Source of the DNA: Coriobacteriaceae bacterium EMTCatB1
Lineage (GTDB): Bacteria > Actinomycetota > Coriobacteriia > Anaerosomatales > Anaerosomataceae
Assembly: GCA_001950395.1 (NCBI GenBank)
Contig: BDLO01000001.1
Span: forward strand, 469,979 to 533,978
Direction of reading: 5' to 3'
DNA: 64,000 nucleotides
Position numbers and translations under genes: made by a program. The notes under the pieces were generated by a model. It did not search any database. It saw nothing but the letters and a program-made list of their open reading frames with translations, and was not told the origin of the DNA. Below are positions 1 to 64,000 of the stretch, in pieces. Numbering within the stretch: position 1 is the first letter of the stretch; each line of letters starts with the position of its first letter.

Positions 1-1146
1 GAGGAGCACTATCCCGACGACCAGGACCACAAAGCGTACCTGAGCGAGTACAACACGCGGCTGTGCGGGGTAGAGCCCGTCTGGCTGGCGAGGCACGACG
101 CCCAGCAGGCGACGGGATCAGCGGCGAAGGCCGGTGAGTACTCCGTCGACACGGATGACGTGAAGGTCGTGGTGCGGCTCGCGGGCGGCGCTGTGGCGAC
201 GTTCACGCCTGCAGCCGCATGGGAGTCCTCGTCCTCGACGCTCACGGTTCGGCCGACGCCCGCGAGTCCCGGCACACCTGTTGCGCTCGGCCGAATCTCA
301 GCTGTCGTCTCCAGAGACGGCACGTACTTGCGCTCGGACCTGGCGACTGCGGAGGGCTCCGTGAACTGGCAGCTCTTCCGCTTCGACGTGGCCGTGCCGG
401 CATCCTCGATCAAGCAAGTCTGGTTCCTGTGGTATGGCCACGGCGAGCCGACTGCCGGCCATCCGACGGTCGTTTCGTGGTGGTCCCCAAGCGGGGGGTC
501 GTGGGTGACGGTCCGAAACGCGATGACTGCTAATGACGCAGAGGCAAGCACATCGCGGTTGGTAGGCAACTCGACCTTCTGCTTGCGGTGCCACGACAAC
601 ATCACGCCGGCCGGGGTCGTCATGCCATCCGGCATAGCGACCATCGCTTCCGGCTGGGGTACCGCGAACGGAGACGCGCACTCGTCGCGGGCAGGATCAG
701 GCAGCACGTTCTTGAAGCCGGGCTGGAGCCCAGGCATGGACATACCGTGCCAGGCCTGCCACGACACGCACGGGGGCAAGAACCTCTATCATCTGACGTC
801 GTTCCCAGGAGACACGGTCGGGGTTTCCGTGACGACTCCCAACGGCATGCAGGAGGTGTGCGCAGGTTGCCACGCTGGGACACCTGAGCAGTGGCACGGC
901 GAGTGCATCGGCTGCCACGCCGGCGGGGGCCACGGCGGCTCGTTCATCGACTCACCGGAGGTCGTGGGGCCGGCTGGCTACCCCAACCGCTTCTCGAACT
1001 GCTTGCTGTGCCACAATCACGGCAGCAGATCGAATGTGCACAGCGACTACGGACGTGGGGTCGACGAGCGCGCGCAGGTGGAGTGGTATCGGGCTCACGG
1101 CGATCCGGAGTGCCATCCCTGCCACACGTGGGACACGACCTTCTAG
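1..1146 (+). CDS. Multihaem c-type cytochrome (hexahaem C-terminal region), 5' end cut by window edge
   Basis: Frame 1 is open from nt 1 up to the listed ORF 160..1146, so the gene probably begins upstream of the window. There are six CxxCH motifs in the last ~200 aa (CLRCH, CQACH, CAGCH, CIGCH, CLLCH, CHPCH). The N-terminal part has no haem motifs. Confidence 0.75.
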   Translation, partial: EEHYPDDQDHKAYLSEYNTRLCGVEPVWLARHDAQQATGSAAKAGEYSVDTDDVKVVVRLAGGAVATFTPAAAWESSSSTLTVRPTPASPGTPVALGRISAVVSRDGTYLRSDLATAEGSVNWQLFRFDVAVPASSIKQVWFLWYGHGEPTAGHPTVVSWWSPSGGSWVTVRNAMTANDAEASTSRLVGNSTFCLRCHDNITPAGVVMPSGIATIASGWGTANGDAHSSRAGSGSTFLKPGWSPGMDIPCQACHDTHGGKNLYHLTSFPGDTVGVSVTTPNGMQEVCAGCHAGTPEQWHGECIGCHAGGGHGGSFIDSPEVVGPAGYPNRFSNCLLCHNHGSRSNVHSDYGRGVDERAQVEWYRAHGDPECHPCHTWDTTF

Positions 1147-1167
1147 CGTAGCCTTGAACGCCGGTCG

Positions 1168-1204
1168 AGCAGGCGCACCCTATCTCCTGCCGGGTGCGCC
1201 TGCT
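1168..1204 (+). terminator. Stem-loop between the cytochrome gene and lepA (terminator-like)
   Basis: Perfect 13-bp inverted repeat AGCAGGCGCACCC / GGGTGCGCCTGCT with an 11-nt loop, 22 nt after the stop codon. There is no clear T-tract, so intrinsic-terminator function is uncertain. Confidence 0.45.
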
Positions 1205-1218
1205 ATCCTTACGCTCCG

Positions 1219-3023
<1,805 letters not shown>

Positions 3024-3024
<1 letters not shown>

Positions 3025-4220
3025 TGGGCGCGTCGTCGCCAGGTGCCGAGGCGCGCGCTGGCGGCAAGATGCCGGAGCACGTCTACTTCCACGTGCCGTT
3101 CTGCGCGTCCAAGTGCTCGTACTGCGACTTCTTCTCAGTCGCCGTCTCCCGGTCGATGACGCGAGCCGCGCACGCCTTCGAAGCCCTGCACGAGCAGTGG
3201 ACAGGCTGGCTTTCGCGGCTTCAGTTCCGCCCTGCGCGCACTGTGTACGTCGGCGGCGGGACGCCGACGGTCCTGGGAGCCGCTCGGGTCGCAGCATTCG
3301 TGGCGACTGCGCGGGCGGAGATGTGCGCAGCAGAGGACCCGGAGATCACAGTCGAAGCGAATCCTGAGTCGTTCGACGAGCGCGCAGCCGCGATGCTCGC
3401 CGAAGTCGGAGCGACGCGGGTGAGTCTAGGGGTGCAGGCGTTCCACGACGACTTGCTTGCCGTGCTCGGTCGCCCCCATGACGCCGCGCGCGCGCTCGCC
3501 GCGGCACGAGCCGCAGTCGACGCTGGACTGGATCTCTCCGTCGATCTGATTTGCGGCATCCCTGGCCAGACTCTGCAGATGTGGCGGTCGACCGTGGAGA
3601 TGGCCATCGACACCGGGGCCCAGCACGTGTCGGTGTATCCGCTGTCGCTCGAGAGCGGCACGCCGCTTGCGGCCGAGGTGATGCTCGGCCGGTATCGGAC
3701 GCCCGACGAGGACGCCGTCGCCGACATGATGCTGCTCGCCCGCGACCTCCTCGAAGCTGCAGGGCTCAAGCGCTACGAGGTCGCGAGCTACGCCGTTCCC
3801 GGCTGCGAGTGCCGCCACAACCTCGCGTACTGGACGGGTCGCGAGTACCTCGGGATCGGGCCAGGTGCGCACGGGATGCTGGACGCCTCGACTGCGCGAG
3901 CCGCCGGCTTCGTCGTGCCGGACGGCTCGAGCCGCCTGCGGTACGCCGTCGCGGCCGACCTCGAGCGCGGCTTCGGCGAATGGCCGGCGATGGCTGTCGA
4001 GACGCTCACGCGCGAGGAGGCGCTGCGCGAGGACGTCATGCTCGGGCTGCGTCTCGCGCAGGGCGTCGCCGCAGACCTCGTCGAGGCGGCGGGCGTGGGC
4101 GACGCGATCGAGCGGCTCGTGGCGACGGGGCTCGTCGAGCGGGTCGGGGATCGCGTGCGCACCACCGAGCGAGGGTGGCTGCTCGGGAACGAGGTCTTCG
4201 GCGCGGTGTGGACGGGCTGA
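3024..4220 (+). CDS. hemW: Radical SAM haem chaperone / oxygen-independent coproporphyrinogen oxidase-like protein (HemW/HemN family)
   Basis: Radical SAM motif FCASKCSYCDF sits near the N-terminus. ATG 3024 overlaps the lepA stop (TGATG). The ORF-track start at 2886 lies inside lepA and is not used. lepA-hemN/hemW adjacency is conserved. Confidence 0.85.
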
Positions 4221-4256
4221 CCCGTGCGAGAGGGCGCGCGAGCGTGGTACCATCGT

Positions 4257-4283
4257 CTAGCACTCACACACGCCGAGTGCCAA
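4257..4283 (+). promoter_or_regulatory. CIRCE operator (HrcA binding site)
   Basis: CTAGCACTC-N9-GAGTGCCAA compared with consensus TTAGCACTC-N9-GAGTGCTAA. It ends 17 nt upstream of the hrcA start. Confidence 0.85.
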
Positions 4284-4299
4284 GCGTAGGAGAGCGAAG

Positions 4300-5322
4300 A
4301 TGCTGAGCGAACGCAGGCGCGCGGTCCTTGCCGCGCTCGTTGAAGAGTATGTCTCGACCATGCAGCCCGTCGGGTCGAAGGCGCTCGTGGAGCGCCACCG
4401 TCTCGGCTGCTCGCCTGCGACCGTGCGCGCCGAGCTCGCAGCGCTCGAAGAGAGCGGGCACGTCGCCCAGCCGCACGTCTCGTCGGGGCGCGTGCCGACC
4501 GATCGCGGGTACCGCGCGTTCGTGGACGACGTCCGCGAGCGGCTCGGCTCGCTCGCGCTCGGGGAGGCAGAGATCGAGCGGATCCACCGCATGTACGAAA
4601 CGCTCGTCATGGAGATGGACGACGTGCTTCGCGAGACGTCGGTGCTCCTGTCGCGGTTCACGAACTACGTGGCGATCGTCGCAGCACCGGCGCTCAGGAG
4701 AGCGCGATTGAAGCGCATCTCCGTGGTGCCGCTCGCTGAAAGGCGCGCCCTCGTGGTCGTCGTCACCGACTCCGGGCAGGTCGCGAACCGCACCCTCGAG
4801 CTTGTCGAGCCGGTTCCCGAAAGCGTGCTCGCCGAAGTCGAGCGGTACCTGACGGCCGTGCTGGAGGACAAGATCGGCGAGCAGGTCATCGACGTGAGGC
4901 AGGGCGCGAGCGCAGGCGGTGACGTGTTCGCGCGGACGACGATCGAAGTGCTCGACGCCGTGGCGGACTGCCTGCGTGAGGCCGACGAGGACCGGGTCGT
5001 CACCGGCGGCGTGGCGGCGCTGCTGTCGCAGCCGGAGTTCGCGGACCCGCACGTCGCACGGCCGGTGGTGGAGCTTCTCGAAGACGGCATCACGATGCTG
5101 CGGCTGCTCACGGACGCGATGCGCGAGAGCGACGTGACCGTGCGGATCGGCCACGAGAATCCCATCGAGGCGCTCGGGCAGGTGAGCGTCGTGGTGAGCC
5201 CGTACGGGCGCCGCGAAGCGATGGGCATCGTCGGCGTCATCGGGCCGACGCGGATGGACTATCCTCGCGCCATCGGGACCGTGCGGGCGGTAGCCGACAC
5301 GCTGACAGACATCCTGGGCTAG
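4300..5322 (+). CDS. hrcA: Heat-inducible transcription repressor HrcA
   Basis: 340 aa. N-terminal winged-helix segment RRRAVLAALVEEYVSTMQPVGSKAL. The gene is preceded by CIRCE and followed by dnaJ. Confidence 0.9.
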   Translation: MLSERRRAVLAALVEEYVSTMQPVGSKALVERHRLGCSPATVRAELAALEESGHVAQPHVSSGRVPTDRGYRAFVDDVRERLGSLALGEAEIERIHRMYETLVMEMDDVLRETSVLLSRFTNYVAIVAAPALRRARLKRISVVPLAERRALVVVVTDSGQVANRTLELVEPVPESVLAEVERYLTAVLEDKIGEQVIDVRQGASAGGDVFARTTIEVLDAVADCLREADEDRVVTGGVAALLSQPEFADPHVARPVVELLEDGITMLRLLTDAMRESDVTVRIGHENPIEALGQVSVVVSPYGRREAMGIVGVIGPTRMDYPRAIGTVRAVADTLTDILG

Positions 5323-5334
5323 ACGAGGTCTGAG

Positions 5335-6453
5335 ATGGCTTCTGTGGACTACTACGCCGTCTTGGGCGTCAGCCGAGACGCGAGCCAAGAGGAGATCAAG
5401 CGCGCGTTCCGCCGCAAGGCTCGCGAGACGCATCCTGACGTCGCTGACGACCCCGACGCCGAGGAGCGCTTCAAGCTCATCAACGAGGCCTACGAGATCC
5501 TCTCGGACGAACAGAAGCGCGCGAACTACGACCGCTACGGCACGCCTGATCCGCGCGTAGGCGGCTTCGGGACCGACTTCTCGGGCTTCGGCGGCGACTT
5601 CTTCGGCATCAACGACATCTTCGAGACCTTCTTCGGAGGCGTCTCGGCGGGCATGGGCGGTCGCGCTGTCCGCACCGAGGGTCGCGACATGAGCGTCCAG
5701 GTGACGGTCACGCTCGAAGAAGCCGCGTTCGGCGTCGAGCGAGAGGTCGCGGTCACGCGGCTCGGACCGTGCTCCGCGTGCGGCGCGACGGGAGCTGCGC
5801 CTGGCGGCGCGGTCAAGCCGTGCCCGGAGTGCGGCGGGACCGGGCAGCGTCGGACGGTGCGGCGCACGATCCTCGGCGTGATGCAGTCGCTGACGCCGTG
5901 CGAGCGGTGCGGGGCGACGGGCCGCGTCGTCGACCCGCCGTGCCCCGAGTGCGGCGGCTCGGGCCGGGCACAGATGACCGAGAGCGTGACTGTTGCGATA
6001 CCTGCTGGCATCGCGGACGGCCAGACGGTGCGCGTCCCCGGCGCGGGCGAGGCAGGCGTGCGCGGCGCGCGCCCAGGAGACCTGCTGGTGCGCGTGCGCG
6101 TCGCTCCTCACGAGTACCTGCACCGCGAAGGCGACGACCTCCACGTTATGGCGGTCATCAACATCGCGCAGGCGGCTCTGGGAGCGACGATCTCCGTGCC
6201 GGGCCTCGAGGGAGACGAGACGGTCGAGGTCGGTGCAGGCGCGCAGAACGGAGACGTCGTGCGCCTCAAGGGCCGTGGCATGCCGGGGCTGCGCGGCGGG
6301 CGCGGCGACTTGCACGTGCACCTGCGCGTGGAGGTGCCTCGGAAGCTCGACAAGCGCCAACGCGAGCTCCTGCGAGAGCTAGGGGAGTCGTTCGGCACGG
6401 GCCGTGGCGCCAAGACGCGGTTGGAGCGCATCAAAGACTGGCTTGGCGGCTGA
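5335..6453 (+). CDS. dnaJ: Molecular chaperone DnaJ
   Basis: J domain with HPD, a G/F-rich linker, and four CxxCxGxG zinc-finger repeats (CSACGATG, CPECGGTG, CERCGATG, CPECGGSG). Confidence 0.95.
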   Translation: MASVDYYAVLGVSRDASQEEIKRAFRRKARETHPDVADDPDAEERFKLINEAYEILSDEQKRANYDRYGTPDPRVGGFGTDFSGFGGDFFGINDIFETFFGGVSAGMGGRAVRTEGRDMSVQVTVTLEEAAFGVEREVAVTRLGPCSACGATGAAPGGAVKPCPECGGTGQRRTVRRTILGVMQSLTPCERCGATGRVVDPPCPECGGSGRAQMTESVTVAIPAGIADGQTVRVPGAGEAGVRGARPGDLLVRVRVAPHEYLHREGDDLHVMAVINIAQAALGATISVPGLEGDETVEVGAGAQNGDVVRLKGRGMPGLRGGRGDLHVHLRVEVPRKLDKRQRELLRELGESFGTGRGAKTRLERIKDWLGG

Positions 6454-6458
6454 GAGCG

Positions 6459-7217
6459 ATGACGCTCCACAGGTTCTTCGTCAGCGAGCATTCCGAAGGC
6501 GGCTCAGGGCCGATACGCCTGAGCGACGCCGACGCTCACCACGTCCTCGACGTGCTGCGTCTTGGGCCAGGCGACAGCATCGTGTGCGTCGACCCTGCTG
6601 GCGTCGCTCTGGAGGTCCGCATCACGCGCGTGGACGGCGGGGCGCTCGAGGGCGAGGCCGTCGGGAACGTGGAGGCGGCGCCAGTGCCGCGGGTGTGGCT
6701 CGTCCAGGGTCTCGCGAAGGGCGAGAAGATGGACGCAGTGGTGCGGCAAGCCACAGAGCTCGGCGTGGAGCGCATCGTGCCGCTGTCGTCGTCCCGCAGC
6801 GTCGTGAGGCTCGATGGCGCGAAGGCGGAAGCCAAACGGGAGCGCTGGCAGCGCGTCGCTCGCGAAGCCGCCAAGCAGTCGCAGCGCGCAAGCGTGCCGG
6901 AGGTCGCACCCGTGGCGAGCATCGCGGCGCTGGGTGCCGAGCTCGGGGGCGCGGCGCTCGTCCTCGTCGCGTGGGAGGACGCCTCGAACGCTCCGAGCAT
7001 CAGCCAGGCCATTCGTGACGCCGACCTTGCCCCCGAGGACGCGGTGGCGGTGGTCGTCGGCCCGGAAGGCGGCTTCTCCGCTGAGGAGGTCGCGGATCTC
7101 GTGGCGGCTGGCGCGCGGGCGGTGTGGCTCGGGCCGACCATCCTGCGTACGGAGACCGCAGGGGTCGTCGCGTCTGCGCTCGCTCTATCAGCTCGAGGGG
7201 GTCTGGGCGGTGAGTGA
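6459..7217 (+). CDS. rsmE: 16S rRNA (uracil1498-N3)-methyltransferase RsmE
   Basis: In-frame ATG 6459 gives MTLHRFFV, a typical RsmE N-terminus. SPOUT C-terminus VVGPEGGFSAEE...LGPTILRTETA. The upstream part of ORF 5769..7217 overlaps dnaJ and is rejected. Confidence 0.85.
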   Translation: MTLHRFFVSEHSEGGSGPIRLSDADAHHVLDVLRLGPGDSIVCVDPAGVALEVRITRVDGGALEGEAVGNVEAAPVPRVWLVQGLAKGEKMDAVVRQATELGVERIVPLSSSRSVVRLDGAKAEAKRERWQRVAREAAKQSQRASVPEVAPVASIAALGAELGGAALVLVAWEDASNAPSISQAIRDADLAPEDAVAVVVGPEGGFSAEEVADLVAAGARAVWLGPTILRTETAGVVASALALSARGGLGGE

Positions 7218-8508
7218 TCGCCCCGTCCGAGTGAGGTTCACGACGCTGGGTTGCAAGGTGAACCGCGTGGAAGCTGAGACGATCGCTGCACGCGTCGAGG
7301 CCTGCGGCGCAGAGCTCACAGAGGGAGACGCGCCCGACGTCGTGGTGGTGACGGCCTGCGCGGTGACGACGGAAGCGTCCCACAAGGCCCGTAAGGCGGT
7401 GCGCCACGCGCTCGGCCTGCCGAGCCGGCCGACGGTGGTGGTGACGGGCTGCCTCACAGAGGAGGACGCAGCGCGCGTCGCTGCACTCGACGACCGGGTC
7501 GTCATCGAGCGCGACAAAGACGCTGTCGCAGACAGGATCCGTGACGCCGCTGGACTCCCGGTGGCGCCCGCAGGACCGGTCGTGAGAGCAGGGGAAGGAT
7601 TCCGGACGCGGGCGCTCGTCAAGGTGCAAGACGGGTGCGACAACCGCTGCGCATACTGCATCGTGCCAGACACGAGAGGGACGCCCCGGTCGGTAGAGGC
7701 GATGCGCGTGCTCGCGGAGGTGCGCGCGCTCGTCGAGTCCGGAGCCAAGGAGGTCGTGCTCACTGGCATCAACATCGGCAGGTACTCCGACGACGGGCTC
7801 GACCTGGCTGGGCTCGTGCGACGTGTGGCGGAAACCGGCGTCCGCCGAATCCGGCTCTCCAGCATCGAGCCGCCGGACCTCACGGACCGCTTCGTCGAGA
7901 CGGTCGCGGCGATCCCCGCCTTCGTCGAGCACCTGCAGGTACCGCTGCAATCCGGCTGCGACAAGACGCTTGCAGCGATGGGTCGCCGCTACTCGGTGGC
8001 GGAGTACGAGCGCGTGCTAGAGAGAGTGCGGGATGCGATCCCTGGGGTCGCCGTCACGACCGACGTCATCTGCGGCTTCCCCGGCGAGACGGATGCAGAT
8101 GCTCGCGAATCGGAGGAGCGCGTCGCGCAGCTCGGGTTCGCGAAGCTGCACGTCTTCCGGTTCTCTGCGCGCCCAGGAACGCCTGCCGCCGCACGTCCCG
8201 ATGCGCTCCCTCCGACGACGATAGCCGAGCGAGCGGAGCGAATGCGTGCCATCGGAGAGGTCGCTCGCCGGCGGTTCCTGGAATCTCACATCGGCACCAC
8301 GCACGAGACGCTCGTGGAGTCGGCGCACGAGGGCGTTGCGGTCGGCACGACGCGCGACGGTGCGCGCGTCAGGTGGCGATGCGCCACGTCCCGACCAGGC
8401 GACGTGCAGCTGGTGGCGATCGAGGGCGTCGACGGAGACGTGCTGACAGGCCGGATTCCCGACGAGCGTTCAGGACGCCGGAGTGCTACCATTGAGCCGT
8501 GGCAATGA
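7210..8508 (+). CDS. mtaB: tRNA N6-threonylcarbamoyladenosine methylthiotransferase (MiaB-like, MtaB)
   Basis: GTG 7210 gives VSDRPVRVRFTTLGCKVN (UPF0004 domain). Radical SAM motif CDNRCAYC. The start overlaps the rsmE stop by 8 nt. Confidence 0.85.
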   Translation: MSDRPVRVRFTTLGCKVNRVEAETIAARVEACGAELTEGDAPDVVVVTACAVTTEASHKARKAVRHALGLPSRPTVVVTGCLTEEDAARVAALDDRVVIERDKDAVADRIRDAAGLPVAPAGPVVRAGEGFRTRALVKVQDGCDNRCAYCIVPDTRGTPRSVEAMRVLAEVRALVESGAKEVVLTGINIGRYSDDGLDLAGLVRRVAETGVRRIRLSSIEPPDLTDRFVETVAAIPAFVEHLQVPLQSGCDKTLAAMGRRYSVAEYERVLERVRDAIPGVAVTTDVICGFPGETDADARESEERVAQLGFAKLHVFRFSARPGTPAAARPDALPPTTIAERAERMRAIGEVARRRFLESHIGTTHETLVESAHEGVAVGTTRDGARVRWRCATSRPGDVQLVAIEGVDGDVLTGRIPDERSGRRSATIEPWQ

Positions 8509-9503
8509 GAAGGACGAGTGAGAGCGTGGAACGAAGCCAGGTCCGCCTGGTGGTGCCGCCTGAAGTCGCGATGGTCGACCTGTTGGGGGAAGGCGACCTG
8601 CTGCTGAGACTCATCGAGGAGCAGTTCGAGTCTGACATCGCGGTGCGTGGCAACGAGGTGACCATCTCGGGGGAGATCGCCGAGGCGCAGGCGGTGAGCT
8701 CGCTGTTCTCCGAGCTGATAGGGCTCGTGCAGAAAGGCGAGCACTTGACGCCCGACAGTCTTGACCGTGCAATCGACATGCTGAAGCGCGGCGAGTGCAG
8801 CCCAACGAGCGTGTTCTCGGACGTCCTGCTGACGCACCGCGGAAAGACGATCCGCCCGAAGACCGCAGGCCAGAAACGGTACGTCGACGCGATCCGCACC
8901 CACACGGTCACCTTCGGCATCGGCCCAGCAGGCACGGGCAAGACGTACCTCGCCATGGCCATGGCAGTCGACGCGCTGCGGAAGAAGGCGGTCGGCCGCA
9001 TCATCCTCACCCGCCCTGCCGTCGAGGCGGGCGAGAAGCTCGGCTTCCTGCCTGGAACGCTGTACGAGAAAGTCGACCCATACCTCCGGCCGCTGTACGA
9101 CGCGCTGTTCGACATGATGGACATCGAGCAGTCGACGATGCTCACCGAGCGTGGTGTCATCGAGGTCGCCCCGCTCGCGTTCATGCGTGGGCGGACGCTC
9201 AACGACAGCTTCGTCATCCTTGACGAGGCGCAGAACACCACGCCCGAGCAGATGAAGATGTTCCTGACGCGCCTCGGTTTCGGCAGCAAGATCGTCGTGA
9301 CCGGCGACGTCACGCAGACCGACCTCATCGGTGCTCTGTCTGGACTGAAGCAGGTGCGCGAGATACTCCAGGGCGTCGAGGACGTGGCGTTCGTCGAGCT
9401 CGACTCGCGCGACGTCGTCCGCCACCGCCTGGTGCAGCGCATCGTCAACGCGTACAGCGAGTACGAAGCTGCCAAGACGGGCGAGCGACCCAAGAATGGA
9501 TAG
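8499..9503 (+). CDS. phoH: PhoH-like ATPase (YbeZ/PhoH family)
   Basis: Walker A GPAGTGKTYLAMA and a conserved PhoH core (ILTRPAVEAGEKLGFLPG, DEAQN). An alternative ATG lies at 8505. Confidence 0.9.
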   Translation: MAMRRTSESVERSQVRLVVPPEVAMVDLLGEGDLLLRLIEEQFESDIAVRGNEVTISGEIAEAQAVSSLFSELIGLVQKGEHLTPDSLDRAIDMLKRGECSPTSVFSDVLLTHRGKTIRPKTAGQKRYVDAIRTHTVTFGIGPAGTGKTYLAMAMAVDALRKKAVGRIILTRPAVEAGEKLGFLPGTLYEKVDPYLRPLYDALFDMMDIEQSTMLTERGVIEVAPLAFMRGRTLNDSFVILDEAQNTTPEQMKMFLTRLGFGSKIVVTGDVTQTDLIGALSGLKQVREILQGVEDVAFVELDSRDVVRHRLVQRIVNAYSEYEAAKTGERPKNG

Positions 9504-10944
9504 TCTCGTCGAGAAGCTCTCGGGGCTGTGGCCTCGTTCCGGCCTGCTCGCGTCGCAGTTCGCGCGTGCGCTGCTCGCGCGCGCCGCGCTGCTCGCGGTG
9601 GTGGCGCCGGCTCTGGCGTGGGGCAGGTCTCCCATGGAGGCCTTCGCTGTGGTCGCTCTGGCCGCCGTGTGCATCGTCGTAGGCGACAGGTACCTTGCCC
9701 GCACGCGTCCACGGATGCGCGAGCGTGCGCGCGACGGGCTCGTGGTCTCCCTGCTCGTGGCCGGCAGCGTGCACCTCACCTGGCTGCACTCGCTCGTTGC
9801 GCCAGGCGTTTCGCCGTTCGTCTTGCCGCTGCCCGTCGCTGCGATGGTGGCCACGATGCTCGTGGGGCCACCGGCAGGCATGTTCGTGGCCGCCGCCTCT
9901 GTGGGAGCGGGCGTGCTGCAGGGCGTTCTTGCTGGTCCCGCGGTCTTCGCGGCGCTTCTGACGGACGTTGCAGCCATAGCGTCCATGTCTTCCCTGAAAG
10001 ACCGGGCGCGGCTCGTGACGGGCACGAGCACGGTGATCGCGGTGATGGCAGTCGCGGCTGCGGCCTCCGCGGCTCTAAGCGGAGAGCAGGTAAATCGTGT
10101 CGTGAGCGAGATGGGTCTCGGAGCGGTCGGCGGCGTCGTGACGGTCGTCGCAGCGCTCGGGCTTCTCGCGGTGTTCGAAGCGCTGTTCGGCGTGACCTCG
10201 GACGTGCGGCTGCTTGAGCTCGCCAACCCGAGCGCACCGCTCATGCGGCGGCTGATGCTCGAGGCGCCAGGGACGTACACGCACGCGATCCTTACCGGCA
10301 ACCTTGCCGAGGCCGCCGCCCAGGCGATCGGCGCAGACCCGCTGCTCGCCCGAGTCGGCGCCTACTATCACGACGTCGGCAAGCTCGTGCGGCCCGCGTT
10401 CTTCGTCGAGAACCAGACGGGGTGCGCCAACCCCCACGCGAACACATCGCCGTCGCTGTCGGCGCTGATCATCACTGCTCACGTGCGCGAAGGAGCGGCG
10501 CTAGCAGAGCAGCATCACCTTCCGCCTGAGGTAGTGGACATCATCCGCCAGCATCACGGCACGTCGGTGGTCGCGTACTTCTATCAGAAGGCTGCTGCGT
10601 CAGGCGACCCGGTGGTGGAGGCGGACTTCCGCTACAGCGGCGAGCTGCCGTCCTCGCGCGAAGCGGCGATCGTCATGCTCGCTGACGCTGCCGAGGCGGC
10701 TGTGCGGGCCATGACGAAGCCGACGCCTCCACGGATCGAGGAGTGCGTGCGCCGCGTGGTCGAGAGCAAGCTTGCCGACCACCAGCTCGACCGTGCCGAC
10801 CTCACCTTCGCCGACATGGAGCGGATCGTGGAGGTCTACACGCGCATGCTCAGCGGGTTGTACCATCCGCGTATCGAATATCCGTCGATGATGCATGAGA
10901 GGGGATGCCATGCTGGTACGCGTGACGAGCCATCGCGATCCTGA
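9496..10944 (+). CDS. Multi-pass membrane HD-domain phosphohydrolase (YqfF/PgpH-like)
   Basis: Hydrophobic multi-TM N-terminal half followed by an HD domain (YYHDVGK ... IIRQHHG). Its position between phoH and ybeY matches the yqfF/pgpH locus. Confidence 0.75.
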   Translation: MDSLVEKLSGLWPRSGLLASQFARALLARAALLAVVAPALAWGRSPMEAFAVVALAAVCIVVGDRYLARTRPRMRERARDGLVVSLLVAGSVHLTWLHSLVAPGVSPFVLPLPVAAMVATMLVGPPAGMFVAAASVGAGVLQGVLAGPAVFAALLTDVAAIASMSSLKDRARLVTGTSTVIAVMAVAAAASAALSGEQVNRVVSEMGLGAVGGVVTVVAALGLLAVFEALFGVTSDVRLLELANPSAPLMRRLMLEAPGTYTHAILTGNLAEAAAQAIGADPLLARVGAYYHDVGKLVRPAFFVENQTGCANPHANTSPSLSALIITAHVREGAALAEQHHLPPEVVDIIRQHHGTSVVAYFYQKAAASGDPVVEADFRYSGELPSSREAAIVMLADAAEAAVRAMTKPTPPRIEECVRRVVESKLADHQLDRADLTFADMERIVEVYTRMLSGLYHPRIEYPSMMHERGCHAGTRDEPSRS

Positions 10945-11356
10945 GCCGCTCGCGCTGGACGCCTTCGAGCGGCTTGCACGCCACGTCTTGACGATGGAGA
11001 GCGCTCCTGAGGAATCGGAGCTCTCGATCGCCATCGTGGACGTCGAAGAGATGGCGCGCCTCAACGAGCAGTACCGGGGGATCGAGGGTCCCACCGACGT
11101 GCTGTCGTTCGGGTGCGACGATCCGTGCCTTGCCACTGAAGGCGAGCCGATCGTGCTCGGCGACGTGATCATCGCGCCTGAGGTCGCTGAGCGGCAGGCG
11201 CAGGAGCTCGGCGTCACCGTGGAGTCTGAGCTCAACCTGCTTCTCGTCCACGGCATCTTGCACCTGTTCGGCTACGACCACGAAAGCGACGAGGACGCGG
11301 CCGTGATGCAGGCGCGGGAGCGCGCCGTTCTCGACGCGTACGCGCCCGAGCCGTGA
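10895..11356 (+). CDS. ybeY: rRNA maturation endoribonuclease YbeY
   Basis: Zinc-binding motif HGILHLFGYDH. About 150 aa. The true start may be the internal ATG (MLVRV) about 15 nt downstream. Confidence 0.9.
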   Translation: MRGDAMLVRVTSHRDPEPLALDAFERLARHVLTMESAPEESELSIAIVDVEEMARLNEQYRGIEGPTDVLSFGCDDPCLATEGEPIVLGDVIIAPEVAERQAQELGVTVESELNLLLVHGILHLFGYDHESDEDAAVMQARERAVLDAYAPEP

Positions 11357-12066
11357 CGCCGATGCGCTCTCGGTCGATCATCTGGTCGTTCAACCACGCG
11401 ATCGACGGCCTGGTGTACGCGCTTAGGACGCAGCGCAACATGCGGATCCACGTCGCGGCCGGCGCGGCCGTGCTCGCGGCGTCGCTGTTCTTCCGCGTCG
11501 GACGCGCGGAGTTCCTCGCGGTCCTCCTGACGGTGGCTGTGGTGATCGCGGCGGAGCTTGTGAACACTGCGATCGAGGCGACGGTCGACGTGGCGACCGA
11601 CGGTTACGATCCGGTCGCGAAGGTCGCCAAGGACGTGGCCGCTGCTGCGGTGTTCGTGAGCGCGGTCGTGGCGCTGGTGGTCGGGTACGTGGTCTTCTTC
11701 GGGCGCCTCACGGACACGGCGCACACGCTCCTCGTGAGGGTCCGCGAGGCGCCGTCGCACGTGAGCGTCGTCGCGCTCGGGATCACGGCGTTCCTCGTGC
11801 TCGTCTTGAAGGCCGTGAGCGGGCAGGCCGGAACGTGGATGCGCGGCGGGTGGCCCTCCGGCCATGTGGCGCTCGCGACAGGCGGCGCGACGGCCATCGG
11901 GTTCATCACGGGCAGCGGCGCCGCGTGGGTCATCGGGCTGTTCATCGCGGGTCTGGTCGCGCAGAGCCGCGTCGAGTCCGAGGCGCACACGGTGTGGCAG
12001 GCGCTGTGGGGCGGCGTCGTCGGAGTCGTCGTGACCGCCGCCATCTTTGCGCTATTCTGGTCGTAG
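11353..12066 (+). CDS. dgkA: DgkA-family lipid kinase fused to a PAP2-like phosphatase remnant
   Basis: The N-terminal ~120 aa is DgkA-like (SFNHAIDGLVYALRTQRNMRIH, ELVNTAIEATVD). The C-terminal ~110 aa carries PAP2 motifs PSGH and SRVESEAH. Confidence 0.7.
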   Translation: MTPMRSRSIIWSFNHAIDGLVYALRTQRNMRIHVAAGAAVLAASLFFRVGRAEFLAVLLTVAVVIAAELVNTAIEATVDVATDGYDPVAKVAKDVAAAAVFVSAVVALVVGYVVFFGRLTDTAHTLLVRVREAPSHVSVVALGITAFLVLVLKAVSGQAGTWMRGGWPSGHVALATGGATAIGFITGSGAAWVIGLFIAGLVAQSRVESEAHTVWQALWGGVVGVVVTAAIFALFWS

Positions 12067-12089
12067 GTTCGTCAGGGAGGTGCCGCCGC

Positions 12090-13352
12090 TTGGGCGCTGC
12101 CGGTCTCGTTCTTCTCATCTCGTTCGTCGTCCTGTTCGTGTGCGCAAGCGCGATGTCCGCTGCTGAGGCTTCCGTCGCGCTGCTCTCGCGCGGACGCGCG
12201 CACCGGCTGTCAGAGTCCGGTCGCAAGGGCGGCGCCGATCTGGAGGCTTTGGTGGAGCGTCGAGGGCGCGTGATCGCCGCTGGAACGCTCGTCCGGGGCG
12301 CCTCGTACGCGCTCGGAGGCTGTCTGGCGTGGGCGGCCGTGGATGCTCGCGTGGGCGGCGCGTGGTCCGTCGCTGCCGTCTTCGTCGGCATCGCCGCGAT
12401 GTACTCGCTCGGCGAGGCGCTGCCGCGCTCGCTCGCCGTGCATAATCCGGAGCGCGTCGGGCTTGCAGTCGCTCAGCTCGCGCGAGCGATCACTGCCGTT
12501 CTCCACCCAGTCGCGCGGGTCCTTGCGGCAGCGTGGGTGCGGGCTGCGGGGCTCGTCGCCGAGCAGCGCGTCGAGGACCCGTGGGTGACGGAAGAAGAGT
12601 ACCGGGCCTCTGCTGCCGAGGACGAAGAAAGCGCGAAGGAGGAGGCGGAGGAGGCCATCATCGACGCCGTGGCCGACTTCACGCAGAAGATCGTCCGAGA
12701 GGTCATGGTGCCGCGCACCGACATGGTGTGCGTTGCAGACGACGCGAGCATGAGCGAAGCGCTCGAGATCATCGAGCGCACCGGGTATTCGCGGCTGCCG
12801 GTGTATCACGGGTCGGTGGACGACGTCAGGGGCGTGCTGTGCGCGAAGGATTTGCTCGTCTGCCTCGGCAAGAGCTCGTGCCCCGCGAGCGTCGGCCCGA
12901 TCGCGCGGCCACCGTACTTCGTGCCGGAGACCAAACCGATCGAAGAGCTTCTGGTGGAGATGCGCTCGAGGACGCACATCGCGATCGTGGCCGACGAGTA
13001 CGGCGGGACTGCGGGCCTCGTGACCATCGAAGACCTGCTCGAGGAGATCGTCGGCGAGATCTTCGACGAGTACGATGTGGCGGAGCAGGTCGTGGTGGAC
13101 CTCGGCGACGGCAGGATGAGCGTGGATGCCCGCATGCCCGTCGACGACCTCAACGAGATGTTCGGGACCGACATCGAGCCGCAGGCCGATTCGGTCGGCG
13201 GTCTGTTCGTCGAACTGGCGGGGCACATACCGAACGTAGGCGAGTCCGTCGAGATCGAGGGATTGCGTCTGACCGTGGACGCCGTGGACCGCAACCGGGT
13301 TCGACGGATCCTGGTGGAACCGGCACCGCGAGAGGAGGGCTCCGATGAGTGA
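12090..13352 (+). CDS. CNNM/CorC-family transporter-associated protein (DUF21-CBS pair-CorC_HlyC; hemolysin-like)
   Basis: TTG 12090 follows the RBS GGGAGG. Membrane N-terminus, a CBS pair (VREVMVPRTDM..., IAIVADEYGGTAGLVTIEDLLEEIVGEI) and a CorC_HlyC tail. Start is uncertain; the ORF-track start 11835 overlaps dgkA. Confidence 0.8.
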   Translation: MGAAGLVLLISFVVLFVCASAMSAAEASVALLSRGRAHRLSESGRKGGADLEALVERRGRVIAAGTLVRGASYALGGCLAWAAVDARVGGAWSVAAVFVGIAAMYSLGEALPRSLAVHNPERVGLAVAQLARAITAVLHPVARVLAAAWVRAAGLVAEQRVEDPWVTEEEYRASAAEDEESAKEEAEEAIIDAVADFTQKIVREVMVPRTDMVCVADDASMSEALEIIERTGYSRLPVYHGSVDDVRGVLCAKDLLVCLGKSSCPASVGPIARPPYFVPETKPIEELLVEMRSRTHIAIVADEYGGTAGLVTIEDLLEEIVGEIFDEYDVAEQVVVDLGDGRMSVDARMPVDDLNEMFGTDIEPQADSVGGLFVELAGHIPNVGESVEIEGLRLTVDAVDRNRVRRILVEPAPREEGSDE

Positions 13353-13773
13353 GCACGTCACCCAGGCCGACTTGACGCTGCTCGCGTTCGCGCGAGAAGC
13401 GAAACAGAAGGCGTACGCGCCGTACTCCGGGTTCCGCGTGGGAGCCGCGGTGTTCGCAGGCGGGGAGATCTACGTGGGCGTGAACGTGGAGAACGCCGCG
13501 TACGGCTCCACCCTCTGCGCCGAACGGGGCGCCGCGATGGCCGCGGTCGCTGCTGGCAACACCTTCTTCGACGCTATCGCTATCGTCGGCGACTCCGAAT
13601 CGCCGACGGTGCCGTGCGGGGCGTGCCGCCAGTTCCTCGCGGAGTTCAACCCGGAGATGCGTGTCATCATCGGCGGACGCACCGACGCAGTCGAGGTCGT
13701 GACGCTCGACGCGCTGCTGCCCGAGGCGTTCGTGCGCGGCTACCTCGACGAGGACGAGGGTGACGACGAGTGA
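13345..13773 (+). CDS. cdd: Cytidine deaminase
   Basis: Zinc/catalytic motifs CAERGA and PCGACRQ. 142 aa. Confidence 0.9.
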   Translation: MSEHVTQADLTLLAFAREAKQKAYAPYSGFRVGAAVFAGGEIYVGVNVENAAYGSTLCAERGAAMAAVAAGNTFFDAIAIVGDSESPTVPCGACRQFLAEFNPEMRVIIGGRTDAVEVVTLDALLPEAFVRGYLDEDEGDDE

Positions 13774-14687
13774 GCGCTGAGGCGTCTTCGTACGAGATCG
13801 TACGCAGCGGATTCGCCGCCCTCGTCGGGCGCCCGAACGCCGGCAAGTCCACGCTGTTGAACGCGCTGGTGGGCGAGAAGGTCGCGATCGTCTCGGCCAC
13901 GCCGCAGACCACGCGCCACCGGCTCCGGGGCATCGTCGACCGAGACGACGCGCAGATCGTGTTCGTGGACACGCCGGGGCTGCACCGGCCGCACGACGCG
14001 CTCGGCGAGGAGCTGAACCGCTCGGCGGTCCTGGCGTTGAACGACGTGGACGTGGCCTGTCTCGTCGTGGACGCGTCTGCGCCCGTGGGCCCGGGCGACC
14101 GCTGGGTCGGGCACCGCGTGCAGGAGTGCGACGCAGCCAAGGTGCTCGTGTTGACCAAAGTCGACCTCGTCAAGCCGAAAGACCTCGAGCGGCAGATGGA
14201 AGTCGCACAGACGCTCGCCGAGTTCGACGACGTTGTCGCGTGCTCTGGGCGGACCGGGTTCAACGTCGACGGCGTGGCGAACGCCGTGGTGCGGCTGCTC
14301 CCAGAAGGCCCGAGGTACTTCCCGCGCGATATGCGCACGGACCAGCCGATCGAGGTCTTGATCGCGGAGCTCGTGCGCGAACGGGTGTTGCACCTCACGC
14401 GCGAGGAGGTCCCGCACGCGGTCGGCGTGGTCGTGGAGGACATCGCGCCTGAACGCGAAGGGCTGGTGCGCGTGAGCGCTCGAATATACGTCGAGCGCGA
14501 GTCGCAGAAGGGCATCATCATCGGCAAGGACGGGGAGATGATCCGTCGCATCGGCAGCGAAGCGAGGCCAGGCATCGAGCGCGTGCTCGGCGAGCACGTG
14601 TTCCTGGACCTGCGCGTGAAGGTCAAGCGCGACTGGCGCCGCGACGCGGCCTCGATACGACGGTTCGGCTACGGAGAAGGGCTGTGA
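13770..14687 (+). CDS. era: GTPase Era
   Basis: G1 GRPNAGKST, G3 DTPG and G4 TKVD, with a C-terminal KH domain. Confidence 0.95.
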   Translation: MSAEASSYEIVRSGFAALVGRPNAGKSTLLNALVGEKVAIVSATPQTTRHRLRGIVDRDDAQIVFVDTPGLHRPHDALGEELNRSAVLALNDVDVACLVVDASAPVGPGDRWVGHRVQECDAAKVLVLTKVDLVKPKDLERQMEVAQTLAEFDDVVACSGRTGFNVDGVANAVVRLLPEGPRYFPRDMRTDQPIEVLIAELVRERVLHLTREEVPHAVGVVVEDIAPEREGLVRVSARIYVERESQKGIIIGKDGEMIRRIGSEARPGIERVLGEHVFLDLRVKVKRDWRRDAASIRRFGYGEGL

Positions 14688-15379
14688 GGAGCATGGAAAG
14701 GGCGGAGCTGGCGGCGAGGATCGATCAGACGCTGCTCAAGCCGACGGTGAGCATGCGCGAGGCGCACGAGTGGATGCAGCGCAACGCCGGGCTCGGCTTC
14801 GCGTCGCTGTGCGTCTCGCCGTTCTTGGTGCCGCTTGCTGCCGAGGTCCTGGCCGGGACCCCGACGGCCGTCTGCTCGGTCGTGGGGTTCCCGCTCGGGT
14901 ACTCGCTCACGGAGACGAAGACCGAGGAAGCCAGGCAGCTGGTGGAGCTCGGGTGCCTCGAGATCGACATGGTGATGAACGTCGGCGCCTTCCTTGGCGG
15001 AGAGGTCGCCGTGGTGCAGGAAGACGTCGCCCAGGTGGTGGAGGCGGTGCGCAGAGCCTCGCACGGCCGGGGGCTCGTGAAGGTCATCCTGGAGACGGGC
15101 TACCTCGACGAGGATCAGATCGCCGAAGCGTCCCGTCTGTCTGTGGAGGCCGGAGCGCACTTCGTGAAGACGTCGACGGGATTCGGGCCGCGCGGCGCGT
15201 CCGTCGAAGACGTCCGCATCATGCGGCAGGCGGTCGGCGACCGCGCCCAGGTGAAGGCCGCCGGGGGCATCCGCGACCTGGACACAGCGCTCGCAATGAT
15301 CGAGGCGGGGGCGGACCGGATAGGGACTTCCTCGGGCGCGGAGATCCTCGCTGCGCTTGAGGCATCTGCGGGGAGCTGA
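14684..15379 (+). CDS. deoC: Deoxyribose-phosphate aldolase
   Basis: DeoC-like class I aldolase of ~230 aa, with the active-site Lys in the context FVKTSTGF. An alternative ATG lies at 14693. Confidence 0.85.
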   Translation: MRSMERAELAARIDQTLLKPTVSMREAHEWMQRNAGLGFASLCVSPFLVPLAAEVLAGTPTAVCSVVGFPLGYSLTETKTEEARQLVELGCLEIDMVMNVGAFLGGEVAVVQEDVAQVVEAVRRASHGRGLVKVILETGYLDEDQIAEASRLSVEAGAHFVKTSTGFGPRGASVEDVRIMRQAVGDRAQVKAAGGIRDLDTALAMIEAGADRIGTSSGAEILAALEASAGS

Positions 15380-15389
15380 CACGCGAGCG

Positions 15390-16136
15390 ATGAGCGGCAC
15401 GTATCCCGCGCGGGTGTTGGTGCTCCGCAAGACGAAGCTCGGCGAGTCCGACCTCATCGTCACGCTGCTGAGCTCGGAGGGCAGGCAGATCCGGGCGGTC
15501 GCGAAAGGTGCTCGCAAGCCGGGCTCGAAGTTCGGTGCGCGCGTCGAGCCGTTCACCGTGGCTCACGTGCTGCTTGCGAAGGGGCGATCGCTCGACGTCC
15601 TCACCGAGGTGGAGACGGTCGCGACGCACGAGGAGCTTCGGAGCGACTACGACGCGGTTCGTGCCGCCTCGGTCGTCGCGGACTTCCTCGATCGCGTGAC
15701 GCAGGAGGCAGACGCCGAGCCGCGCCTCTTCGAGCTTGGCGTCGCGACCCTCGACGCGCTGGCGGGCGCAAGCGCAGAGGCGCGCCCCTCCCTGGTGTGC
15801 GCGTTTCTCGTGAAAGGGATGGCGATGCAGGGCTTCCGGCCGCAGCTTTCGGGCTGCGTCTCGTGCGGGGCTCCGCAGGAGGCGCCGCGGGCGTTCTCGC
15901 TGGAAGGCGGCGGCGTCGTGTGCGCGACGTGCGCGGCGTCGGATGCTACAGCGCTCGGCATCTCGCCAGAACTCGCGGGCGCGCTTGCGTGGCTGCTCGG
16001 GTCTCGCCTGACCGAGATCGCGGCGGAGCCGTTGCCCGAGCCGGTCGAGCGCGAGGCGCTCATGGTCCTGCGGGCGTTCGTCGGGCATCACGTCCCTGCG
16101 CGCATGCGAGCGCTCGACGCGTACGTGCGCGGGTGA
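15390..16136 (+). CDS. recO: DNA repair protein RecO
   Basis: OB-fold N-terminus (ARVLVLRKTKLGESDLIVTLL) and zinc-finger Cys pairs (CVSCG...CATC). It follows era as in many Gram-positives. The start was chosen at the internal ATG. Confidence 0.85.
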   Translation: MSGTYPARVLVLRKTKLGESDLIVTLLSSEGRQIRAVAKGARKPGSKFGARVEPFTVAHVLLAKGRSLDVLTEVETVATHEELRSDYDAVRAASVVADFLDRVTQEADAEPRLFELGVATLDALAGASAEARPSLVCAFLVKGMAMQGFRPQLSGCVSCGAPQEAPRAFSLEGGGVVCATCAASDATALGISPELAGALAWLLGSRLTEIAAEPLPEPVEREALMVLRAFVGHHVPARMRALDAYVRG

Positions 16137-16203
16137 TGTACACTAGCGCCCACGCCAGACGTCGCGGCCCGTCCGCCGTTGTCGTGATTGGAGACCACGC
16201 CTG

Positions 16204-17088
16204 ATGACGATGACTTTCCAAGACGTGATCCTTGCGCTGTCGCGCTACTGGGCCGATCAGGGGTGCGTCGTGCTGCAGCCCTACGACATCGAGGTCGGTG
16301 CGGGGACGTTCCATCCCGCGACGACGCTGCGGTCGCTCGGTCCCGACGCGTGGCGGACCGCCTACGTGCAGCCATCTCGCCGGCCGACCGACGGGCGCTA
16401 CGGCGAGAACCCCAACCGTCTGCAGCACTACTACCAGTTCCAGGTCATCCTCAAGCCGAGCCCCGACGACGTTCTGGACCTGTACTTCGGCTCGCTCAAG
16501 GCGATCGGAATCGATCCAGAGGAGCACGACGTGCGTCTCGTCGAGGACGACTGGGAGTCGCCGACGCTGGGCGCGTGGGGTCTCGGGTGGGAAGTGTGGC
16601 TCAACGGCATGGAGGTGACGCAGTTCACCTACTTCCAGCAGGTGGGAGGGCTGGAGTGCCGGCCGGTGCCTGCGGAGATCACCTACGGCCTGGAGCGGCT
16701 GGCGATGTACATTCAAGGCGTCGACAGCGTGTTCGACCTCGTCTGGTCCGTCGGCCCCGACGGGCTCGCCTTCACCTACGGCGACGTGTTCTTGCGCAAC
16801 GAACGCGAGCAATCGACGTACAACTTCGAGGTCGCGGACGTCGAAGCGCTGCTTCAGCGCTTCTCTATGTACGAGGCGGAGTGCAGGAGAACACTCGAGG
16901 CGGGGCTCGTGCTGCCCGCCTACGACTACGCGCTCAAGTGCTCGCACGTCTTCAATCTTTTGGATGCGCGCGGCGCCATCGCGGTGACGGAGCGCACCGG
17001 CTACATCTTGCGCATCCGTTCGCTCGCGAAGGCGTGCTGCGAGGCGTACGTCGCCTCTCTTGAGGGGTCGAAGGGCGGTGATGCGTGA
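16204..17088 (+). CDS. glyQ: Glycine--tRNA ligase alpha subunit
   Basis: 294 aa with a highly conserved GlyQ sequence ([39 protein letters not shown]). Confidence 0.95.
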
Positions 17089-19163
17089 TGCCGCGCGACC
17101 TGCTCTTCGAGATCGGCGTCGAGGAGATGCCATCAGCGCCGCTGTACGCTGCGCTCGACTACGTGCGCAGCGCAGCGGAAGAGGCGTTGGCGAGCGCGCG
17201 CCTCGACCACGGCGAGCTATCCGTGTACAACACGCCGCGGCGCATCGCGCTGCTCGTGCGAGACGTCGCCGAGCGGCAGCGCGACGCCACGGAGCGCTTC
17301 AAGGGCCCTGCGGCTGCTGCCGCCTTTGACGCCGACGGCAATCCGACCAAGGCCGCGCTGGGGTTCGCGCGCAGCAAGGGCGTGAGCCCCGAGTCGCTCG
17401 TCCGCGAGAGCGGCGACGGCGGCGAGTACGTGTGGGCCGTGGTCGAGCGACCCGGCCGGCCGGCGCACGAGGTGCTGCCGGATATCCTCGCTGAGCTGGC
17501 CTCTTCGATCCCGTGGCCGAAGACGATGCGGTGGGGCTCAGGCGACACCCGCTTCATCCGTCCGGTGCGGTGGCTCGTGGCGCTGTTCGGCGAGGACGTC
17601 TTGCCGGTGCGCTTCGCCGGGTTGGTCGCCGGGCGCGTGAGCCAAGGCCACCGGTTCCTCGCCGGCCCCGTCGAGATCGAGGATCCGTCGGCGTACCTCG
17701 AGTCGCTGAGGCGTGCTTACGTGCTCGCCGACGGAACCGAGCGCGCCGCTGAGATCCGCGAACGCATCAACGCGGTCGCCGACTCGTTGGGCGGCGTGGC
17801 GGTGGTGCCGGAGAAGACCTTCCTGGAGGTCGTGAACCTCGTGGAGCAGCCGACGGTGGCGGCAGGCCGCTTCGACGAGGCCTTCCTGCGCGTTCCGCGG
17901 GAGGTGCTCGAGGAGGCGATGGAGTCCCACCAGCGGTACTTCCCGGTGGAGAGCATGGACGGGACGCTTGCGCCGGCCTTCATCGTCGTGCACAACGGGC
18001 CCGCCGAACGGACGGACGAGATCGTCAAGGGTCACGAGCGCGTGATCCGCGCACGGCTGGCCGACGCCGCCTTCTTCTACGACGAGGACCTGAAGCATCC
18101 TCTGGAGTCGTACGCCGCCAAGCTGGACGGCATCGTGTTCCATCAGCGTCTCGGTTCGCTCGGACAGAAGGTGGAGCGCGTCGAGCGGCTGACGCGGCTT
18201 CTGGCGAAACACGTGGGCGCGGGCCCCGAGGACGAAGCCCACGCCGTCCGCGCGGCGCACCTGTGCAAGGCCGACCTCGTCACCCACGTGGTGGTGGAGT
18301 TCACCTCGCTGCAAGGCGTCATGGGGTCGTACTACGCGCTTGCGTCCGGGGAAGCGCCTGCGGTCGCGCAGGCGATCGTCGAGCACTATCGCCCCCGTTT
18401 TGCGGGCGACGCGCTCCCGGAGACGTTGCCGGGGATGCTCGTGTCGGCGGCCGACAAGCTCGACACCATCTGTGGTATCCACGCGATCGGCCAGGCGCCG
18501 ACGGGTTCGTCGGACCCGTTCGCGCTCAGGCGCTTCTCGATCGGCGTCATCCTCATGGCGATGGATGGCGGCCTGGACCTGCGGCTCAAAGACGCCATCG
18601 CCGACGCGCTGGAGGGCTACGGCGACGTTCTGCCGGACATGGACGCCGCGGCCGTCGCCGCGGAGGTCAAGGAGTTCATCCTCGCACGGCTTCGTGGCGT
18701 GCTCCGCGAGCGTGGGTACGCGTACGACACTGTCGATGCCGTGCTCGCTTGCGAAAGCGACGACCTCGCAGAAGTGGCGGCTCGGTGCGCGGCGCTGCAG
18801 GACGCGCGCGAGGCCGACCCAGAGCTCTTCGAGGACCTCGCGATCGCGTTCAGGCGCGCGGCGAACCTCGCTGACGCCTCTTTGGGCGAGAGCGTGTCGC
18901 TCGACCTGATGGGGCCGGAAGAGCGTGCGCTGGCAGACGCTCTGGAGCGTGCGGACGAAGCGGTGCAGGACCTCCTGAAGAAAGGTCGTCACGACGAGGT
19001 TATCTCTGAGCTTGCGGCGCTGCGCCCGCACATCGACGCGTTCTTCGAGTCCGTTCTGGTTATGGACGAAGACGTGCGGCTGCGCGAGAACCGCCTCCGG
19101 CTGCTGAACCGGTTCGTGCGCGTCTTCGCGCGTTTTGCAGACATCGGGCGCATCGCGGCGTAA
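17085..19163 (+). CDS. glyS: Glycine--tRNA ligase beta subunit
   Basis: 692 aa, translationally coupled to glyQ (ATGA overlap), with GlyS-like motifs throughout. Confidence 0.95.
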
Positions 19164-19184
19164 AGGCAATGGGAGCAGAGGCCG

Positions 19185-20000
19185 GTGCAGCCGACCTACA
19201 CAGTGCACATCCTCTCGGACTCGCTCGGTGAAACGGCCGAGATGGTGGCGCGGGCGGCGATCGCGCAGTTCGACGGCGATGCGTTCCGCATCGAGCGGCT
19301 CCCGCGCGTGCGCACCGTAGACGAGCTGCGAAGCGCCGTCGAGTCTCACTGCGGCAGGTGGTGCCTGTTCGTGTACACGCTCGTCGACGATGCGCTGCGT
19401 GCAGAGATGGAGTCGTTGTGCGCAGGCGGTGTGAACGGCGTGGACGTGCTCGGACCGGCGGTGGCGACGATCGGGCGCGTCACCGGCTTGCAGCCGTCTG
19501 GAGAGCCGGGCGCCGTCCGTCGTACGGACGAAGAGTACTTCGAGCGCATCGAGGCGATGGAGTTCGCCGTGAAGCACGACGACGGGCGCAACCCGCAGGA
19601 CTTGCCGGAGGCCGACGTCGTGCTCATCGGCGTGTCGCGGTCCAGCAAGACGCCGCTTGCGATGTACCTCGCGTTCAAGGGCTTCCGTGCCGCGAACGTC
19701 CCGCTCGCCCCCGGCACTGAGCCGCCGAAGGAGCTCTTCGAAGTGAGCCCACGGCGCGTGTTCGGGCTCGTGACGAGCGCGCGCGTGCTGCAAGAGGTGC
19801 GCACCGAGCGCATGCGGGAGCTCGGCACCTACGTGCCAGGATACACAGACCTCGAGGCCATCGAGCGCGAACTGGAGGAGGCGCGCGCGGTGATGCGCAA
19901 GATCGGCTGCATCGTCGTGCACACCGACAACCGCGCCATCGAGGAGGCTGCCCAGGAGATCATCCGGCACCTCGAGGGTGGGCTCGCGGTGTCGGACTGA
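19185..20000 (+). CDS. Pyruvate, phosphate dikinase regulatory protein (PDRP, DUF299 kinase/pyrophosphorylase)
   Basis: 271 aa with the P-loop-like motif GVSRSSKTP. It lies immediately upstream of ppdK. Confidence 0.85.
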   Translation: MQPTYTVHILSDSLGETAEMVARAAIAQFDGDAFRIERLPRVRTVDELRSAVESHCGRWCLFVYTLVDDALRAEMESLCAGGVNGVDVLGPAVATIGRVTGLQPSGEPGAVRRTDEEYFERIEAMEFAVKHDDGRNPQDLPEADVVLIGVSRSSKTPLAMYLAFKGFRAANVPLAPGTEPPKELFEVSPRRVFGLVTSARVLQEVRTERMRELGTYVPGYTDLEAIERELEEARAVMRKIGCIVVHTDNRAIEEAAQEIIRHLEGGLAVSD

Positions 20001-20080
20001 GGCGCTCGCGCCGTGTGGTGCAGACGTGGCGTTACGCTATGATTGCGCAAGCAGGTTCCCGGACAGCAAGGGAGAGGGAG

Positions 20081-22804
20081 TTGGCAGGGATCAAGCGCGT
20101 GTACGCCTTCGGCGGAGGCAGGACCGAGGGCAACAAGGACATGAAGTTCATCCTCGGCGGCAAGGGCGCAAACCTCGCGGAGATGGCGAACATGGGGCTT
20201 CCTGTGCCGCCCGGTTTCACGATCACGTGCCAGACGTGCATGGAGTACTACTCGTCGAACCCGCCTGCGTTCCCCGCGGGCCTGGAAGACGAGATCGCCG
20301 AGTATCTCGCCGAGCTCGAGCAGAAGATGGGCAAGCGCCTCGGCGACCCGAAAGACCCGCTGCTGGTCTCGGTCCGCTCGGGCGCGCCGTTCTCGATGCC
20401 GGGCATGATGGACACCATCCTCAACCTCGGCCTGAACGACGAGTCGGTGCAGGGGCTCATCGAGCAGACCAACAACCCGCGCTTCGCCTGGGACAGCTAC
20501 CGGCGGTTCATCCAGATGTTCTCGAAGGTCGTGCTCGACGTCGACGGCGACCTGTTCGAGAACGCGATCACCGAGATGAAGCTGGCGCGGGGAGCGTCTT
20601 CCGACGCCGACCTTGACGCTGACGACATGAAGGAGCTCACCGACCGCTTCAAGCGGATCGTCGCCGAGCACGTGTCACCCGAGGAGCATCCCGAACTCGT
20701 GGGGCCTGACGGCAGGGTCGCGTTCCCGCAAGACGTGCAGCTGCAGCTGCGCCTCGCCATCGAGGCTGTGTTCCGCAGCTGGATGAACGAGCGCGCCGTG
20801 TACTACCGCAAGATGGAGAAGATCCCGGACGACCTCGGCACTGCCGTGAACGTCCAGGCGATGGTGTTCGGCAACAAGGGCGAGACCTCGGCCACGGGCG
20901 TGGGCTTCACGCGCAACCCTGCGGACGGCACCAAGGAGTACTACGGCGACTTCCTCACCAACGCGCAGGGCGAAGACGTCGTCGCGGGCATCCGGCACAC
21001 GCAGCCGCTCTCGGAACTGCCGAACGTGCTTCCGGAAGCGGCCGAGGAGCTCTGGCGCGTGTTCGAGCGCCTCGAGGCCGAGTATCGCGACATGTGCGAC
21101 ATCGAGTTCACCATCGAGCAGGGCAAGCTCTGGATGCTTCAGACGCGTGTGGGCAAGCGCACCGCCCGTGCGGCACTCAAGATCGCCGTCGACATGGTGA
21201 ACGAGGGCATGATCACGCGCGAAGAGGCCGTGCAGCGCGTCAGCCCTGCGCAGCTCGATCAGCTCTTGCACCCGCAGTTCGACCCGAAGGCGACCATCGA
21301 GCCGATCGCGAAGGGACTCAACGCCAGCCCTGGCGCAGCGGTGGGCGAGGCGGTCTTCTCATCTGCGGACGCGGTCGCGGCCAAGGCGCAGGGCCGGAAG
21401 GTCATCCTGGTGCGCTGGGAGACGAACCCGGACGACTTGCCAGGCATGGACGCCGCCGAGGGCATCCTGACCTCGCACGGCGGCAAGACCTCCCACGCTG
21501 CCGTGGTTGCTCGTGGCATGGGCAAGCCCGCCGTGTGCGGGGCCGAGAAGCTCGTCATCGATGCCGAGCACAAGCTCGCGCGCGTCAAGGGCACCGACGT
21601 CGTCATCCGCGAGGGCGACGTGATCTCTATCGACGGCACCACGGGCGTGGTGGTGCTCGGCGCGGTGCCGCTGGTGGAGCCGGAGGTCTCGGGCGACTTC
21701 GACACCGTGCTGTCGTGGGCGGACGAGTTCCGCACGCTCGGCGTCCGCGCGAACGCCGACACGCCGGCTGACGCTGCGCTCGGTCGCAAGTTCGGCGCCG
21801 CAGGCATCGGGCTGTGCCGCACGGAGCACATGTTCTTGGGCGAGCGGAAGGCCATCGTGCAGTCGATGATCCTCGCCGAGGACGGCTCGCCGGAGCGTGC
21901 GGCGGCCCTCGAGAAGCTGCTTGCCGTGCAGACGCAGGACTTCCTGGAGATCTTCGAGGCGATGGACGGGCTGCCGGTGACGGTGCGCCTGCTCGACCCG
22001 CCGCTCCACGAGTTCCTGGACGACCCGCGGGCCTTGGAAGTCGAGATCGTGCGCGCAGAGGGCGCGGGTGCCGATCCAGACGAGCTTGCCGCCAAGCGCC
22101 GCCTGCTCGCTCAGATCGACTCGATGGTGGAAGCGAACCCGATGCTGGGTCTGCGCGGGTGCCGCCTCGGCATCATGTTCCCGGAGATCTACGCGATGCA
22201 GGTGCGCGCGATCGCGCGCGCGGCGTGCGAGCTCAGGAAGCAGGGGAAGGATCCGCGCCCCGAGATCATGATCCCTCTTGTGAGCGTCGTGACCGAGCTC
22301 GAGACGCTGCGCAAGGAGACCGAGGCGGTCGTGGCCGAAGTCTCGAGCGAGATGGGCGTCGACATCACGATCCCGGTCGGGACGATGATCGAGCTGCCGC
22401 GTGCGGCGGTCACCGCCGACGAGATCGGCGCCGTCGCGGACTTCTTCTCGTTCGGCACCAACGACCTCACACAAACGACGTTCGGTTTCTCTCGCGACGA
22501 CATCGAGGCGAAGTTCTTGCCGCGGTACCTCGAGCGCAAGATCCTCGCTCGCAACCCCTTCGAGACCATCGATAGCGGCGTGGCCAAGCTGGTGGAGACG
22601 GGGTGCCGTCTCGGTCGCGAGGCGAACCCGAAGCTCAAGCTGGGCGTGTGCGGCGAGCACGGCGGCGACCCGGACTCGGTGCACGTCTTCCACCGCATCG
22701 GGCTCGACTACGTGAGCTGCTCGCCGTATCGCGTGCCGCTCGCACGGCTCGCTGCGGCGCAGGCGGCGCTGGCCGGGAAGGTCTCGGGAAGCGACAACAG
22801 GTAG
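20081..22804 (+). CDS. ppdK: Pyruvate, phosphate dikinase
   Basis: TTG 20081 follows GGAGAGGGAG and gives an (M)AGIKRVYAFGGG N-terminus typical of PPDK. Phosphohistidine motif GGKTSHAAVVARGMG. PEP-utilising C-terminus (NDLTQ, CGEHGGDP). ORF-track GTG 20015 and ATG 20039 are alternative starts. Confidence 0.93.
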   Translation: MAGIKRVYAFGGGRTEGNKDMKFILGGKGANLAEMANMGLPVPPGFTITCQTCMEYYSSNPPAFPAGLEDEIAEYLAELEQKMGKRLGDPKDPLLVSVRSGAPFSMPGMMDTILNLGLNDESVQGLIEQTNNPRFAWDSYRRFIQMFSKVVLDVDGDLFENAITEMKLARGASSDADLDADDMKELTDRFKRIVAEHVSPEEHPELVGPDGRVAFPQDVQLQLRLAIEAVFRSWMNERAVYYRKMEKIPDDLGTAVNVQAMVFGNKGETSATGVGFTRNPADGTKEYYGDFLTNAQGEDVVAGIRHTQPLSELPNVLPEAAEELWRVFERLEAEYRDMCDIEFTIEQGKLWMLQTRVGKRTARAALKIAVDMVNEGMITREEAVQRVSPAQLDQLLHPQFDPKATIEPIAKGLNASPGAAVGEAVFSSADAVAAKAQGRKVILVRWETNPDDLPGMDAAEGILTSHGGKTSHAAVVARGMGKPAVCGAEKLVIDAEHKLARVKGTDVVIREGDVISIDGTTGVVVLGAVPLVEPEVSGDFDTVLSWADEFRTLGVRANADTPADAALGRKFGAAGIGLCRTEHMFLGERKAIVQSMILAEDGSPERAAALEKLLAVQTQDFLEIFEAMDGLPVTVRLLDPPLHEFLDDPRALEVEIVRAEGAGADPDELAAKRRLLAQIDSMVEANPMLGLRGCRLGIMFPEIYAMQVRAIARAACELRKQGKDPRPEIMIPLVSVVTELETLRKETEAVVAEVSSEMGVDITIPVGTMIELPRAAVTADEIGAVADFFSFGTNDLTQTTFGFSRDDIEAKFLPRYLERKILARNPFETIDSGVAKLVETGCRLGREANPKLKLGVCGEHGGDPDSVHVFHRIGLDYVSCSPYRVPLARLAAAQAALAGKVSGSDNR

Positions 22805-22843
22805 CATCGCAGGCCGCCTGACGGCGGCGGAAGCGGGGGAGCG

Positions 22844-23215
22844 GTGGCGCGTACCACGCGGCTGTACCAGCGAGCGCGGTCGCCTCTCATCCAGGGCCGG
22901 TCCCGACGGGAGCGGCCCTGGAGGGTCGACTTTGCCGTTGCGGTGTCGTGGGGGTGCGCGCTTCTGATCGCGCTGATGGTCGGCGGCCACGTGGCCGAGA
23001 CGGGCACCCTCGTCCCAGCTGCAGGTGGGTCGACCGCATGGTGGTCGGCGTTCGGTGCCGGCGTCGTGGTCGCCGTCGTCTGCGGAGCAGCGGGCGTCTC
23101 GCTGGCGCGTGGGTGGGGCGCCGTGCGGCCAGGACGCACGGGAGCCATCGTTGCGTGCGCCGCGGTCGTCGCGTACTGGCTGGTGTTCGGCGGCGTGGCA
23201 GCCGCACGGAGGTAG
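22844..23215 (+). CDS. Small hypothetical membrane protein (3 predicted TM segments)
   Basis: 123-aa ORF that fills the gap between ppdK and dgt. It has three hydrophobic stretches and no recognisable motifs. Confidence 0.4.
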   Translation: MARTTRLYQRARSPLIQGRSRRERPWRVDFAVAVSWGCALLIALMVGGHVAETGTLVPAAGGSTAWWSAFGAGVVVAVVCGAAGVSLARGWGAVRPGRTGAIVACAAVVAYWLVFGGVAAARR

Positions 23216-23217
23216 TG

Positions 23218-24246
23218 ATGCTGACTCGCGAGCAGGCAGAGCAGGAGGAGCGCCGCCGCCTGTCCTCACGGGCGGCGTTCTCGGATGCGACGAAGGGCCG
23301 TGAGCGTCCGCTCGAGCCGGACGCGCTGCGCACCGCGTTCCAGCGCGACCGCGACCGGATCATCCACTGCAAGGCCTTCCGCCGGCTGTCGCACAAGACG
23401 CAGGTCTTCCTCGCGCCTGAGGGCGACCACTACCGGACGCGCCTTACGCACACGCTCGAGGTCGCGCAGATCGCGCGCACGATCGCGCGCGCGCTTCGCT
23501 TGAACGAAGACCTCACGGAGGCCATCGCGCTCGGCCACGACCTCGGGCACACCCCGTTCGGCCACACCGGCGAGGACGCGCTCACGGAGTGCTTCAAGGA
23601 GATCAAGGGTCGCTACCCCAACGTTCCCGACAAGTTCCGCCACAACCTACAGTCGCTGCGCGTGGTGGAGGTGCTGGAGTACGACGGGAAGGGGCTCAAC
23701 CTCACGTGGGAGGTCCGTGACGGCATCCGATGCCACACCGGCCCGGTTCGCGCGTCGACGCTCGAGGGTCAGATCGTGGCGATCGCGGATCGCATCGCGT
23801 ACGTCAACCACGACATCGACGACGCCATCCGAGGCGGCGTGATCAAGGAGTCCGACCTGCCCGAAGGACCGACGTCCGTGCTCGGCCACAACCACGGCGC
23901 GCGCATCACGACGATGGTGCAGGACATGGTGAGCTCGTCGTTGGATTCTGACGAGATCCGCATGTCAGACGAGGTCTGGCAGGCGCTGACCGAATTGCGG
24001 TCGTGGCTGTTCGCGAACGTGTACGAGTCCCCGCGCGCGAAGTCCGAGGAGCCCAAAGCGCACGGCGTGGTGAAGGCGCTGTTCATGCACTACCTGGAGA
24101 ATCGCGAGGAGCTCCCGTCGGAGTTCGCCCCTCGCGACGAGAGCGAGCTCGTGCAGCGCGTCGTGGACTACGTCGCCGGGATGACCGACCGGTTCGCCAT
24201 ACGCCGCTTCCAGCAGATCTTCGTGCCGTCGCAGTGGCGCGTGTGA
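23218..24246 (+). CDS. dgt: dGTP triphosphohydrolase-like HD-domain protein
   Basis: ATG 23218 gives MLTREQ. The sequence contains FQRDRDRIIHCKAFRRL and the HD motif HTLEVAQIAR...GHDLGHTPFGH. Confidence 0.85.
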   Translation: MLTREQAEQEERRRLSSRAAFSDATKGRERPLEPDALRTAFQRDRDRIIHCKAFRRLSHKTQVFLAPEGDHYRTRLTHTLEVAQIARTIARALRLNEDLTEAIALGHDLGHTPFGHTGEDALTECFKEIKGRYPNVPDKFRHNLQSLRVVEVLEYDGKGLNLTWEVRDGIRCHTGPVRASTLEGQIVAIADRIAYVNHDIDDAIRGGVIKESDLPEGPTSVLGHNHGARITTMVQDMVSSSLDSDEIRMSDEVWQALTELRSWLFANVYESPRAKSEEPKAHGVVKALFMHYLENREELPSEFAPRDESELVQRVVDYVAGMTDRFAIRRFQQIFVPSQWRV

Positions 24247-24282
24247 AGCGGCCAGGCGCTTGGAGCGGGCGTTGCCGTTCTG

Positions 24283-24311
24283 TTGCCGTATGCAGGACGT
24301 TCGCATAGAAT
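24283..24311 (+). promoter_or_regulatory. Putative sigma-70-type promoter of hppA
   Basis: TTGCCG, a 17-nt spacer, then TAGAAT. The -10 element ends 53 nt upstream of the hppA ATG. Confidence 0.5.
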
Positions 24312-24364
24312 CGCGCAAGCACGGCACGGCCATGTACTAGGACACAGAAGGGAGAAGCGCGCAG

Positions 24365-26455
24365 ATGGCAGATTGGATAGCCTGGTTCGCGCCTGTCTCC
24401 GCGCTCATCGGCGTGGGGGTGGCGGCGTACCTGGCGTCGTGGGTCCTCAAGCAAGACCCCGGCACCGAGCGCATGCAGGAGATCTCGAAGGCCACGCAGG
24501 AAGGCGCGATGGCGTTCCTGTTCCGCGAGTACCGCGTGCTCGTGGTGTTCGCCGCCATCGTGTTCGTGCTGCTCGGCGTCGCCGTGAACTGGCTCACCGG
24601 TGTCGCGTTCCTCACGGGCGGCCTCCTGTCCGCCGGAGCAGGGTACGTGGGCATGTACGTGGCCACGCGTGCCAACGCGCGCACCGCGCAGGCGGCGACC
24701 AAGGGCATCGAGAAGGCGCTCGCGGTGGCGTTCCGCTCGGGTCTCACGATGGGGCTGACGGTCGCGAGCTTCGGCCTCGGCGGCCTCGCCCTGTGGGCCA
24801 TCTTCTTGCTGGTGACCGGCAGCGACCCGGCGAAGAACGCCGAGATCGTCAACGGCTTCGCGATGGGCGCGTCCTCGATCGCGTTGTTCGCGCGCGTTGG
24901 CGGCGGCATCTACACCAAGGCCGCTGACGTGGGCGCGGACCTGGTGGGCAAGGTCGAGGCGGGCATCCCCGAGGACGACCCGCGCAACCCCGCCGTCATC
25001 GCGGACAACGTCGGCGACAACGTGGGCGACGTCGCCGGCATGGGCGCCGACCTCTTCGAGAGCTACGTCGGCTCGATCCTCGCGCCGATGGTGCTTGCGA
25101 TCTCTCTGTGGTTCACCGCCGGCGGCGAGCGGAGCATCGACCTGCAGTACGGCATCACCGCTCCGCTGCTGATCGCCGCGTTCGGCATCATCATGTCGAT
25201 CATCGGGCTGTTCGCCGTGAAGGCGAAGGAGGGCGGCAACCTCCACTCCGCGCTGAACCGCGGCACCTACGTCGCCGCCGTGCTCGAGGTGCTCGCGATG
25301 TTCTGGCTGTTCTACCACTGGAGCACGCGCGTCGGCGCTGGCCCTGAGCGGCTGTGGTACTTCGGTTCGGTGGTCGTCGGGCTCATCGCCGGCATCTCGA
25401 TCGGGAAGATCACCGAGTACTTCTGCTCCGACCACTACAACCCGGTCAAGAAGATCGCCGAATCGAGCGAGACGGGCGCCGCGACGAACATCATCGCCGG
25501 CCTTGGCACTGGCATGATGTCGACGGCAGCTCCGATCCTCGTCGTGGCTGTGGGCATCGTCGGAGCGTACCTCATGGGCAACGCCGCCGTGCCCGGCAAC
25601 GAGCTCTCCGGCATCTACGGCATCGCCCTTGCCGCGCTCGGCATGCTCTCGATCACCGCCATCACGGTCGGCGTCGACGCGTACGGCCCGGTCGCTGACA
25701 ATGCCGGCGGCATCGCGGAGATGGCCGAGATGGGCGCTCCGATCCGCAAGATCACGGACTCGCTCGACAGCGTCGGAAACACCACCGCCGCAATCGCCAA
25801 GGGCTTCGCGATCGGATCTGCGGGCCTTACGGCTCTGGCTCTGTTCGTCGCTTTCCGCCAGTCGCTTTCGGTGGGCGGCATGAGCGTCGACATGTCGCTG
25901 GAGAACCCGTACGTCATCACCGGCCTGTTCATCGGCGGCATGCTGCCGTTCCTCTTCGGCGCCTTGACGATGGGTGCCGTCGGCCGTGCTGCGTTCTCGA
26001 TGATCGGCGAGGTGCGGCGCCAGTTCCGCGAGATCCCAGGGCTCATGGAGGGCAAGGCGCGTCCGGACTACGCGGCGTGCGTGGACATCTCCACGAAGGG
26101 CGCCCTCAAAGAGATGGTAGTGCCCGGCACGATCGCCGTCGCAGTCCCGCTGGTGGCTGGCCTGATCGACCTGTCGATGCTCGCTGGCCTCCTGGCGGGT
26201 GCTCTGGTGACCGGCTTCCTGCTGGCCATCATGATGGCGAACGCAGGTGGCGCGTGGGACAACGCCAAGAAATTCATCGAGGCTGGCAACCACGGCGGGA
26301 AGGGTTCTGACGCCCACAAGGCCGCCGTCGTCGGCGACACGGTCGGCGACCCGTTCAAAGACACTTCTGGCCCGTCGATGAACATCCTCATCAAGCTCAT
26401 GACGGTCGTGTCGCTCGTGTTCGTGCCGCTGTTCCTGAAGGTGCACGGCGGCTAG
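24365..26455 (+). CDS. hppA: Membrane-bound ion-translocating pyrophosphatase (K+-dependent-type signature)
   Basis: 696-aa polytopic protein with motifs [20 protein letters not shown] and [19 protein letters not shown] has Ala at the Ala/Lys position that distinguishes K+-dependent from K+-independent enzymes. Confidence 0.93.
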
Positions 26456-26488
26456 CAGGGGGCGGTGTCGCACCTGCGTAGTAGAATG

Positions 26489-26527
26489 CTCCCGGGCGCC
26501 TGAGGCGTCCGGGAGCTTCGGTTTTCG
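26489..26527 (+). terminator. Rho-independent terminator after hppA
   Basis: GC-rich hairpin CTCCCGGGCGCC-TGA-GGCGTCCGGGAG followed by CTTCGGTTTTCG. Confidence 0.6.
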
Positions 26528-26546
26528 CCAGAGGGGAAGAGGTGCA

Positions 26547-28373
26547 GTGGGTCGGATTCCCGACGAGGACATCCAGCGCGTGCGAGACGCGACGGATCTC
26601 GTGCAGCTCGTCTCCGAAACGGCCGTTGTGAAGCAGCGGGGTCGCCTCTGGTGGGCGAACTGCCCCTTCCATCAAGAGAAGACCCCTTCGTTCAAAGTCG
26701 ATCCCGCGACGCAGCTCTGGCACTGCTTCGGGTGCGGGCGAGGCGGCGATGTCTTCGACTTCGTGAAGGAGTCCCAAGGACTCGAGTTCTACGAGGCCGT
26801 GCGGTGGCTGGCGGAACGCGCCCGCATCGAGATCCACGAGGAGGAGGGCGGCGCCTCCTTCGGCGCGAAGGAGCGGCTTCGTGCTGCATGCGAGGCGGCG
26901 GCCGCGTTCTACCACAAGGTGCTCACGACCGACCGCTCGCCACAGGCCCAGGCCGCCCGCGAGTACCTGTCGTCCCGCGGTTTCGGGAGCGAGGTCGCCA
27001 AGCGGTGGCGCCTCGGATTCGCGCCGATCGGCGGGCGCTCGCTCGTGTCGTACCTTGCAGGGCAAGGATTCACCCGCGACGAGCTGCTGGGAGCCGGGCT
27101 CGCGGTCGGCGGAGCGGGCGAGCGGCTCCGCGATCGGTTTGTCGGCCGCGTGATGTTCCCGATCGCAGACCTCCACGGCCGCGTGATCGCGTTCGGGGGG
27201 CGGGTTCTGGAGTCGGCGGGCGGCAGCGGCCCGAAGTACCTGAACTCGAGCGAGACGCCGATCTTCGTGAAGGCGGCGAACCTGTACGGCATCGACAAGG
27301 CCCGCAATCCGATCGTGGTTGCGAACAGAGCGGTCGTGGTCGAGGGGTACACCGACGTCATCGCGCTGCACGAGGCGGGCATCCAAACGGCCGTGGCCAC
27401 GCTCGGGACCGCGCTGGGAGAGAGGCACGTCCGGCTGCTCTCGCGCTTCGCGAAGCGCGTCCTGTACCTCTTCGACGGCGACGAAGCCGGCCTGCGCGCT
27501 GCGGATCGGGCGTTGGAGTTTGTGGATTGGAGCGCCACGCCGGAGGCAGGCGGCGGACGGGTGGACTTCGCAGTCGCCATCATCCCGGACGGGCTCGACC
27601 CGGCCGACTTCCTCGCGCAGCGTGGCGCCGCAGCGATGCAAGCCGTGATCGACGGCGCGGTGCCGCTCGTGCGTTACGCGCTCGACCGGCGGATCGAGCG
27701 GCACGACACCGGGACGCCCGAAGGGAAAGCGGCGGCCTTGGCCGAGGCCGTGGACGTGCTGGCTCGAGTCGGTGGAAACATCCTTGCCGAGGAGTACGCC
27801 CGCTACGTGGCGGATCGGTTGCTCGTGGAGCCGGCGAGCGTGCTCGCCGCACTGGCGAAGGCCCGCAAGGCGCGGCGCAGAGCTGCGAGGCCGGATGAGG
27901 CCGCCAAGGAGCGCGAACCGGCGGAGATCGTGGTCGAGATGAGCGCGCCAGAGCGAGCACTGCTGATGCTGGCAGCCGGCTATCCGAACATTCGCTCCTC
28001 GGCACGAGAGTTGCTAGCAGAAGACCTCGGCGAACCACTGGTCTCCAGCAACGTGAAGCGGCTCGTCGAAGCGGTGATCGAAGCGGGAGCCGCAACCGGC
28101 GACGGACTGCTCGCACTCGTGCGCGAGCGCGTGCCTGAGGCCGCCACGACGTTGAGCGCGGTGCTTGTGGACGCTCCAGAAGTGGAAGAAGTACAATACG
28201 CATTTCGCGAGATAGCAGACAGACTCAAGGAATCCGCCTTAGAACGTCTAATCTTGCGTAAGAATGCGCGTTTGCGCGAGCTGGATCCGGTGAAGGACGC
28301 AGAGGAGCACGAAGCCGTGTTCCGCGAGCTGGTGGAGATCCAGAGGGCGCTTGCGGCGCTGAAGAAGGGGTAA
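26547..28373 (+). CDS. dnaG: DNA primase
   Basis: Zinc-finger CPFHQEKTPSFKV...CFGCG and TOPRIM motifs (EGYTDV, DGDEAG). It lies upstream of rpoD as in the classical operon. Confidence 0.93.
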   Translation: MGRIPDEDIQRVRDATDLVQLVSETAVVKQRGRLWWANCPFHQEKTPSFKVDPATQLWHCFGCGRGGDVFDFVKESQGLEFYEAVRWLAERARIEIHEEEGGASFGAKERLRAACEAAAAFYHKVLTTDRSPQAQAAREYLSSRGFGSEVAKRWRLGFAPIGGRSLVSYLAGQGFTRDELLGAGLAVGGAGERLRDRFVGRVMFPIADLHGRVIAFGGRVLESAGGSGPKYLNSSETPIFVKAANLYGIDKARNPIVVANRAVVVEGYTDVIALHEAGIQTAVATLGTALGERHVRLLSRFAKRVLYLFDGDEAGLRAADRALEFVDWSATPEAGGGRVDFAVAIIPDGLDPADFLAQRGAAAMQAVIDGAVPLVRYALDRRIERHDTGTPEGKAAALAEAVDVLARVGGNILAEEYARYVADRLLVEPASVLAALAKARKARRRAARPDEAAKEREPAEIVVEMSAPERALLMLAAGYPNIRSSARELLAEDLGEPLVSSNVKRLVEAVIEAGAATGDGLLALVRERVPEAATTLSAVLVDAPEVEEVQYAFREIADRLKESALERLILRKNARLRELDPVKDAEEHEAVFRELVEIQRALAALKKG

Positions 28374-28406
28374 GGGCGAAGCGGCGATCAGACGGAGTGA
28401 CGGCGA

Positions 28407-29771
28407 GTGACGGAAACCAGCGAAGGAAGACCCAAGAAGCAGAGCGCGAGCAAGAAGAACGCTGCGGCCGCGGGCAAGGGACGCACGGCCGTTCGTGCGC
28501 TCATCGAGGCGGGCCTCGAGAAGGGCTCGCTGACTGACGAGGAGATTCAGCACGCTCTCGCAGAGGCGGAGCTTTCCGAGGACCAGATCGAGCGCGCCTA
28601 CGCGGAGATCGCGAAGGCCGGCATCGAGATCGTCGAGGAAGCGCCCGCGGCGGTGGTTCCTGCGCACGACGAGGTCGTGGTTGCCGATGAGGCGCTCGAC
28701 GCCGACCTCCCCGAAGACCTCGCCGCAGTCGCCGACGTCGTGGCAGACATCGAAGGCGTGGCCGGCAAGAGCGAGCCGAAGAAGCCCAGCAAGAAGAACG
28801 ACGCGCGCGCACGGGCGCGGAAACGCGCCGAGGCACACGTGAACGTCCCTGTCACGAGCGACCCCGTGCGGATGTACCTGAAGGAGATCGGCAAGGTGCC
28901 GCTCCTCACGGCTGCGCAAGAGGTCGACCTCGCCAAGAAGATCGAGGCAGGCGTGGAGGCCACGGCCAAGCTCGAGGAGGCCGAGGCCAAAGGCATCGAG
29001 CTCGATCCGGCGGAGCGCCGTCGGCTCGAGCGGCTCGAGCACATCGGGCTTCAGGCCAAGCAGCAGCTTGTGGAGGCGAACCTTCGGCTGGTCGTGTCGA
29101 TCGCCAAGCGGTACGTCGGCCGCGGCATGCTCTTCCTCGACCTCATCCAGGAGGGCAACCTCGGCCTCATCCGCGCGGTCGAGAAGTTCGACTACAGCAA
29201 GGGCTTCAAGTTCTCGACGTACGCAACGTGGTGGATCAGGCAGGCCATCACCCGGGCCATCGCGGACCAGGCCCGCACAATCCGCATCCCCGTGCACATG
29301 GTCGAGACCATCAACAAGGTCATCCGCATCCAGCGGCAGCTGCTCCAGGAGCTCGGGCGCGAGCCGACGCCGGAGGAGATCGGCGAGCAGATGGACATGA
29401 GCGCCGACCGCGTGCGGGAGATTCTGAAGATCTCGCAGGAGCCGGTCTCTCTCGAGACGCCGATCGGCGAGGAGGAGGACTCGCAGCTCGGGGACTTCAT
29501 CGAGGATTCCGACGCCGTGGTGCCGGCGGACGCTGCGTCCTTCTCGATGCTGCAGGAGCAGCTGCAGCGCGTGCTCGACTCGCTGTCTGAGCGCGAGCGG
29601 AAGGTCATCGAGCTGCGGTTCGGGCTCGTCGACGGGCACCCGCGCACGCTCGAGGAGGTCGGGCGCGAGTTCGGCGTCACGCGCGAGCGTATCCGTCAGA
29701 TCGAGAGCAAGACGCTGTCGAAGCTGCGTCACCCGTCGCGGTCGGCCCGCCTGCGGGACTACCTCGAGTAG
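28407..29771 (+). CDS. rpoD: Principal RNA polymerase sigma factor (RpoD/SigA)
   Basis: Carries the rpoD box [40 protein letters not shown] and region 4.2 [20 protein letters not shown]. Confidence 0.95.
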
Positions 29772-29820
29772 ACGCGTCGCCTGCTCGCGTCGGCTGCCGT
29801 TGCGGCTCGATGCGCTCGAT

Positions 29821-31560
29821 CTACCTCGTGTGGCGGGAGGCGAAACCGAACGTCACGCTGCCGGGCGCGTGGCACGCGTCGCACGTGTAGGTCGTGAAGT
29901 CGCGACCGGGATGGCACAACGTGCAGTCCGACGCGGCGGGGTCGGGGCCTTCCAGCACGTGCGCAGAGATCGAGGGATGGACGAACCGGATGTCATCCCA
30001 GGTCGTCGGCATGTGGCAGCGCAGGCAATCAGAAGGCCCGACGTGCGGCACCGTAGTTGCGTGGCACGTGACGCAGGGCGTCGTGGGATCCTCGAAGATG
30101 AGCGTGGGGTGGCACAGGTTGCAGCGCATCGCGCGGTGAGTATCGCCGAGCTGTATCGGTTCTGGATGCACGACGGTGGACTTCACCGAGACGAAGGCTG
30201 TCGTCGTATGGCAGACGCCGCAGCGCGCGTAGTCAGGGCCGTGGCGCAGCGCGTGGCAGCTGGAGCAGACGTAGGGCTGCCCGATGGCTGTCGCGTACGC
30301 GTTGCTGGGGTGGCACTTCGAGCACGCAAGCGTCGCATGAGCTCCGGTGAGCACGAAGACGGAACTGTGCTTGAAGGTGGCGGGCTTGAAGCCAGCGGTG
30401 GTGTGGCACGAAGCACACTCTGTCAACCCGCCGTGCTGCGGACCGTGGCATCCGACGCAAACGGTGGGAGCGGCCCCGAAACTCCCTGATGCGTGGCACT
30501 TCCTGCAATCGAGGTAGGCGTGCTTGCCGGTGAGCGGGAACTTCGCGGCGTGGTCGAACGACGGCTGCCAGGAGTAGCGCTTCGGCGAGTGGCAGCGGCT
30601 GCAGTCTGTGAGCCCGCCGTGCTTGTCGCCGTGGCAGCCAACGCAGGTGGACGGCGTGCCGGCGAAGCGTCCCGACGGGTGGCACTTCGCGCACTGCGTC
30701 TTCGCGTGAGCACCCTCGAGGCGGAACTTCGCGGCGTGGTCGAACGATGGCTGCCAGGAGTACCTCTCGGGCGAGTGGCAGCGGCTGCAGTCTGTGAGCC
30801 CGCCGTGCTTGTCGCCATGGCAGCCAACGCAGGTGGACGGCGTGCCGGCGAAGCGTCCCGACGGGTGGCACTTCGCGCACTGCGTGTCAGCGTGCGTCCC
30901 TTTGAGAGCGAAGAACGCCGCGTGATCGAAGCCTTCTTTCGGCTGCCACATCCGAGCGGGATCGTGGCAGTCCTCGCACTTCGTGAGCCCGCCGTGGTGG
31001 ACGCCGTGGCAGTCGACGCATCCGCGCGGACGGGTCGGACCGGCGAAGCCCGTGTGACAGGCCTCGCAGTCGAGGTTCAGATGACCTCCGAGGAGCGAAA
31101 GGTGGGTCTGCGGGATCGGTTTGCGAGCAGACCAGGCGATCGCCGTGTGGCATGCCGAGCAGTTCTTCACGGACGCTGGGTGAGGGGAGCGCTTGAGGTG
31201 GCAGGACTCGCAGGCCTTGTCAGGAACCTTGCCGGATGAGTCGTGGCAGCGTGCGCAGGCAATCAGCGCGTGGAATGACTCGTTGAGGAAGGCCTCGCGA
31301 TGGGTGTAGTCGACGTTCGTCCACGAGGACGTGCTGTGGCAACGATCGCAAGCAAGGTTTGCATACTCGCCCGCATGCTGATAGGTGTGGAGCGGCGCCG
31401 TCTTGCACGAATCGCAGGTTGAGCCTGCCGGCACCTGAGGATGGCCTGCGGCGCGCGCTTGCTCCTGAGGCCGGAGCGAAGCGGCGACGCCTATCGCAGC
31501 AAGAATGATGATGGCTGCGAGCACGAAGATCGCTGCACGGGTCTTCGTTGCCTGCGACAT
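29821..31560 (-). CDS. Membrane-anchored multihaem c-type cytochrome, 24 CxxCH motifs, built from c7-like trihaem repeats
   Basis: 579 aa. N-terminal signal-anchor AAIFVLAAIIILAAIGVAA. I counted 24 CxxCH motifs. The unit FDHAAKF-x-L-x-G-x-HA-x3-C-x-KCHPSG-x-F-x-G-x-P-x2-CVGCHG-x2-HGGLT-x-C-x2-CH recurs. RBS GAGGAGG lies upstream of ATG 31560. Confidence 0.85.
   Translation of the reverse strand: MSQATKTRAAIFVLAAIIILAAIGVAASLRPQEQARAAGHPQVPAGSTCDSCKTAPLHTYQHAGEYANLACDRCHSTSSWTNVDYTHREAFLNESFHALIACARCHDSSGKVPDKACESCHLKRSPHPASVKNCSACHTAIAWSARKPIPQTHLSLLGGHLNLDCEACHTGFAGPTRPRGCVDCHGVHHGGLTKCEDCHDPARMWQPKEGFDHAAFFALKGTHADTQCAKCHPSGRFAGTPSTCVGCHGDKHGGLTDCSRCHSPERYSWQPSFDHAAKFRLEGAHAKTQCAKCHPSGRFAGTPSTCVGCHGDKHGGLTDCSRCHSPKRYSWQPSFDHAAKFPLTGKHAYLDCRKCHASGSFGAAPTVCVGCHGPQHGGLTECASCHTTAGFKPATFKHSSVFVLTGAHATLACSKCHPSNAYATAIGQPYVCSSCHALRHGPDYARCGVCHTTTAFVSVKSTVVHPEPIQLGDTHRAMRCNLCHPTLIFEDPTTPCVTCHATTVPHVGPSDCLRCHMPTTWDDIRFVHPSISAHVLEGPDPAASDCTLCHPGRDFTTYTCDACHAPGSVTFGFASRHTR
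30537..30885. repeat. Tandem 186-bp duplication inside the 24-haem cytochrome gene
   Basis: 30537..30699 and 30723..30885 (period 186 nt = 62 codons) align with only a handful of mismatches. Each copy encodes one trihaem unit (CAKCH, CVGCH, CSRCH). Confidence 0.9.
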
Positions 31561-31655
31561 GAGGGCGCCTCCTCATCTACACCGCGACTCCGAGGTCAGC
31601 GGGTCTTACCGGACAAGCATGCCACATCCACTCAGGTATCTCCATATGCTGCAGG

Positions 31656-31685
31656 GAGGGCGGGACCCGTGCGGGCCCCGCCCTC
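31656..31685 (-). terminator. GC-rich stem-loop between the two cytochrome genes
   Basis: On the minus strand: GAGGGCGGGGCCC-GCAC-GGGTCCCGCCCTC (13-bp stem with one G-T pair), 30 nt after the stop of the upstream gene. No T-tract follows, so it could be a partial terminator or an mRNA-stabilising structure. Confidence 0.45.
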
Positions 31686-31714
31686 TGCGACCTCATCTCA
31701 ACGTGCGCTGCACG

Positions 31715-34700
31715 TCAGTTGAGGATGTCGCGGACGGCGTCGCGCACCGCCTGCGAGATGACGCTCGTACCACCGAAGAAGCGCACCTCAGTGATGTCGT
31801 CCTTGTGTGCGGACAGTGCAGCTTCAGCAGCGGGATCCAGCGTCGTGCCCGGGGTCAGGAGCAGCACGGAGCCGTCCTTGCCCTGCAGGACACCGCCTGC
31901 GAGAGCATCCGGGTAGTTCGTTCCGAGCGTGAGAGCGACCTTGTTCCAGCCAAGGCCCGCCGTGTCGACGCCATACGCGGCGACAGCGGCAGCGGTCTCG
32001 TAGCGGTTGTCGCCAGCGAGCCGGGTCATCGTGACGCCGTCGATGGCGAAGTCACCGCTGACGACGCCTGGACCGCCGAGGATGATGCCTGAGGTCACAG
32101 CGTCGTTGACGGTTGCCGTGGTCGCGCCCGGAGCCACCAGGTAGACGGGCCAGATCTTCGCGGCGGCCAGCGGCGATGCCGCGAGCGCGTCCGGGAAGTT
32201 GGCGCCGGTGGCGAAGAACGCGGTGCCGTCGTACGCGCCGCCAGCGAGCTCGATGACCTTGTCAGCCACGAGCGAGGCGGTCTCGTAGCGGTTGCCACCA
32301 GCGATGCGGGTGACATTATCTGCGCCGAGCGTGGCGACGAGCGCGTCCTCGACGGCGCCGCTCACGGCGCCAGTGCCGCCCAGGATGTACGCCTTGGTGG
32401 CACCCAGGTCGTCGATCGCGTCAAGCACCGGAGTCGGATCCGAGCCGACGAGCAGCATCGGACCGTCCACCGCGCCGGCGAGCGCAGAGCCGCCGAGAGC
32501 GTCCGGCCAGTTGTACGCGGTGGCCAGGACGACCGCGTCAGCGCCACTCGGGAAGGCCTTCATGGCCATCGCGATGGCGGTCTCGACACGGTTGGCGCCT
32601 GCGATCTCGACGAGGTCGGTGGTCTTGGGAGCAGCACCGACGGCGATGCTCACGGAGCTGCTCACGAGGTCAGCAGCGTGGTCCTCGACAGCGCCCTTGG
32701 CGTCGCTGCAACGGTTCCACACGACGCGGTACTGCGCGGTGGCCGTCGGAGCGAGCATGAAGGCGAAGTTGCCGTTGGCGTCCGACTTGGTGGAGCCGAC
32801 GGTCGTCCAGCTGGAACCCTCAAGACGCTCGAGGGTGACGACGCCGTCAGCAGCAGCAGAGCCGTCGCCGTTCTTGATGGTGCCGGCGATGGCTGCGAAG
32901 CTGCCGTACGCGACGCTGGACGGCGCCTGGACGGTAGCGAACGAACCGCCCACGGACTTCGACCACTTGGTGCCCATGTTGAGAGCAGCGACGATGTACT
33001 CGGGGTTGTGAGCACCGTTCGAGCCCTCGGCAGTGAACGCCTTGTGGTTGAAGTACGCACGGCCAAGCAGCGCCTTCTCGGCGGCGCTGATCGTGCCGTC
33101 GGCGTTGGCCCGCGTGTACGCCGAAGCGTACGCGGCCTTCAGCGCGGCATCAGCAGTGGCTGCATCTTCCTGCCACTGCTCGATGTACGCCTGGAGCTGT
33201 TCTTGGGTCTGGCCGGTGTGGCACGGCGAGCACGAGTCGCCCCACGGAGCGAGACCCCACTCCTTGGCCTTGCCAGGCTCCATGATGAACATGCGGTGGC
33301 TGTACCGCTTCCACGACCGGTCCTCGTACCGCGGGATCGCGGTCTTCTCGGGGAAGTCGGAGCGCGTCGCAGGCATGTGGCACTGCTCGCACTTCGCGCC
33401 AGGCATGAACATGCCGGCCTGGTCGACGCCGTACAGGCCGCGGCCGTTGTAGACCTCGCGGGTCGGATGGCTGACCGGACGGCCGCCATCGATGTTGGCG
33501 TTCGGAGTCGGGACTGCCAAGAGCTTGCCATCCGAACCGACGATCGTGTTGATGTCGGTGCCGTTGGCGTTCGCCTCGACTTCCTTCTGCCAGTTGTGGC
33601 AGTCCTCGCACATGCTGTTGTTGCCGGACTCGGGGTCGCGCACCTTCATGCCGATGGCTTCGCCCTCTTCGGTGTCAGCACCGTGAGCGACGTGGCACAC
33701 CGCGCACTCCTGGCCGTAGTAGCCGGAGTTGCTGCTGGTGACGGTGAAGCCAGCCATGATGTCAGCGCCCTTGCGCTTGAGGTAGCCCTCACCGGTGTGG
33801 CAGGCGAGGCACGCGGCGCCAGAGGTCTTGGCGTTGAAGTGGCCAGCGCCAGTCTCCATGTACTCCGAGGCGCGCGGATCGGCTTCCAGGATTGCCACCT
33901 GGCCGTCGTGCGAAGAGGTCGCCTCGACCGCCTCGCCGTAGACGCCGCCGCGCCACGAGTGAGCCGAGAGCTGCCACTCGCTGTAGTACGAGTGCTTCAG
34001 CCCCTTGTTATGCCCGCTCGGATAGAACATGTAGGCGCTCGGGTTTGCGGTGAAAGACGCCTCGGTCGGGACGTCAGCGAACCCGTACAGCTTGTCCTCG
34101 ATGAAGTCCGTGAGCGTCAGGTCAGGCGTGTAACCCTTGTAGTTGTTGCCGGACTTGTAGCGCCCGTGGCACTGGCCGCACACGTCGGAGTCGAGGATGC
34201 GGGTGCTGTAGGCCTTGGCGTTCTTGTTCGTGGCTGCAGTGTTGAAGCCGACGATGCCGACGCCGGAGTTCCAGTGACCGCCCTGGCTCGCGGTGAGCTC
34301 GAGGCCGGTGCCGTGGCAGTTCTCGCACTGGATGCCCATGCCCTCGGCCCACGTCGCAAGGTCGGTCTCGGGCTTCGAGGGATCCTTGGCCATGCCGCGG
34401 CGAGTAGCGGACTGGGTAGCGTGAGTGCCGGTCGCAGCCGGTCCTGTGGCGGTGACGTACCCAAGATGGTGGCAGTTGCCGCAGGTGTAGTTGCCGACCT
34501 CAAGGCCGGTGCTTGCGATCTCCCACAGGTCGGGCTCGGCGGGATCCCACTCGAGACCTTCGACCATCAGGAACGGGTCGGACGTGCCAGGCACGTAGTT
34601 GTCGGGGTCGTACGCGTAGTTGAAGACCATGTACTCGCGAAGACCCGTGCCGGCGCCGACTGTGATGCCGATCTCGTCCTTGGAGATCATCTCGCCGACC

Positions 34701-34936
34701 GAAGCGCGGCCTGCGGGCCACATGTAGTCCGCCGACGGGTCAGCACCCGGGGTGGCGAACTTGCCGTGGGTGGTGTCAGCGTAGGTGTCGCCGTGGCATG
34801 AGACGCACGTCGCCTGGCCAGCGAACTTGAGACCATACTCATTCTCAAGCAACGCGTACGCGGCCGAGGGGACGAGCATCATCGCGGCGATCGCCACTAC
34901 GCTGAGAAGAGCAACGAACCGCTTTGATGAAAGCAT
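31715..34936 (-). CDS. Secreted nonahaem c-type cytochrome fused to an Ig-like (carboxypeptidase-regulatory-like) domain and three CWB2 cell-wall-binding repeats
   Basis: ATG 34936 follows GAAGGAGGAG; the ORF-track start 34978 has no RBS. Signal peptide MLSSKRFVALLSVVAIAAMMLVPSAAYA. Nine CxxCH motifs (CVSCH, CGNCH, CENCH, CGQCH, CLACH, CAVCH, CEDCH, CEQCH, CSPCH). Next comes VTLERLEGSSWTTVGSTKSDANGNFAF. The last ~300 aa (about nt 31718-32615) hold three repeats of the type AG-x-NR-x-ETA...PDALAG...P(M/V)(L/Y)LV...(I/F)(L/F)GG...(I/V)S. Confidence 0.85.
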   Translation of the reverse strand: MLSSKRFVALLSVVAIAAMMLVPSAAYALLENEYGLKFAGQATCVSCHGDTYADTTHGKFATPGADPSADYMWPAGRASVGEMISKDEIGITVGAGTGLREYMVFNYAYDPDNYVPGTSDPFLMVEGLEWDPAEPDLWEIASTGLEVGNYTCGNCHHLGYVTATGPAATGTHATQSATRRGMAKDPSKPETDLATWAEGMGIQCENCHGTGLELTASQGGHWNSGVGIVGFNTAATNKNAKAYSTRILDSDVCGQCHGRYKSGNNYKGYTPDLTLTDFIEDKLYGFADVPTEASFTANPSAYMFYPSGHNKGLKHSYYSEWQLSAHSWRGGVYGEAVEATSSHDGQVAILEADPRASEYMETGAGHFNAKTSGAACLACHTGEGYLKRKGADIMAGFTVTSSNSGYYGQECAVCHVAHGADTEEGEAIGMKVRDPESGNNSMCEDCHNWQKEVEANANGTDINTIVGSDGKLLAVPTPNANIDGGRPVSHPTREVYNGRGLYGVDQAGMFMPGAKCEQCHMPATRSDFPEKTAIPRYEDRSWKRYSHRMFIMEPGKAKEWGLAPWGDSCSPCHTGQTQEQLQAYIEQWQEDAATADAALKAAYASAYTRANADGTISAAEKALLGRAYFNHKAFTAEGSNGAHNPEYIVAALNMGTKWSKSVGGSFATVQAPSSVAYGSFAAIAGTIKNGDGSAAADGVVTLERLEGSSWTTVGSTKSDANGNFAFMLAPTATAQYRVVWNRCSDAKGAVEDHAADLVSSSVSIAVGAAPKTTDLVEIAGANRVETAIAMAMKAFPSGADAVVLATAYNWPDALGGSALAGAVDGPMLLVGSDPTPVLDAIDDLGATKAYILGGTGAVSGAVEDALVATLGADNVTRIAGGNRYETASLVADKVIELAGGAYDGTAFFATGANFPDALAASPLAAAKIWPVYLVAPGATTATVNDAVTSGIILGGPGVVSGDFAIDGVTMTRLAGDNRYETAAAVAAYGVDTAGLGWNKVALTLGTNYPDALAGGVLQGKDGSVLLLTPGTTLDPAAEAALSAHKDDITEVRFFGGTSVISQAVRDAVRDILN

Positions 34937-35152
34937 CGCTCCTCCTTCTCGAACGAATAGGTTTGCGGACATGCGCATGAGACATCACCTCCTTCCCCGC
35001 GCGGGTTTGATCCGCGTAGCGTGCGCCGTGAGCGTCGTGACGATGGTTGGGTGGCGCACGCCAAACCAAATATATAGCCAAGCGCTAACGCCGGCTAACG
35101 TTTCTTGAGATTACCAACGGTGAAATCCGTCACTTTCTGACGAGCGGTTGTT

Positions 35153-35168
35153 TGTGCGATGGCTCACA
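35153..35168. promoter_or_regulatory. CRP/FNR-family-like palindrome upstream of the cytochrome operon
   Basis: TGTGC-GATGGC-TCACA compared with the CRP-type TGTGA-N6-TCACA. It lies in the 270-bp intergenic region between the cytochrome gene and tRNA-Asn. Confidence 0.25.
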
Positions 35169-35249
35169 CTGAGCGCGCAACGCGTGTGTGCGGGTCATGC
35201 GCGCAAGAGAACGGCCGCCTCCCGTGCAGGAAGACGGCCGTTGTATTCG

Positions 35250-35326
<77 letters not shown>

Positions 35327-35338
35327 ACGGCGCAGTGG

Positions 35339-35367
35339 ATTATACGGAAGCCGCGGAGCCGCTGCAA
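35339..35367 (-). promoter_or_regulatory. Promoter of tRNA-Asn
   Basis: Minus strand reads TTGCAG, a 17-nt spacer, then TATAAT. The -10 element ends 12 nt upstream of the mature tRNA 5' end. Confidence 0.55.
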
Positions 35368-35430
35368 CACGCGGGAGCGCCGCTGCAACACGCGCGAGAG
35401 CCGTTGCGGTACAATCGGTGCTCGCCGGCC

Positions 35431-35505
35431 GGGCCCGTAGCTCAACGGTGGAGCAGGGGACTCATAATCCCTTGGTTGCAGGTTCGAATCCTGCCGGGCC
35501 CACCA
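35431..35505 (+). tRNA. tRNA with CAT anticodon (elongator Met, or Ile2 if lysidine-modified), CCA encoded
   Basis: Acceptor GGGCCCG/CGGGCCC, anticodon arm GGGGA-CTCATAA-TCCCT, T arm GCAGG-TTCGAAT-CCTGC. The paired G1-C72 argues against an initiator. A TACAAT -10-like hexamer lies at 35410-35415. Confidence 0.88.
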
Positions 35506-35540
35506 GCGCTGCCTCGCGTTGGGCGCCAAGGAGGTGCGAG

Positions 35541-36638
35541 ATCGGCCGTCGGATCGAGAGGCGCATCCGCGCCAAGGACGCCAAAGTCAAGCCGCTGCGA
35601 TGGCTCGTTGCAGGCGGTCTGGTGGTCGTCGCCCTCGTGGGAGCAGTCGCGCTGTCAGCGAGGTGGCGGGCTGAGCATCGGGTGACTGTGGGAGAGGCGC
35701 CCCCCGCGACCGTGGGCGTTGCCGTGGCAAGCGAAAGCGTCGAGGCGAGCGGCGTCGTGGCTGGACGCGTGGAGGTGCCGAACCTCGTCGGCATGACGTT
35801 GGACGAGGCGAAGGCGCTGCTTGCCACCGGCGGTCTGGCGGTCCGAGCGCTTGCGTCCCCCGCTGGCGAGACGACGCCTGGGGTGGTGCTCGACCAAGAT
35901 CCCGCCCTGGGAACCATCGTCGGGCGGGGCGGCACGGTCTCGGTGTGGTACGCGTCTTCAGACTCGGTGGCGGCGACGAGCGCTCCCAATGACCCTGACG
36001 CCGCCAGAGGCGGGCGGTTCGTGGTGTGCATCGACCCTGGGCACCAAGACAAGCCGAACCTCGCGCGCGAACCGATAGGTCCGGGAGCGACGGAGACCGT
36101 GCCGAAGTGCGCGGCTGGCGTGACGGGCGTCGTGACGGGGCAGAGCGAGCCGGAGGTCGCGCTCGCGATCGCGCTGGATCTGAAGCGCGCTGTGGAAGAA
36201 CGCGGGGTGACTGTGGTGCTGACTCGCACGACGAATGCGGTCGACATCTCGAACGCCGAAAGAGCGCGTATCGCCAACGAGTGCGGCGCCGACCTCTTCG
36301 TCCGGATCCACGCAGGGTCGGACACCAACGGCGATGTCAGTGGCGTGCGTACACTCTACCCCGCGGGCAATGAGTGGGTCGCGCCGATCAGCTCCGCGAG
36401 CCGCGCGGCCGCACAGGCGATCCAGCGCGCGCTTGCGGACGCAACGGGCGCGCAGGACCGGGGCACGGCGAGCAGGAGCGACCTCGCGGGCTTCAACTGG
36501 TCGCGGGTGCCGGCGGTGCTCGTCGAGTGCGGCTGCCTCACGAACCCGGTCGAGGACCGGCGTCTGGCGACGGAGGCGTACCGGTCTGCCGTGGCTCGTG
36601 GCATCTGTGCGGGTGTGTTACAGTACCTGGAAGACTGA
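35541..36638 (+). CDS. N-acetylmuramoyl-L-alanine amidase (Amidase_3) with N-terminal TM anchor and PASTA domain; start codon uncertain
   Basis: Amidase_3 core (VVCIDPGHQD..., ADLFVRIHAGS, VLVECGCLTNPVED). PASTA-like segment VPNLVGMTLDEAKALLATGGLAV...VVLDQDPALGTIVGRGGTVSVWY. The frame is open back through the tRNA gene. No ATG, GTG or TTG lies between the tRNA and the TM helix. ATC 35541 sits 6 nt after a perfect AAGGAGG. The first canonical start is GTG 35622, inside the TM helix. Confidence 0.8.
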   Translation: MGRRIERRIRAKDAKVKPLRWLVAGGLVVVALVGAVALSARWRAEHRVTVGEAPPATVGVAVASESVEASGVVAGRVEVPNLVGMTLDEAKALLATGGLAVRALASPAGETTPGVVLDQDPALGTIVGRGGTVSVWYASSDSVAATSAPNDPDAARGGRFVVCIDPGHQDKPNLAREPIGPGATETVPKCAAGVTGVVTGQSEPEVALAIALDLKRAVEERGVTVVLTRTTNAVDISNAERARIANECGADLFVRIHAGSDTNGDVSGVRTLYPAGNEWVAPISSASRAAAQAIQRALADATGAQDRGTASRSDLAGFNWSRVPAVLVECGCLTNPVEDRRLATEAYRSAVARGICAGVLQYLED

Positions 36639-36660
36639 CTGGAAGCAGGAGGGGGGCAGG

Positions 36661-37407
36661 ATGGCGGCTGCGAGTCGTGATGCGCGCGCGTCTGGCGGTG
36701 GCGCTGTCGGCGCCGTGCGGGCCGGCGTGACCGCTGGGTTGCTGGTGGCGCTCGTCGCGGTCGGTCTCCTCGGCTACCTGCAGCTTTCCGGAAAGCGGCT
36801 GCCGTTCGAGCGCCCGCGCGAGATCTCGCGCGTCCTCGTCGTCGTCGCGTTGCCCGACGAATCCGGCGACGTGGTAGCACAGACGGTCGCAGTGGTGGAC
36901 CTCGGCGCGGGACGCGTGGAGAGCGTCGACCCCTCGATGCCCGTGATGATACCCGGCACGTCGTACTCGGCTCTGCGTGACGCGTACCCCTTCGGAGGCG
37001 GAGCGGGCGTGGCGAAAGCGCTCGCGCAGGCGCGCGGCGGTGAGCCGCTGCCGTACCTGGTCCTCGGGAGCGACGCGGTGAGCGAGGCGCTTGCCGCAAG
37101 CCCGGGGCTTGCCATCGATCTGCCGGAGCCGATGGCGGTGTTCGACGGCGAACGGCTCTACGAGTGGAGCGCGGGACCGGTGCGGATAACGAGCGTGTCA
37201 GAGCTGCGTGCGATACTCAACGGCGCTGCGTACCTTTCGGCGAGCGGTCGCGAGAGCGTGTTGCAGCAAGTGGCGGAGGGCGTCGTGTCGTTGGCAGGGC
37301 GGTTGCCAGGCGGGCTGGCTGGCGCCGTCGAGGACGGGGTGGTCGAGAGCGATCTTGTGGGCGACGAGGTGCAAAGCGTGGAGAGCAGACTAGGCAGCTT
37401 GCAGTGA
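36661..37407 (+). CDS. Membrane-anchored hypothetical protein, weakly LytR-CpsA-Psr (LCP)-like
   Basis: ATG 36661 follows GGAGGGGGG. There is one N-terminal TM segment. The extracytoplasmic part (VLVVVALPDESGD..., IPGTSYSALRDAYPFGGGAG..., PYLVLGSDAV) loosely resembles LCP-domain blocks. This assignment is tentative. Confidence 0.45.
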   Translation: MAAASRDARASGGGAVGAVRAGVTAGLLVALVAVGLLGYLQLSGKRLPFERPREISRVLVVVALPDESGDVVAQTVAVVDLGAGRVESVDPSMPVMIPGTSYSALRDAYPFGGGAGVAKALAQARGGEPLPYLVLGSDAVSEALAASPGLAIDLPEPMAVFDGERLYEWSAGPVRITSVSELRAILNGAAYLSASGRESVLQQVAEGVVSLAGRLPGGLAGAVEDGVVESDLVGDEVQSVESRLGSLQ

Positions 37408-37480
37408 CGGAGCTCATGCCTACGGGTTGTTCGTTGTGGTATTCTGCCAAAAGTCTGGATTCTGAAGGGGGTATCGCGTC

Positions 37481-38329
37481 ATGGTGGCTGACGAGACCAA
37501 GCAGAGCGGCAAGCGCGTCATCGCCGCGCTGATCGTCGTTGTGGTGGTTCTGGCCGCTTTTGGAGCGGCGTACGCGCTGCTTGGCGGTGCGGATCTGGTC
37601 GCGGATCTGCTCGGCGGCGGCTCCCAGCAGCCGGCTGCGCAGAAGCCGTCGACGCCCGCTAAGCCCAGCACGCCTTCGGAGCAGCCCTCGACGCAGCCTG
37701 CCGAGAGCTCTGAGCCGACTGCGAGCACCGAGCCCACCGAGAGCGCCGAGACGCCGACGAGCGGCAGCACCTCTGGGAGCACGTCAGGCGGCGCCTCGTC
37801 GCCGGCGGTGACGCTCCCGACCAGCGACCAGGCGGCGCGCATGTACTGGGAGCAGGTCGCCAGCCAAGAGCAGATCGGCAAGTTGGTGCGCGGCGAGGTG
37901 AAGAGCATCGCGTTCGGCAGCGTGGCGATCTCTGGCGATACGGCCACCGTGCCGCTGACCGTCACCTACACGAGCGGGTCGTCGCTCTCGGGCCGCATGG
38001 TGCTGCGCAAGTACGGCACTGCGTGGTACTTCTCGAGCATCGCCCGTTCCGGCAACCCGCTCACGGTGACGACTGGCAAGTCGGCCGACCTGGGCGTCGT
38101 CAGCACCATCGTCAACCAGCAGGCGAGCAACCAGGACCTCGTGAAGGGCATCGTGGACGGCAGCTATAAGAGCTGCACGGTGAACGGCGTGAGCTCCGGC
38201 TCGGGAACGGCAACCGTGCGCATCACGCTGTCCGGATCGGATGCGCCGGTCGCGGGCCGGGTCACCTGCATCAGCAAGGTGATCGACGGCACGAAGATGT
38301 GGTTCATCACGTCCTTCGCGAAGAACTAG
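37481..38329 (+). CDS. Membrane-anchored hypothetical protein with a Pro/Ser/Thr/Glu-rich linker and duplicated C-terminal module
   Basis: 282 aa. N-terminal TM segment (VIAALIVVVVVLAAFGAAYALL), a low-complexity linker (PSTPAKPSTPSEQPSTQPAESSEPTASTEPTESAETPTSGS), then two related ~55-aa modules ending GTAWYFSSIARS and GTKMWFITSFAKN. Confidence 0.55.
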   Translation: MVADETKQSGKRVIAALIVVVVVLAAFGAAYALLGGADLVADLLGGGSQQPAAQKPSTPAKPSTPSEQPSTQPAESSEPTASTEPTESAETPTSGSTSGSTSGGASSPAVTLPTSDQAARMYWEQVASQEQIGKLVRGEVKSIAFGSVAISGDTATVPLTVTYTSGSSLSGRMVLRKYGTAWYFSSIARSGNPLTVTTGKSADLGVVSTIVNQQASNQDLVKGIVDGSYKSCTVNGVSSGSGTATVRITLSGSDAPVAGRVTCISKVIDGTKMWFITSFAKN

Positions 38330-38358
38330 CCACCGAGCACTGACACGGAGGAACCTGC

Positions 38359-40167
38359 GTGGAGCTGCGCGATTACCTAGCCGTCATCCGCGCTCGCAAG
38401 TGGGTCATCATCCAGGCGGTCGTGATCGTTACGGTCACGGCCGCCATTGCGAGTGCGCTCATGCCGCCCGTGTACGAGGGTCAGGCGAAGGTCCTCATCT
38501 CGGAGAAGGACACTGGCGCGGCCCTGCTGGGGCAGGTGTTCTCGGAGTTCTCGCAGCCGGAACGCGGCTTGCAGACGCAGGTGCAGCTCATGCAGATCCG
38601 CCCGCTTGCGGAGAACACGATCCGCAAGCTCGGGCTGAAGATGACGCCTGAGCAGCTGCTGAAGAAGGTCGAGATCAAGGCCGTCGGGCAAACGAACATC
38701 GTGGAGATCACGGCGAAGGCAGGGGACGCCAAGACGGCTGCCGACATCGCGAACACGCTTGCCGACGAGTTCGTCGCGTGGTCGAAGGACTACAAGCGCG
38801 AGAGCATCCGGGCCGCGGCCGACGAGGTGGAGCGGCGGCTGGAGACCGCCAAGCAGGAGATCCTCGACCTCGGGCGCGAGATCAGCGAGCAGGGCAAGAC
38901 TGACGAGCTGTCAGCCGAGCTCGCGATCGCCATCAACAGCTACACCGACCTCGCGGGACGGCTGGAGGAGCTTCGAATCCAAGAGCAGCTGGAGTCCGGT
39001 TCGGGTCGCGTGGTGAGCCCTGCGGTGGTGGCCGCTGAGCCCGTCGAGCCGCGGCCGCTGCGCAATGGCGCTCTGGGGATCGCGGTGGGGCTGATGTTCG
39101 GGCTCGGCATGGCGTTCCTGTACGAGTACCTCGACGACACCGTGAAGAGCACCGAGCAGGTCGAGGAGCTGCTGGGCGCGCCGGTGCTGGGCGTCATCCC
39201 GGCCGAGAAGATCGAGAAGGACGAGAAGCGGCGCCTGACGCTCGTGACGCACCCCGGCACGGCAGCTGCCGAGGCGTACCGCGTGCTTCGCAACTCGCTC
39301 GACTTCGTGAACTTCCAGCACGACATCGCCTCGATCATGGTGACGAGCGCGGCGCCGGCCGAGGGCAAGTCCACCGTGGCCGCGAACCTGGCGGCCGGTC
39401 TCGCGCAGGCGGGCAAGAAGGTGGCATACGTCAACTGCGACTTCCGCAAGCCCACGACGCACCACTTCTTCCCGGTCTCCAACGCCGTGGGGCTCTCGGA
39501 CGTCCTCGCTGGCACAGTGACGCTTAAGAGCGCGCTTCAGCGGGTCGGAGAGGTCGGCGAGCTGCTCGTGCTCACCAGCGGTAAGCTCCCGCCGAACCCG
39601 AGCGAGCTTCTCGGTTCGGAGAAGATGCAGCTCATCGTCGAGGAGCTCAAGAAGTGGGCGGACTGGGTCATCGTGGACACCCCGCCGCTTCTTGCGGTGG
39701 CCGACGGCTCTGCCGTGGCGCGCTGGATCGACGGCGTACTGTTCGTCAGCAAGGCAGGCGTGTCCACGAGGGGCGCCATCAAGCAGTCGGCGGAGCTCCT
39801 GCAGCAGGTGGGCGCTCGCGTCGTGGGCGCCGTGGTGTGGGGCCTGGAGACGAGCGGCGGCGGGTCGTCGTACTACTACGGCGGCAAGGGCTACGCCGGC
39901 TACTACCGGTACGCGGACTACTACAAGCAGTACGCGGGACCGGCAGAAGCGGAGCCCGTGCGCGGGCGCAGGGGCGAGCAGGCGTCCACGGGCGCGTCCG
40001 AGATCTACATCCCGCCGGTGAGCCCCGGCCGCAAGTTCCTCGCGAGCGTCGGTCGGATCATGGCCGGCGTGCTCGCGTTCCTGGCCGTGGTGGCGATCGT
40101 CGCAGCCGTCGTGTACTTCATCGACCAGGCCTTCGGCTGGGGGATCGTGCAAGGGCTGCTGGGGTGA
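38359..40167 (+). CDS. Polysaccharide co-polymerase (Wzz domain) fused to a BY-type tyrosine autokinase
   Basis: GTG start. Wzz-like N-terminus with two TM segments flanking a coiled region. Walker A SAAPAEGKSTVAANLA and Walker B-like VIVDTPPLL. Tyr cluster SSYYYGGKGYAGYYRYADYYKQY, followed by an extra ~75-aa tail containing a hydrophobic helix. Confidence 0.85.
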   Translation: MELRDYLAVIRARKWVIIQAVVIVTVTAAIASALMPPVYEGQAKVLISEKDTGAALLGQVFSEFSQPERGLQTQVQLMQIRPLAENTIRKLGLKMTPEQLLKKVEIKAVGQTNIVEITAKAGDAKTAADIANTLADEFVAWSKDYKRESIRAAADEVERRLETAKQEILDLGREISEQGKTDELSAELAIAINSYTDLAGRLEELRIQEQLESGSGRVVSPAVVAAEPVEPRPLRNGALGIAVGLMFGLGMAFLYEYLDDTVKSTEQVEELLGAPVLGVIPAEKIEKDEKRRLTLVTHPGTAAAEAYRVLRNSLDFVNFQHDIASIMVTSAAPAEGKSTVAANLAAGLAQAGKKVAYVNCDFRKPTTHHFFPVSNAVGLSDVLAGTVTLKSALQRVGEVGELLVLTSGKLPPNPSELLGSEKMQLIVEELKKWADWVIVDTPPLLAVADGSAVARWIDGVLFVSKAGVSTRGAIKQSAELLQQVGARVVGAVVWGLETSGGGSSYYYGGKGYAGYYRYADYYKQYAGPAEAEPVRGRRGEQASTGASEIYIPPVSPGRKFLASVGRIMAGVLAFLAVVAIVAAVVYFIDQAFGWGIVQGLLG

Positions 40168-40565
40168 GGGATGGCGTCTGTCCTGGTACCACGCCTTGTG
40201 CTTTGAGAGCGTCATTTCGCGCCAGCTCATTGCACCGGTGGGTTACGACGAAGGACTCTCTCGTCGCCACGTGGGTGTGATGGAGATTCTTGTTGGTTTC
40301 CTTTGTCTTGCTGTGGCTGTGGCGCACGGCACTGAGGGTCATTGTGAGGCCGTTCTTGAGACTGCGTGTTGGCCGAGAAGGCAAGTGTTGCTGCCGGGGT
40401 TGGTATGGGGTGCAACATGCCATTAGGAGAATCTGGGTCTTGGCAGGCTACGTACTGTCGAACGTGTCGTTCCGTAGATGGCCCCGCTAGTGGATGTGTC
40501 GTTACGGTAGCAACTCCCCGGATACGTTACACGATGTCCTTCGTAATCTACTGGGAGACAACGTC

Positions 40566-42047
40566 ATGTCGGATGGTGTGAGAAGGGCTATACGAAGCCT
40601 TGGGCGGGAAAGCGCCCGGTATGGCTTCGGCCTGGCTTTAGCGCAGCTCGGCTCATTCCTGCTGATGCCCATACTGACTCATGCTCTCACGCGGTCTGAT
40701 TACGGCGTTGTGTCCGTTGCGCTGACAACAGCATCGGTGATCTCCACGGTAGCCGGTGCGGGGTTGAGTAGTGCTCTCCTCAGGTCGTACTACGACATGG
40801 GTGACGATGTTGGCCGGAACACTGTTGTATCGACGAGCTTCATCGTCGTGGCAGCATGGTCATGTCTGCTGGTCGCTCTGTCTGCACTAGTTGGCCGCGC
40901 GGGTTCCGCTGCTCTCTTTGGGAGTCCTACGCTTGCTTATCTTGTCGTGGTAGTCGTCTTCGAGGCGACGGGGCGTGCGGTAGTTTCTGTCTTGCAATCA
41001 GTGCTACGCGCAGAACACAGGGCTGGTCAATTCGTTGCGGTCAGTCTTGTGATGCTGGTTGCTCGCGTTGTCGTGAGCTGGCTTCTTGTCGCGCCGCTCG
41101 CATTGGGCTTGAAGGGATATGCTGTGGGCACAGTCATCGGAATGCTCACAGGGCTTGTGCATAGCGTGCTGCTGGTGCGCCGTCGTCTAGAAACAAGATT
41201 CTCTCTCGTAGAAGCGCGATTGCTTGTGTCGTTCGGATTGCCAGTGATGGTAGCGAACCTCGCGTACGCTGTGCTTGTCGGAGCTGATAGATACTTCTTG
41301 CGGGCATGGCATGGGCTTGAGGCAGTAGCTGTCTACAACGTGGGGTATCAGCTTGCAAGTATCGTGACGGTACTTCTTGTGACTCCAATCAACATGGCAT
41401 GGCCTACGATTCTGCTGCCCATGAAGGACAGTCCGGATCTGCCTGAGTTTGTGAGCCGCTCGCTCACGATGGTCTGCGGGTTGTGTGGCTGGGCGGTAGT
41501 CTCACTCGCATTCGGTGGTCCATTACTGGTAGAGATTGTCGCTCCACAAGGGTACGGTGACGCTGCCATAGTCATTCCAATCGTGGCGCTCGCGAACTCA
41601 ATGGTGTTGGTGCAGAGGGTATTGGCGGCCGGTCCTGAGCTGACACGGCGTATGAGAAGGTATGCCTTTCCTTATCTAGTTGCCGCGATAGCGGTAGTGG
41701 TGTTGGACTGGCTGGTGATTCCTGGTTGGGGCATGTATGGAGCGGCTGCTGCGACGTTGATTGCGTACGCACTGTTGCCGGTGATTGCCTATCGCGTCGG
41801 TACGACTCTGCTCGCTATTCATGTGGAACGGTCGCGCCTGGTGGCGATAGGTGGGCTGACTGCAGGTATGACCGCGCTGGGCATCTTCGCGGGTGCCGCG
41901 GTGCGCGGATCGGTACTTGGTGGCACACTGGCTATGGCGGCGGGTGTCATCTCATACCCGGCGCTACTCTTTGTGCTGCGGGTCATAGATAGGCGAAGTG
42001 TGTTGATGCTTTGGCGTTCACTAGGTGTGGCTCCTAGCTCTGATTAG
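40566..42047 (+). CDS. wzx: Polysaccharide flippase (Wzx, MOP superfamily)
   Basis: About 490-aa polytopic protein with many TM segments, in a Wzx-like position within the cluster. Start chosen at ATG 40566 (MSDGVRR). Visibly lower G+C than the flanks. Confidence 0.7.
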   Translation: MSDGVRRAIRSLGRESARYGFGLALAQLGSFLLMPILTHALTRSDYGVVSVALTTASVISTVAGAGLSSALLRSYYDMGDDVGRNTVVSTSFIVVAAWSCLLVALSALVGRAGSAALFGSPTLAYLVVVVVFEATGRAVVSVLQSVLRAEHRAGQFVAVSLVMLVARVVVSWLLVAPLALGLKGYAVGTVIGMLTGLVHSVLLVRRRLETRFSLVEARLLVSFGLPVMVANLAYAVLVGADRYFLRAWHGLEAVAVYNVGYQLASIVTVLLVTPINMAWPTILLPMKDSPDLPEFVSRSLTMVCGLCGWAVVSLAFGGPLLVEIVAPQGYGDAAIVIPIVALANSMVLVQRVLAAGPELTRRMRRYAFPYLVAAIAVVVLDWLVIPGWGMYGAAAATLIAYALLPVIAYRVGTTLLAIHVERSRLVAIGGLTAGMTALGIFAGAAVRGSVLGGTLAMAAGVISYPALLFVLRVIDRRSVLMLWRSLGVAPSSD

Positions 42048-42101
42048 ATCAACGAAGAACTTCGTTTGCCCCATAGCCTGTAATGCCCGTGAAGAGTAGG
42101 A

Positions 42102-43319
42102 GTGGCGAGCGCAGTGAAAGTAGTCCTCTTCTCGTTCCATCTCTATCCAGGCTCCGCAATCGGGGGCATGCGGCCGCACGCGCTCGCCAAGGGTTTGGCC
42201 GCTCGCGGTCATAGAGTCCACGTTGTGACGGCAGAGGAAAGTGCGGCAGATAACGCCGCGTATGCGACGATTGTCGTCCCGAACCAGCACTCTACAAGGC
42301 GCATCGATAAGCTGTTGCGTTATCCAGATATGTACGCGCGGTGGGTACGAGACGCTGTAGCCGAGCATAGAGTGCAGGAGATATTAAGAGAGTGTGACGC
42401 CGTAGTGACGACAGGACCCCCGTTTTCAGTGCACGCAGTCGGACTTCGCTCCAGTATCTCTAGGCGGTCGTGGGCTTGGCTTGCTGAATTCCGGGACTTG
42501 TGGACTGATGGCCCGTATTACACCCTTGGCCCAATCAGACGACTCATGGATTCACGGTATGAGAGGGATGTCCTGAGAGCGGCTGACACCGTCGTGGCTG
42601 CAACGGAGACCATGGCGGACTGTCTGCGCAGAGCAACCACTACTAGGATCAGGACGGCGTATTCGCCTGTGGCTGAGGTTCCTGAAGAAATCCTCGCGCA
42701 AGGAGAGACAGCCCGCAGAAACTCGCGATGCCTCCGGATTGCCCATGCTGGCTACCTGTACAAGGGTCGCCGGGACGTTAGGCCATTGCTGAGAGCAATC
42801 AAGACTTTGAGAGAGCGAGGCGAGGTCTGCGAAGGAGATGTGGAGCTTCACTTCTTCGGGCCTATGGACAAGACTTTGGCGGAGAGCATCGATACACTGT
42901 CTCTCGGTGATTTTGTGCTCGTAAGAGGGGTGCTTCCTCGGGACGCGCTGTGGCGCAGCCTTGCCGAGATGGACGCGCTGCTTGTGATTCGATGGCAGTC
43001 GCATCTGGACGCTCCGTTCATACCTGGCAAAGTGCTCGAGTATGCATCCTTTGGGGTTCCTGTGATCCTAGTGAACGCAGTGCCCAATGGCGAAGCGGAG
43101 AAGGCGTTGGAGGAGATTGGCTGTGGCCTGCTGTGCTTCGACGAGGCGGACATCATCGACGCACTGACGACCCTCTTGCGGCACAAGCGCGAAAGAGGCA
43201 CCGTGCGTTGCGCGGACACTAGCCGCTCCGGGCGGTTCTCAGCGGAAAGGTTTGTTGAAACCTACGAAGAGATAATTGCCGAGGCGGTCACGACGCGAGT
43301 TGAGGGTAATGCTGACTGA
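42102..43319 (+). CDS. Glycosyltransferase (GT-B fold, GT4-like)
   Basis: 405 aa. N-terminus VVLFSFHLYPGSAIGGMRPHALAKGLAARGHRVHVVT. The C-terminal half has a GT1/GT4-like layout. GTG start. Confidence 0.7.
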   Translation: MASAVKVVLFSFHLYPGSAIGGMRPHALAKGLAARGHRVHVVTAEESAADNAAYATIVVPNQHSTRRIDKLLRYPDMYARWVRDAVAEHRVQEILRECDAVVTTGPPFSVHAVGLRSSISRRSWAWLAEFRDLWTDGPYYTLGPIRRLMDSRYERDVLRAADTVVAATETMADCLRRATTTRIRTAYSPVAEVPEEILAQGETARRNSRCLRIAHAGYLYKGRRDVRPLLRAIKTLRERGEVCEGDVELHFFGPMDKTLAESIDTLSLGDFVLVRGVLPRDALWRSLAEMDALLVIRWQSHLDAPFIPGKVLEYASFGVPVILVNAVPNGEAEKALEEIGCGLLCFDEADIIDALTTLLRHKRERGTVRCADTSRSGRFSAERFVETYEEIIAEAVTTRVEGNAD

Positions 43320-44670
43320 CAAGTACGCGAGGTTGGCCGGATTGGCTGTTGCTTCGGCGCTATGCGGGGTTGCGGTAGCCGCATGGGGAGTCTGGGCTGC
43401 TGTCGCGATCATTGTTCTCGTCGTTGCGTTGACGCTGCTGCGAGATGGTCTGCCAGCGCTGGTACTCGCGTATGTGGCAACACGCCCAGCCGCAGATGTC
43501 TTCATTCGGCAGAGCATTGCGGGTCTGAGCCCCGGTCAAATCTGGGCTTTGGGGCTGTTGGCGCTCACTTTGGCATGGGGTTTGAGCCTCTATCCGAGGA
43601 TCATGCATGAATTGTTGCCATTAGGAGTTCTTCTTGCCGTGTACGCGGTTCTTGGAGTGCTCCGTGGCGACGCTATAGTCGCACTCGAGCGCGGCGCGCG
43701 CATCCTGTCGTGGGCGGCATTGGTGCCTGTGGCAGGTACGGCACTTCAAACGGGTGTCGACCACAGGTGGGTCTTGCGATCCGGGTATGGGTTTGCCCTG
43801 CTAGCATGTGCTGTCGCAGGCTATTCGTTCATGACAGGCCGCTACGGCGAGTCCTACTATGTCCCCGGATCACGACTGACGCTGGAATACCAGGCGCCGC
43901 ATGCCCTGGCTACGATGTTGGTGCTCGCGTCTCCGTTTGTTCTGTACGCGCTTCTTTCATCGAGATCGTGGCACCGGTGGGTACACGCTGGCGTACTGAC
44001 TCTACTGACGGCGCTGACCGTGCTATCGCTTGTTAGGAGCAGCGTTCTGGCCCTGGCAGTACTTCTCTTGGTAGCCATAGCAGAAGTCACGCGTCGGGGC
44101 TCGAAGCGTCAACGTTCAACCGTGGTGATTACCGCATTCCTGTTACTGGGAGTTTGGATACGATTTCAGAGCGTAATACTTCAGCGTCTTTCAGAGCTAT
44201 TGCCGGGTCGAGCAAGTCCTGAATCCCTTGGGAGTGGCAGGGGGTTGTTCTGGTCTGCGCTCCTGAAGGAGGCAATAGGGCGTCCGGCGAGCGCAATCAT
44301 CGGTATGGGCGGAGGAGCTGATCGAGCGATCATTGCGGCTTCAACAGGGCTGCAGATCGGTGCCCATAGTGACCCCTTGGAACTTCTTGCAGTCGGAGGT
44401 TTCGTACTGTTTTCGGCGTATGTGTTCTTCCTCTATGTTCCGGTGAGTCGTGCCCTGGGCTGCTTGCGAAGCGGCGGAAGTGACGATGCCACGAATCTGG
44501 GAATCGCAATCGTTGCTGGAGCTGCTGGCTTCAGTGTGCTGGCTCTCACAAACGGTGCCATGGGATATCAGGGCAGCGTGGCTTTTGGCCTCCTCGGCGC
44601 GCTCGGGCTGTGGCTGCCGTACCTTCAACAGGCGGAAGAACGGGAATCTATTGGCGGGCATGTTCTATAG
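43309..44670 (+). CDS. wzy: O-antigen polymerase/ligase-like membrane protein (Wzy family)
   Basis: About 450-aa polytopic protein with a large loop between late TM segments. ATG 43309 overlaps the upstream GT stop. Confidence 0.6.
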   Translation: MLTDKYARLAGLAVASALCGVAVAAWGVWAAVAIIVLVVALTLLRDGLPALVLAYVATRPAADVFIRQSIAGLSPGQIWALGLLALTLAWGLSLYPRIMHELLPLGVLLAVYAVLGVLRGDAIVALERGARILSWAALVPVAGTALQTGVDHRWVLRSGYGFALLACAVAGYSFMTGRYGESYYVPGSRLTLEYQAPHALATMLVLASPFVLYALLSSRSWHRWVHAGVLTLLTALTVLSLVRSSVLALAVLLLVAIAEVTRRGSKRQRSTVVITAFLLLGVWIRFQSVILQRLSELLPGRASPESLGSGRGLFWSALLKEAIGRPASAIIGMGGGADRAIIAASTGLQIGAHSDPLELLAVGGFVLFSAYVFFLYVPVSRALGCLRSGGSDDATNLGIAIVAGAAGFSVLALTNGAMGYQGSVAFGLLGALGLWLPYLQQAEERESIGGHVL

Positions 44671-44925
44671 CACTCATCATGAAGAGTAGTGCCCGCTGCT
44701 TGATTGTTTGTGGGATTTCCCGAGTAATCTGTGTGTGGACGTCGCTGGAGTCGATGCAGCATCTGCATGTGACGAGCGGGAATGGGTCGAGATGGCGGTG
44801 GCTGTTGTCGATGAGGGAGGCTATGCAGTGGGTTTATCTGTCACGCCGTCTATAGCTGGAATTGATAATCGTTGCCACAGACACTCTCGGATGCATCTGC
44901 CCGTGCGAGAAGCTAAGGGTTTTTC

Positions 44926-46122
44926 ATGAGTCAGATTCGGATTGCGATACTGGATACCGGCTCGATCGAGAGACCACTCGGAGGGCAAAGCACGTACCTT
45001 CGTGGGGTCATACCTCATCTAGCAGGCGATGTGACTTTCTGGGGTCAAGAAGCAGAGCACGCGATTTGCTTGGAATGTTCAAGCAGCCATGGAACGGTCG
45101 AGAAGTTGGTGAGATGCAAGACAGTCGTACCAGTTTCTCGTCCAGGTTTCCGTCCGCGCGTACCGCAAAGGCTTTCGGCGCTTGTGCGCGTATGGTTGGC
45201 TCGCAGCGAAATCGTCGCTCAATCCGACGTAGCCTACGTGAATTCGCCCGAAATGGCGTTTCCTCTCGTGTGCAGTCGAAGGCACATTCCAGTCGTACTG
45301 CACTTGCATGGTGCAAGCCACCCGCTTTCGAGCTCGCGTTATGCAGTGGGTCGGATTGCGTCAGTGAGAGCAATCTACTCGCTCATCTTTCGACTTGCTG
45401 TCCGGAGATCAGATGTCGTGCTCAGCGTGGACGAGAGTGGCGTGGATCTTGCAAGGACAATTCGATTGAATAGAACGGATGATCGTGTGTATTTGATTCC
45501 CAGCTGCTATGACTGGGCTACCTTCCGTCACACAGAGCAGGTACCGAATCTGAAACCAGCATTTGAATCCGGGAAACTGCGGATTCTGTTCGTAGGTCGT
45601 CTCGAGAGTGGCAAGGGTCTAAGAGAGTTACTTTCGGCACTGCAGCGCTGGCCGGACGATTTACCCGAAGTCACCCTCACTATCGTTGGCGAGGGATCGG
45701 CACGAGACACTCTGGAAGACTTAGCACACCGCCTTCCCGTGCGAGCGTCTGTCGAGTTCGCGGGGTGGCAACAACCGGCCGCGGTGGCTGAATTGATGAT
45801 ACGGTCTGACGCGGTTGTGCTTCCCTCCATGCAAGAGGGCTTGCCAGTGGTGGTTCTGGAGTCTCTGGCTTGCGGCACTCCCGTCCTGGCCTGCGAGGCG
45901 GGCGATGTGTCTAGAGTTGTAATGGATGGCGTGACCGGAATCGTGTTGTCCAATAATCGACCGGAGACTCTCCTTGAGGGTCTGGTTGAGTTGTGCTCGA
46001 GGAAGTTCTCGACAAAGGCATGCACGGAGTCCGTCGCGGCGCACTCGTGTGCTGCCGTCGGCACCAGAGTGAGCGATATCCTGCACGCAGTAGCTGCGGA
46101 GCATTCGAGGGTGACGATGTGA
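44926..46122 (+). CDS. Glycosyltransferase family 4-like
   Basis: 398 aa with the C-terminal GT4 signature RILFVGRLESGKG ... PSMQEGLPVVVLESLACGTPVLA. Confidence 0.8.
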   Translation: MSQIRIAILDTGSIERPLGGQSTYLRGVIPHLAGDVTFWGQEAEHAICLECSSSHGTVEKLVRCKTVVPVSRPGFRPRVPQRLSALVRVWLARSEIVAQSDVAYVNSPEMAFPLVCSRRHIPVVLHLHGASHPLSSSRYAVGRIASVRAIYSLIFRLAVRRSDVVLSVDESGVDLARTIRLNRTDDRVYLIPSCYDWATFRHTEQVPNLKPAFESGKLRILFVGRLESGKGLRELLSALQRWPDDLPEVTLTIVGEGSARDTLEDLAHRLPVRASVEFAGWQQPAAVAELMIRSDAVVLPSMQEGLPVVVLESLACGTPVLACEAGDVSRVVMDGVTGIVLSNNRPETLLEGLVELCSRKFSTKACTESVAAHSCAAVGTRVSDILHAVAAEHSRVTM

Positions 46123-46420
46123 GTGTCCCCGAGAAGTGCAATGGGGACTGTGCGTCACTTGTTGTGTACCGTGTGAAAGCGAGTCCTTGCGGTGAATACT
46201 GCGTGTCGAATACGGAGGCTGTTCTAGTGCCGAGCAGCAGTGTCGGCGATGGTTCTGATGGCACGCGTCTTGTGCTGCCTGCCCGCCATCTGCTGGTCAC
46301 ATATTGCGCGTGTCAAGACACGCTCGGTGAGCCTGCAGTTTGAAAGAGGCTCGTCGGGGCGCGTACGGGGCGACGTCTATCGGCGGTGGCGGGTTACTGC
46401 GATGCAGTCAAGGCGGGGCA

Positions 46421-47602
46421 ATGAGAGTGCTGATCGCTCATAACGAGTACAGCGTCAGAGGAGGCGAGGAGACGGTCGTTGAGACCGAGGCGCGACTGCT
46501 GCGTGACGCTGGTGTCGACGTACGCATCTTGATGCTCTCTTCGAGGGATTTCTCGGAGGGTTCTTTATGGCAGCAGGCGTTCACGGTTCTCTCTAGCGGT
46601 CGCATGTCCCCAGGTCGATTGATTCTAAGAGATGCAATTCGTCGATACGAGCCCGACGTGGTTCACTTCCACAACCTATATCCGATGTTCGGGTCGGGGG
46701 CTGTCGAGGAGGCAGCGAAGTTCGGCTGCGGTACTGTGCGCACACTGCACAACTACAGACTGAGCTGCATTGCCGGTACTCACTTCAGAGATGGGCGTGT
46801 GTGCGAAAAGTGCACAGTGACCAAGCGATTCCATGGAGTCGCCTACGGCTGCTATCGAGGTTCGCGAACCCAGTCACTTGCGATGGCCATGGCATGCGCT
46901 GCGGAATGGCGGTTGATCACCGAACGGAATCTTCCCGACGTTCTGATATGTCTCACCGAATTCGCGCGGAAGCGGCTGATTGAGGCCGGCGTTCCAGACG
47001 CACGTCTTGTTGTGAAGGCGAACAGTGTAGATGCCGGAAAGCCGTTGCGCTGGGAGGACCGAGAAGGCGCCTGCTTCGTGGGTCGCCTCTCAGAAGAAAA
47101 GGGCGTGCTGGAGCTCGCTGCTGCGTGGCCGGCTGACGGACCTCGTTTGACCATTGCCGGCGATGGACCGCTTCGAGACCAGATCGAATCAGTGTGCCGC
47201 GAGAAGCAGTCTTTGGTGTACGTCGGCGCGCTTGATCGCGACAGGGTACGTCTCTTGGTGCGTTCATCCTTGGTGCTAGTTCTACCGTCTCTGTGTTGGG
47301 AGGGGCTGCCGACGGTGGCTCTAGAAGCCTTGTCCGAGGGAACGCCGTTTGTCAGCTTCAGCCAAACGTGGAACAAAGACCTTCAAAGCCATTTGGATTA
47401 CCTAACAGAAGTCAGACCGGGTGACTTCTCAGGGCTTGTCGCAGAGAATCTGCGAATTGCGTCTCTCGGGCAAGAAGACTGGACAGAGGCGTCCGGGAGG
47501 GCGCTCGACGTCTACCGAAGGCACTTCACTCACGAGTGCAATCGTGACGCACTGCTCGGTGCTTACGAACTCGCTGTGGCACTTGCTGGAGCAAGAAGAT
47601 GA
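46421..47602 (+). CDS. Glycosyltransferase family 4-like
   Basis: ATG 46421 gives MRVLIAHNEYSVRGGEE. C-terminal FVGRLSEEKG ... PSLCWEGLPTVALEALSEGTPFV. Confidence 0.8.
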   Translation: MRVLIAHNEYSVRGGEETVVETEARLLRDAGVDVRILMLSSRDFSEGSLWQQAFTVLSSGRMSPGRLILRDAIRRYEPDVVHFHNLYPMFGSGAVEEAAKFGCGTVRTLHNYRLSCIAGTHFRDGRVCEKCTVTKRFHGVAYGCYRGSRTQSLAMAMACAAEWRLITERNLPDVLICLTEFARKRLIEAGVPDARLVVKANSVDAGKPLRWEDREGACFVGRLSEEKGVLELAAAWPADGPRLTIAGDGPLRDQIESVCREKQSLVYVGALDRDRVRLLVRSSLVLVLPSLCWEGLPTVALEALSEGTPFVSFSQTWNKDLQSHLDYLTEVRPGDFSGLVAENLRIASLGQEDWTEASGRALDVYRRHFTHECNRDALLGAYELAVALAGARR

Positions 47603-48372
47603 GAGCCCGGAACCTTGTGAACGTTGCCGGTGTGGCGATACACCCAACAAGTGTGCAGCTCGCCGCGCAAGAGGTTCTCGCTGCGAGCCAAGAAGATCGT
47701 GGGCGGTTGTTCGTTCTCGTGAACGCGCACTCAGCAGCGCTCCGCCGACGCAGTAGCGAGTACGCGGCGGTGCTGGCTGGGGATCCAAGGTGTGTCACAT
47801 GTCTTCCCGACGGTTCTTCAGTCACCATTGCTGCTCGACTCTTGGGATGGGGGCCCATTGGGCGTTGCCCTGGACCTGACTTGCTGGAGGCTGTCTGCGC
47901 GGGTGCTGCCACAAGCGGAGTGCCGGTCTTCCTGCTGGGCGGCGAACCCGGCGTGGCAGACCAGCTATCGGAAGCCTTGAAGAGGCGACACCCAGGATTG
48001 ATGATCGCCGGCGCCGTGTCTCCGCCATTCGGTGACTGGCCCGAAGAGACCAGCCGCCAGCTTGTCGAGACGGTGCGGTCGTCAGGCGCACGGATTCTCT
48101 TCATGGGCGTCTCTGCTCCCAAGCAGGAAATCTGGGCGTACGAGCACCTCGAGGAACTCGGCATGCCGGTCGTGTGCGTTGGGGCGGCCTTCGATTTCAA
48201 CTCCGGAAGGAAGCCACGAGCGCCGAAATGGGTTCGGCGTATCGGTATGGAGTGGCTGTTCCGATTGCTCACGGAGCCTCGGCGTCTGTGGAGGCGGTAC
48301 CTGGTGGGCAACGCTCTGTTCATGTGGGACGTCGTCAGATACGGCCGTCGTCCTGCGCCTGCTCCGAAGTAA
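47599..48372 (+). CDS. tagA: WecG/TagA/CpsF-family glycosyltransferase (N-acetylmannosaminyltransferase-like)
   Basis: 257 aa with family blocks VNAHS, PDGSSV, FLLGGEPGVA, FMGVSAPKQEIWA and GAAFDF. Confidence 0.8.
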   Translation: MRARNLVNVAGVAIHPTSVQLAAQEVLAASQEDRGRLFVLVNAHSAALRRRSSEYAAVLAGDPRCVTCLPDGSSVTIAARLLGWGPIGRCPGPDLLEAVCAGAATSGVPVFLLGGEPGVADQLSEALKRRHPGLMIAGAVSPPFGDWPEETSRQLVETVRSSGARILFMGVSAPKQEIWAYEHLEELGMPVVCVGAAFDFNSGRKPRAPKWVRRIGMEWLFRLLTEPRRLWRRYLVGNALFMWDVVRYGRRPAPAPK

Positions 48373-48420
48373 GCATTCTGCTAGCATGGCCTTGCCCGCG
48401 TACGAGAGGAGACGCAGTCC

Positions 48421-49459
48421 GTGAAACGCGCGCTCATCACTGGCATCACCGGTCAGGACGGCTCGTACCTGGCTGAGCTGCTGCTCGAGAAGGGGTACGA
48501 GGTCCACGGCATCATCCGGCGGGCCTCCACCTTCAACACCGATCGCATCGACCACCTCTACCGCGATCCGCACGACCCTGATGCGCGGCTCTTCCTGCAC
48601 TACGGCGACCTTGCGGACGGCACCGGTCTGAGGCGCATCCTCGAGACGGTGCACCCCGACGAGGTGTACAACCTGGGCGCGCAGTCGCACGTGAAGGTCT
48701 CCTTCGACCAGCCGGAGTACACGGCCGACGTCGTCGCGGTGGGCACGCTGCGGCTGCTCGACGCGCTGCGCGACTACGCGAAGAACTCGGGCGCGAGCGT
48801 ACGCATGTACCAGGCCGGCTCCTCGGAGATGTTCGGCGCCGCGCCGCCCCCGCAGTCGCTTGCCACGCCGTTCTACCCGCGGAGCCCGTACGCCGTCTCG
48901 AAAGTGGCCGCGCACTGGTACTGCGTGAATTACCGCGAGGCGTACGGCATGTTCATCTGCAACGGCATCCTGTTCAACCATGAGTCCGAGCGACGCGGCG
49001 AGACGTTCGTGACCCGCAAGATCACGCGGGCGGTGGGCCGCATCAAGCACGGCCTGCAAGACAAGCTCTACCTCGGCAACCTCGACGCGAAGCGCGACTG
49101 GGGCTACGCCCCCGACTACGTCGAGGCGATGTGGCTCATGCTCCAGCAAGACGAGCCGGGGGACTACGTGGTGGCCACGGGCGAGGCGCACTCCGTGCGC
49201 GAGTTCTGCGAGGCGGCGTTCGCGGAGGTGGGGCTCGACTGGCAGGAGTACGTCGAGATCGACCCGCGGTACTTCCGGCCGACGGAGGTGGACTACCTGC
49301 TCGGCGACGCCTCGGCCACCCGCGAGAAGCTCGGATGGGCGCCGCGGGTGAGCTTCGCTGAGCTCGTGAAGCGCATGGTCGCGCACGACATGGAGCTTGC
49401 GGCACAAGAGAAGACGCTTCGCGACGCCGGCCACGACGTTGCGCTGAGGGGTCTTACGC

Positions 49460-49467
<8 letters not shown>
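48421..49467 (+). CDS. gmd: GDP-mannose 4,6-dehydratase
   Basis: [27 protein letters not shown], catalytic YAVSK, and [20 protein letters not shown] start. Confidence 0.93.
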
Positions 49468-50389
<922 letters not shown>

Positions 50390-50488
50390 GCGCGCTCGCG
50401 CTGCGAGTGCTGTGACGCGCGGTCGGGCGCGTTCGTGTCAGTCCGTTCTGGTATCGTTTCCCACTGAGGGATCCAGCGAGGGAGACGC

Positions 50489-51985
50489 ATGGCCGAGGAC
50501 GTGCAAACGCATAGCAGCGAAACGGCCGCGCGAACCGAGGGAAGCACGAGCGGGTTCCGGCGCCACAGAGGCAAGATCGTTGCTGCTCTGGTGGCGACGG
50601 ACTTCGTGGCGGCGTCTGCAAGCGCCGCGCTCGCCACGTACTTGCGCTTCGAGACGTTCAGCGCGCGGCTCGGCATCGAGAAGCTGCCGCAAGGCGCGTC
50701 GTACTACGACGCGATGTGGGCGTTCGTCGCGCTGGCGATGCTCGCCTTGTGGCGCGAGGGGCTGTACGACCTCGAGCGGCTGACCTGGGGTGCGGGGGAG
50801 TTCTCGCGCATCGCGCGGGCGATGGCCTTGGCTGCGCTCGGGTTCGTGCTCTTGAGCTTCTGGCTGAAGCTGCCCGGGCTGTCCCGCGCGTGGCTTTTGC
50901 TCGCGACGACGATCTCGTTTGCGGCGTGCTCGCTTGGCCGGCTCGCCGTGAGGACGGCTCTGCGTGCGCTCAGGCGACGCGGGCATCTCCTGCGACGCAC
51001 GCTCATCGTCGGCTCCAACCCGGAGGCGGCGGAGATTGCTCGCATCCTCAAAGGGAGCCCCGAGACGGGGCTTGCGCCCATCGGGTGCCTGGCATCGAGT
51101 CACGCCGAGTACCTGCCGCTGGGCTACTGCGACCAAGACGTGCCGATGCTGGGCGAGGCGCGGGACCTGCGCGAGATCGTTGCGGAGCACGGAGTCGACA
51201 CGGTGGTGATCGCCACGACTGCGTTCGATCACGACGTCGTGTCGCGCATGATCGCGGAGCTGCGCGACACCGGCGTGACGATACAGCTCTCGTCAGGACT
51301 CTTCGACATCCTCACCTCGCGGGTGCTGGTGAAGGAGGTCGCCGGCGTTCCGCTCATCACGGTGCGGTCGGTGTCCTTCTCACGGCGCAACGCCGTGATG
51401 AAGCGCGCGTTCGACCTGGTGGTCGCCTCGCTGGTGGTCCTGATCGGGATGCCGGTGTGGCTGCTCATCGCGGCTGCGATCACGATCGACTCGCGAGGGC
51501 CGGTGCTGTTCAAGCAGACGCGCATTGGGCGAGGAGGCAAGCCGTTCGGGATGTACAAGTTCCGCTCGATGCACCGCGACGCGGAGCAACGGCTCGCCGA
51601 GCTCCTGGAGTCCAACGAGGCGGACGGGCCGCTGTTCAAGATGAAGGACGACCCGCGCGTCACCCGCGTGGGCAAGTGGCTGAGAAGGTTTTCTATCGAC
51701 GAGTTCCCCCAGCTCATCAACGTGCTGAAAGGCGAGATGTCGCTCGTCGGCCCGCGCCCGCCGCTCCCGCGCGAGACACAGGCGTACGGAGAGCGAGAGT
51801 GGCAGCGCATGCAGGTGCCGCCAGGCATGACAGGGCTGTGGCAGGTGTCGGGCCGCTCGCGCCTGACCTTCGACGAGATGATCCGCCTCGACCTGTTCTA
51901 CATCGAGAACTGGAGCGTCGCGTTCGACCTCGCCCTGCTCGCGCGCACGGTTCCGGTGGTGTTCGGCGCCAAAGGGGCCTGGTAG
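50489..51985 (+). CDS. Undecaprenyl-phosphate sugar phosphotransferase (WbaP/EpsL-like initiating enzyme)
   Basis: N-terminal TM segments, a central Rossmann-like domain, and a C-terminal bacterial sugar transferase domain (FKQTRIGRGGKPFGMYKFRSM, DEFPQLINVLKGEMSLVGPRP). Confidence 0.88.
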   Translation: MAEDVQTHSSETAARTEGSTSGFRRHRGKIVAALVATDFVAASASAALATYLRFETFSARLGIEKLPQGASYYDAMWAFVALAMLALWREGLYDLERLTWGAGEFSRIARAMALAALGFVLLSFWLKLPGLSRAWLLLATTISFAACSLGRLAVRTALRALRRRGHLLRRTLIVGSNPEAAEIARILKGSPETGLAPIGCLASSHAEYLPLGYCDQDVPMLGEARDLREIVAEHGVDTVVIATTAFDHDVVSRMIAELRDTGVTIQLSSGLFDILTSRVLVKEVAGVPLITVRSVSFSRRNAVMKRAFDLVVASLVVLIGMPVWLLIAAAITIDSRGPVLFKQTRIGRGGKPFGMYKFRSMHRDAEQRLAELLESNEADGPLFKMKDDPRVTRVGKWLRRFSIDEFPQLINVLKGEMSLVGPRPPLPRETQAYGEREWQRMQVPPGMTGLWQVSGRSRLTFDEMIRLDLFYIENWSVAFDLALLARTVPVVFGAKGAW

Positions 51986-52008
51986 GCCAGACGGAAGGAG
52001 ACTTCGCG

Positions 52009-53097
52009 GTGCGCGTGATCATCGTCGTGGGCGCTCGCCCGAACTTCATCAAGGTCGGTCCCCTCGTGCCGGCGCTCACCGCCGCAGGCATTGCCGCCGA
52101 TCTCGTGCACACCGGCCAGCACTACGACGCTGCGATGTCGGACGTCTTCTTCGAGGACTTGGATCTGCCTGAGCCGCGCTGGTACCTGGGCGTGGGGAGC
52201 GGCACGCACGCCACGCAGACGGCTGCTGCGATGGTGAAGCTGGAGGAGCTCCTCGCGGCCGAGCGGCCAGACGCGCTCATCGTCGTGGGCGACGTCAACT
52301 CCACGCTCGCCGGCGCGCTCGCTGCGGCGAAGCTGCACATACCGGTCGTCCACGTCGAGGCGGGTTTGCGGTCGCGCGACTTCTCGATGCCCGAGGAGGT
52401 CAACCGGCTGGTGACCGACCAGCTCTCGGCACTGCTGCTCACGCCCGTGCGCGAGGCCGACGAGAACCTGCTGCGCGAAGGCGTCGATCCTTCGCGGATC
52501 CGCTTCGTCGGCAACATCATGGCTCAGAGCCTTCTCGAGCACCTGTCGCAGGCGCGCGATCGACGCGCGTGCGAACGCTACGGGCTCGAACCCGGCGGCT
52601 ACGTGCTCGCCACCATCCATCGCCCCGAGAACACCGACCACCCCGAGCGTCTGGCGGAGATCGCCGCCGCGCTCAAGTACTCGCCGTTGCCGGTGCTGTT
52701 CCCTGTGCACCCGCGGACGCGACCGCGGATCGCGGAGCACGGGATCGTGCCGGGGACGCGCGGGGTGACGCTCGCCGACCCTGTGGGCTACCTGGACATG
52801 CTCTCGTTGCAGCACGACGCCGCTGCGATCGTGACGGACTCGGGGGGCGTCCAGGAGGAGGCGTGCATGCTGCGCACGCCGTGCGTGACGGTGCGCCGCA
52901 GCACAGAGCGGCGCATCACGATCGACGTGGGCGCCAACCGTCTCGTGGGAGCGTGGCGCGAGCGGATACTTGCGGCGCTGGAGGAGGCGCTGGCGTCGAA
53001 CCGCGACTGGCCGCTCCCGGAGCTGTGGGACGAGGGCGTGGCGTCGCGGATCGCACAGGCGCTGTCGGATGGGGTCGAACCGATGCCGGGGGTGTGA
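52009..53097 (+). CDS. wecB: UDP-N-acetylglucosamine 2-epimerase (non-hydrolysing)
   Basis: GTG 52009 follows GGAAGGAG and gives VRVIIVVGARPNFIK ... HTGQHYD. The upstream 1.3 kb of ORF 50716..53097 overlaps the transferase gene in another frame and is rejected. Confidence 0.88.
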   Translation: MRVIIVVGARPNFIKVGPLVPALTAAGIAADLVHTGQHYDAAMSDVFFEDLDLPEPRWYLGVGSGTHATQTAAAMVKLEELLAAERPDALIVVGDVNSTLAGALAAAKLHIPVVHVEAGLRSRDFSMPEEVNRLVTDQLSALLLTPVREADENLLREGVDPSRIRFVGNIMAQSLLEHLSQARDRRACERYGLEPGGYVLATIHRPENTDHPERLAEIAAALKYSPLPVLFPVHPRTRPRIAEHGIVPGTRGVTLADPVGYLDMLSLQHDAAAIVTDSGGVQEEACMLRTPCVTVRRSTERRITIDVGANRLVGAWRERILAALEEALASNRDWPLPELWDEGVASRIAQALSDGVEPMPGV

Positions 53098-53098
53098 G

Positions 53099-54079
53099 AT
53101 GCGAGTGCTCGTGACTGGGGGAGCGGGCTACGTCGGCAGCGTGAGCGTCAGGAGCTTGCTCGACGCTGGGCACGAAGTGGTGGTGCTCGACACGCTGGAA
53201 CGGGGGCATCGCTGGGCGGTGGATGACCGGGCTGACTTCGTGGTGGGCGACGTGGGCGATCCGGAGGCCGTGCGTGAGGCGGTCTACTGCGTTGACGCGG
53301 TGCTGCACTGCGCCGGCTACATCGACGTGGCCGAGTCCGTCCGGGAGCCCGAGCGCTACTTCGAGAACAACACCGAGAAGCCGAGGGTGCTGCTCGACGA
53401 GATGCGCGCGGCGGGGGTGGACGCGCTGGTGTTCTCGTCGACGGCGGCGGTGTACGGAGAGCCCGAGGAGGTGCCCATCCCGGAAGATGCGCCGCTGCGG
53501 CCCGTGAGCCCGTACGGCGAGAGCAAACGGCGCTTCGAGGAGGCGCTTGCCGCGGCAGAAGCCGAGTGGGGGCTGCGATGGGCCGCGCTCAGGTACTTCA
53601 ACGTGGCCGGAGCGACACCGGACGGGACGCTCGGCGAGGCCCACGACCCTGAGACGCACATCATCCCGCGGGTTCTCGGCGCGATTCTCTATGGCGATCC
53701 CGAGTTCACCGTGTTCGGAAGCGACTACCCGACGGCCGACGGCACGTGCGTCCGTGACTACATCCACGTGTGCGATCTTGCAGACGCGCACCGCCGCGCA
53801 CTCGAGCACCTCGCCAAGGGCGGCGACAGTCTCGCGTGCAACCTGGGCACCGGCCGGGGATGGTCGAATCTCGAGGTGGTGCGCACCTGCTCCGAGGTGA
53901 CTGGCGCAGACGTGCGCGTCGTGTTCGGGCCGCGGCGGGAAGGCGACCCGGCGATGCTCGTGGCCAAGCCCGGACGCGCTGAGAGGACGCTCGGATGGAC
54001 GCCAAGGCGAAGCGACCTCGTGACGATCGTCGAGGATGCGTGGAGGTGGGAGTCCAAAGGGCGGCACGCGGTGACGTGA
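53099..54079 (+). CDS. galE: UDP-glucose 4-epimerase
   Basis: ATG 53099 gives MRVLVTGGAGYVGS. Catalytic YGESK. About 326 aa. Confidence 0.88.
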   Translation: MRVLVTGGAGYVGSVSVRSLLDAGHEVVVLDTLERGHRWAVDDRADFVVGDVGDPEAVREAVYCVDAVLHCAGYIDVAESVREPERYFENNTEKPRVLLDEMRAAGVDALVFSSTAAVYGEPEEVPIPEDAPLRPVSPYGESKRRFEEALAAAEAEWGLRWAALRYFNVAGATPDGTLGEAHDPETHIIPRVLGAILYGDPEFTVFGSDYPTADGTCVRDYIHVCDLADAHRRALEHLAKGGDSLACNLGTGRGWSNLEVVRTCSEVTGADVRVVFGPRREGDPAMLVAKPGRAERTLGWTPRRSDLVTIVEDAWRWESKGRHAVT

Positions 54080-54155
54080 GGTTCGTGTCAGTGGGGTGTG
54101 ATAGCATCTCGTCACCGAGAGGGCTCACAGCAGCAGGCAATAAGAAGGGGGGCGC

Positions 54156-56345
54156 ATGGTGGTCGTACGTCGTGGGTTCGGACTGATCTCTTGCGTGCTG
54201 GTTATCGCGTTAGTGGTTTCGCAGGCGGGAATTGCGTCTGGGGCTGCTGCGGTGATCGCTGTTCGACCGGACGGGGGCGAGGACAAGGCGATCACGGAAG
54301 TGCTCGGGAAGCAGCCAGCACAAGCCGTTCTGCCGGCGAGCCTCGCTCCGTGCTCGATTCCAGGAGCCGTGGATCTGCCACCGTCTCCTGCGGTCGGCGC
54401 TCTCGACGCCGCCACGCACGCCGTGGACGTCTACCGTATCGCGCTTCCGGCTGACACGCGGCTTGCCTGCACGCTGACAGGGGATTCTGCGCTGGACGCG
54501 GACGTGTACGTGTTCTCTGGAGACGCCACCGTGGTCGATCCCGCGGTCGCGCTTGCTGGGAGCGTGGGCGACGAGTTCCCGAAGACGGTCGTCTTTGACG
54601 TGCCCGACGCGCTTGGCGCCGGCGACTACTACGTCGCAGTGCGCGCTGCAGCGGGCGCAGGCGACTACCAGCTGGCGTGGTCGACGTGCGCGATGCCAGC
54701 CACCGCAGACGACGACGTGCCGGGGAGCGCGCTCAGCGCCTCAGAGGGATCGGTCGTCGATTCGCTTGCGTGGCCATGCGACACGTTCGACGTCTTCGCA
54801 ATCGACGTCGCCGCTGGCCAACGGCTGGAAGCGTCCGTGACCGGGCCTTCTGGAGCGGACTTCGATCTTCTGGTGTACGCGCCAGGGACGTCGAGCGTGT
54901 ACGGTACGCTGCCCGTAGCGGGCTCAGCGGGTCCCGGATCTTCCGAGGCGCTGATGCACGACGTTTTCGCAGGAGAGGGAGGAACGTACTACCTCGCCGT
55001 CCGCTCAGTGCGCGGCTCGGGGGCGTACACACTCACGTGGAAGGTGTCGTCCGTGCCCGCGGGTGCGTGGGAGGACTTCGACGCCGCTTCTGCCCTGGTT
55101 GGTGCGACCGGATCGCAGCTCGGGACGCTTGATCGCGCGACGGACGCGAACGACGTTTTCAAGGTCGCGCTCCTCGCGGGGCAGCGCCTCACGGTGACGC
55201 TGAACGGCGGCGCTTCAACCGATTTCGACCTCTACCTGCACGCTCCAGACAAGTCGCACGTCGTGGCGTACTCGAATGATTCGGCATACCCGGATCGGAT
55301 CGTGCACGACGCCACCGCCGACGGCGAGTACTTCCTCGAGGTGCGCGCGTTCAGCGGCGCGGGTGGCTATCAGATCGAATGGTCCATCGGCACGACGCCG
55401 GTGTTCGTCGGAACTGCACGCGAAGCGGGCGCGGACAGGTACCTCACCGCTATCGAGGTCTCGCGCAAGACGTTCCCGGACGGCTCGGCGCGGGCAGTCG
55501 TCCTCGCAAGCGGCGAGGCGTTCCCGGACGCCCTGTGCGCCTCAGGTCTCGCAGGATGCCTGCGATCGCCCGTCCTTCTGACTCGGGCAAGCTCACTTCC
55601 GAGCGCTGTGCTCCTTGAAATCGGACGGCTGGGAGCCACGAAGGTCTACATCGTGGGAGGTCCGGGCGCCGTTTCGGATGGCGTGAAGAAGTCGCTCCAA
55701 GATGCGGGGCTCACGGTCGAGCGTGTGTACGGCGGCGACCGTTACGCCACCGCGCGGGCGGTTGCCGACAAAGTCCGCGTTCTGGCGGGTGCGTGCTTCG
55801 CGAAGACGGCGTTCCTCGTGCGTGGCGACGACTATGCGGACGCCCTGTCGGCCTCTGCTGCGGCGTATGCCCTGAGGGTTCCGATCGTCTTGACGCGTAC
55901 TTCAGCTTTGAGCTCCGCGGCACAAGCGGCGATCACCGGCAACGGCATCGAAACCGTCTACATCGTGGGAGGCACCGGTGTGGTCTCTGACGACGTCAAG
56001 ACCGAGGTGAGCGGTCTTGTGGGCGGCCCGGTGATACGACTCTCCGGGACGGACCGGTACGCGACAGCCGTCGAGGTCTCGCGCTATGCGCTGCGGTACT
56101 ACTGGCTCGAGAGCGACACGGTGTTCCTCGCGCGCGGTGACGCGTTCCCGGACGCCCTCGGTGGCGGCGCCGCTGCGGGTGCGAAGGCGGCTGCGCTTCT
56201 GCTGACGCGGCCCACCGTGTTGAGCGATCCGACGAGAGATCACCTCGCAGGACACAAGGGTGAGATCACAGCCGTGCGCATCATCGGCGGCGTGGGCGCT
56301 GTGTCGGACGACGTGAAGACGGCCGTGGAGAACGTGCTCAAGTAG
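54156..56345 (+). CDS. Secreted cell-wall protein: three PPC (pre-peptidase C-terminal)-like domains plus three CWB2 repeats; S-layer candidate
   Basis: Signal peptide (LISCVLVIALVVSQAGIASGAAA). Three modules of the type D-x-(Y/F)-x-(I/V)-x-(L/V)-x3-(T/Q)RL...D(A/F)D(L/V)Y(L/V)...G-x-Y(Y/F)(L/V)-x-VR...G-x-Y-x-(L/I)-x-W. From about nt 55425 there are three CWB2 repeats (G-x-DRY-x-TA...(F/Y)-x-DAL...P(V/I)(L/V)LT...(V/I)Y(I/L)VGG...VS). Confidence 0.8.
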   Translation: MVVVRRGFGLISCVLVIALVVSQAGIASGAAAVIAVRPDGGEDKAITEVLGKQPAQAVLPASLAPCSIPGAVDLPPSPAVGALDAATHAVDVYRIALPADTRLACTLTGDSALDADVYVFSGDATVVDPAVALAGSVGDEFPKTVVFDVPDALGAGDYYVAVRAAAGAGDYQLAWSTCAMPATADDDVPGSALSASEGSVVDSLAWPCDTFDVFAIDVAAGQRLEASVTGPSGADFDLLVYAPGTSSVYGTLPVAGSAGPGSSEALMHDVFAGEGGTYYLAVRSVRGSGAYTLTWKVSSVPAGAWEDFDAASALVGATGSQLGTLDRATDANDVFKVALLAGQRLTVTLNGGASTDFDLYLHAPDKSHVVAYSNDSAYPDRIVHDATADGEYFLEVRAFSGAGGYQIEWSIGTTPVFVGTAREAGADRYLTAIEVSRKTFPDGSARAVVLASGEAFPDALCASGLAGCLRSPVLLTRASSLPSAVLLEIGRLGATKVYIVGGPGAVSDGVKKSLQDAGLTVERVYGGDRYATARAVADKVRVLAGACFAKTAFLVRGDDYADALSASAAAYALRVPIVLTRTSALSSAAQAAITGNGIETVYIVGGTGVVSDDVKTEVSGLVGGPVIRLSGTDRYATAVEVSRYALRYYWLESDTVFLARGDAFPDALGGGAAAGAKAAALLLTRPTVLSDPTRDHLAGHKGEITAVRIIGGVGAVSDDVKTAVENVLK

Positions 56346-56409
56346 CGGGAGGGCTTCCCCTAGAGGTGAAGAACCGGTACAATCCGTTCCGCTGCGCGAA
56401 GCAGCGTAC

Positions 56410-56484
56410 GGGCGATTAGCTCAGTGGGAGAGCGCTTCCTTCACACGGAAGAAGTCGCAGGTTCAAATCCTGCATCGCCCACCA
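56410..56484 (+). tRNA. tRNA-Val (anticodon CAC), CCA encoded
   Basis: Acceptor GGGCGAT/ATCGCCC, anticodon arm CTTCC-TTCACAC-GGAAG, T arm GCAGG-TTCAAAT-CCTGC. Confidence 0.9.
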
Positions 56485-56492
56485 ACCGCAAG

Positions 56493-56527
56493 ACGGCCCC
56501 GTGCTGAGCACGGGGCCGTTTCGTATT
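56493..56527 (+). terminator. Rho-independent terminator after tRNA-Val
   Basis: Perfect 12-bp stem ACGGCCCCGTGC-TGA-GCACGGGGCCGT followed by TTCGTATT. Confidence 0.75.
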
Positions 56528-56539
56528 CGGAATTGTTCT

Positions 56540-56557
56540 TTGTAACAATGTTTACAA
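56540..56557. promoter_or_regulatory. Rex-like operator 1, overlapping the putative nuo promoter -35
   Basis: TTGTAAC-AATG-TTTACAA compared with the Rex-type TTGTGAA-N4-TTCACAA. TTTACA (56551-56556), an 18-nt spacer, then TATATG (56575-56580) could be the promoter. Confidence 0.5.
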
Positions 56558-56657
56558 ACCCGACACGCGCATGCTATATGTCCCCCAACTGCGGAAAGCC
56601 GGATGGAAGCTTCGCGGAAGTTCCCGGCAGGAGCGCCAAGCACTATCGCGAATTCGC

Positions 56658-56675
56658 TTGTAACGCAAGTTACAC
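56658..56675. promoter_or_regulatory. Rex-like operator 2 just upstream of nuoA
   Basis: TTGTAAC-GCAA-GTTACAC, a near-perfect inverted repeat with the same half-site as operator 1. It ends 16 nt upstream of the nuoA ATG. Confidence 0.5.
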
Positions 56676-56691
56676 AGTGCGTCTAGGCAGG

Positions 56692-57075
56692 ATGTGTGGG
56701 GGTGAAGGGGCCGTGCAGGGTACCTCGTCCGTGCTGTTCGCAGCGGGGCTCGTGATTGGTCCCGCTGCGTTTCTCATGATCTTGCTCGGTCTCCAGCGAT
56801 TGCTCGCTCCGAGCCGCCCAGATGACGTGAAGCAGAGCGCGTTCGAGTGCGGCATCCCTCAGGCCGACATCCCGTGGAAGCCGTTCAACGTGCGGTTCGC
56901 GGGCATCGCAGCGCTGTTCGTGCTGTTCGACGTGGAGAGCGTGATGCTCTTTGCCGTCGCCCCGAAGGTGAAGGGGTCGGTGGCGGGAGTCCTCGAGGTC
57001 GCCGCGTTCGTCGTCATGCTGGCCATAGGGCTGGTGTACGCGTGGAGGAAGGGCCTGCTTTCATGGCTGCGATAG
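56692..57075 (+). CDS. nuoA: NADH-quinone oxidoreductase subunit A
   Basis: Three TM segments and the conserved FECGIP and FDVE motifs. The start (ATG 56692 or GTG 56713) is uncertain. The ORF-track start 56533 lies in the promoter region. Confidence 0.85.
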
Positions 57076-57674
57076 ACGATCTCGCGAAGCTTCTGGAGGA
57101 GACCCCAGGCGGCGGGGTCGTGCTGACGACCTTGGACGCGGTCATGAACTGGGCCCGCGGGAAGTCGCTCTGGACGTTCCCGATGGGCACGGCGTGCTGT
57201 GCGATGGAGCTCATCGCCGCGTCGTTCTCGCGGTTCGACTTCGACCGCCACGGCACCATCCCGCGCCCAGACCCGAGGCACTGCGACGTGATGGTGGTCG
57301 CAGGCACGGTGACGCGCAAGATGATGCCGGCCGTGAAGCGGATCTACGACCAGATGCCCGAGCCGAGGTGGGTCATCGCGATGGGCAACTGCGCCGTCTC
57401 TGGCGGGATCTTCTACTACGACTCGTACTCGGTCGTGCGCGGCGTAGACGAGTTCCTGCCGGTCGACGTCTACATCGCCGGCTGCCCGCCGAGGCCGGAG
57501 GCGCTGCAAGACGCCGTCTTGCAGCTGCGCAAGAAGATCGCCGCCCAGTCGATCTCGCCGAAACGGACGCGAGCCGTCCAGAGCGACCTTGCCATGCCCT
57601 CGGATCCCCGCAAGGGCGACGTGACGGCCACGCGTGCTGACGCGGCTGGGGACGTCAGCGAGGTGACGTCGTGA
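57063..57674 (+). CDS. nuoB: NADH-quinone oxidoreductase subunit B (N2 cluster subunit) with a ~45-aa C-terminal extension
   Basis: ATG 57063. Motifs [24 protein letters not shown] and GCPPRPE. A non-conserved, charge-rich tail follows the LRKKI region. Confidence 0.92.
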
Positions 57675-58132
57675 GGATCGAGGAGCTTCGCGAGCGCGTC
57701 TGCGCCATGTACCCGGATCTGTGCCCGCTGTTCTCGATCGAGTTCGGCGACGGAACGATAGCCGTTCCCCTGGAGAGGATCCACTCGGCGTTGGCCGACC
57801 TGAAGGACATGGGCTTCGACCGCCTCGGCATGGTCACGGCGGTCGACCGCGGCGAGGACTTCGAGCTCGTCTACCGTCTCCAATCGCGGACCCTGCGCGC
57901 AGGGATGTTCGTGAAGACCATGGTGCCGCGTTCCGATCCGAAGATCCCGAGCGTGTGCGACCTGTGGCCTGCGGCGAACTGGCAGGAGCGCGAGGTGTAC
58001 GACCTGTTCGGCGTCGTGTTCGAGGGCCACCCGGACCTTCGCAGGATCCTCCTTCCTGACGACTGGGTCGGGCACCCGCTGCGCAAGGACTACCAGGACG
58101 AACGCATCATCCGTCGGCCGGACTACATCTAG
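57671..58132 (+). CDS. nuoC: NADH-quinone oxidoreductase subunit C
   Basis: 153 aa with [26 protein letters not shown], typical of NuoC. The start overlaps the nuoB stop. Confidence 0.9.
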
Positions 58133-58135
58133 GCG

Positions 58136-59239
58136 GTGACGATGGCGACTGAGGAGCTCACACTCAACATCGGCCCGTCTCACCCCTCGACCCACGGGGT
58201 GTGTCGGCTGGTGGTCCGCCTCGACGGCGAGATTGTCACGCACGTCGAGCCCGTGATCGGGCATCTGCACCGCGGCATCGAGAAGATCGCCGAGAACCGC
58301 ACGTACCTGCAGGTGGTGCCGCTCACCGACCGGCTCGACTACGTCGGCTCGATGTACGCCAACTGGGCGTACTGCCGGGCGGTCGAGCGCCTTGCTGGCA
58401 TCCGAGTGCCGGAGCGCGCGGAGTACATCCGCGTCATCGTGTGCGAGCTGCAGCGCATCGCCAGCCACATGATGGGCATCGGGTCGAGCGCCGCAGACAC
58501 CGGCGCGACGTCCGCCTTCCTGTACGCGTTCGATCAGCGCGAGAAGGTCATCGACCTGTTCGAGGCGTTGTGCGGCGCGCGTCTCACGTACAACTACGTG
58601 CGGCCTGGCGGCGTGGCGTTCGAGCTTCCCGACGGCTGGATAGAACAGTGCCGCGCGTTCATCGAGCAGCACCCGTCGGCCATGCTCACGATCGACGAGT
58701 TCTTCTTCGGCAATGCGATCGCCCGCGTTCGACTCAAAGGGATCGGCGTCCTGGACGCGGATACGGCCGTCGCGTGGGGGGTGTCGGGTCCTGCGGCGCG
58801 CGGTTCCGGCGTGGACTGGGACCTGCGGCGCGACGACCCGTACTCGGTCTACCCCCGGTTCGACTTCGACGTCCCGCTCGGGTCGAATGGCGACTGCTTC
58901 GACCGCGCTCGCATCCGTCTGTGGGAGTGCATCGAGAGCTGCCGCATCATCGAGCAGGCGCTCGACCAGATCGAGCCCGGTCCGATCATGGCAGAGGGGC
59001 TGCCCCGGCTGCTCGCGCCGCGTCCCGGCGACGCGTACGACCACATCGAGAGCGCGCGCGGCTCGCTCGGCGTGTACGTCGTGAGCGACGGCTCTCCGAG
59101 ACCGTACCGGATGAAGGTGCGCTCGCCAGCGTTCTGCAACCTCGCGGTGCTGCCTGAGATCGCGGTCGGCTACACGCTCTCGGACCTGCTGGTGATCTTG
59201 GGTTCGCTCGATCCCGTCTTCGGGGAGGTCGACCGATGA
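58136..59239 (+). CDS. nuoD: NADH-quinone oxidoreductase subunit D
   Basis: 367 aa. Motifs NIGPSHPSTHGV and GHLHRGIEK; C-terminus LGSLDPVFGEVDR. Confidence 0.93.
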   Translation: MTMATEELTLNIGPSHPSTHGVCRLVVRLDGEIVTHVEPVIGHLHRGIEKIAENRTYLQVVPLTDRLDYVGSMYANWAYCRAVERLAGIRVPERAEYIRVIVCELQRIASHMMGIGSSAADTGATSAFLYAFDQREKVIDLFEALCGARLTYNYVRPGGVAFELPDGWIEQCRAFIEQHPSAMLTIDEFFFGNAIARVRLKGIGVLDADTAVAWGVSGPAARGSGVDWDLRRDDPYSVYPRFDFDVPLGSNGDCFDRARIRLWECIESCRIIEQALDQIEPGPIMAEGLPRLLAPRPGDAYDHIESARGSLGVYVVSDGSPRPYRMKVRSPAFCNLAVLPEIAVGYTLSDLLVILGSLDPVFGEVDR

Positions 59240-60186
59240 CGTCGTTTCTGCTCGGCGCTTTGTGGGGCGTGGTCGGCGTCGTGGTGATCGCTGGCGGCGC
59301 CGTGATCGGCGTGTGGTGGGAGCGCAAGGTGGCCGGCCGGATCCAGCTCCGCTACGGCCCGCAGCAGATCGGCCCCGCGGGGTCGTTGCAGATGCTCGCC
59401 GACGTTCCGAAGCTCCTGTTCAAGGAGGACGTTGTGCCGAGCGGCGCCGACAAGCCGCTGTTCAAGTACGCGCCTCTGGTCGTGTTCGCACCCGTCGCCG
59501 CCGCGATCGCGGTCATCCCGTTCGCGAAGGGGTGGGCGATGTTCGACACGGCGGTGGGCGTGCTGTTCTTCTTGGCCGTGCCGTCGATCGAAGTGGTGGC
59601 GATTCTCGTCGCGGCATGGGCGCAGCGCAACACCTACTCGGCGCTTGGCGGTCTTCGCGCCGCCTCGCAGATGATCGCCTACGAGGTTCCGCGCGCGCTC
59701 TCGGTGGCTCCGCTCGTGCTGCTCGCCGGCTCGCTGCGCCCGACCGACCTGGTCGCGGCCTGGCGTTGGTGGTGGGTGCCGCTCCTTGCGCTGGCGTTCC
59801 TGATCTACCTCATCTCGTCGATCGCCGAGATGAACCGCGGGCCGTTCGACTTGCCCGAAGCAGAATCGGAGCTGGTGGCGGGCTACTTCGCGGACTACTC
59901 CGGCATGCGGTGGGCGATCTTCATGATGGCTGAGTACGGCGCCATCATCACCACGAGCCTGTTCGCTGCCGCGACCTTCCTCGGCGCGGGCTGGCCGTTC
60001 GACGGCGCGCTTGGCGTCGTGGCGCTGATTGTGAAGGCGGCGGCTCTGGTGACGCTGGTCATGTGGACGAAGTGGACCCTTCCTCGCATCCGACAAGACC
60101 AGCTTCTCCGCTTCTGCTGGACGGTGCTCGTGCCCGCTGCGCTCGTGCAGCTGGCGATCGTCGGGGTGGTGCTCCCATGGCTGTGA
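59236..60186 (+). CDS. nuoH: NADH-quinone oxidoreductase subunit H
   Basis: 316-aa polytopic protein with ERKVAGRIQLRYGPQ and ESELVAGYFADYSGMRW. It directly follows nuoD, with no nuoE/F/G between them. Confidence 0.92.
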   Translation: MTSFLLGALWGVVGVVVIAGGAVIGVWWERKVAGRIQLRYGPQQIGPAGSLQMLADVPKLLFKEDVVPSGADKPLFKYAPLVVFAPVAAAIAVIPFAKGWAMFDTAVGVLFFLAVPSIEVVAILVAAWAQRNTYSALGGLRAASQMIAYEVPRALSVAPLVLLAGSLRPTDLVAAWRWWWVPLLALAFLIYLISSIAEMNRGPFDLPEAESELVAGYFADYSGMRWAIFMMAEYGAIITTSLFAAATFLGAGWPFDGALGVVALIVKAAALVTLVMWTKWTLPRIRQDQLLRFCWTVLVPAALVQLAIVGVVLPWL

Positions 60187-62219
60187 GAGACGAGCGTCCC
60201 AAGACGCCTGAGACGGTCTCGGAGCTTCCGGGCGAGAAGCAAGGGCTGATCGCCGGGGCGATGTCTATCGTCAAGGGTTTCTCGATCACCGTGAAAGCCG
60301 CCGCGACCCGTCCGAGCACGGTCAAGTACCCGAAGGAACGGGTCACCATCAGCCCCAGGTGGCGAGGGCCGCTTGCGCTCAGAGGCGTCCTCGGCAGGGA
60401 CGAGATACCGCTGCTGCGCGGGCCGTCGTACGCGTACAACGAGCTCATCGACGACCTCTACAAGAAGGACCGGCTCCCGCCGTGCGTCGGGAACTGCCCC
60501 GCCAACGTGGACGCTCGCGGGCAGGCGTACCTCATCGCCGACAACCGCGTGGTGGAGGCCTACGAGCTCGTGCGGGACCGCAACATCTTGCCTGGCGTGC
60601 TCGGCCGCATCTGCCACCACCCGTGCGAGAGCGCGTGCAAGCGCAACTTCTACGACGAGCCGATCGCCATCCGGCCGCTGCACCGCTTCGCCTTCGAGGA
60701 GTATCGCAAGATCCGGCACGAGCGCATCTCGCCGTTCCCGCGCACGCAGGGCAAGAGCGTCTGCATCGTGGGGTCTGGTCCGTCCGGCCTGGCTGCGGCG
60801 TACGACCTGCTCAAGCTCGGCTATCGCGTGGTGATGTACGAGCGCGAGCGCAAGCCAGGCGGAGCGCTCAACACCGGCGTGCCGGCGTATCGGCTGCCTC
60901 GCGAGGTGCTGTACGAGGAGATCGACGACATCGTGGGGCTTGGACTTGAGCTCAACACCGGAGTGGAGGTCGGCAAAGACGTCCCGCTCGCGAAGCTCAT
61001 GCGCGAGCACGACGCCGTGCTGCTTGCCGTAGGCCTGCAACAGAGCCGCCTGCTCCCGATCCCCGGGACCGATGCGGAAGGGGTCGTCGGCGCGCTGGAG
61101 TTCCTGTGGTCGGCGAACTTCAAGCACGAGGCGGGCGTGCGTGGCAAGCGGGTCCTCGTGATCGGAGGCGGCAACGTCGCCGTCGACGTCGCGCGCTGCG
61201 CGCTGCGCGTGGGCGCCTCGGAGGTGAAGCTCGCGTGCTTGGAGTCCGAGAGCGAGATGCCGTGCCACCCGTGGGAGATCGCGGAGGCGCTCGACGAAGG
61301 CGTGACGGCGCTGTGCTCGCTCGGGCCAGAAGAGGTGCTGACCAAGCACAACCAAGTGGTGGGGATGCGCATGCGCTCCTGCCTGTCGGTGTTCGACGAG
61401 ACGGGGCGTTTCGCGCCGAAGTTCGGCGAGGAGACCACGGACGTGGCAGCGGACGTGATCGTCTTCGCCATCGGCCAGGCGCCGAAGATCGACCAGCTCG
61501 TGGCGGGAACTGAGCTGTTGGTAAGCGGCAGGGGCCAGCTGGTCGTCGACGGCACGCTGTTCACGACCTCGGTCGACGGCGTGTTCGCGTGCGGCGAGAT
61601 CGTGACGGGCCCTGGCAGCGCCATCGGCTCGATTGCGACCGGCCACGAGGCCGCCACGTCGATCCACCGCTACCTCCAAGGGCTTCCGCTCGACGGGGAC
61701 CGCGTCGCGCGTCCGGTCCCTGTGTATCCTAAGCACGCGCCAGCCGACACGCGCGGCATCGAGTCGAGCCGCCGCAGAGCGGTCATGCCGATGGCCGACC
61801 CATCTGAGCGGGCGACCGACTTCCGGCAAGTCGAGCTCGGGCTCACCCGGCAAGAGGCGATGGCCGAGGCCATGCGGTGCTTGAGATGCGAGTCTGAGGT
61901 GTGCGTGGGGTGCACCTTCTGCGCGAGGACGTGCCCTGACTACGCGATCGCGGTCGAGCGCGTGGACGAGGCCGGTGCGCGGTGCCTCACGCGTTACGAC
62001 CTCGACCTCACGAAGTGCTGCTTCTGCGGATTGTGCGCCGAGCAGTGCCCGACGAAAGCGCTCCATCATACGGGCCAGTACGAGCTGTCGTTCTGGCACC
62101 GCGACCTCATGGTGTTCGACAAGGGCGAGATGCTCCGTCCGCCTATCGGCACGCGCGCCACCGGCCGCGACGGCATCTCGCCGCCAGGGTGCCCCGTCCC
62201 GCGGAAGGAGGAGGCATGA
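60177..62219 (+). CDS. nuoI: NuoI (2x[4Fe-4S] subunit) with an inserted GltD/NfnB-like NAD(P)H-dependent FeS flavoprotein module
   Basis: ATG 60177 overlaps the nuoH stop. NuoI N-terminus: IVKGFSITVKAAATRPSTVKYPKERVTISPRWRGPLALRG. The insert (about nt 60390-61860) has CVGNCP...ICHHPCESACKR, VCIVGSGPSGLAAAYDL, VLVIGGGNVAVDVA and VFACGEIVTGPGS. NuoI ferredoxin core: CVGCTFCARTCP ... TRYDLDLTKCCFCGLCAEQCP. It is one uninterrupted ORF. Confidence 0.85.
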   Translation: MAVRDERPKTPETVSELPGEKQGLIAGAMSIVKGFSITVKAAATRPSTVKYPKERVTISPRWRGPLALRGVLGRDEIPLLRGPSYAYNELIDDLYKKDRLPPCVGNCPANVDARGQAYLIADNRVVEAYELVRDRNILPGVLGRICHHPCESACKRNFYDEPIAIRPLHRFAFEEYRKIRHERISPFPRTQGKSVCIVGSGPSGLAAAYDLLKLGYRVVMYERERKPGGALNTGVPAYRLPREVLYEEIDDIVGLGLELNTGVEVGKDVPLAKLMREHDAVLLAVGLQQSRLLPIPGTDAEGVVGALEFLWSANFKHEAGVRGKRVLVIGGGNVAVDVARCALRVGASEVKLACLESESEMPCHPWEIAEALDEGVTALCSLGPEEVLTKHNQVVGMRMRSCLSVFDETGRFAPKFGEETTDVAADVIVFAIGQAPKIDQLVAGTELLVSGRGQLVVDGTLFTTSVDGVFACGEIVTGPGSAIGSIATGHEAATSIHRYLQGLPLDGDRVARPVPVYPKHAPADTRGIESSRRRAVMPMADPSERATDFRQVELGLTRQEAMAEAMRCLRCESEVCVGCTFCARTCPDYAIAVERVDEAGARCLTRYDLDLTKCCFCGLCAEQCPTKALHHTGQYELSFWHRDLMVFDKGEMLRPPIGTRATGRDGISPPGCPVPRKEEA

Positions 62220-62710
62220 CGGCGCAGTCAGCAGGGCTCGCGCTCGCGATCGCGCTCATGCTCGCTGGCGCGATCGGCGCGGTGCTCCTCAAGGAGGTCA
62301 TGCGCGTGATGATCGCGCTGGGCGCGTTCCTCTTCGGCGTTGCGGCGATGTACGCCTACCTCGGGTACAGCTTCTTGGCGATCGCGCAAGTCTTCGTGTA
62401 CGTGGGCGGCGTGCTCGTGCTCATGGTCTTCGCGGTGATGACCGCGCGACGTGCCGACGGCGAGAGGCCGGCTATCGTGAGCCGCCACGACGTGGGCTCG
62501 GCAGCGGTCGCTGCCGGCGTCGGCGCCATGCTGTTCTTGAGCTTGCGGACTGCGTTCGGGGACACGTCGGTTCCCGTGTCGCGCTCGGCGTCAGACCTTG
62601 CATCGGAGCTGCTCGGGCCGCGCCTCGTCGCCTTCGAGGCAGCGGGCGTGTTCCTTCTCGCCGCGCTCGTCGCCGTCGCAGTGATCCTGAAGGGCGGTGA
62701 GGAGCGATGA
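62216..62710 (+). CDS. nuoJ: NADH-quinone oxidoreductase subunit J
   Basis: ATG 62216 follows GGAAGGAGGAGG. About 164 aa and 5 TM segments, with YLGYSFLAIAQVFVYVGGVLVLMVF typical of NuoJ. Confidence 0.88.
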   Translation: MTAQSAGLALAIALMLAGAIGAVLLKEVMRVMIALGAFLFGVAAMYAYLGYSFLAIAQVFVYVGGVLVLMVFAVMTARRADGERPAIVSRHDVGSAAVAAGVGAMLFLSLRTAFGDTSVPVSRSASDLASELLGPRLVAFEAAGVFLLAALVAVAVILKGGEER

Positions 62711-63003
62711 TCGCTCTGGCGGTCGCGTGCGCGCTGTTCTCGCTGGGGTTGTACGCCGTGCTCAGCCGGCGCGACATCATCGGGGTGCTCGTCGGCGTCG
62801 AGATCATGCTGGGAGCAGGAAGCGTCCTTCTTGCGTCGCTGGGCGCTGCGTCAGGCGCGTCGTCTGGCAGCGTGCAGGCGATCGGCGTCATGGTGTTGCT
62901 GCTGGCGGCAGCCGAAGCTGCGGTGGGGCTGTCGCTCCTGCTTTCGCTCTACCGGACCTCAGGCAGGAGCCGCGTCGACGAGCTGAGCGAGGTGAGCGGC
63001 TGA
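62707..63003 (+). CDS. nuoK: NADH-quinone oxidoreductase subunit K
   Basis: 98 aa, 3 TM segments, with the conserved Glu in GVEIML and the segment AAAEAAVGLSLL. Confidence 0.9.
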   Translation: MIALAVACALFSLGLYAVLSRRDIIGVLVGVEIMLGAGSVLLASLGAASGASSGSVQAIGVMVLLLAAAEAAVGLSLLLSLYRTSGRSRVDELSEVSG

Positions 63004-64000
63004 TGGGCGCTCTCCTCGTGTCGATCGGTCTTCCGCTGGCGATCACTGTCGTGATCGTCGCGGGCGGGGCTCGCTCGGTGCGCGTCACGCGGGTGTTCGC
63101 CCTGGCAGGGCCTCTCGCCGCGTTGGCGGCGGGGGCGTCTCTCATCGCGAGCGCTCACGGAGGCGCCGCGGCGCCGTCGTGGAACGGCGCGTGGCTTGCG
63201 CAAGGCGGCGCCGCGGCGCCGGTCGGCTTCGCAGGCGATGCGCTGGCTGCGCTCATGCTCGTCATCGTCGGGGCCGTGGCGGCGTGCGTGGTGGCATTCT
63301 CGTGGGGCTACATGGCGCACGAGGACGGGCAGCCCAGGTACTACGCGGTGCTCATGCTGTTCGTCTCGGCGATGTCGGTGCTCGTGCTTGCCGACAACCT
63401 CGTGACGCTCTTCATCGGGTGGGAGCTCGTCGGCGCGTGCTCGTACCTGCTGATCGGCTTCTGGTACCGGAAGCCGGCGGCGACGCGAGCCGCCATCAAG
63501 GCGTTCATGACCACGCGCGTCGGAGACGTTGCCATGCTCGTCGGCATGGCGGTGCTGTGGCGCCACGCCGGGACGCTATCAGTCCGCGAGATCGTCGCTG
63601 CGCTTCCGAGGATGGAGCCGGGTGTGATCACAGCAGCGGCGCTGCTGCTCTTCGGCGGCGCGGCCGGGAAATCCGCGCAGTTCCCGCTGCACATCTGGCT
63701 GCCGGACGCCATGGAGGGTCCGACGCCAGTCTCAGCGCTCATCCACGCCGCGACGATGGTTGCGTCGGGCGTCTTTCTGGTGGCGCGGACCTGGCCGGTC
63801 TTCGAGGCGAGCGCTCTGGCGCGCACGGTGATGCTCGCCATCGGCGTCGTGACGGCGCTGTACGCGGCTGTCGTCGCGCTCGCGCAGACCGACATCAAGA
63901 AGATGCTGGCGTACTCGACGATAAGCCAGCTCGGATTCATGTTCGCCGCTCTAGGCGCTGGCGCGTGGGGCGCTGCGATGTTCCACCTCACGACGCACGC
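63003..64000 (+). CDS. nuoL: NADH-quinone oxidoreductase subunit L (3' end beyond window)
   Basis: ATG 63003 overlaps the nuoK stop (TGATG). The frame is open to the window end. My own translation gives GWELVGACSYLLIGFWY and KSAQFPLHIWLPDAMEGPTPVSALIHAATMV. Confidence 0.9.
   Translation, partial: MGALLVSIGLPLAITVVIVAGGARSVRVTRVFALAGPLAALAAGASLIASAHGGAAAPSWNGAWLAQGGAAAPVGFAGDALAALMLVIVGAVAACVVAFSWGYMAHEDGQPRYYAVLMLFVSAMSVLVLADNLVTLFIGWELVGACSYLLIGFWYRKPAATRAAIKAFMTTRVGDVAMLVGMAVLWRHAGTLSVREIVAALPRMEPGVITAAALLLFGGAAGKSAQFPLHIWLPDAMEGPTPVSALIHAATMVASGVFLVARTWPVFEASALARTVMLAIGVVTALYAAVVALAQTDIKKMLAYSTISQLGFMFAALGAGAWGAAMFHLTTH

Follow-up and report, generated by a model that had tools for sequence, protein, structure and literature searches.

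Electron crossing of the thick, insulating Gram-positive wall is known mainly from one model, Thermincola. In the thermophilic Gram-positive species Thermincola potens and T. ferriacetica, cytochromes (ImdcA, PdcA, CwcA, and OcwA) relay electrons outward from the membrane, across the wall, to the nonahaem OcwA at the surface. Besides OcwA the route contains three proteins, of which two are decahaems and the third is an OmcS-like hexahaem proposed to polymerise in the wall. A multihaem cytochrome linked to the S-layer by an SLH anchor, OmhA, is known from another Gram-positive host, Carboxydothermus ferrireducens. Long single-chain cytochromes are found in Geobacter sulfurreducens, where GSU1996 and GSU0592 (12 haems each) and GSU2210 (27 haems) consist of repeated trihaem c7/c3 modules.

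Coriobacteriaceae bacterium EMTCatB1 is a thermophilic bacterium from an electromethanogenic biocathode (an electricity-fed methane reactor), and it is dominant on the working thermophilic biocathode. In the published proposal for this organism electrons flow inward, from the cathode, whereas in Thermincola they are carried from the membrane to the surface OcwA. A 64-kb window of its genome, the whole stretch of DNA analysed here, contains a long trihaem-repeat cytochrome gene and, upstream of it, a gene for an OcwA-like nonahaem protein. The long cytochrome shares with the Geobacter polymers the modules repeated in one chain, about 24–26 residues per haem, presumably a linear haem wire, and a haem number that changes by whole modules. 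It differs from them by a probable additional haem at a CxxCK motif and by a dihaem cap at either end. The Geobacter polymers are soluble periplasmic proteins, whereas the host here is monoderm and an N-terminal tether is probable.

A strain-specific segment of 5,432 bp (29772..35203) carries the two cytochrome genes together with the region upstream of them, and it is absent from the approximately 97% identical strain GCA_030017365.1. In the latter 16 bp separate the rpoD stop codon from a terminator hairpin, and over 26 kb the two strains differ by no other large indel. The right border is formed by the hairpin terminator followed by tRNA-Asn (35204..35326, minus strand; the tRNA at 35251-35326), and the pair is flanked by rpoD on one side and by tRNA-Asn/tRNA-Met on the other. 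Insertion between rpoD and the tRNAs, proposed in a sequence-only reading of this DNA, is thus borne out relative to the related strain. At the borders neither an integrase nor direct repeats of at least 7 nt were detected, and the GC content of the segment equals that of its flanks; these results therefore give no sign of site-specific integration.

The Long Multihaem Cytochrome

The long cytochrome gene (29821..31560, minus strand; probable locus tag 1c0363 / GAV31166 of EMTCatB1) encodes 579 aa with 24 CxxCH motifs and one CxxCK motif; this tag and that of the partner gene are assigned by numbering logic. The earlier count of 24 CxxCH is exact. The ORF has 50 Cys and 52 His, and residue shuffles of the protein yielded on average 0.39 CxxCH and at most 4. 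GC content at the three codon positions (0.59/0.58/0.82) is consistent with a genuine minus-strand gene. The holoprotein is about 75 kDa, with a pI of about 8.2 for the mature form.

The haem number that had been read from these motifs should probably be raised, since a further haem-type motif, C49-D-S-C-K53 (31402..31416, minus strand), is located approximately 20 residues past the hydrophobic segment and probably binds a 25th, Lys-ligated haem. This motif is invariant in an alignment of 20 homologues with 41–56% identity, which makes 25 haems rather than 24 probable. In more distant relatives and other subfamilies the same position has CxxCH or Cx4CH instead.

The repeated trihaem units of about 62 residues are present as described earlier, but they are seven and not eight. 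An N-terminal dihaem cap (CxxCK49, C71) is followed by seven units of 61–67 aa (aa 86–526; 29983..31305, minus strand) with the pattern H-x9-10-H-x4-CxxCH-x11-14-CxxCH-x2-4-H-x4-6-CxxCH, and the chain ends in a C-terminal dihaem cap (C546, C560). About 25 His outside the motifs are conserved in the homologue alignment, a number that would suffice for bis-His ligation of all haems. The density of one haem per approximately 23 residues resembles that of c7 cytochromes. Units 3 and 4 are a recent tandem duplication (30537..30885, minus strand) of 186 bp, with 96% DNA identity and an identical core of 163 bp. The two units are 90% identical, and the remaining ones 13–54% in pairwise comparison. 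Short-read assemblies of the same strain have a single copy of the 186-bp unit and a 517-aa protein with 21 haems, which is more likely an assembly collapse of the identical core than a genuine variant.

Membership in the c3/c7 superfamily, the broader part of the earlier assignment to c7-type trihaem polymers, is supported by Pfam Cytochrome_C7 (PF14522, "c7 and related"; 92.4 bits in six stretches, gathering threshold 24.8), by the Cytochrom_c3_2 profile (62.6 bits, threshold 25), and by a weak match of the family profile to the GSU1996 structure 3OV0 (E 2e-6). The same family profile also reaches nine- and sixteen-haem c3-type cytochromes, and a phmmer search of PDB sequences with the single 579-aa sequence returned no match. 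The narrower part, membership in the GSU1996 family, fails. TIGR04257 (nanowire_3heme) gives 25.2 bits in one stretch, below its curated cutoff of 40. The Geobacter polymers have one His-Met haem per domain, which is impossible here because the mature protein has only three Met, none of them conserved; all haems of the long cytochrome can be bis-His. In an hhalign alignment of the trihaem unit with PpcA, at 47% probability, the H47 region is lost in an 8-residue deletion, the third distal His lies between haems III and IV in a CxxCH-G-x-x-H-G-G linker, and the c7 ligand arrangement (equivalents of PpcA H17, H20, and H47) is not found. Haems I and III are separated by 16 residues, as against 24 in c7. 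The units are thus only loosely c7-like.

Within the subfamily the CxxCH counts cluster at 21, 24, 27, and 30, which indicates that length changes by entire trihaem units. The trihaem-repeat superfamily as a whole is very large and uncharacterised, with up to 94 CxxCH in one protein. AlphaFold models of the long cytochrome reached a pLDDT of 59.7 (poor) with 20 sequences, and 78.1 with a pTM of 0.38 with 82 sequences. Foldseek found no match for either model in the PDB, a result that is taken to reflect the difficulty of modelling loop-rich cytochromes in the absence of their haems rather than a new fold.

The N-terminus (aa 1–27, MSQATKTR + AAIFVLAAIIILAAIGVAA; 31480..31560, minus strand) is a signal anchor that stays uncleaved or else a Sec signal cut at VAA|S. 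The hydrophobic segment noted earlier is present at aa 9–27, within a helix at aa 2–27 in the AlphaFold models, but its role as an anchor is uncertain. Where the closest homologues have their lipobox Cys, this protein has Ser28 (G-V-A-A-S as against G-I-A-A-C or L-V-A-C), so it has no lipobox with the invariant Cys at +1. A lipobox is found in 14 of the 42 subfamily members and others have hydrophobic helices of 22–24 residues, which argues for tethering of the family on the outside of the membrane. G-V-A-A|S looks like a good, classical site for signal peptidase I, and cleavage there could give a soluble protein.

A cleaved long cytochrome could float in the inner zone of the wall and act as a soluble electron store (capacitor) or as a shuttle between membrane and wall, buffering electrons and relaying them non-specifically, without a stable connection to the nonahaem protein. 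Such a role has been proposed for the periplasmic GSU1996, GSU0592, and GSU2210, and the literature treats the Geobacter trihaem polymers with 12 and 27 haems as capacitors. The Ser in place of the lipobox Cys fits this role. A free 75-kDa protein would, however, be prone to loss into the medium from a monoderm cell, and the relatives are tethered by lipid or by a long helix. Gene pairing and expression, described below, also bear on this reading.

The N-terminal layout also invites the view that the long cytochrome is itself a quinol- or quinone-interacting enzyme, a dehydrogenase like CymA, NrfH, or ImdcA fused to its own wire, with the two proteins connecting the quinone pool to the outside. 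The haem that comes first after the helix probably has an unusual ligand, as is also the case in NrfH and CymA, and the CxxCK does not vary within the subfamily; a high-spin haem is described in the literature for Thermincola ImdcA. No other quinol dehydrogenase is found near the pair or conserved across 16 loci. On the other hand, PF03264 (NapC/NirT) has no match in the long cytochrome at E ≤ 0.1, the common feature being just the general order of helix and then haem. The helix would be lost in the third of homologues that are lipoproteins and may be cleaved in this protein. Such an enzyme is very doubtful.

The Nonahaem Partner and the Gene Pair

The upstream gene (31715..34978, minus strand; probable tag 1c0364 / GAV31167) encodes a protein of 1087 aa with nine CxxCH, a Sec signal (…SAAYA|L), and a C-terminal triplet of CWB2 wall-binding repeats (PF04122, E 2e-46 in three stretches; aa ~786–1087; 31718..32623, minus strand). 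It is a homologue of Thermincola OcwA, matching OcwA 6I5B at E 1.3e-15 in three colinear segments (query 203–653, OcwA 131–489), the NrfA-like C-terminal part included. The nonahaem protein with CWB2 repeats of the sequence-only reading is thereby confirmed. OcwA itself, a chain of 526 aa, lacks CWB2, whereas the homologue here has this wall anchor. The Sec signal and the triplet together suggest a surface location, and reduction of solids or shuttles would be a likely activity by homology. As in OmhA and other multihaem cytochromes linked to the S-layer, a dedicated domain would hold the protein in the wall or S-layer, SLH in OmhA and a CWB2 triplet here.

The repeats match those of C. difficile Cwp8, Cwp6, and SlpA, which likewise have three CWB2 in tandem and a wall-polymer locus nearby. 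The passenger here is, unlike in the C. difficile proteins, a nonahaem cytochrome, and the host is an actinobacterium. Near the pair, inside the window, are also a cluster of wall-polysaccharide genes and another CWB2 protein. The triplet is C-terminal in this protein and N-terminal in some relatives, and SLH (PF00395) occurs in only one among the listed homologues. A full-text literature search found no paper that combines "multiheme" and "CWB2".

The partner also matches Cytochrom_C552 (PF02335, NrfA), and its homologues are named "ammonia-forming cytochrome c nitrite reductase subunit c552" by PGAP. The two proteins could accordingly be viewed as a respiratory reductase for a soluble substrate (nitrite, hydroxylamine, or sulfite), with the nonahaem protein as enzyme, the long cytochrome as its membrane-side donor in the manner of NrfA-NrfH, and contact with solids as incidental. 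Purified OcwA reduces nitrite and hydroxylamine according to the literature, nitrite reduction is among the functions reported for the EMTCatB1 genome, and a CxxCK motif, typical of NrfA, is present in the long cytochrome. This motif, however, sits in the wire protein and not in the putative enzyme, and NapC/NirT (PF03264) is not matched. A soluble substrate needs neither a 25-haem donor nor a wall anchor, and high expression on a CO2-fed cathode also speaks against a reductase of this kind, which is quite improbable.

The two genes are co-oriented with a gap of 154 nt, exactly as first described. Conservation of the pair as a unit, also expected from that reading, is seen in part: 10 of the 15 informative relatives' loci have the ordered, co-oriented pair, in different and unrelated genomic contexts, but in the other five the long cytochrome has no adjacent partner. 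The pair is conserved across uncultured Coriobacteriia, and across 16 loci the OcwA-like gene is the only neighbour of the long cytochrome that is conserved between lineages. Cytochrome c maturation, whose absence from the genome would have counted against the earlier proposal, is encoded (CcsA, 1c0360).

Co-transcription of the two genes is doubtful. A GC-rich hairpin of 13 bp without a U-tract (31656..31685, minus strand), 29 nt past the stop codon of the nonahaem gene, may act as a terminator or stabiliser. A scan of 29600-35450 for sigma-70 promoters and intrinsic terminators gave nothing relevant, and Rfam detected two tRNAs only. In published RNA-seq data, under our inferred gene mapping, 1c0363 has a TPM of 4392 at closed circuit and of 1262 and 1111 under the two remaining conditions (Kobayashi et al., 2021). 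With the same mapping it ranks among the most abundant 10% of transcripts on working cathodes and is one of five highly expressed multihaem cytochromes; it is outside the genes that the authors reported as significantly induced by closed circuit. The nonahaem gene, also as mapped, has a TPM of 593 as against 4392, and this approximately 7-fold difference and the hairpin argue against a simple operon.

The very different expression levels and the five loci without a partner would suit a soluble store that works independently of the nonahaem protein. In most lineages, however, the OcwA-like gene accompanies the long cytochrome in a fixed order, which points to a specific partnership, and a soluble store is, in balance with the points on tethering given above, rather unlikely.

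The Proposed Trans-Wall Conduit

On balance we lean towards the view that the two genes are a portable unit that lets electrons cross the wall of a monoderm, Gram-positive actinobacterium, with a 25-haem wire and a wall-held nonahaem protein. The long cytochrome would leave the cytoplasm through Sec, and system II (CcsBA) would mature it on the outer side of the membrane. Its approximately 25 six-coordinate haems, packed tightly at one per ~23 residues, would make the single polypeptide an electron wire if the haem chain is continuous, and the wire might be roughly 20–25 nm long if extended like the Geobacter dodecahaem GSU1996.

The N-terminal end of the wire would be at or near the cytoplasmic membrane, whichever mode of tethering applies, and it is likely at the CxxCK haem that electrons would be exchanged with redox partners in the membrane or with the quinone pool. 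Through a physical interaction of both proteins, the distal end would pass electrons to the OcwA-like nonahaem cytochrome or receive them from it, and the direction of flow may be either. The nonahaem protein, held by its CWB2 triplet in the wall and surface layer, would touch the external solid, which is the cathode in the source reactor and may be Fe(III) minerals elsewhere. One 25-haem chain could thus do what the three additional proteins do in Thermincola.

A bolder version holds that the pair is a horizontally mobile, self-sufficient two-protein cassette, in which the Lys-ligated haem is coupled directly to the quinone pool and the far end is docked on the CWB2-anchored OcwA-type protein, that it replaces the four-protein relay proposed for Thermincola with its polymerising CwcA, and that its gain adapted EMTCatB1 to the cathode. 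This version appears unlikely. The conduit as such is plausible, and its design varies a known theme and introduces no new principle.

The locus would offer a simpler, genetically testable layout for electron transfer across the wall, with one very long single-chain cytochrome and one wall-anchored terminal cytochrome. It is also a practical target, as the organism dominates a biocathode, expression data are published, a natural near-isogenic strain lacks the cassette, and the pair is conserved. The CWB2 domain, known from Clostridioides surface proteins, would here serve to display redox proteins.

Motifs, repeats and N-terminus of the long cytochrome

The ORF at 29821-31560 (-) encodes a protein of 579 aa with 50 Cys, 52 His and 24 CxxCH motifs, the number given by the sequence-only reading; residue-shuffled versions contain on average 0.39 such motifs and at most 4. 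Its codon-position GC (0.59/0.58/0.82, in a genome of 66% GC) fits a real gene. An extra motif overlooked in that reading, C49-D-S-C-K53, is invariant together with H40 in an alignment of 20 homologues 41-56% identical to the protein, and more distant subfamilies have CxxCH or Cx4CH at its position. Because of this pattern, the motif would most simply be a 25th haem site with Lys as ligand.

The motifs form an N-terminal dihaem cap (CxxCK49 and C71), seven trihaem units of 61-67 aa each at aa 86-526 (H-x9-10-H-x4-CxxCH-x11-14-CxxCH-x2-4-H-x4-6-CxxCH), and a C-terminal dihaem cap (C546 and C560). The repeated three-haem units described earlier are thus present, but the caps at both ends hold two haem motifs each. 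Since about 25 His outside the motifs are fully or almost fully conserved among the aligned homologues and the mature protein has only 3 Met, all its haems could be six-coordinate with His. Ligation of this kind is the hallmark of electron-transfer proteins, not of enzymes.

The protein matches Pfam Cytochrome_C7 (92 bits, six stretches) and Cytochrom_c3_2, but TIGR04257, the curated model for Geobacter-type nanowire trihaem domains, reaches 25 bits against a cutoff of 40. A single-sequence search with the protein found no match among solved structures; the family profile gave weak matches to nine-haem 1DUW (E 2e-8), GSU1996 (3OV0, E 2e-6) and sixteen-haem HmcA. In hhalign, the three motifs of one unit align with c7 haems I, III, and IV of PpcA. 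Unlike PpcA, the unit has an 8-residue deletion removing the H47 segment, and it gains a His in the CxxCH-G-x-x-H-G-G linker. Because of the low TIGR04257 score, the weak structure matches and these two differences, the units are classified from sequence as c7-related and not c7 proper, so that only a looser form of the proposed GSU1996-like character is retained.

The trihaem repeat is widespread, with 5982 clusters at E <= 1e-3 in the representative library, and the count in one protein goes up to 94 CxxCH in 2321 aa. Giant cytochromes of this type (the protein P0142 and others) are all unannotated, most have ordinary signal peptides, and they probably come mostly from Gram-negative phyla. 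The CxxCK subfamily, to which the long cytochrome belongs, is found in MAGs of Coriobacteriia and other Actinomycetota. Its CxxCH counts cluster at 21, 24, 27, and 30, therefore length changes by whole trihaem units. Units 3 and 4 of the long cytochrome (90% identical; a 186-bp tandem duplication) show such a change in the window itself. Short-read assemblies of the same strain lack one unit, which is what collapsing the identical 163-bp core would produce.

Haem of the c type is attached outside the cytoplasm. Since the hydrophobic stretch follows K6 and R8, the haem domain faces outward. The odds that the N-terminus is kept as a membrane anchor, as was initially proposed, appear about even. 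Tethered relatives speak for it: of 42 subfamily members, 14 have a lipobox, and helices of 22-24 residues with aromatic residues after them occur in others. Against it, the window protein has Ser28 where its closest homologues have the lipobox Cys, and I-G-V-A-A|S looks like an ordinary site for signal peptidase I. These opposing features also bear on a rival reading of the long cytochrome as a soluble capacitor or shuttle.

The wall-anchored partner and conservation of the pair

The upstream gene at 31715-34978 (-) encodes a protein of 1087 aa with a Sec signal, nine CxxCH, MtrC-like and NrfA-like Pfam domains and three CWB2 repeats. It is colinear with OcwA of Thermincola potens (6I5B, E 1.3e-15), and its C-terminus matches Cwp8, Cwp6, and SlpA of C. 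difficile, in agreement with the wall-anchored nonahaem partner recognized earlier. The NrfA-like and OcwA-like features both touch on another rival reading, in which the long cytochrome donates electrons to an Nrf-like reductase of soluble substrates.

This cytochrome is combined with CWB2 in at least 16 protein clusters of the database. The CWB2 triplet is C-terminal in the partners of the window, L025 and L026, and close to the N-terminus, behind the first haem, in those of five other relatives' loci (L010, L012, L013, L015, and L017); the partner homologues at L018-L020 are without any CWB2. Judged by sequence, the wall anchor is shuffled within one cytochrome family. In a full-text literature search, 'multiheme' and 'CWB2' never occurred together in one paper.

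In 8 of the 13 species-representative genomes with a long-cytochrome homologue, the next gene upstream, on the same strand, is OcwA-like, with 8-9 haems. Such a gene also precedes the two closest homologues outside the strain, giving the pair at 10 of 15 informative loci. Flanks vary by locus (nitrogenase, purine synthesis, others), and the OcwA-like gene is the sole neighbour conserved across lineages. Conservation as a unit thus applies to most loci, but the remaining five genomes have the long cytochrome without an adjacent partner. At L014, the gene at 7831-9777, directly upstream of a 21-haem homologue, encodes a CWB2 protein that is haem-free and peptidase-like in its N-terminal part. 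At L007, two tandem proteins of ~870 aa (12415-17903), each with nine CxxCH and an Ig-like domain, follow a 26-haem homologue; no similarity of these proteins to the OcwA-like partner was detected, and they may serve as a different partner at the surface.

Strain-specific presence and expression

EMTCatB1, of the order Anaerosomatales, is the dominant organism of a thermophilic electromethanogenic biocathode. Three proteins of the window, RpoD, HppA, and the amidase, are identical to its GAV31165, GAV31163, and GAV31168. The ~97% identical GCA_030017365.1 aligns unbroken to the rpoD stop codon and again from 35204, lacking exactly 29772-35203, i.e., both cytochrome genes and their upstream region, which bears out the proposed insertion beside rpoD. 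No close copy of either cytochrome was found in NCBI genomes, therefore the cassette is missing from all sequenced close relatives. Neither repeats nor an integrase were found at its borders, and its GC content equals that of the flanks. Gain in EMTCatB1 would be a more economical reading than loss.

The pair are the only clear minus-strand genes in the 64-kb window. GC skew is positive over 1-64000 and nearly all genes are on the plus strand, thus the pair is transcribed head-on to replication. Wall-polysaccharide genes at 40000-48000 (flippase, GT4 glycosyltransferases, Wzy-like) have GC of 0.56-0.59, against 0.66-0.70 elsewhere, and the alignment of the ~97% identical strain ends at 40175. 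The region resembles a strain-variable glycopolymer cluster next to genes for CWB2 proteins, recalling the cwp/anionic-polymer locus of C. difficile. Two ORFs of 390 and 282 aa at 36235-38329 (+), between PASTA-amidase and Wzz/tyrosine-kinase genes, gave no match in a Pfam search and are conserved in the related strain L023. The gene at 54156-56345 (+) encodes another CWB2 protein, which carries three PPC (pre-peptidase C-terminal) domains; its GenBank counterpart GAV31185.1, annotated as 'amidase cwlB precursor', has 383 aa only. Genes with similar names reach very high expression in published data (e.g., 1c0070, TPM ~8900) and may be misnamed S-layer or CWB2 proteins. A cluster resembling membrane-bound [NiFe] hydrogenase or complex I, with an Oxidored_q6 small subunit, lies at 56826-62219 (+), just past tRNA-Val and ~22 kb from the cytochromes (1d0408-0411 in Kobayashi et al., 2021).

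In the locus tags reported by Kobayashi et al. (2021), the prefixes 1d and 1c mark the strand, and numbers rise with coordinate (e.g., nuoA 1c0339 down to nuoH 1c0335); 1d0386-0389 are hppA, dnaG, rpoD, and amiC, and 1c0363 and 1c0364 are neighbouring 'multiheme cytochrome c' genes. Since GenBank has exactly two proteins between rpoD and amiC, we infer from tag order and adjacency that 1c0363 is the 24-haem gene and 1c0364 the nonahaem gene. 1c0363 is among five cytochrome genes that the authors highlighted because they rank within the top 10% of transcripts when the cathode is working; its TPM was 4392, compared with 1262 and 1111 under the two other conditions. For 1c0364, TPM was 593. Under this assignment, the 7-fold gap and a 13-bp GC-rich hairpin downstream of the nonahaem gene argue against simple co-transcription of the pair. 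The expected cytochrome c maturation genes are represented by CcsA (1c0360).

A proposed trans-wall electron conduit

Trihaem polymers, OcwA and the Thermincola pathway, and CWB2 anchors are known ingredients, and uptake of cathode electrons by cytochromes of EMTCatB1 has already been proposed. New are the two-gene module, the CWB2-displayed OcwA homologue, the invariant CxxCK haem, length variation by whole trihaem units and the strain-specific presence of the cassette.

The pair is best read as a trans-wall electron conduit; besides the two rival readings named above, a third gives the long cytochrome a built-in quinol dehydrogenase function. GSU1996 extends roughly 1 nm per haem, and on this assumption the wire would measure ~20-25 nm. 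In the conduit, the long cytochrome would form a single-chain wire of ~25 haems whose CxxCK end lies close to the membrane, and it would act together with the OcwA-type cytochrome, which is anchored in the wall and would touch the solid.

Follow-up and report, generated by a model that had tools for sequence, protein, structure and literature searches.

On the minus strand of the window (the whole stretch of 64,000 nucleotides of EMTCatB1 DNA analysed here, whose coordinates are used throughout), one continuous ORF at 31715-34936 encodes a protein of 1073 aa. It begins with a Sec signal peptide, continues with nine CxxCH motifs and a three-helix bundle, and ends in an Ig-like beta-sandwich followed by three CWB2 repeats, five parts in all. 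All features given with coordinates below lie on the same strand. An in-frame ATG upstream at 34978 would extend the product to 1087 aa, and a GGAGG-type ribosome-binding site precedes both ATGs (34936 and 34978); on three public contigs, genes called independently begin at 34936 and give the 1073-aa product. Directly downstream of this nonahaem gene lies a second multihaem gene (GAV31166.1/1c0069; 29821..31560; 579 aa), termed the partner in the following. According to the ORF coordinates, a spacer of 154 nt (31561..31714) separates the two genes, and no consensus promoter or terminator was found in it. One public contig (L032) covers the nonahaem gene and continues across the spacer into the beginning of the partner.

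GenBank covers only the last 335 aa of the nonahaem protein, under the name "CwlB amidase precursor" (GAV31167.1/1c0070; 31715..32722), and exact sequence comparison identified this product as aa 739-1073. Because only the 335-aa tail is annotated, the nonahaem protein is absent from published cytochrome lists. The published reading, a CwlB/LytB-type N-acetylmuramoyl-L-alanine amidase precursor of 335 aa with the upstream haem-motif region outside the gene, carries its name in GenBank and in Table S5 of the transcriptome paper but is already contradicted and can practically be discarded: a Pfam profile search found no amidase domain and, in the 335 aa, only CWB2 repeats, the frame stays open for 1073 uninterrupted codons with high third-position G+C, the independent gene calls on the three contigs give the long product, and homologues at 45-68% identity keep the full-length architecture.

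The signal peptide (aa 1-27; 34856..34936) was read by eye. A basic n-region precedes a hydrophobic core and an AxA cleavage site, with MLSSKRFVALLSVVAIAAMMLVPSAAYA before and LL after the cleavage predicted behind AYA, and this pattern is kept in 16 homologues (alignment read by eye), in agreement with the Sec-type signal proposed in the initial annotation. Neither a Cys nor a twin-arginine (RR) motif is present in the signal peptide; since it has no Cys, the nonahaem protein has no lipobox.

The nine-haem domain and its relatives

The haem domain (aa 28-661; 32954..34855) comprises nine CxxCH motifs, a beta-sheet subdomain (approximately aa 60-150) and a C-terminal three-helix bundle (aa 578-661). 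The nine motifs noted initially were counted again and are exactly nine (aa 44, 152, 204, 253, 376, 411, 443, 516 and 569); only one Cys lies outside them, and each motif is at least 90% conserved over ~110 homologues. In the AlphaFold2 model of the domain, pLDDT was mostly above 90. It exceeded 95 in the bundle, whose helices (578-610, 618-637 and 645-661) align to the C-terminus of OcwA.

OcwA (TherJR_2595, PDB 6I5B) is a surface nonahaem cytochrome of Thermincola potens. Exposed at the cell surface, it can reduce iron oxides and electrodes in vitro and, slowly, also nitrite and hydroxylamine; its physiological role is without genetic proof. The initial annotation had left the likeness to OcwA at an equal haem count, which our searches extend to homology across the whole nine-haem domain. 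The nonahaem protein matched 6I5B in phmmer (E 1.2e-14) and ADG83432.1 in BLASTP (25% identity, E 3e-28), and the family profile matched 6I5B at E 6e-63 in one stretch that includes all nine haems (chain residues 13-493 of 526). All nine CxxCH motifs align with those of 6I5B in the same order, and both proteins have the beta-sheet subdomain after haem 1 and the C-terminal three-helix bundle. The next-best structure for the family profile was the surface cytochrome OmhA (6QVM; E 4e-18), while structures of NrfA, MccA and ONR scored far lower. The comparison with OcwA, NrfA and octahaem relatives that had been suggested initially therefore places OcwA closest by a very large margin, followed by OmhA.

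OmhA, the undecahaem S-layer-associated cytochrome of Carboxydothermus ferrireducens, resembles the nonahaem protein in belonging to the OcwA/OmhA surface-cytochrome clade, in its two (here predicted) penta-coordinate haems and in its association with a Gram-positive outer envelope. It differs in having eleven haems, with an N-terminal two-haem extension, and no CWB2 module was reported for it in the literature consulted. NrfA, ONR and MccA share the C-terminal haem module and the three-helix bundle, but have five or eight haems instead of nine and a similarity far weaker than that of OcwA.

In OcwA, the distal residues H282 and H381 lie over the two penta-coordinate haems, and they align to H315 and H490 of the nonahaem protein. 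H315 is nearly invariant (at least 90% conserved in about 110-116 homologues), and both residues are invariant in an alignment of 17 CWB2-bearing proteins. This conservation implies that the two pockets would each retain one distal, non-bonding His, as in OcwA. In place of H281 and H380 of OcwA, which have been reported to be conserved across all OcwA sequences, the nonahaem protein has Lys314 and Ser489. At the two His-His sites, the consensus of the family is K/x-H and S/N-H, and HH is kept at the first site only by two members (P0008 and P0011). Both the two conserved open-site pockets, which are typical of catalytic haems, and these replacements speak against the electron conduit considered below. 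Six other non-motif His residues are conserved (H57, H221, H326, H418, H547 and H643), enough for six bis-His haems, and the conserved residues suggest a coordination pattern like that of OcwA, as judged from alignments and haem-free models. The conserved M511, M521 and M552, likewise placed in haem-free models, are candidates for a His/Met haem such as haem 9 of OcwA; a Met is conserved in the segment aligned to SHLMKVVMP of OcwA.

Other identities were rejected. The protein is not an NrfA, since it has nine CxxCH and no CxxCK motif, the Pfam model PF02335 covers only positions 229-376 of 438 and no NCBIfam NrfA model matched. Nor does the locus encode an NrfA system: an NrfH/NrfBCD donor is not adjacent, the downstream gene encoding instead a poly-c7 protein that carries 24 CxxCH motifs. 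For a decahaem cytochrome of the MtrC/OmcA type, the match to PF22113 was only partial (39.8 bits, profile 28-146) and the host has no outer membrane; MtrC and OmcA structures were absent from the PDB sequence matches of both the protein and the family profile.

The beta-sandwich and the wall-binding module

The haem domain is followed by an Ig-like or transthyretin-like beta-sandwich (aa 662-745; 32702..32953), whose strands were modelled by AlphaFold2 with pLDDT above 95 and which gave weak matches to both folds. The initial annotation had likened this module to the carboxypeptidase-regulatory domain. The beta-sandwich stands, but the label holds only in part: the CarboxypepD_reg match was below threshold (E 4e-4; 21.1 bits vs a cut-off of 32.3), and PF13620 matches of homologues were also sub-threshold (26.3 bits vs 32.3), while some precomputed PF13620 assignments exist among them. 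W740 is nearly invariant across the family. The linker to the CWB2 module (aa 746-773; 32618..32701) is poorly conserved in the alignment; in the full-length model, pLDDT was above 90 for aa 746-770 and a low-confidence stretch starts at aa 771.

The C-terminus consists of three tandem CWB2 repeats (approximately aa 774-874, 875-968 and 969-1073; 31718..32617), predicted to form one wall-binding module. The PF04122 search proposed in the initial annotation bore out all three: the family matched in three stretches at E 2e-46, with 156.8 bits far above the cut-off of 24.9, and the triplet is canonical. Sequence matches to solved Clostridioides difficile structures were found for Cwp8 (E 2e-15), Cwp6 (E 5e-14) and also SlpA. 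A model of aa 760-1073 (AlphaFold2; pLDDT 94, pTM 0.91) was compared with the PDB by Foldseek, and the 11 best matches were all three-repeat CWB2 modules of Cwp6, Cwp8 or SlpA, with TM scores of 0.76-0.81 and rmsd values of 3.2-4.3 A over whole modules at 22-26% identity; no other fold scored below E 1e-3 in this search. The three repeats are thus predicted to pack as a single compact module, as in these proteins.

Like Cwp6, Cwp8 and the high-molecular-weight subunit of SlpA, the nonahaem protein has three CWB2 repeats and the same predicted whole-module fold. The passenger is different, as C. difficile CWB2 proteins carry an S-layer subunit, an amidase or a protease instead of a multihaem cytochrome; further differences are the high-G+C actinobacterial host and the position of the triplet, which in part of the family lies inside the passenger domain. 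With a second CWB2 protein encoded in the window and others at related loci, CWB2 serves these genomes as a general anchor. At a distance of 3.4 kb, the nonahaem gene is neighboured by a polysaccharide locus that includes a WecG/TagA-family transferase; this is suggestive of a local source for the wall polymer that the triplet would bind. We take this arrangement to parallel the C. difficile cwp cluster with its PSII polymer locus.

OcwA itself (525 aa) lacks the ~410 additional C-terminal residues that make up the beta-sandwich, the linker and the three CWB2 repeats. By eye, its precursor has a lipobox-like N-terminus (...FTVGC), in contrast to the AxA site without Cys described above. We know of no recognized wall anchor in OcwA; a homologue with a well-understood anchor thus provides an independent, sequence-level argument that the OcwA family works at the wall.

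Fusions of the nonahaem domain with CWB2 were found in at least 16 clusters (90% identity) from uncultured Coriobacteriia. The initial view that such a combination is unusual in a high-G+C genome holds insofar as the fusion is rare overall, but it is not a one-off. No description of an OcwA-type nonahaem protein fused to CWB2 was found in the searchable literature. Some family members carry the triplet at the C-terminus, others as an insertion between haems 1 and 2. In a rough tree, CWB2-bearing forms are spread over at least three clades; other nonahaem variants carry SLH or DUF5648, a domain of unknown function. Because the triplets occupy two different positions, repeated acquisition of CWB2 by the nonahaem family is suggested.

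The partner gene and the electrode-associated host

The partner, whose sequence is identical to GAV31166.1, consists of one N-terminal transmembrane helix followed by eight c7-type triheme units, with 24 CxxCH motifs, one CxxCK and 28 further His residues. Cytochrome_C7 (PF14522) matched in six stretches (E 1.5e-26), while the match to TIGR04257 'nanowire_3heme' was weak and below cut-off (E 1.3e-5). No solved structure was matched by sequence at E 1e-3, and the NapC/NrfH family gave no match in Pfam or NCBIfam. Tandem c7-type triheme units are also found in the Geobacter poly-c7 'nanowire' cytochromes of the GSU1996 type, from which the partner differs by its eight units, its N-terminal membrane anchor and its Gram-positive host. 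One triheme unit corresponds to a 186-bp tandem duplication (30537..30885; Tandem Repeats Finder, 1.9 copies, 96% match). In other assemblies of the locus the product has 517 aa and one unit fewer, so whether the partner has 21 or 24 haems depends on the assembly.

In 10 related loci with differing flanking genes, the nonahaem gene is immediately followed by a gene for a protein with 20-24 haems. The two genes form a conserved cassette that recurs in related uncultured genomes. A single chain of ~24 haems distinguishes this cassette from the gene neighbourhood of OcwA, whose partner is different. Neither a quinol dehydrogenase nor any other membrane electron-input module adjoins the cassette, and no quinones were detected in Anaerosoma tenue, a relative; both observations count against a conduit.

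[quoted passage not shown] A cathode is the only setting from which this organism is known. As the host comes from an electrode biofilm, the reservation in the initial annotation about an organism without extracellular electron transfer does not apply. The LepA of the host is 100% identical to EMTCatB1 LepA and shares 96% identity with LepA of Parvivirga hydrogeniphila Es71-Z0120, an obligate Fe(III) reducer. Cultured Anaerosomatales have Gram-positive walls by microscopy. The host thus resembles that of OcwA in being Gram-positive and electrode-associated, but belongs to the Actinomycetota and not to the Bacillota. Among its relatives, A. tenue has a reported OcwA homologue and yet does not reduce Fe(III), which also fits a conduit poorly.

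Transcripts of 1c0070, the 335-aa fragment, reached 8923, 3497 and 3964 TPM under closed circuit, BrES and open circuit, respectively, which made it the 9th most abundant EMTCatB1 transcript under closed circuit. The partner (1c0069) yielded 646, 155 and 156 TPM under the same conditions, an approximately 4-fold increase under closed circuit with concordant replicates; the nonahaem mRNA was ~14-fold more abundant than that of the partner. The nonahaem gene is not listed among the reported differentially expressed genes, and its transcript is not clearly circuit-dependent, which again speaks against a conduit. Ranking among the ten most abundant transcripts on the cathode, the gene may encode the main surface cytochrome of EMTCatB1. 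Since the 'amidase' label hid the gene, published interpretations of the biocathode omit this possible main surface cytochrome.

Possible roles at the cell wall

Little is understood of electron passage through the thick wall of Gram-positive bacteria or of the tethering of surface cytochromes at it. With moderate confidence, we regard the nonahaem protein as the wall-anchored outer component of a two-protein conduit across this wall, with function and electron direction inferred. The protein would be exported and its haems attached, and the CWB2 triplet would bind a secondary wall glycopolymer non-covalently, possibly the product of the neighbouring polysaccharide locus, which would place the haem domain within the wall or on its surface. 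Anchored to the membrane through its N-terminal helix, the partner would reach across the wall space as a haem wire, a shape that we assume from the Geobacter poly-c7 protein. This wire would exchange electrons with the nonahaem protein, which in turn would trade them with a solid or partner outside the cell, such as an electrode, minerals of Fe(III) or Mn(IV), humics or another cell. Electrons would enter the cell on the cathode and move towards a membrane hydrogenase or formate dehydrogenase, and would leave it in relatives that reduce minerals. We count in favour of the conduit that wall attachment appears to have been selected repeatedly in the nonahaem family, by CWB2 in two positions and in the SLH and DUF5648 variants.

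CWB2 also tethers ordinary wall enzymes. For this reason, the anchor alone neither implies electron transfer to solids nor excludes a wall-retained reductase of a soluble substrate. Of the wall-anchored terminal reductase proposed initially, the wall-anchored architecture is upheld by the OcwA homology, the canonical CWB2 module and the Gram-positive lineage, while 'terminal reductase' is not established, as the flow on a cathode would be inward.

The strongest alternative, which we nevertheless consider unlikely, is a reducing or detoxifying enzyme for nitrite, hydroxylamine, NO or a sulfur oxyanion. Its two open-coordination haems would be catalytic, CWB2 would prevent its diffusion from a cell that has no periplasm, and the partner would serve as electron donor. 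The conserved pair of distal His pockets fits this alternative, as does the reduction of nitrite and hydroxylamine by OcwA in vitro, but OcwA turns over nitrite only about once per minute. The C-terminal half of the haem domain matches the NrfA model PF02335 (36.7 bits vs 24.1), and NrfA, ONR and MccA structures are detectable relatives of the family profile. This match is confined to profile positions 229-376, so that only the C-terminal module of NrfA aligns; NrfA equivalog models do not match, a CxxCK haem is lacking, and the closest solved relatives, by a very large margin, are the surface cytochromes OcwA and OmhA. Some homologues are named 'ammonia-forming cytochrome c nitrite reductase' by NCBI, the EMTCatB1 papers mention homologues of nitrite-reduction genes in the genome, and expression largely independent of the circuit would suit such an enzyme. 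Against this stands a partner that is not of the NrfH/NapC type and whose ~24-haem chain goes far beyond the need of such an enzyme.

Improbable, in our view, is an abundant, constitutive haem layer in the wall that acts as a redox buffer or 'capacitor' or scavenges oxidants, either storing electrons or protecting a strict anaerobe. The very high transcript level in all three conditions and the ~14-fold excess over the partner mRNA are consistent with it, and strictly anaerobic relatives are positive for both catalase and oxidase. The conserved adjacency to a membrane-anchored haem chain, the ~4-fold induction of this partner under closed circuit and the transfer of electrons to solids by the homologue OcwA argue against it.

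Returning to the conduit, a further-reaching version of it is tentative. Here the two genes may form a self-sufficient trans-wall conduit of monoderm Actinomycetota, in which a ~24-haem membrane wire and a polymer-docked OcwA-type cytochrome would provide the main route for cathode electrons into EMTCatB1 and so feed a methanogen. If this is true, the repeated independent capture of CWB2, at the C-terminus or in a loop of the haem domain, would mean that docking to wall polymers is a selected and tunable trait in Gram-positive extracellular electron transfer. CWB2 proteins can be extracted selectively, which makes the triplet a concrete experimental handle on wall binding, and the conserved two-gene cassette is small enough for transplanting.

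Reading frame, parts and published annotation of the nonahaem gene

The nonahaem gene (31715-34936, minus strand) forms a single uninterrupted reading frame of 1073 aa from ATG 34936 to a stop at 31715, with GAAGGAGG just upstream of the start. Were an in-frame ATG at 34978 used instead, the product would be 14 residues longer; an exact-sequence look-up of this 1087-aa variant returned no match. Third-position G+C (0.85) was usual for genes of the window. We found exactly nine CxxCH motifs, all within aa 44-573, and only one Cys outside them. At the N-terminus, a basic n-region and a hydrophobic core precede a predicted cleavage site between AYA and L, there is neither a Cys nor a twin-arginine motif, and this signal-peptide pattern is common to the homologues. 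The initial annotation had read nine haem motifs, three CWB2 repeats and a Sec-type signal at these positions and had proposed a CWB2 HMM search; reading frame, motif count and Pfam bear this out, the last with three repeats at E 2e-46 (156.8 bits vs a cut-off of 24.9). Several haem-motif families of Pfam also matched, as did the NrfA model, partially and with the C-terminal part of the model. The Ig-like module was modelled by AlphaFold2 as a confident beta-sandwich, so this part of the earlier description stands; its likeness to the carboxypeptidase-regulatory family is less certain, since the CarboxypepD_reg match (aa 683-738) fell below the Pfam threshold.

GenBank annotates only the tail of this gene. 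The 335-aa product 1c0070 (GAV31167.1) starts at an internal GTG (nt 32722) and covers aa 739-1073; its name, CwlB amidase precursor, was rejected, as Pfam found no amidase domain anywhere in those 335 residues. The 738 codons with all nine haem sites carry no annotation, and the protein therefore figures neither in the genome paper, with its '18 c-type cytochromes', nor among the five cytochromes highlighted by the transcriptome paper. Three public contigs, 3.4-4.0 kb long (runs DRR198554, DRR198557 and DRR198558), each carry an independent call of the full 1073-aa product, and the locus is present in six consecutive runs (DRR198554-59). Because the transcriptome study comprised six RNA-seq samples, these contigs are probably transcript assemblies.

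No rRNA operon lies within the window, and LepA (1147-3024) served to identify the organism: its sequence is 100% identical in EMTCatB1. Identity is 96% with LepA of the obligate Fe(III) reducer Parvivirga hydrogeniphila (strain Es71-Z0120) and 87% with LepA of Anaerosoma tenue. The published EMTCatB1 genome (1.84 Mb) has a G+C of 67.2%, in agreement with the window. On a thermophilic electromethanogenic cathode, 68% of the cells were EMTCatB1, and direct electron uptake through multihaem cytochromes has been proposed for it. Electron microscopy has shown Gram-positive walls in Anaerosomatales.

Membership of the OcwA family and the wall anchor

A single-sequence PDB search found 6I5B (E 1.2e-14), identified as OcwA of Thermincola potens by its cluster names ('outer cell wall terminal reductase A', ADG83432.1). 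With a profile of 116 family members, 6I5B was matched in one stretch at E 6e-63, covering residues 13-493 of 526 and all nine haem sites. The next-best structure was the Carboxydothermus ferrireducens cytochrome OmhA (6QVM; E 4e-18); NrfA, MccA and ONR came next, none of them better than 1e-14. In BLASTP, aa 37-652 aligned with the OcwA precursor at 25% identity (E 3e-28). The initial annotation had treated the equal haem count as a count without demonstrated homology; the three sequence searches establish homology over all nine haems. Membership of the octahaem tetrathionate reductase (OTR) type and of the MtrC type was rejected by the PDB sequence and profile searches.

In the published OcwA structure, six haems are bis-His, one is His/Met and the remaining two are penta-coordinate, with a His-His pair above each (H281/282 and H380/381). 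The present protein retains H282 and H381 as the conserved H315 and H490, whereas H281 and H380 are replaced by Lys314 and Ser489, so that one published feature of the family is missing. Six further His and three Met outside the motifs are conserved in the alignment, and judged from sequence the conserved residues would be enough for the coordination scheme of OcwA. AlphaFold2 predicted, both with high confidence, a beta-sheet subdomain after haem 1 and a C-terminal three-helix bundle. On the basis of sequence homology, conserved coordination residues and modelled subdomains, we assign the protein to a distinct actinobacterial subfamily of the OcwA family. Foldseek with the full-length model returned only weak matches to NrfA, MccA, Cwp8 and Ig-like structures, and 6I5B was absent from the top 50; haem-free, loop-rich cytochrome models match poorly in Foldseek, and we therefore relied on sequence profiles.

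A shallow alignment made the full-length model poor over the CWB2 region. A second model, restricted to aa 760-1073 and based on an alignment of 16 CWB2 triplets, reached a pLDDT of 94 and a pTM of 0.91. Its 11 significant PDB matches were all Clostridioides difficile Cwp6, Cwp8 or SlpA high-molecular-weight subunit (TM 0.76-0.81, covering the whole three-repeat module), and the first match beyond these had E 6.5e-3. As modelled, the anchor is a canonical CWB2 module.

Searched exhaustively against 1.84 billion representative proteins, aa 28-760 yielded no more than 148 relatives at E 1e-3, and 48 relatives at E 1e-30. Genome matches belonged to uncultured Coriobacteriia, Thermoleophilia and unclassified Actinomycetota, with two exceptions that are probably mis-binned. 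The scan returned uncultured genomes only, and neither EMTCatB1 itself nor P. hydrogeniphila or A. tenue was among the results; since the window's own genome was missing, absence of the cassette from the other two cannot be concluded. Sixteen clusters (at 90% identity) carry CWB2, in two topologies. The repeats are C-terminal in the present protein and in P0001, P0002, P0008, P0011, P0014 and P0016, and are inserted between haems 1 and 2, in a loop near aa 113 of the present protein, in ten clusters. Ig-like domains (one or two), DUF5648 repeats or SLH domains form the C-terminal end of other members. When the haem cores were placed on a rough neighbour-joining tree (no support values), CWB2 forms occurred in at least three separate clades, and the triplets in P0014 and P0016 differ strongly from that studied here (66 bits vs 216-337 bits for the others), which together suggests several independent acquisitions of CWB2. 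The OcwA precursor (P0498, ADG83432.1) starts with MSKKAVKLGIILMILLLVTFTVGC, by eye a lipoprotein-like signal with a lipobox-like TVGC. If this is a lipoprotein signal, OcwA would be lipid-tethered, whereas its actinobacterial relatives have wall-binding modules.

The window encodes a second CWB2 protein (54144-56345, plus strand) with three PPC (pre-peptidase C-terminal) domains and three CWB2 repeats, and related genomes contain further CWB2 proteins close to their cytochrome loci; CWB2 is therefore a general surface-anchoring system of this lineage. By annotation string and position, the second protein is probably 1d0406, also named 'cwlB amidase precursor' although the protein has no amidase domain; its putative transcript was low (49 TPM). 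Between the two CWB2 proteins lies a surface-polysaccharide biosynthesis locus (38359-54079, plus strand), and this position makes it a candidate source of the CWB2 ligand. Its genes encode a Wzz/tyrosine-kinase, a flippase, an O-antigen-ligase-like polymerase, a WecG/TagA-family transferase and an initiating sugar transferase, alongside three glycosyltransferases, a GDP-mannose dehydratase and epimerases. Between 40 and 48 kb of the window, G+C is 56-59% vs 66-70% elsewhere.

We found no paper in the searchable literature that combines CWB2 with a multihaem cytochrome. The description of Anaerosomatales mentions an OcwA homologue and no anchor, and the EMTCatB1 papers did not recognize the gene as a cytochrome. 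In this gene a dedicated, predicted wall-polymer anchor is joined to a cytochrome of the OcwA family, within a compact cassette that is conserved, and this reading corrects a published annotation and the interpretation of a published transcriptome.

The multihaem partner and the two-gene cassette

The gene directly downstream (29821-31560, minus strand) encodes a product identical to GAV31166.1 (emb_1c0069). A single transmembrane helix is predicted at its N-terminus, and the sequence contains 24 CxxCH motifs, one CxxCK and another 28 His. The CxxCH motifs fall into eight c7-type triheme units. One such unit corresponds to a recent tandem duplication of 186 bp (30537-30885, minus strand; 96% identical), which is collapsed in other, short-read assemblies of the locus (L035-L038; 517-aa product), so the count of 21 or 24 haems is either assembly-dependent or polymorphic. 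No solved structure matched this partner by sequence at E 1e-3, and an exact-sequence look-up gave no match.

In 10 related loci the nonahaem gene has a 20-24-haem gene of 520-610 codons as its immediate downstream neighbour; the flanks of the cassette vary by genome (purine genes, histidine and tryptophan genes, or, here, rpoD and tRNA genes). In nine loci of Thermoleophilia-type relatives (L009, L011, L013, L015, L016, L021, L023, L027 and L029) the neighbour has four haems and ~340-380 aa, and that of L013, the only one scanned, has an IPT/TIG domain, which points to a different partner arrangement there. No quinol dehydrogenase was adjacent to the nonahaem gene in any locus examined. Scans for consensus promoters and terminators around the cassette gave nothing useful in this high-G+C DNA. 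The window is almost entirely plus-strand, and the cassette is among its very few minus-strand gene sets. Divergent genes for tRNA-Asn (minus) and tRNA-Met (plus) at 35251-35505 separate it from the PASTA-domain amidase gene amiC (1d0389; 35538-36638).

Expression on the cathode and a probable role in electron exchange

Table S5 of the transcriptome paper gives values for closed circuit, the methanogenesis inhibitor BrES and open circuit. For 1c0070, the CWB2 fragment of the nonahaem gene, these were 8923, 3497 and 3964 TPM; under closed circuit it ranked 9th among EMTCatB1 coding sequences, and only one gene annotated as a cytochrome (1d0125) ranked higher. For comparison, rpoD stood at 556 TPM under closed circuit, the one condition given for it. 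The closed-circuit replicates of 1c0070 were far apart (2700 and 15145), so a current dependence of its transcript is not established. The partner (646, 155 and 156 TPM) had concordant replicates and was induced ~4-fold under closed circuit. A hypothetical protein of 282 aa (37481-38329, plus strand) combines an N-terminal membrane anchor with a Pro/Ser/Thr-rich linker, and Pfam gave no match for it. By its rank among the plus-strand genes that follow amiC it would be 1d0391, whose transcript was at 537 TPM under closed circuit vs 68 with BrES and 45 under open circuit, with concordant replicates.

Given the demonstrated architecture, homology, host, expression and gene pairing, we think it reasonably probable that the nonahaem protein is a wall-anchored terminal cytochrome that works with a membrane-anchored haem wire in extracellular electron exchange. 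Its CWB2 module would bind the wall polymer, the partner would span the wall and the two proteins would touch each other; the identity of the external redox partner is likewise a step that we infer. The direction of electron flow would be set by the setting, inward on a cathode and outward to minerals. The main alternative, a wall-retained reductase of soluble N- or S-oxyanions, would account for the two conserved open-site pockets and the NrfA-like C-terminal module; OcwA itself has weak nitrite and hydroxylamine activity, and CWB2 tethers ordinary enzymes as well. However, the nonahaem protein has no CxxCK haem and no NrfH-type partner beside it, the partner's chain is very long for such a reductase, and the similarity to two known surface cytochromes is overwhelming. 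We consider this alternative unlikely and favour the terminal cytochrome.

Other electron-transfer genes lie towards the ends of the window. A complex-I-like operon (nuoB, C, D, H ... L; 56826-64000, plus strand) includes a gene for a 761-aa protein in which 4Fe-4S ferredoxin domains are joined to a GltD-like FAD/NAD(P) oxidoreductase; NuoE, F and G were not seen within the window. The transcriptome paper highlights other nuoCD genes (1c0337 and 1c0336), which lie in a separate minus-strand cluster. At the opposite end, directly upstream of lepA, the 3' part of a further multihaem cytochrome gene (1-1143, plus strand), cut by the window edge, encodes six CxxCH motifs in 381 aa, with weak MtrC-domain and c7 matches.
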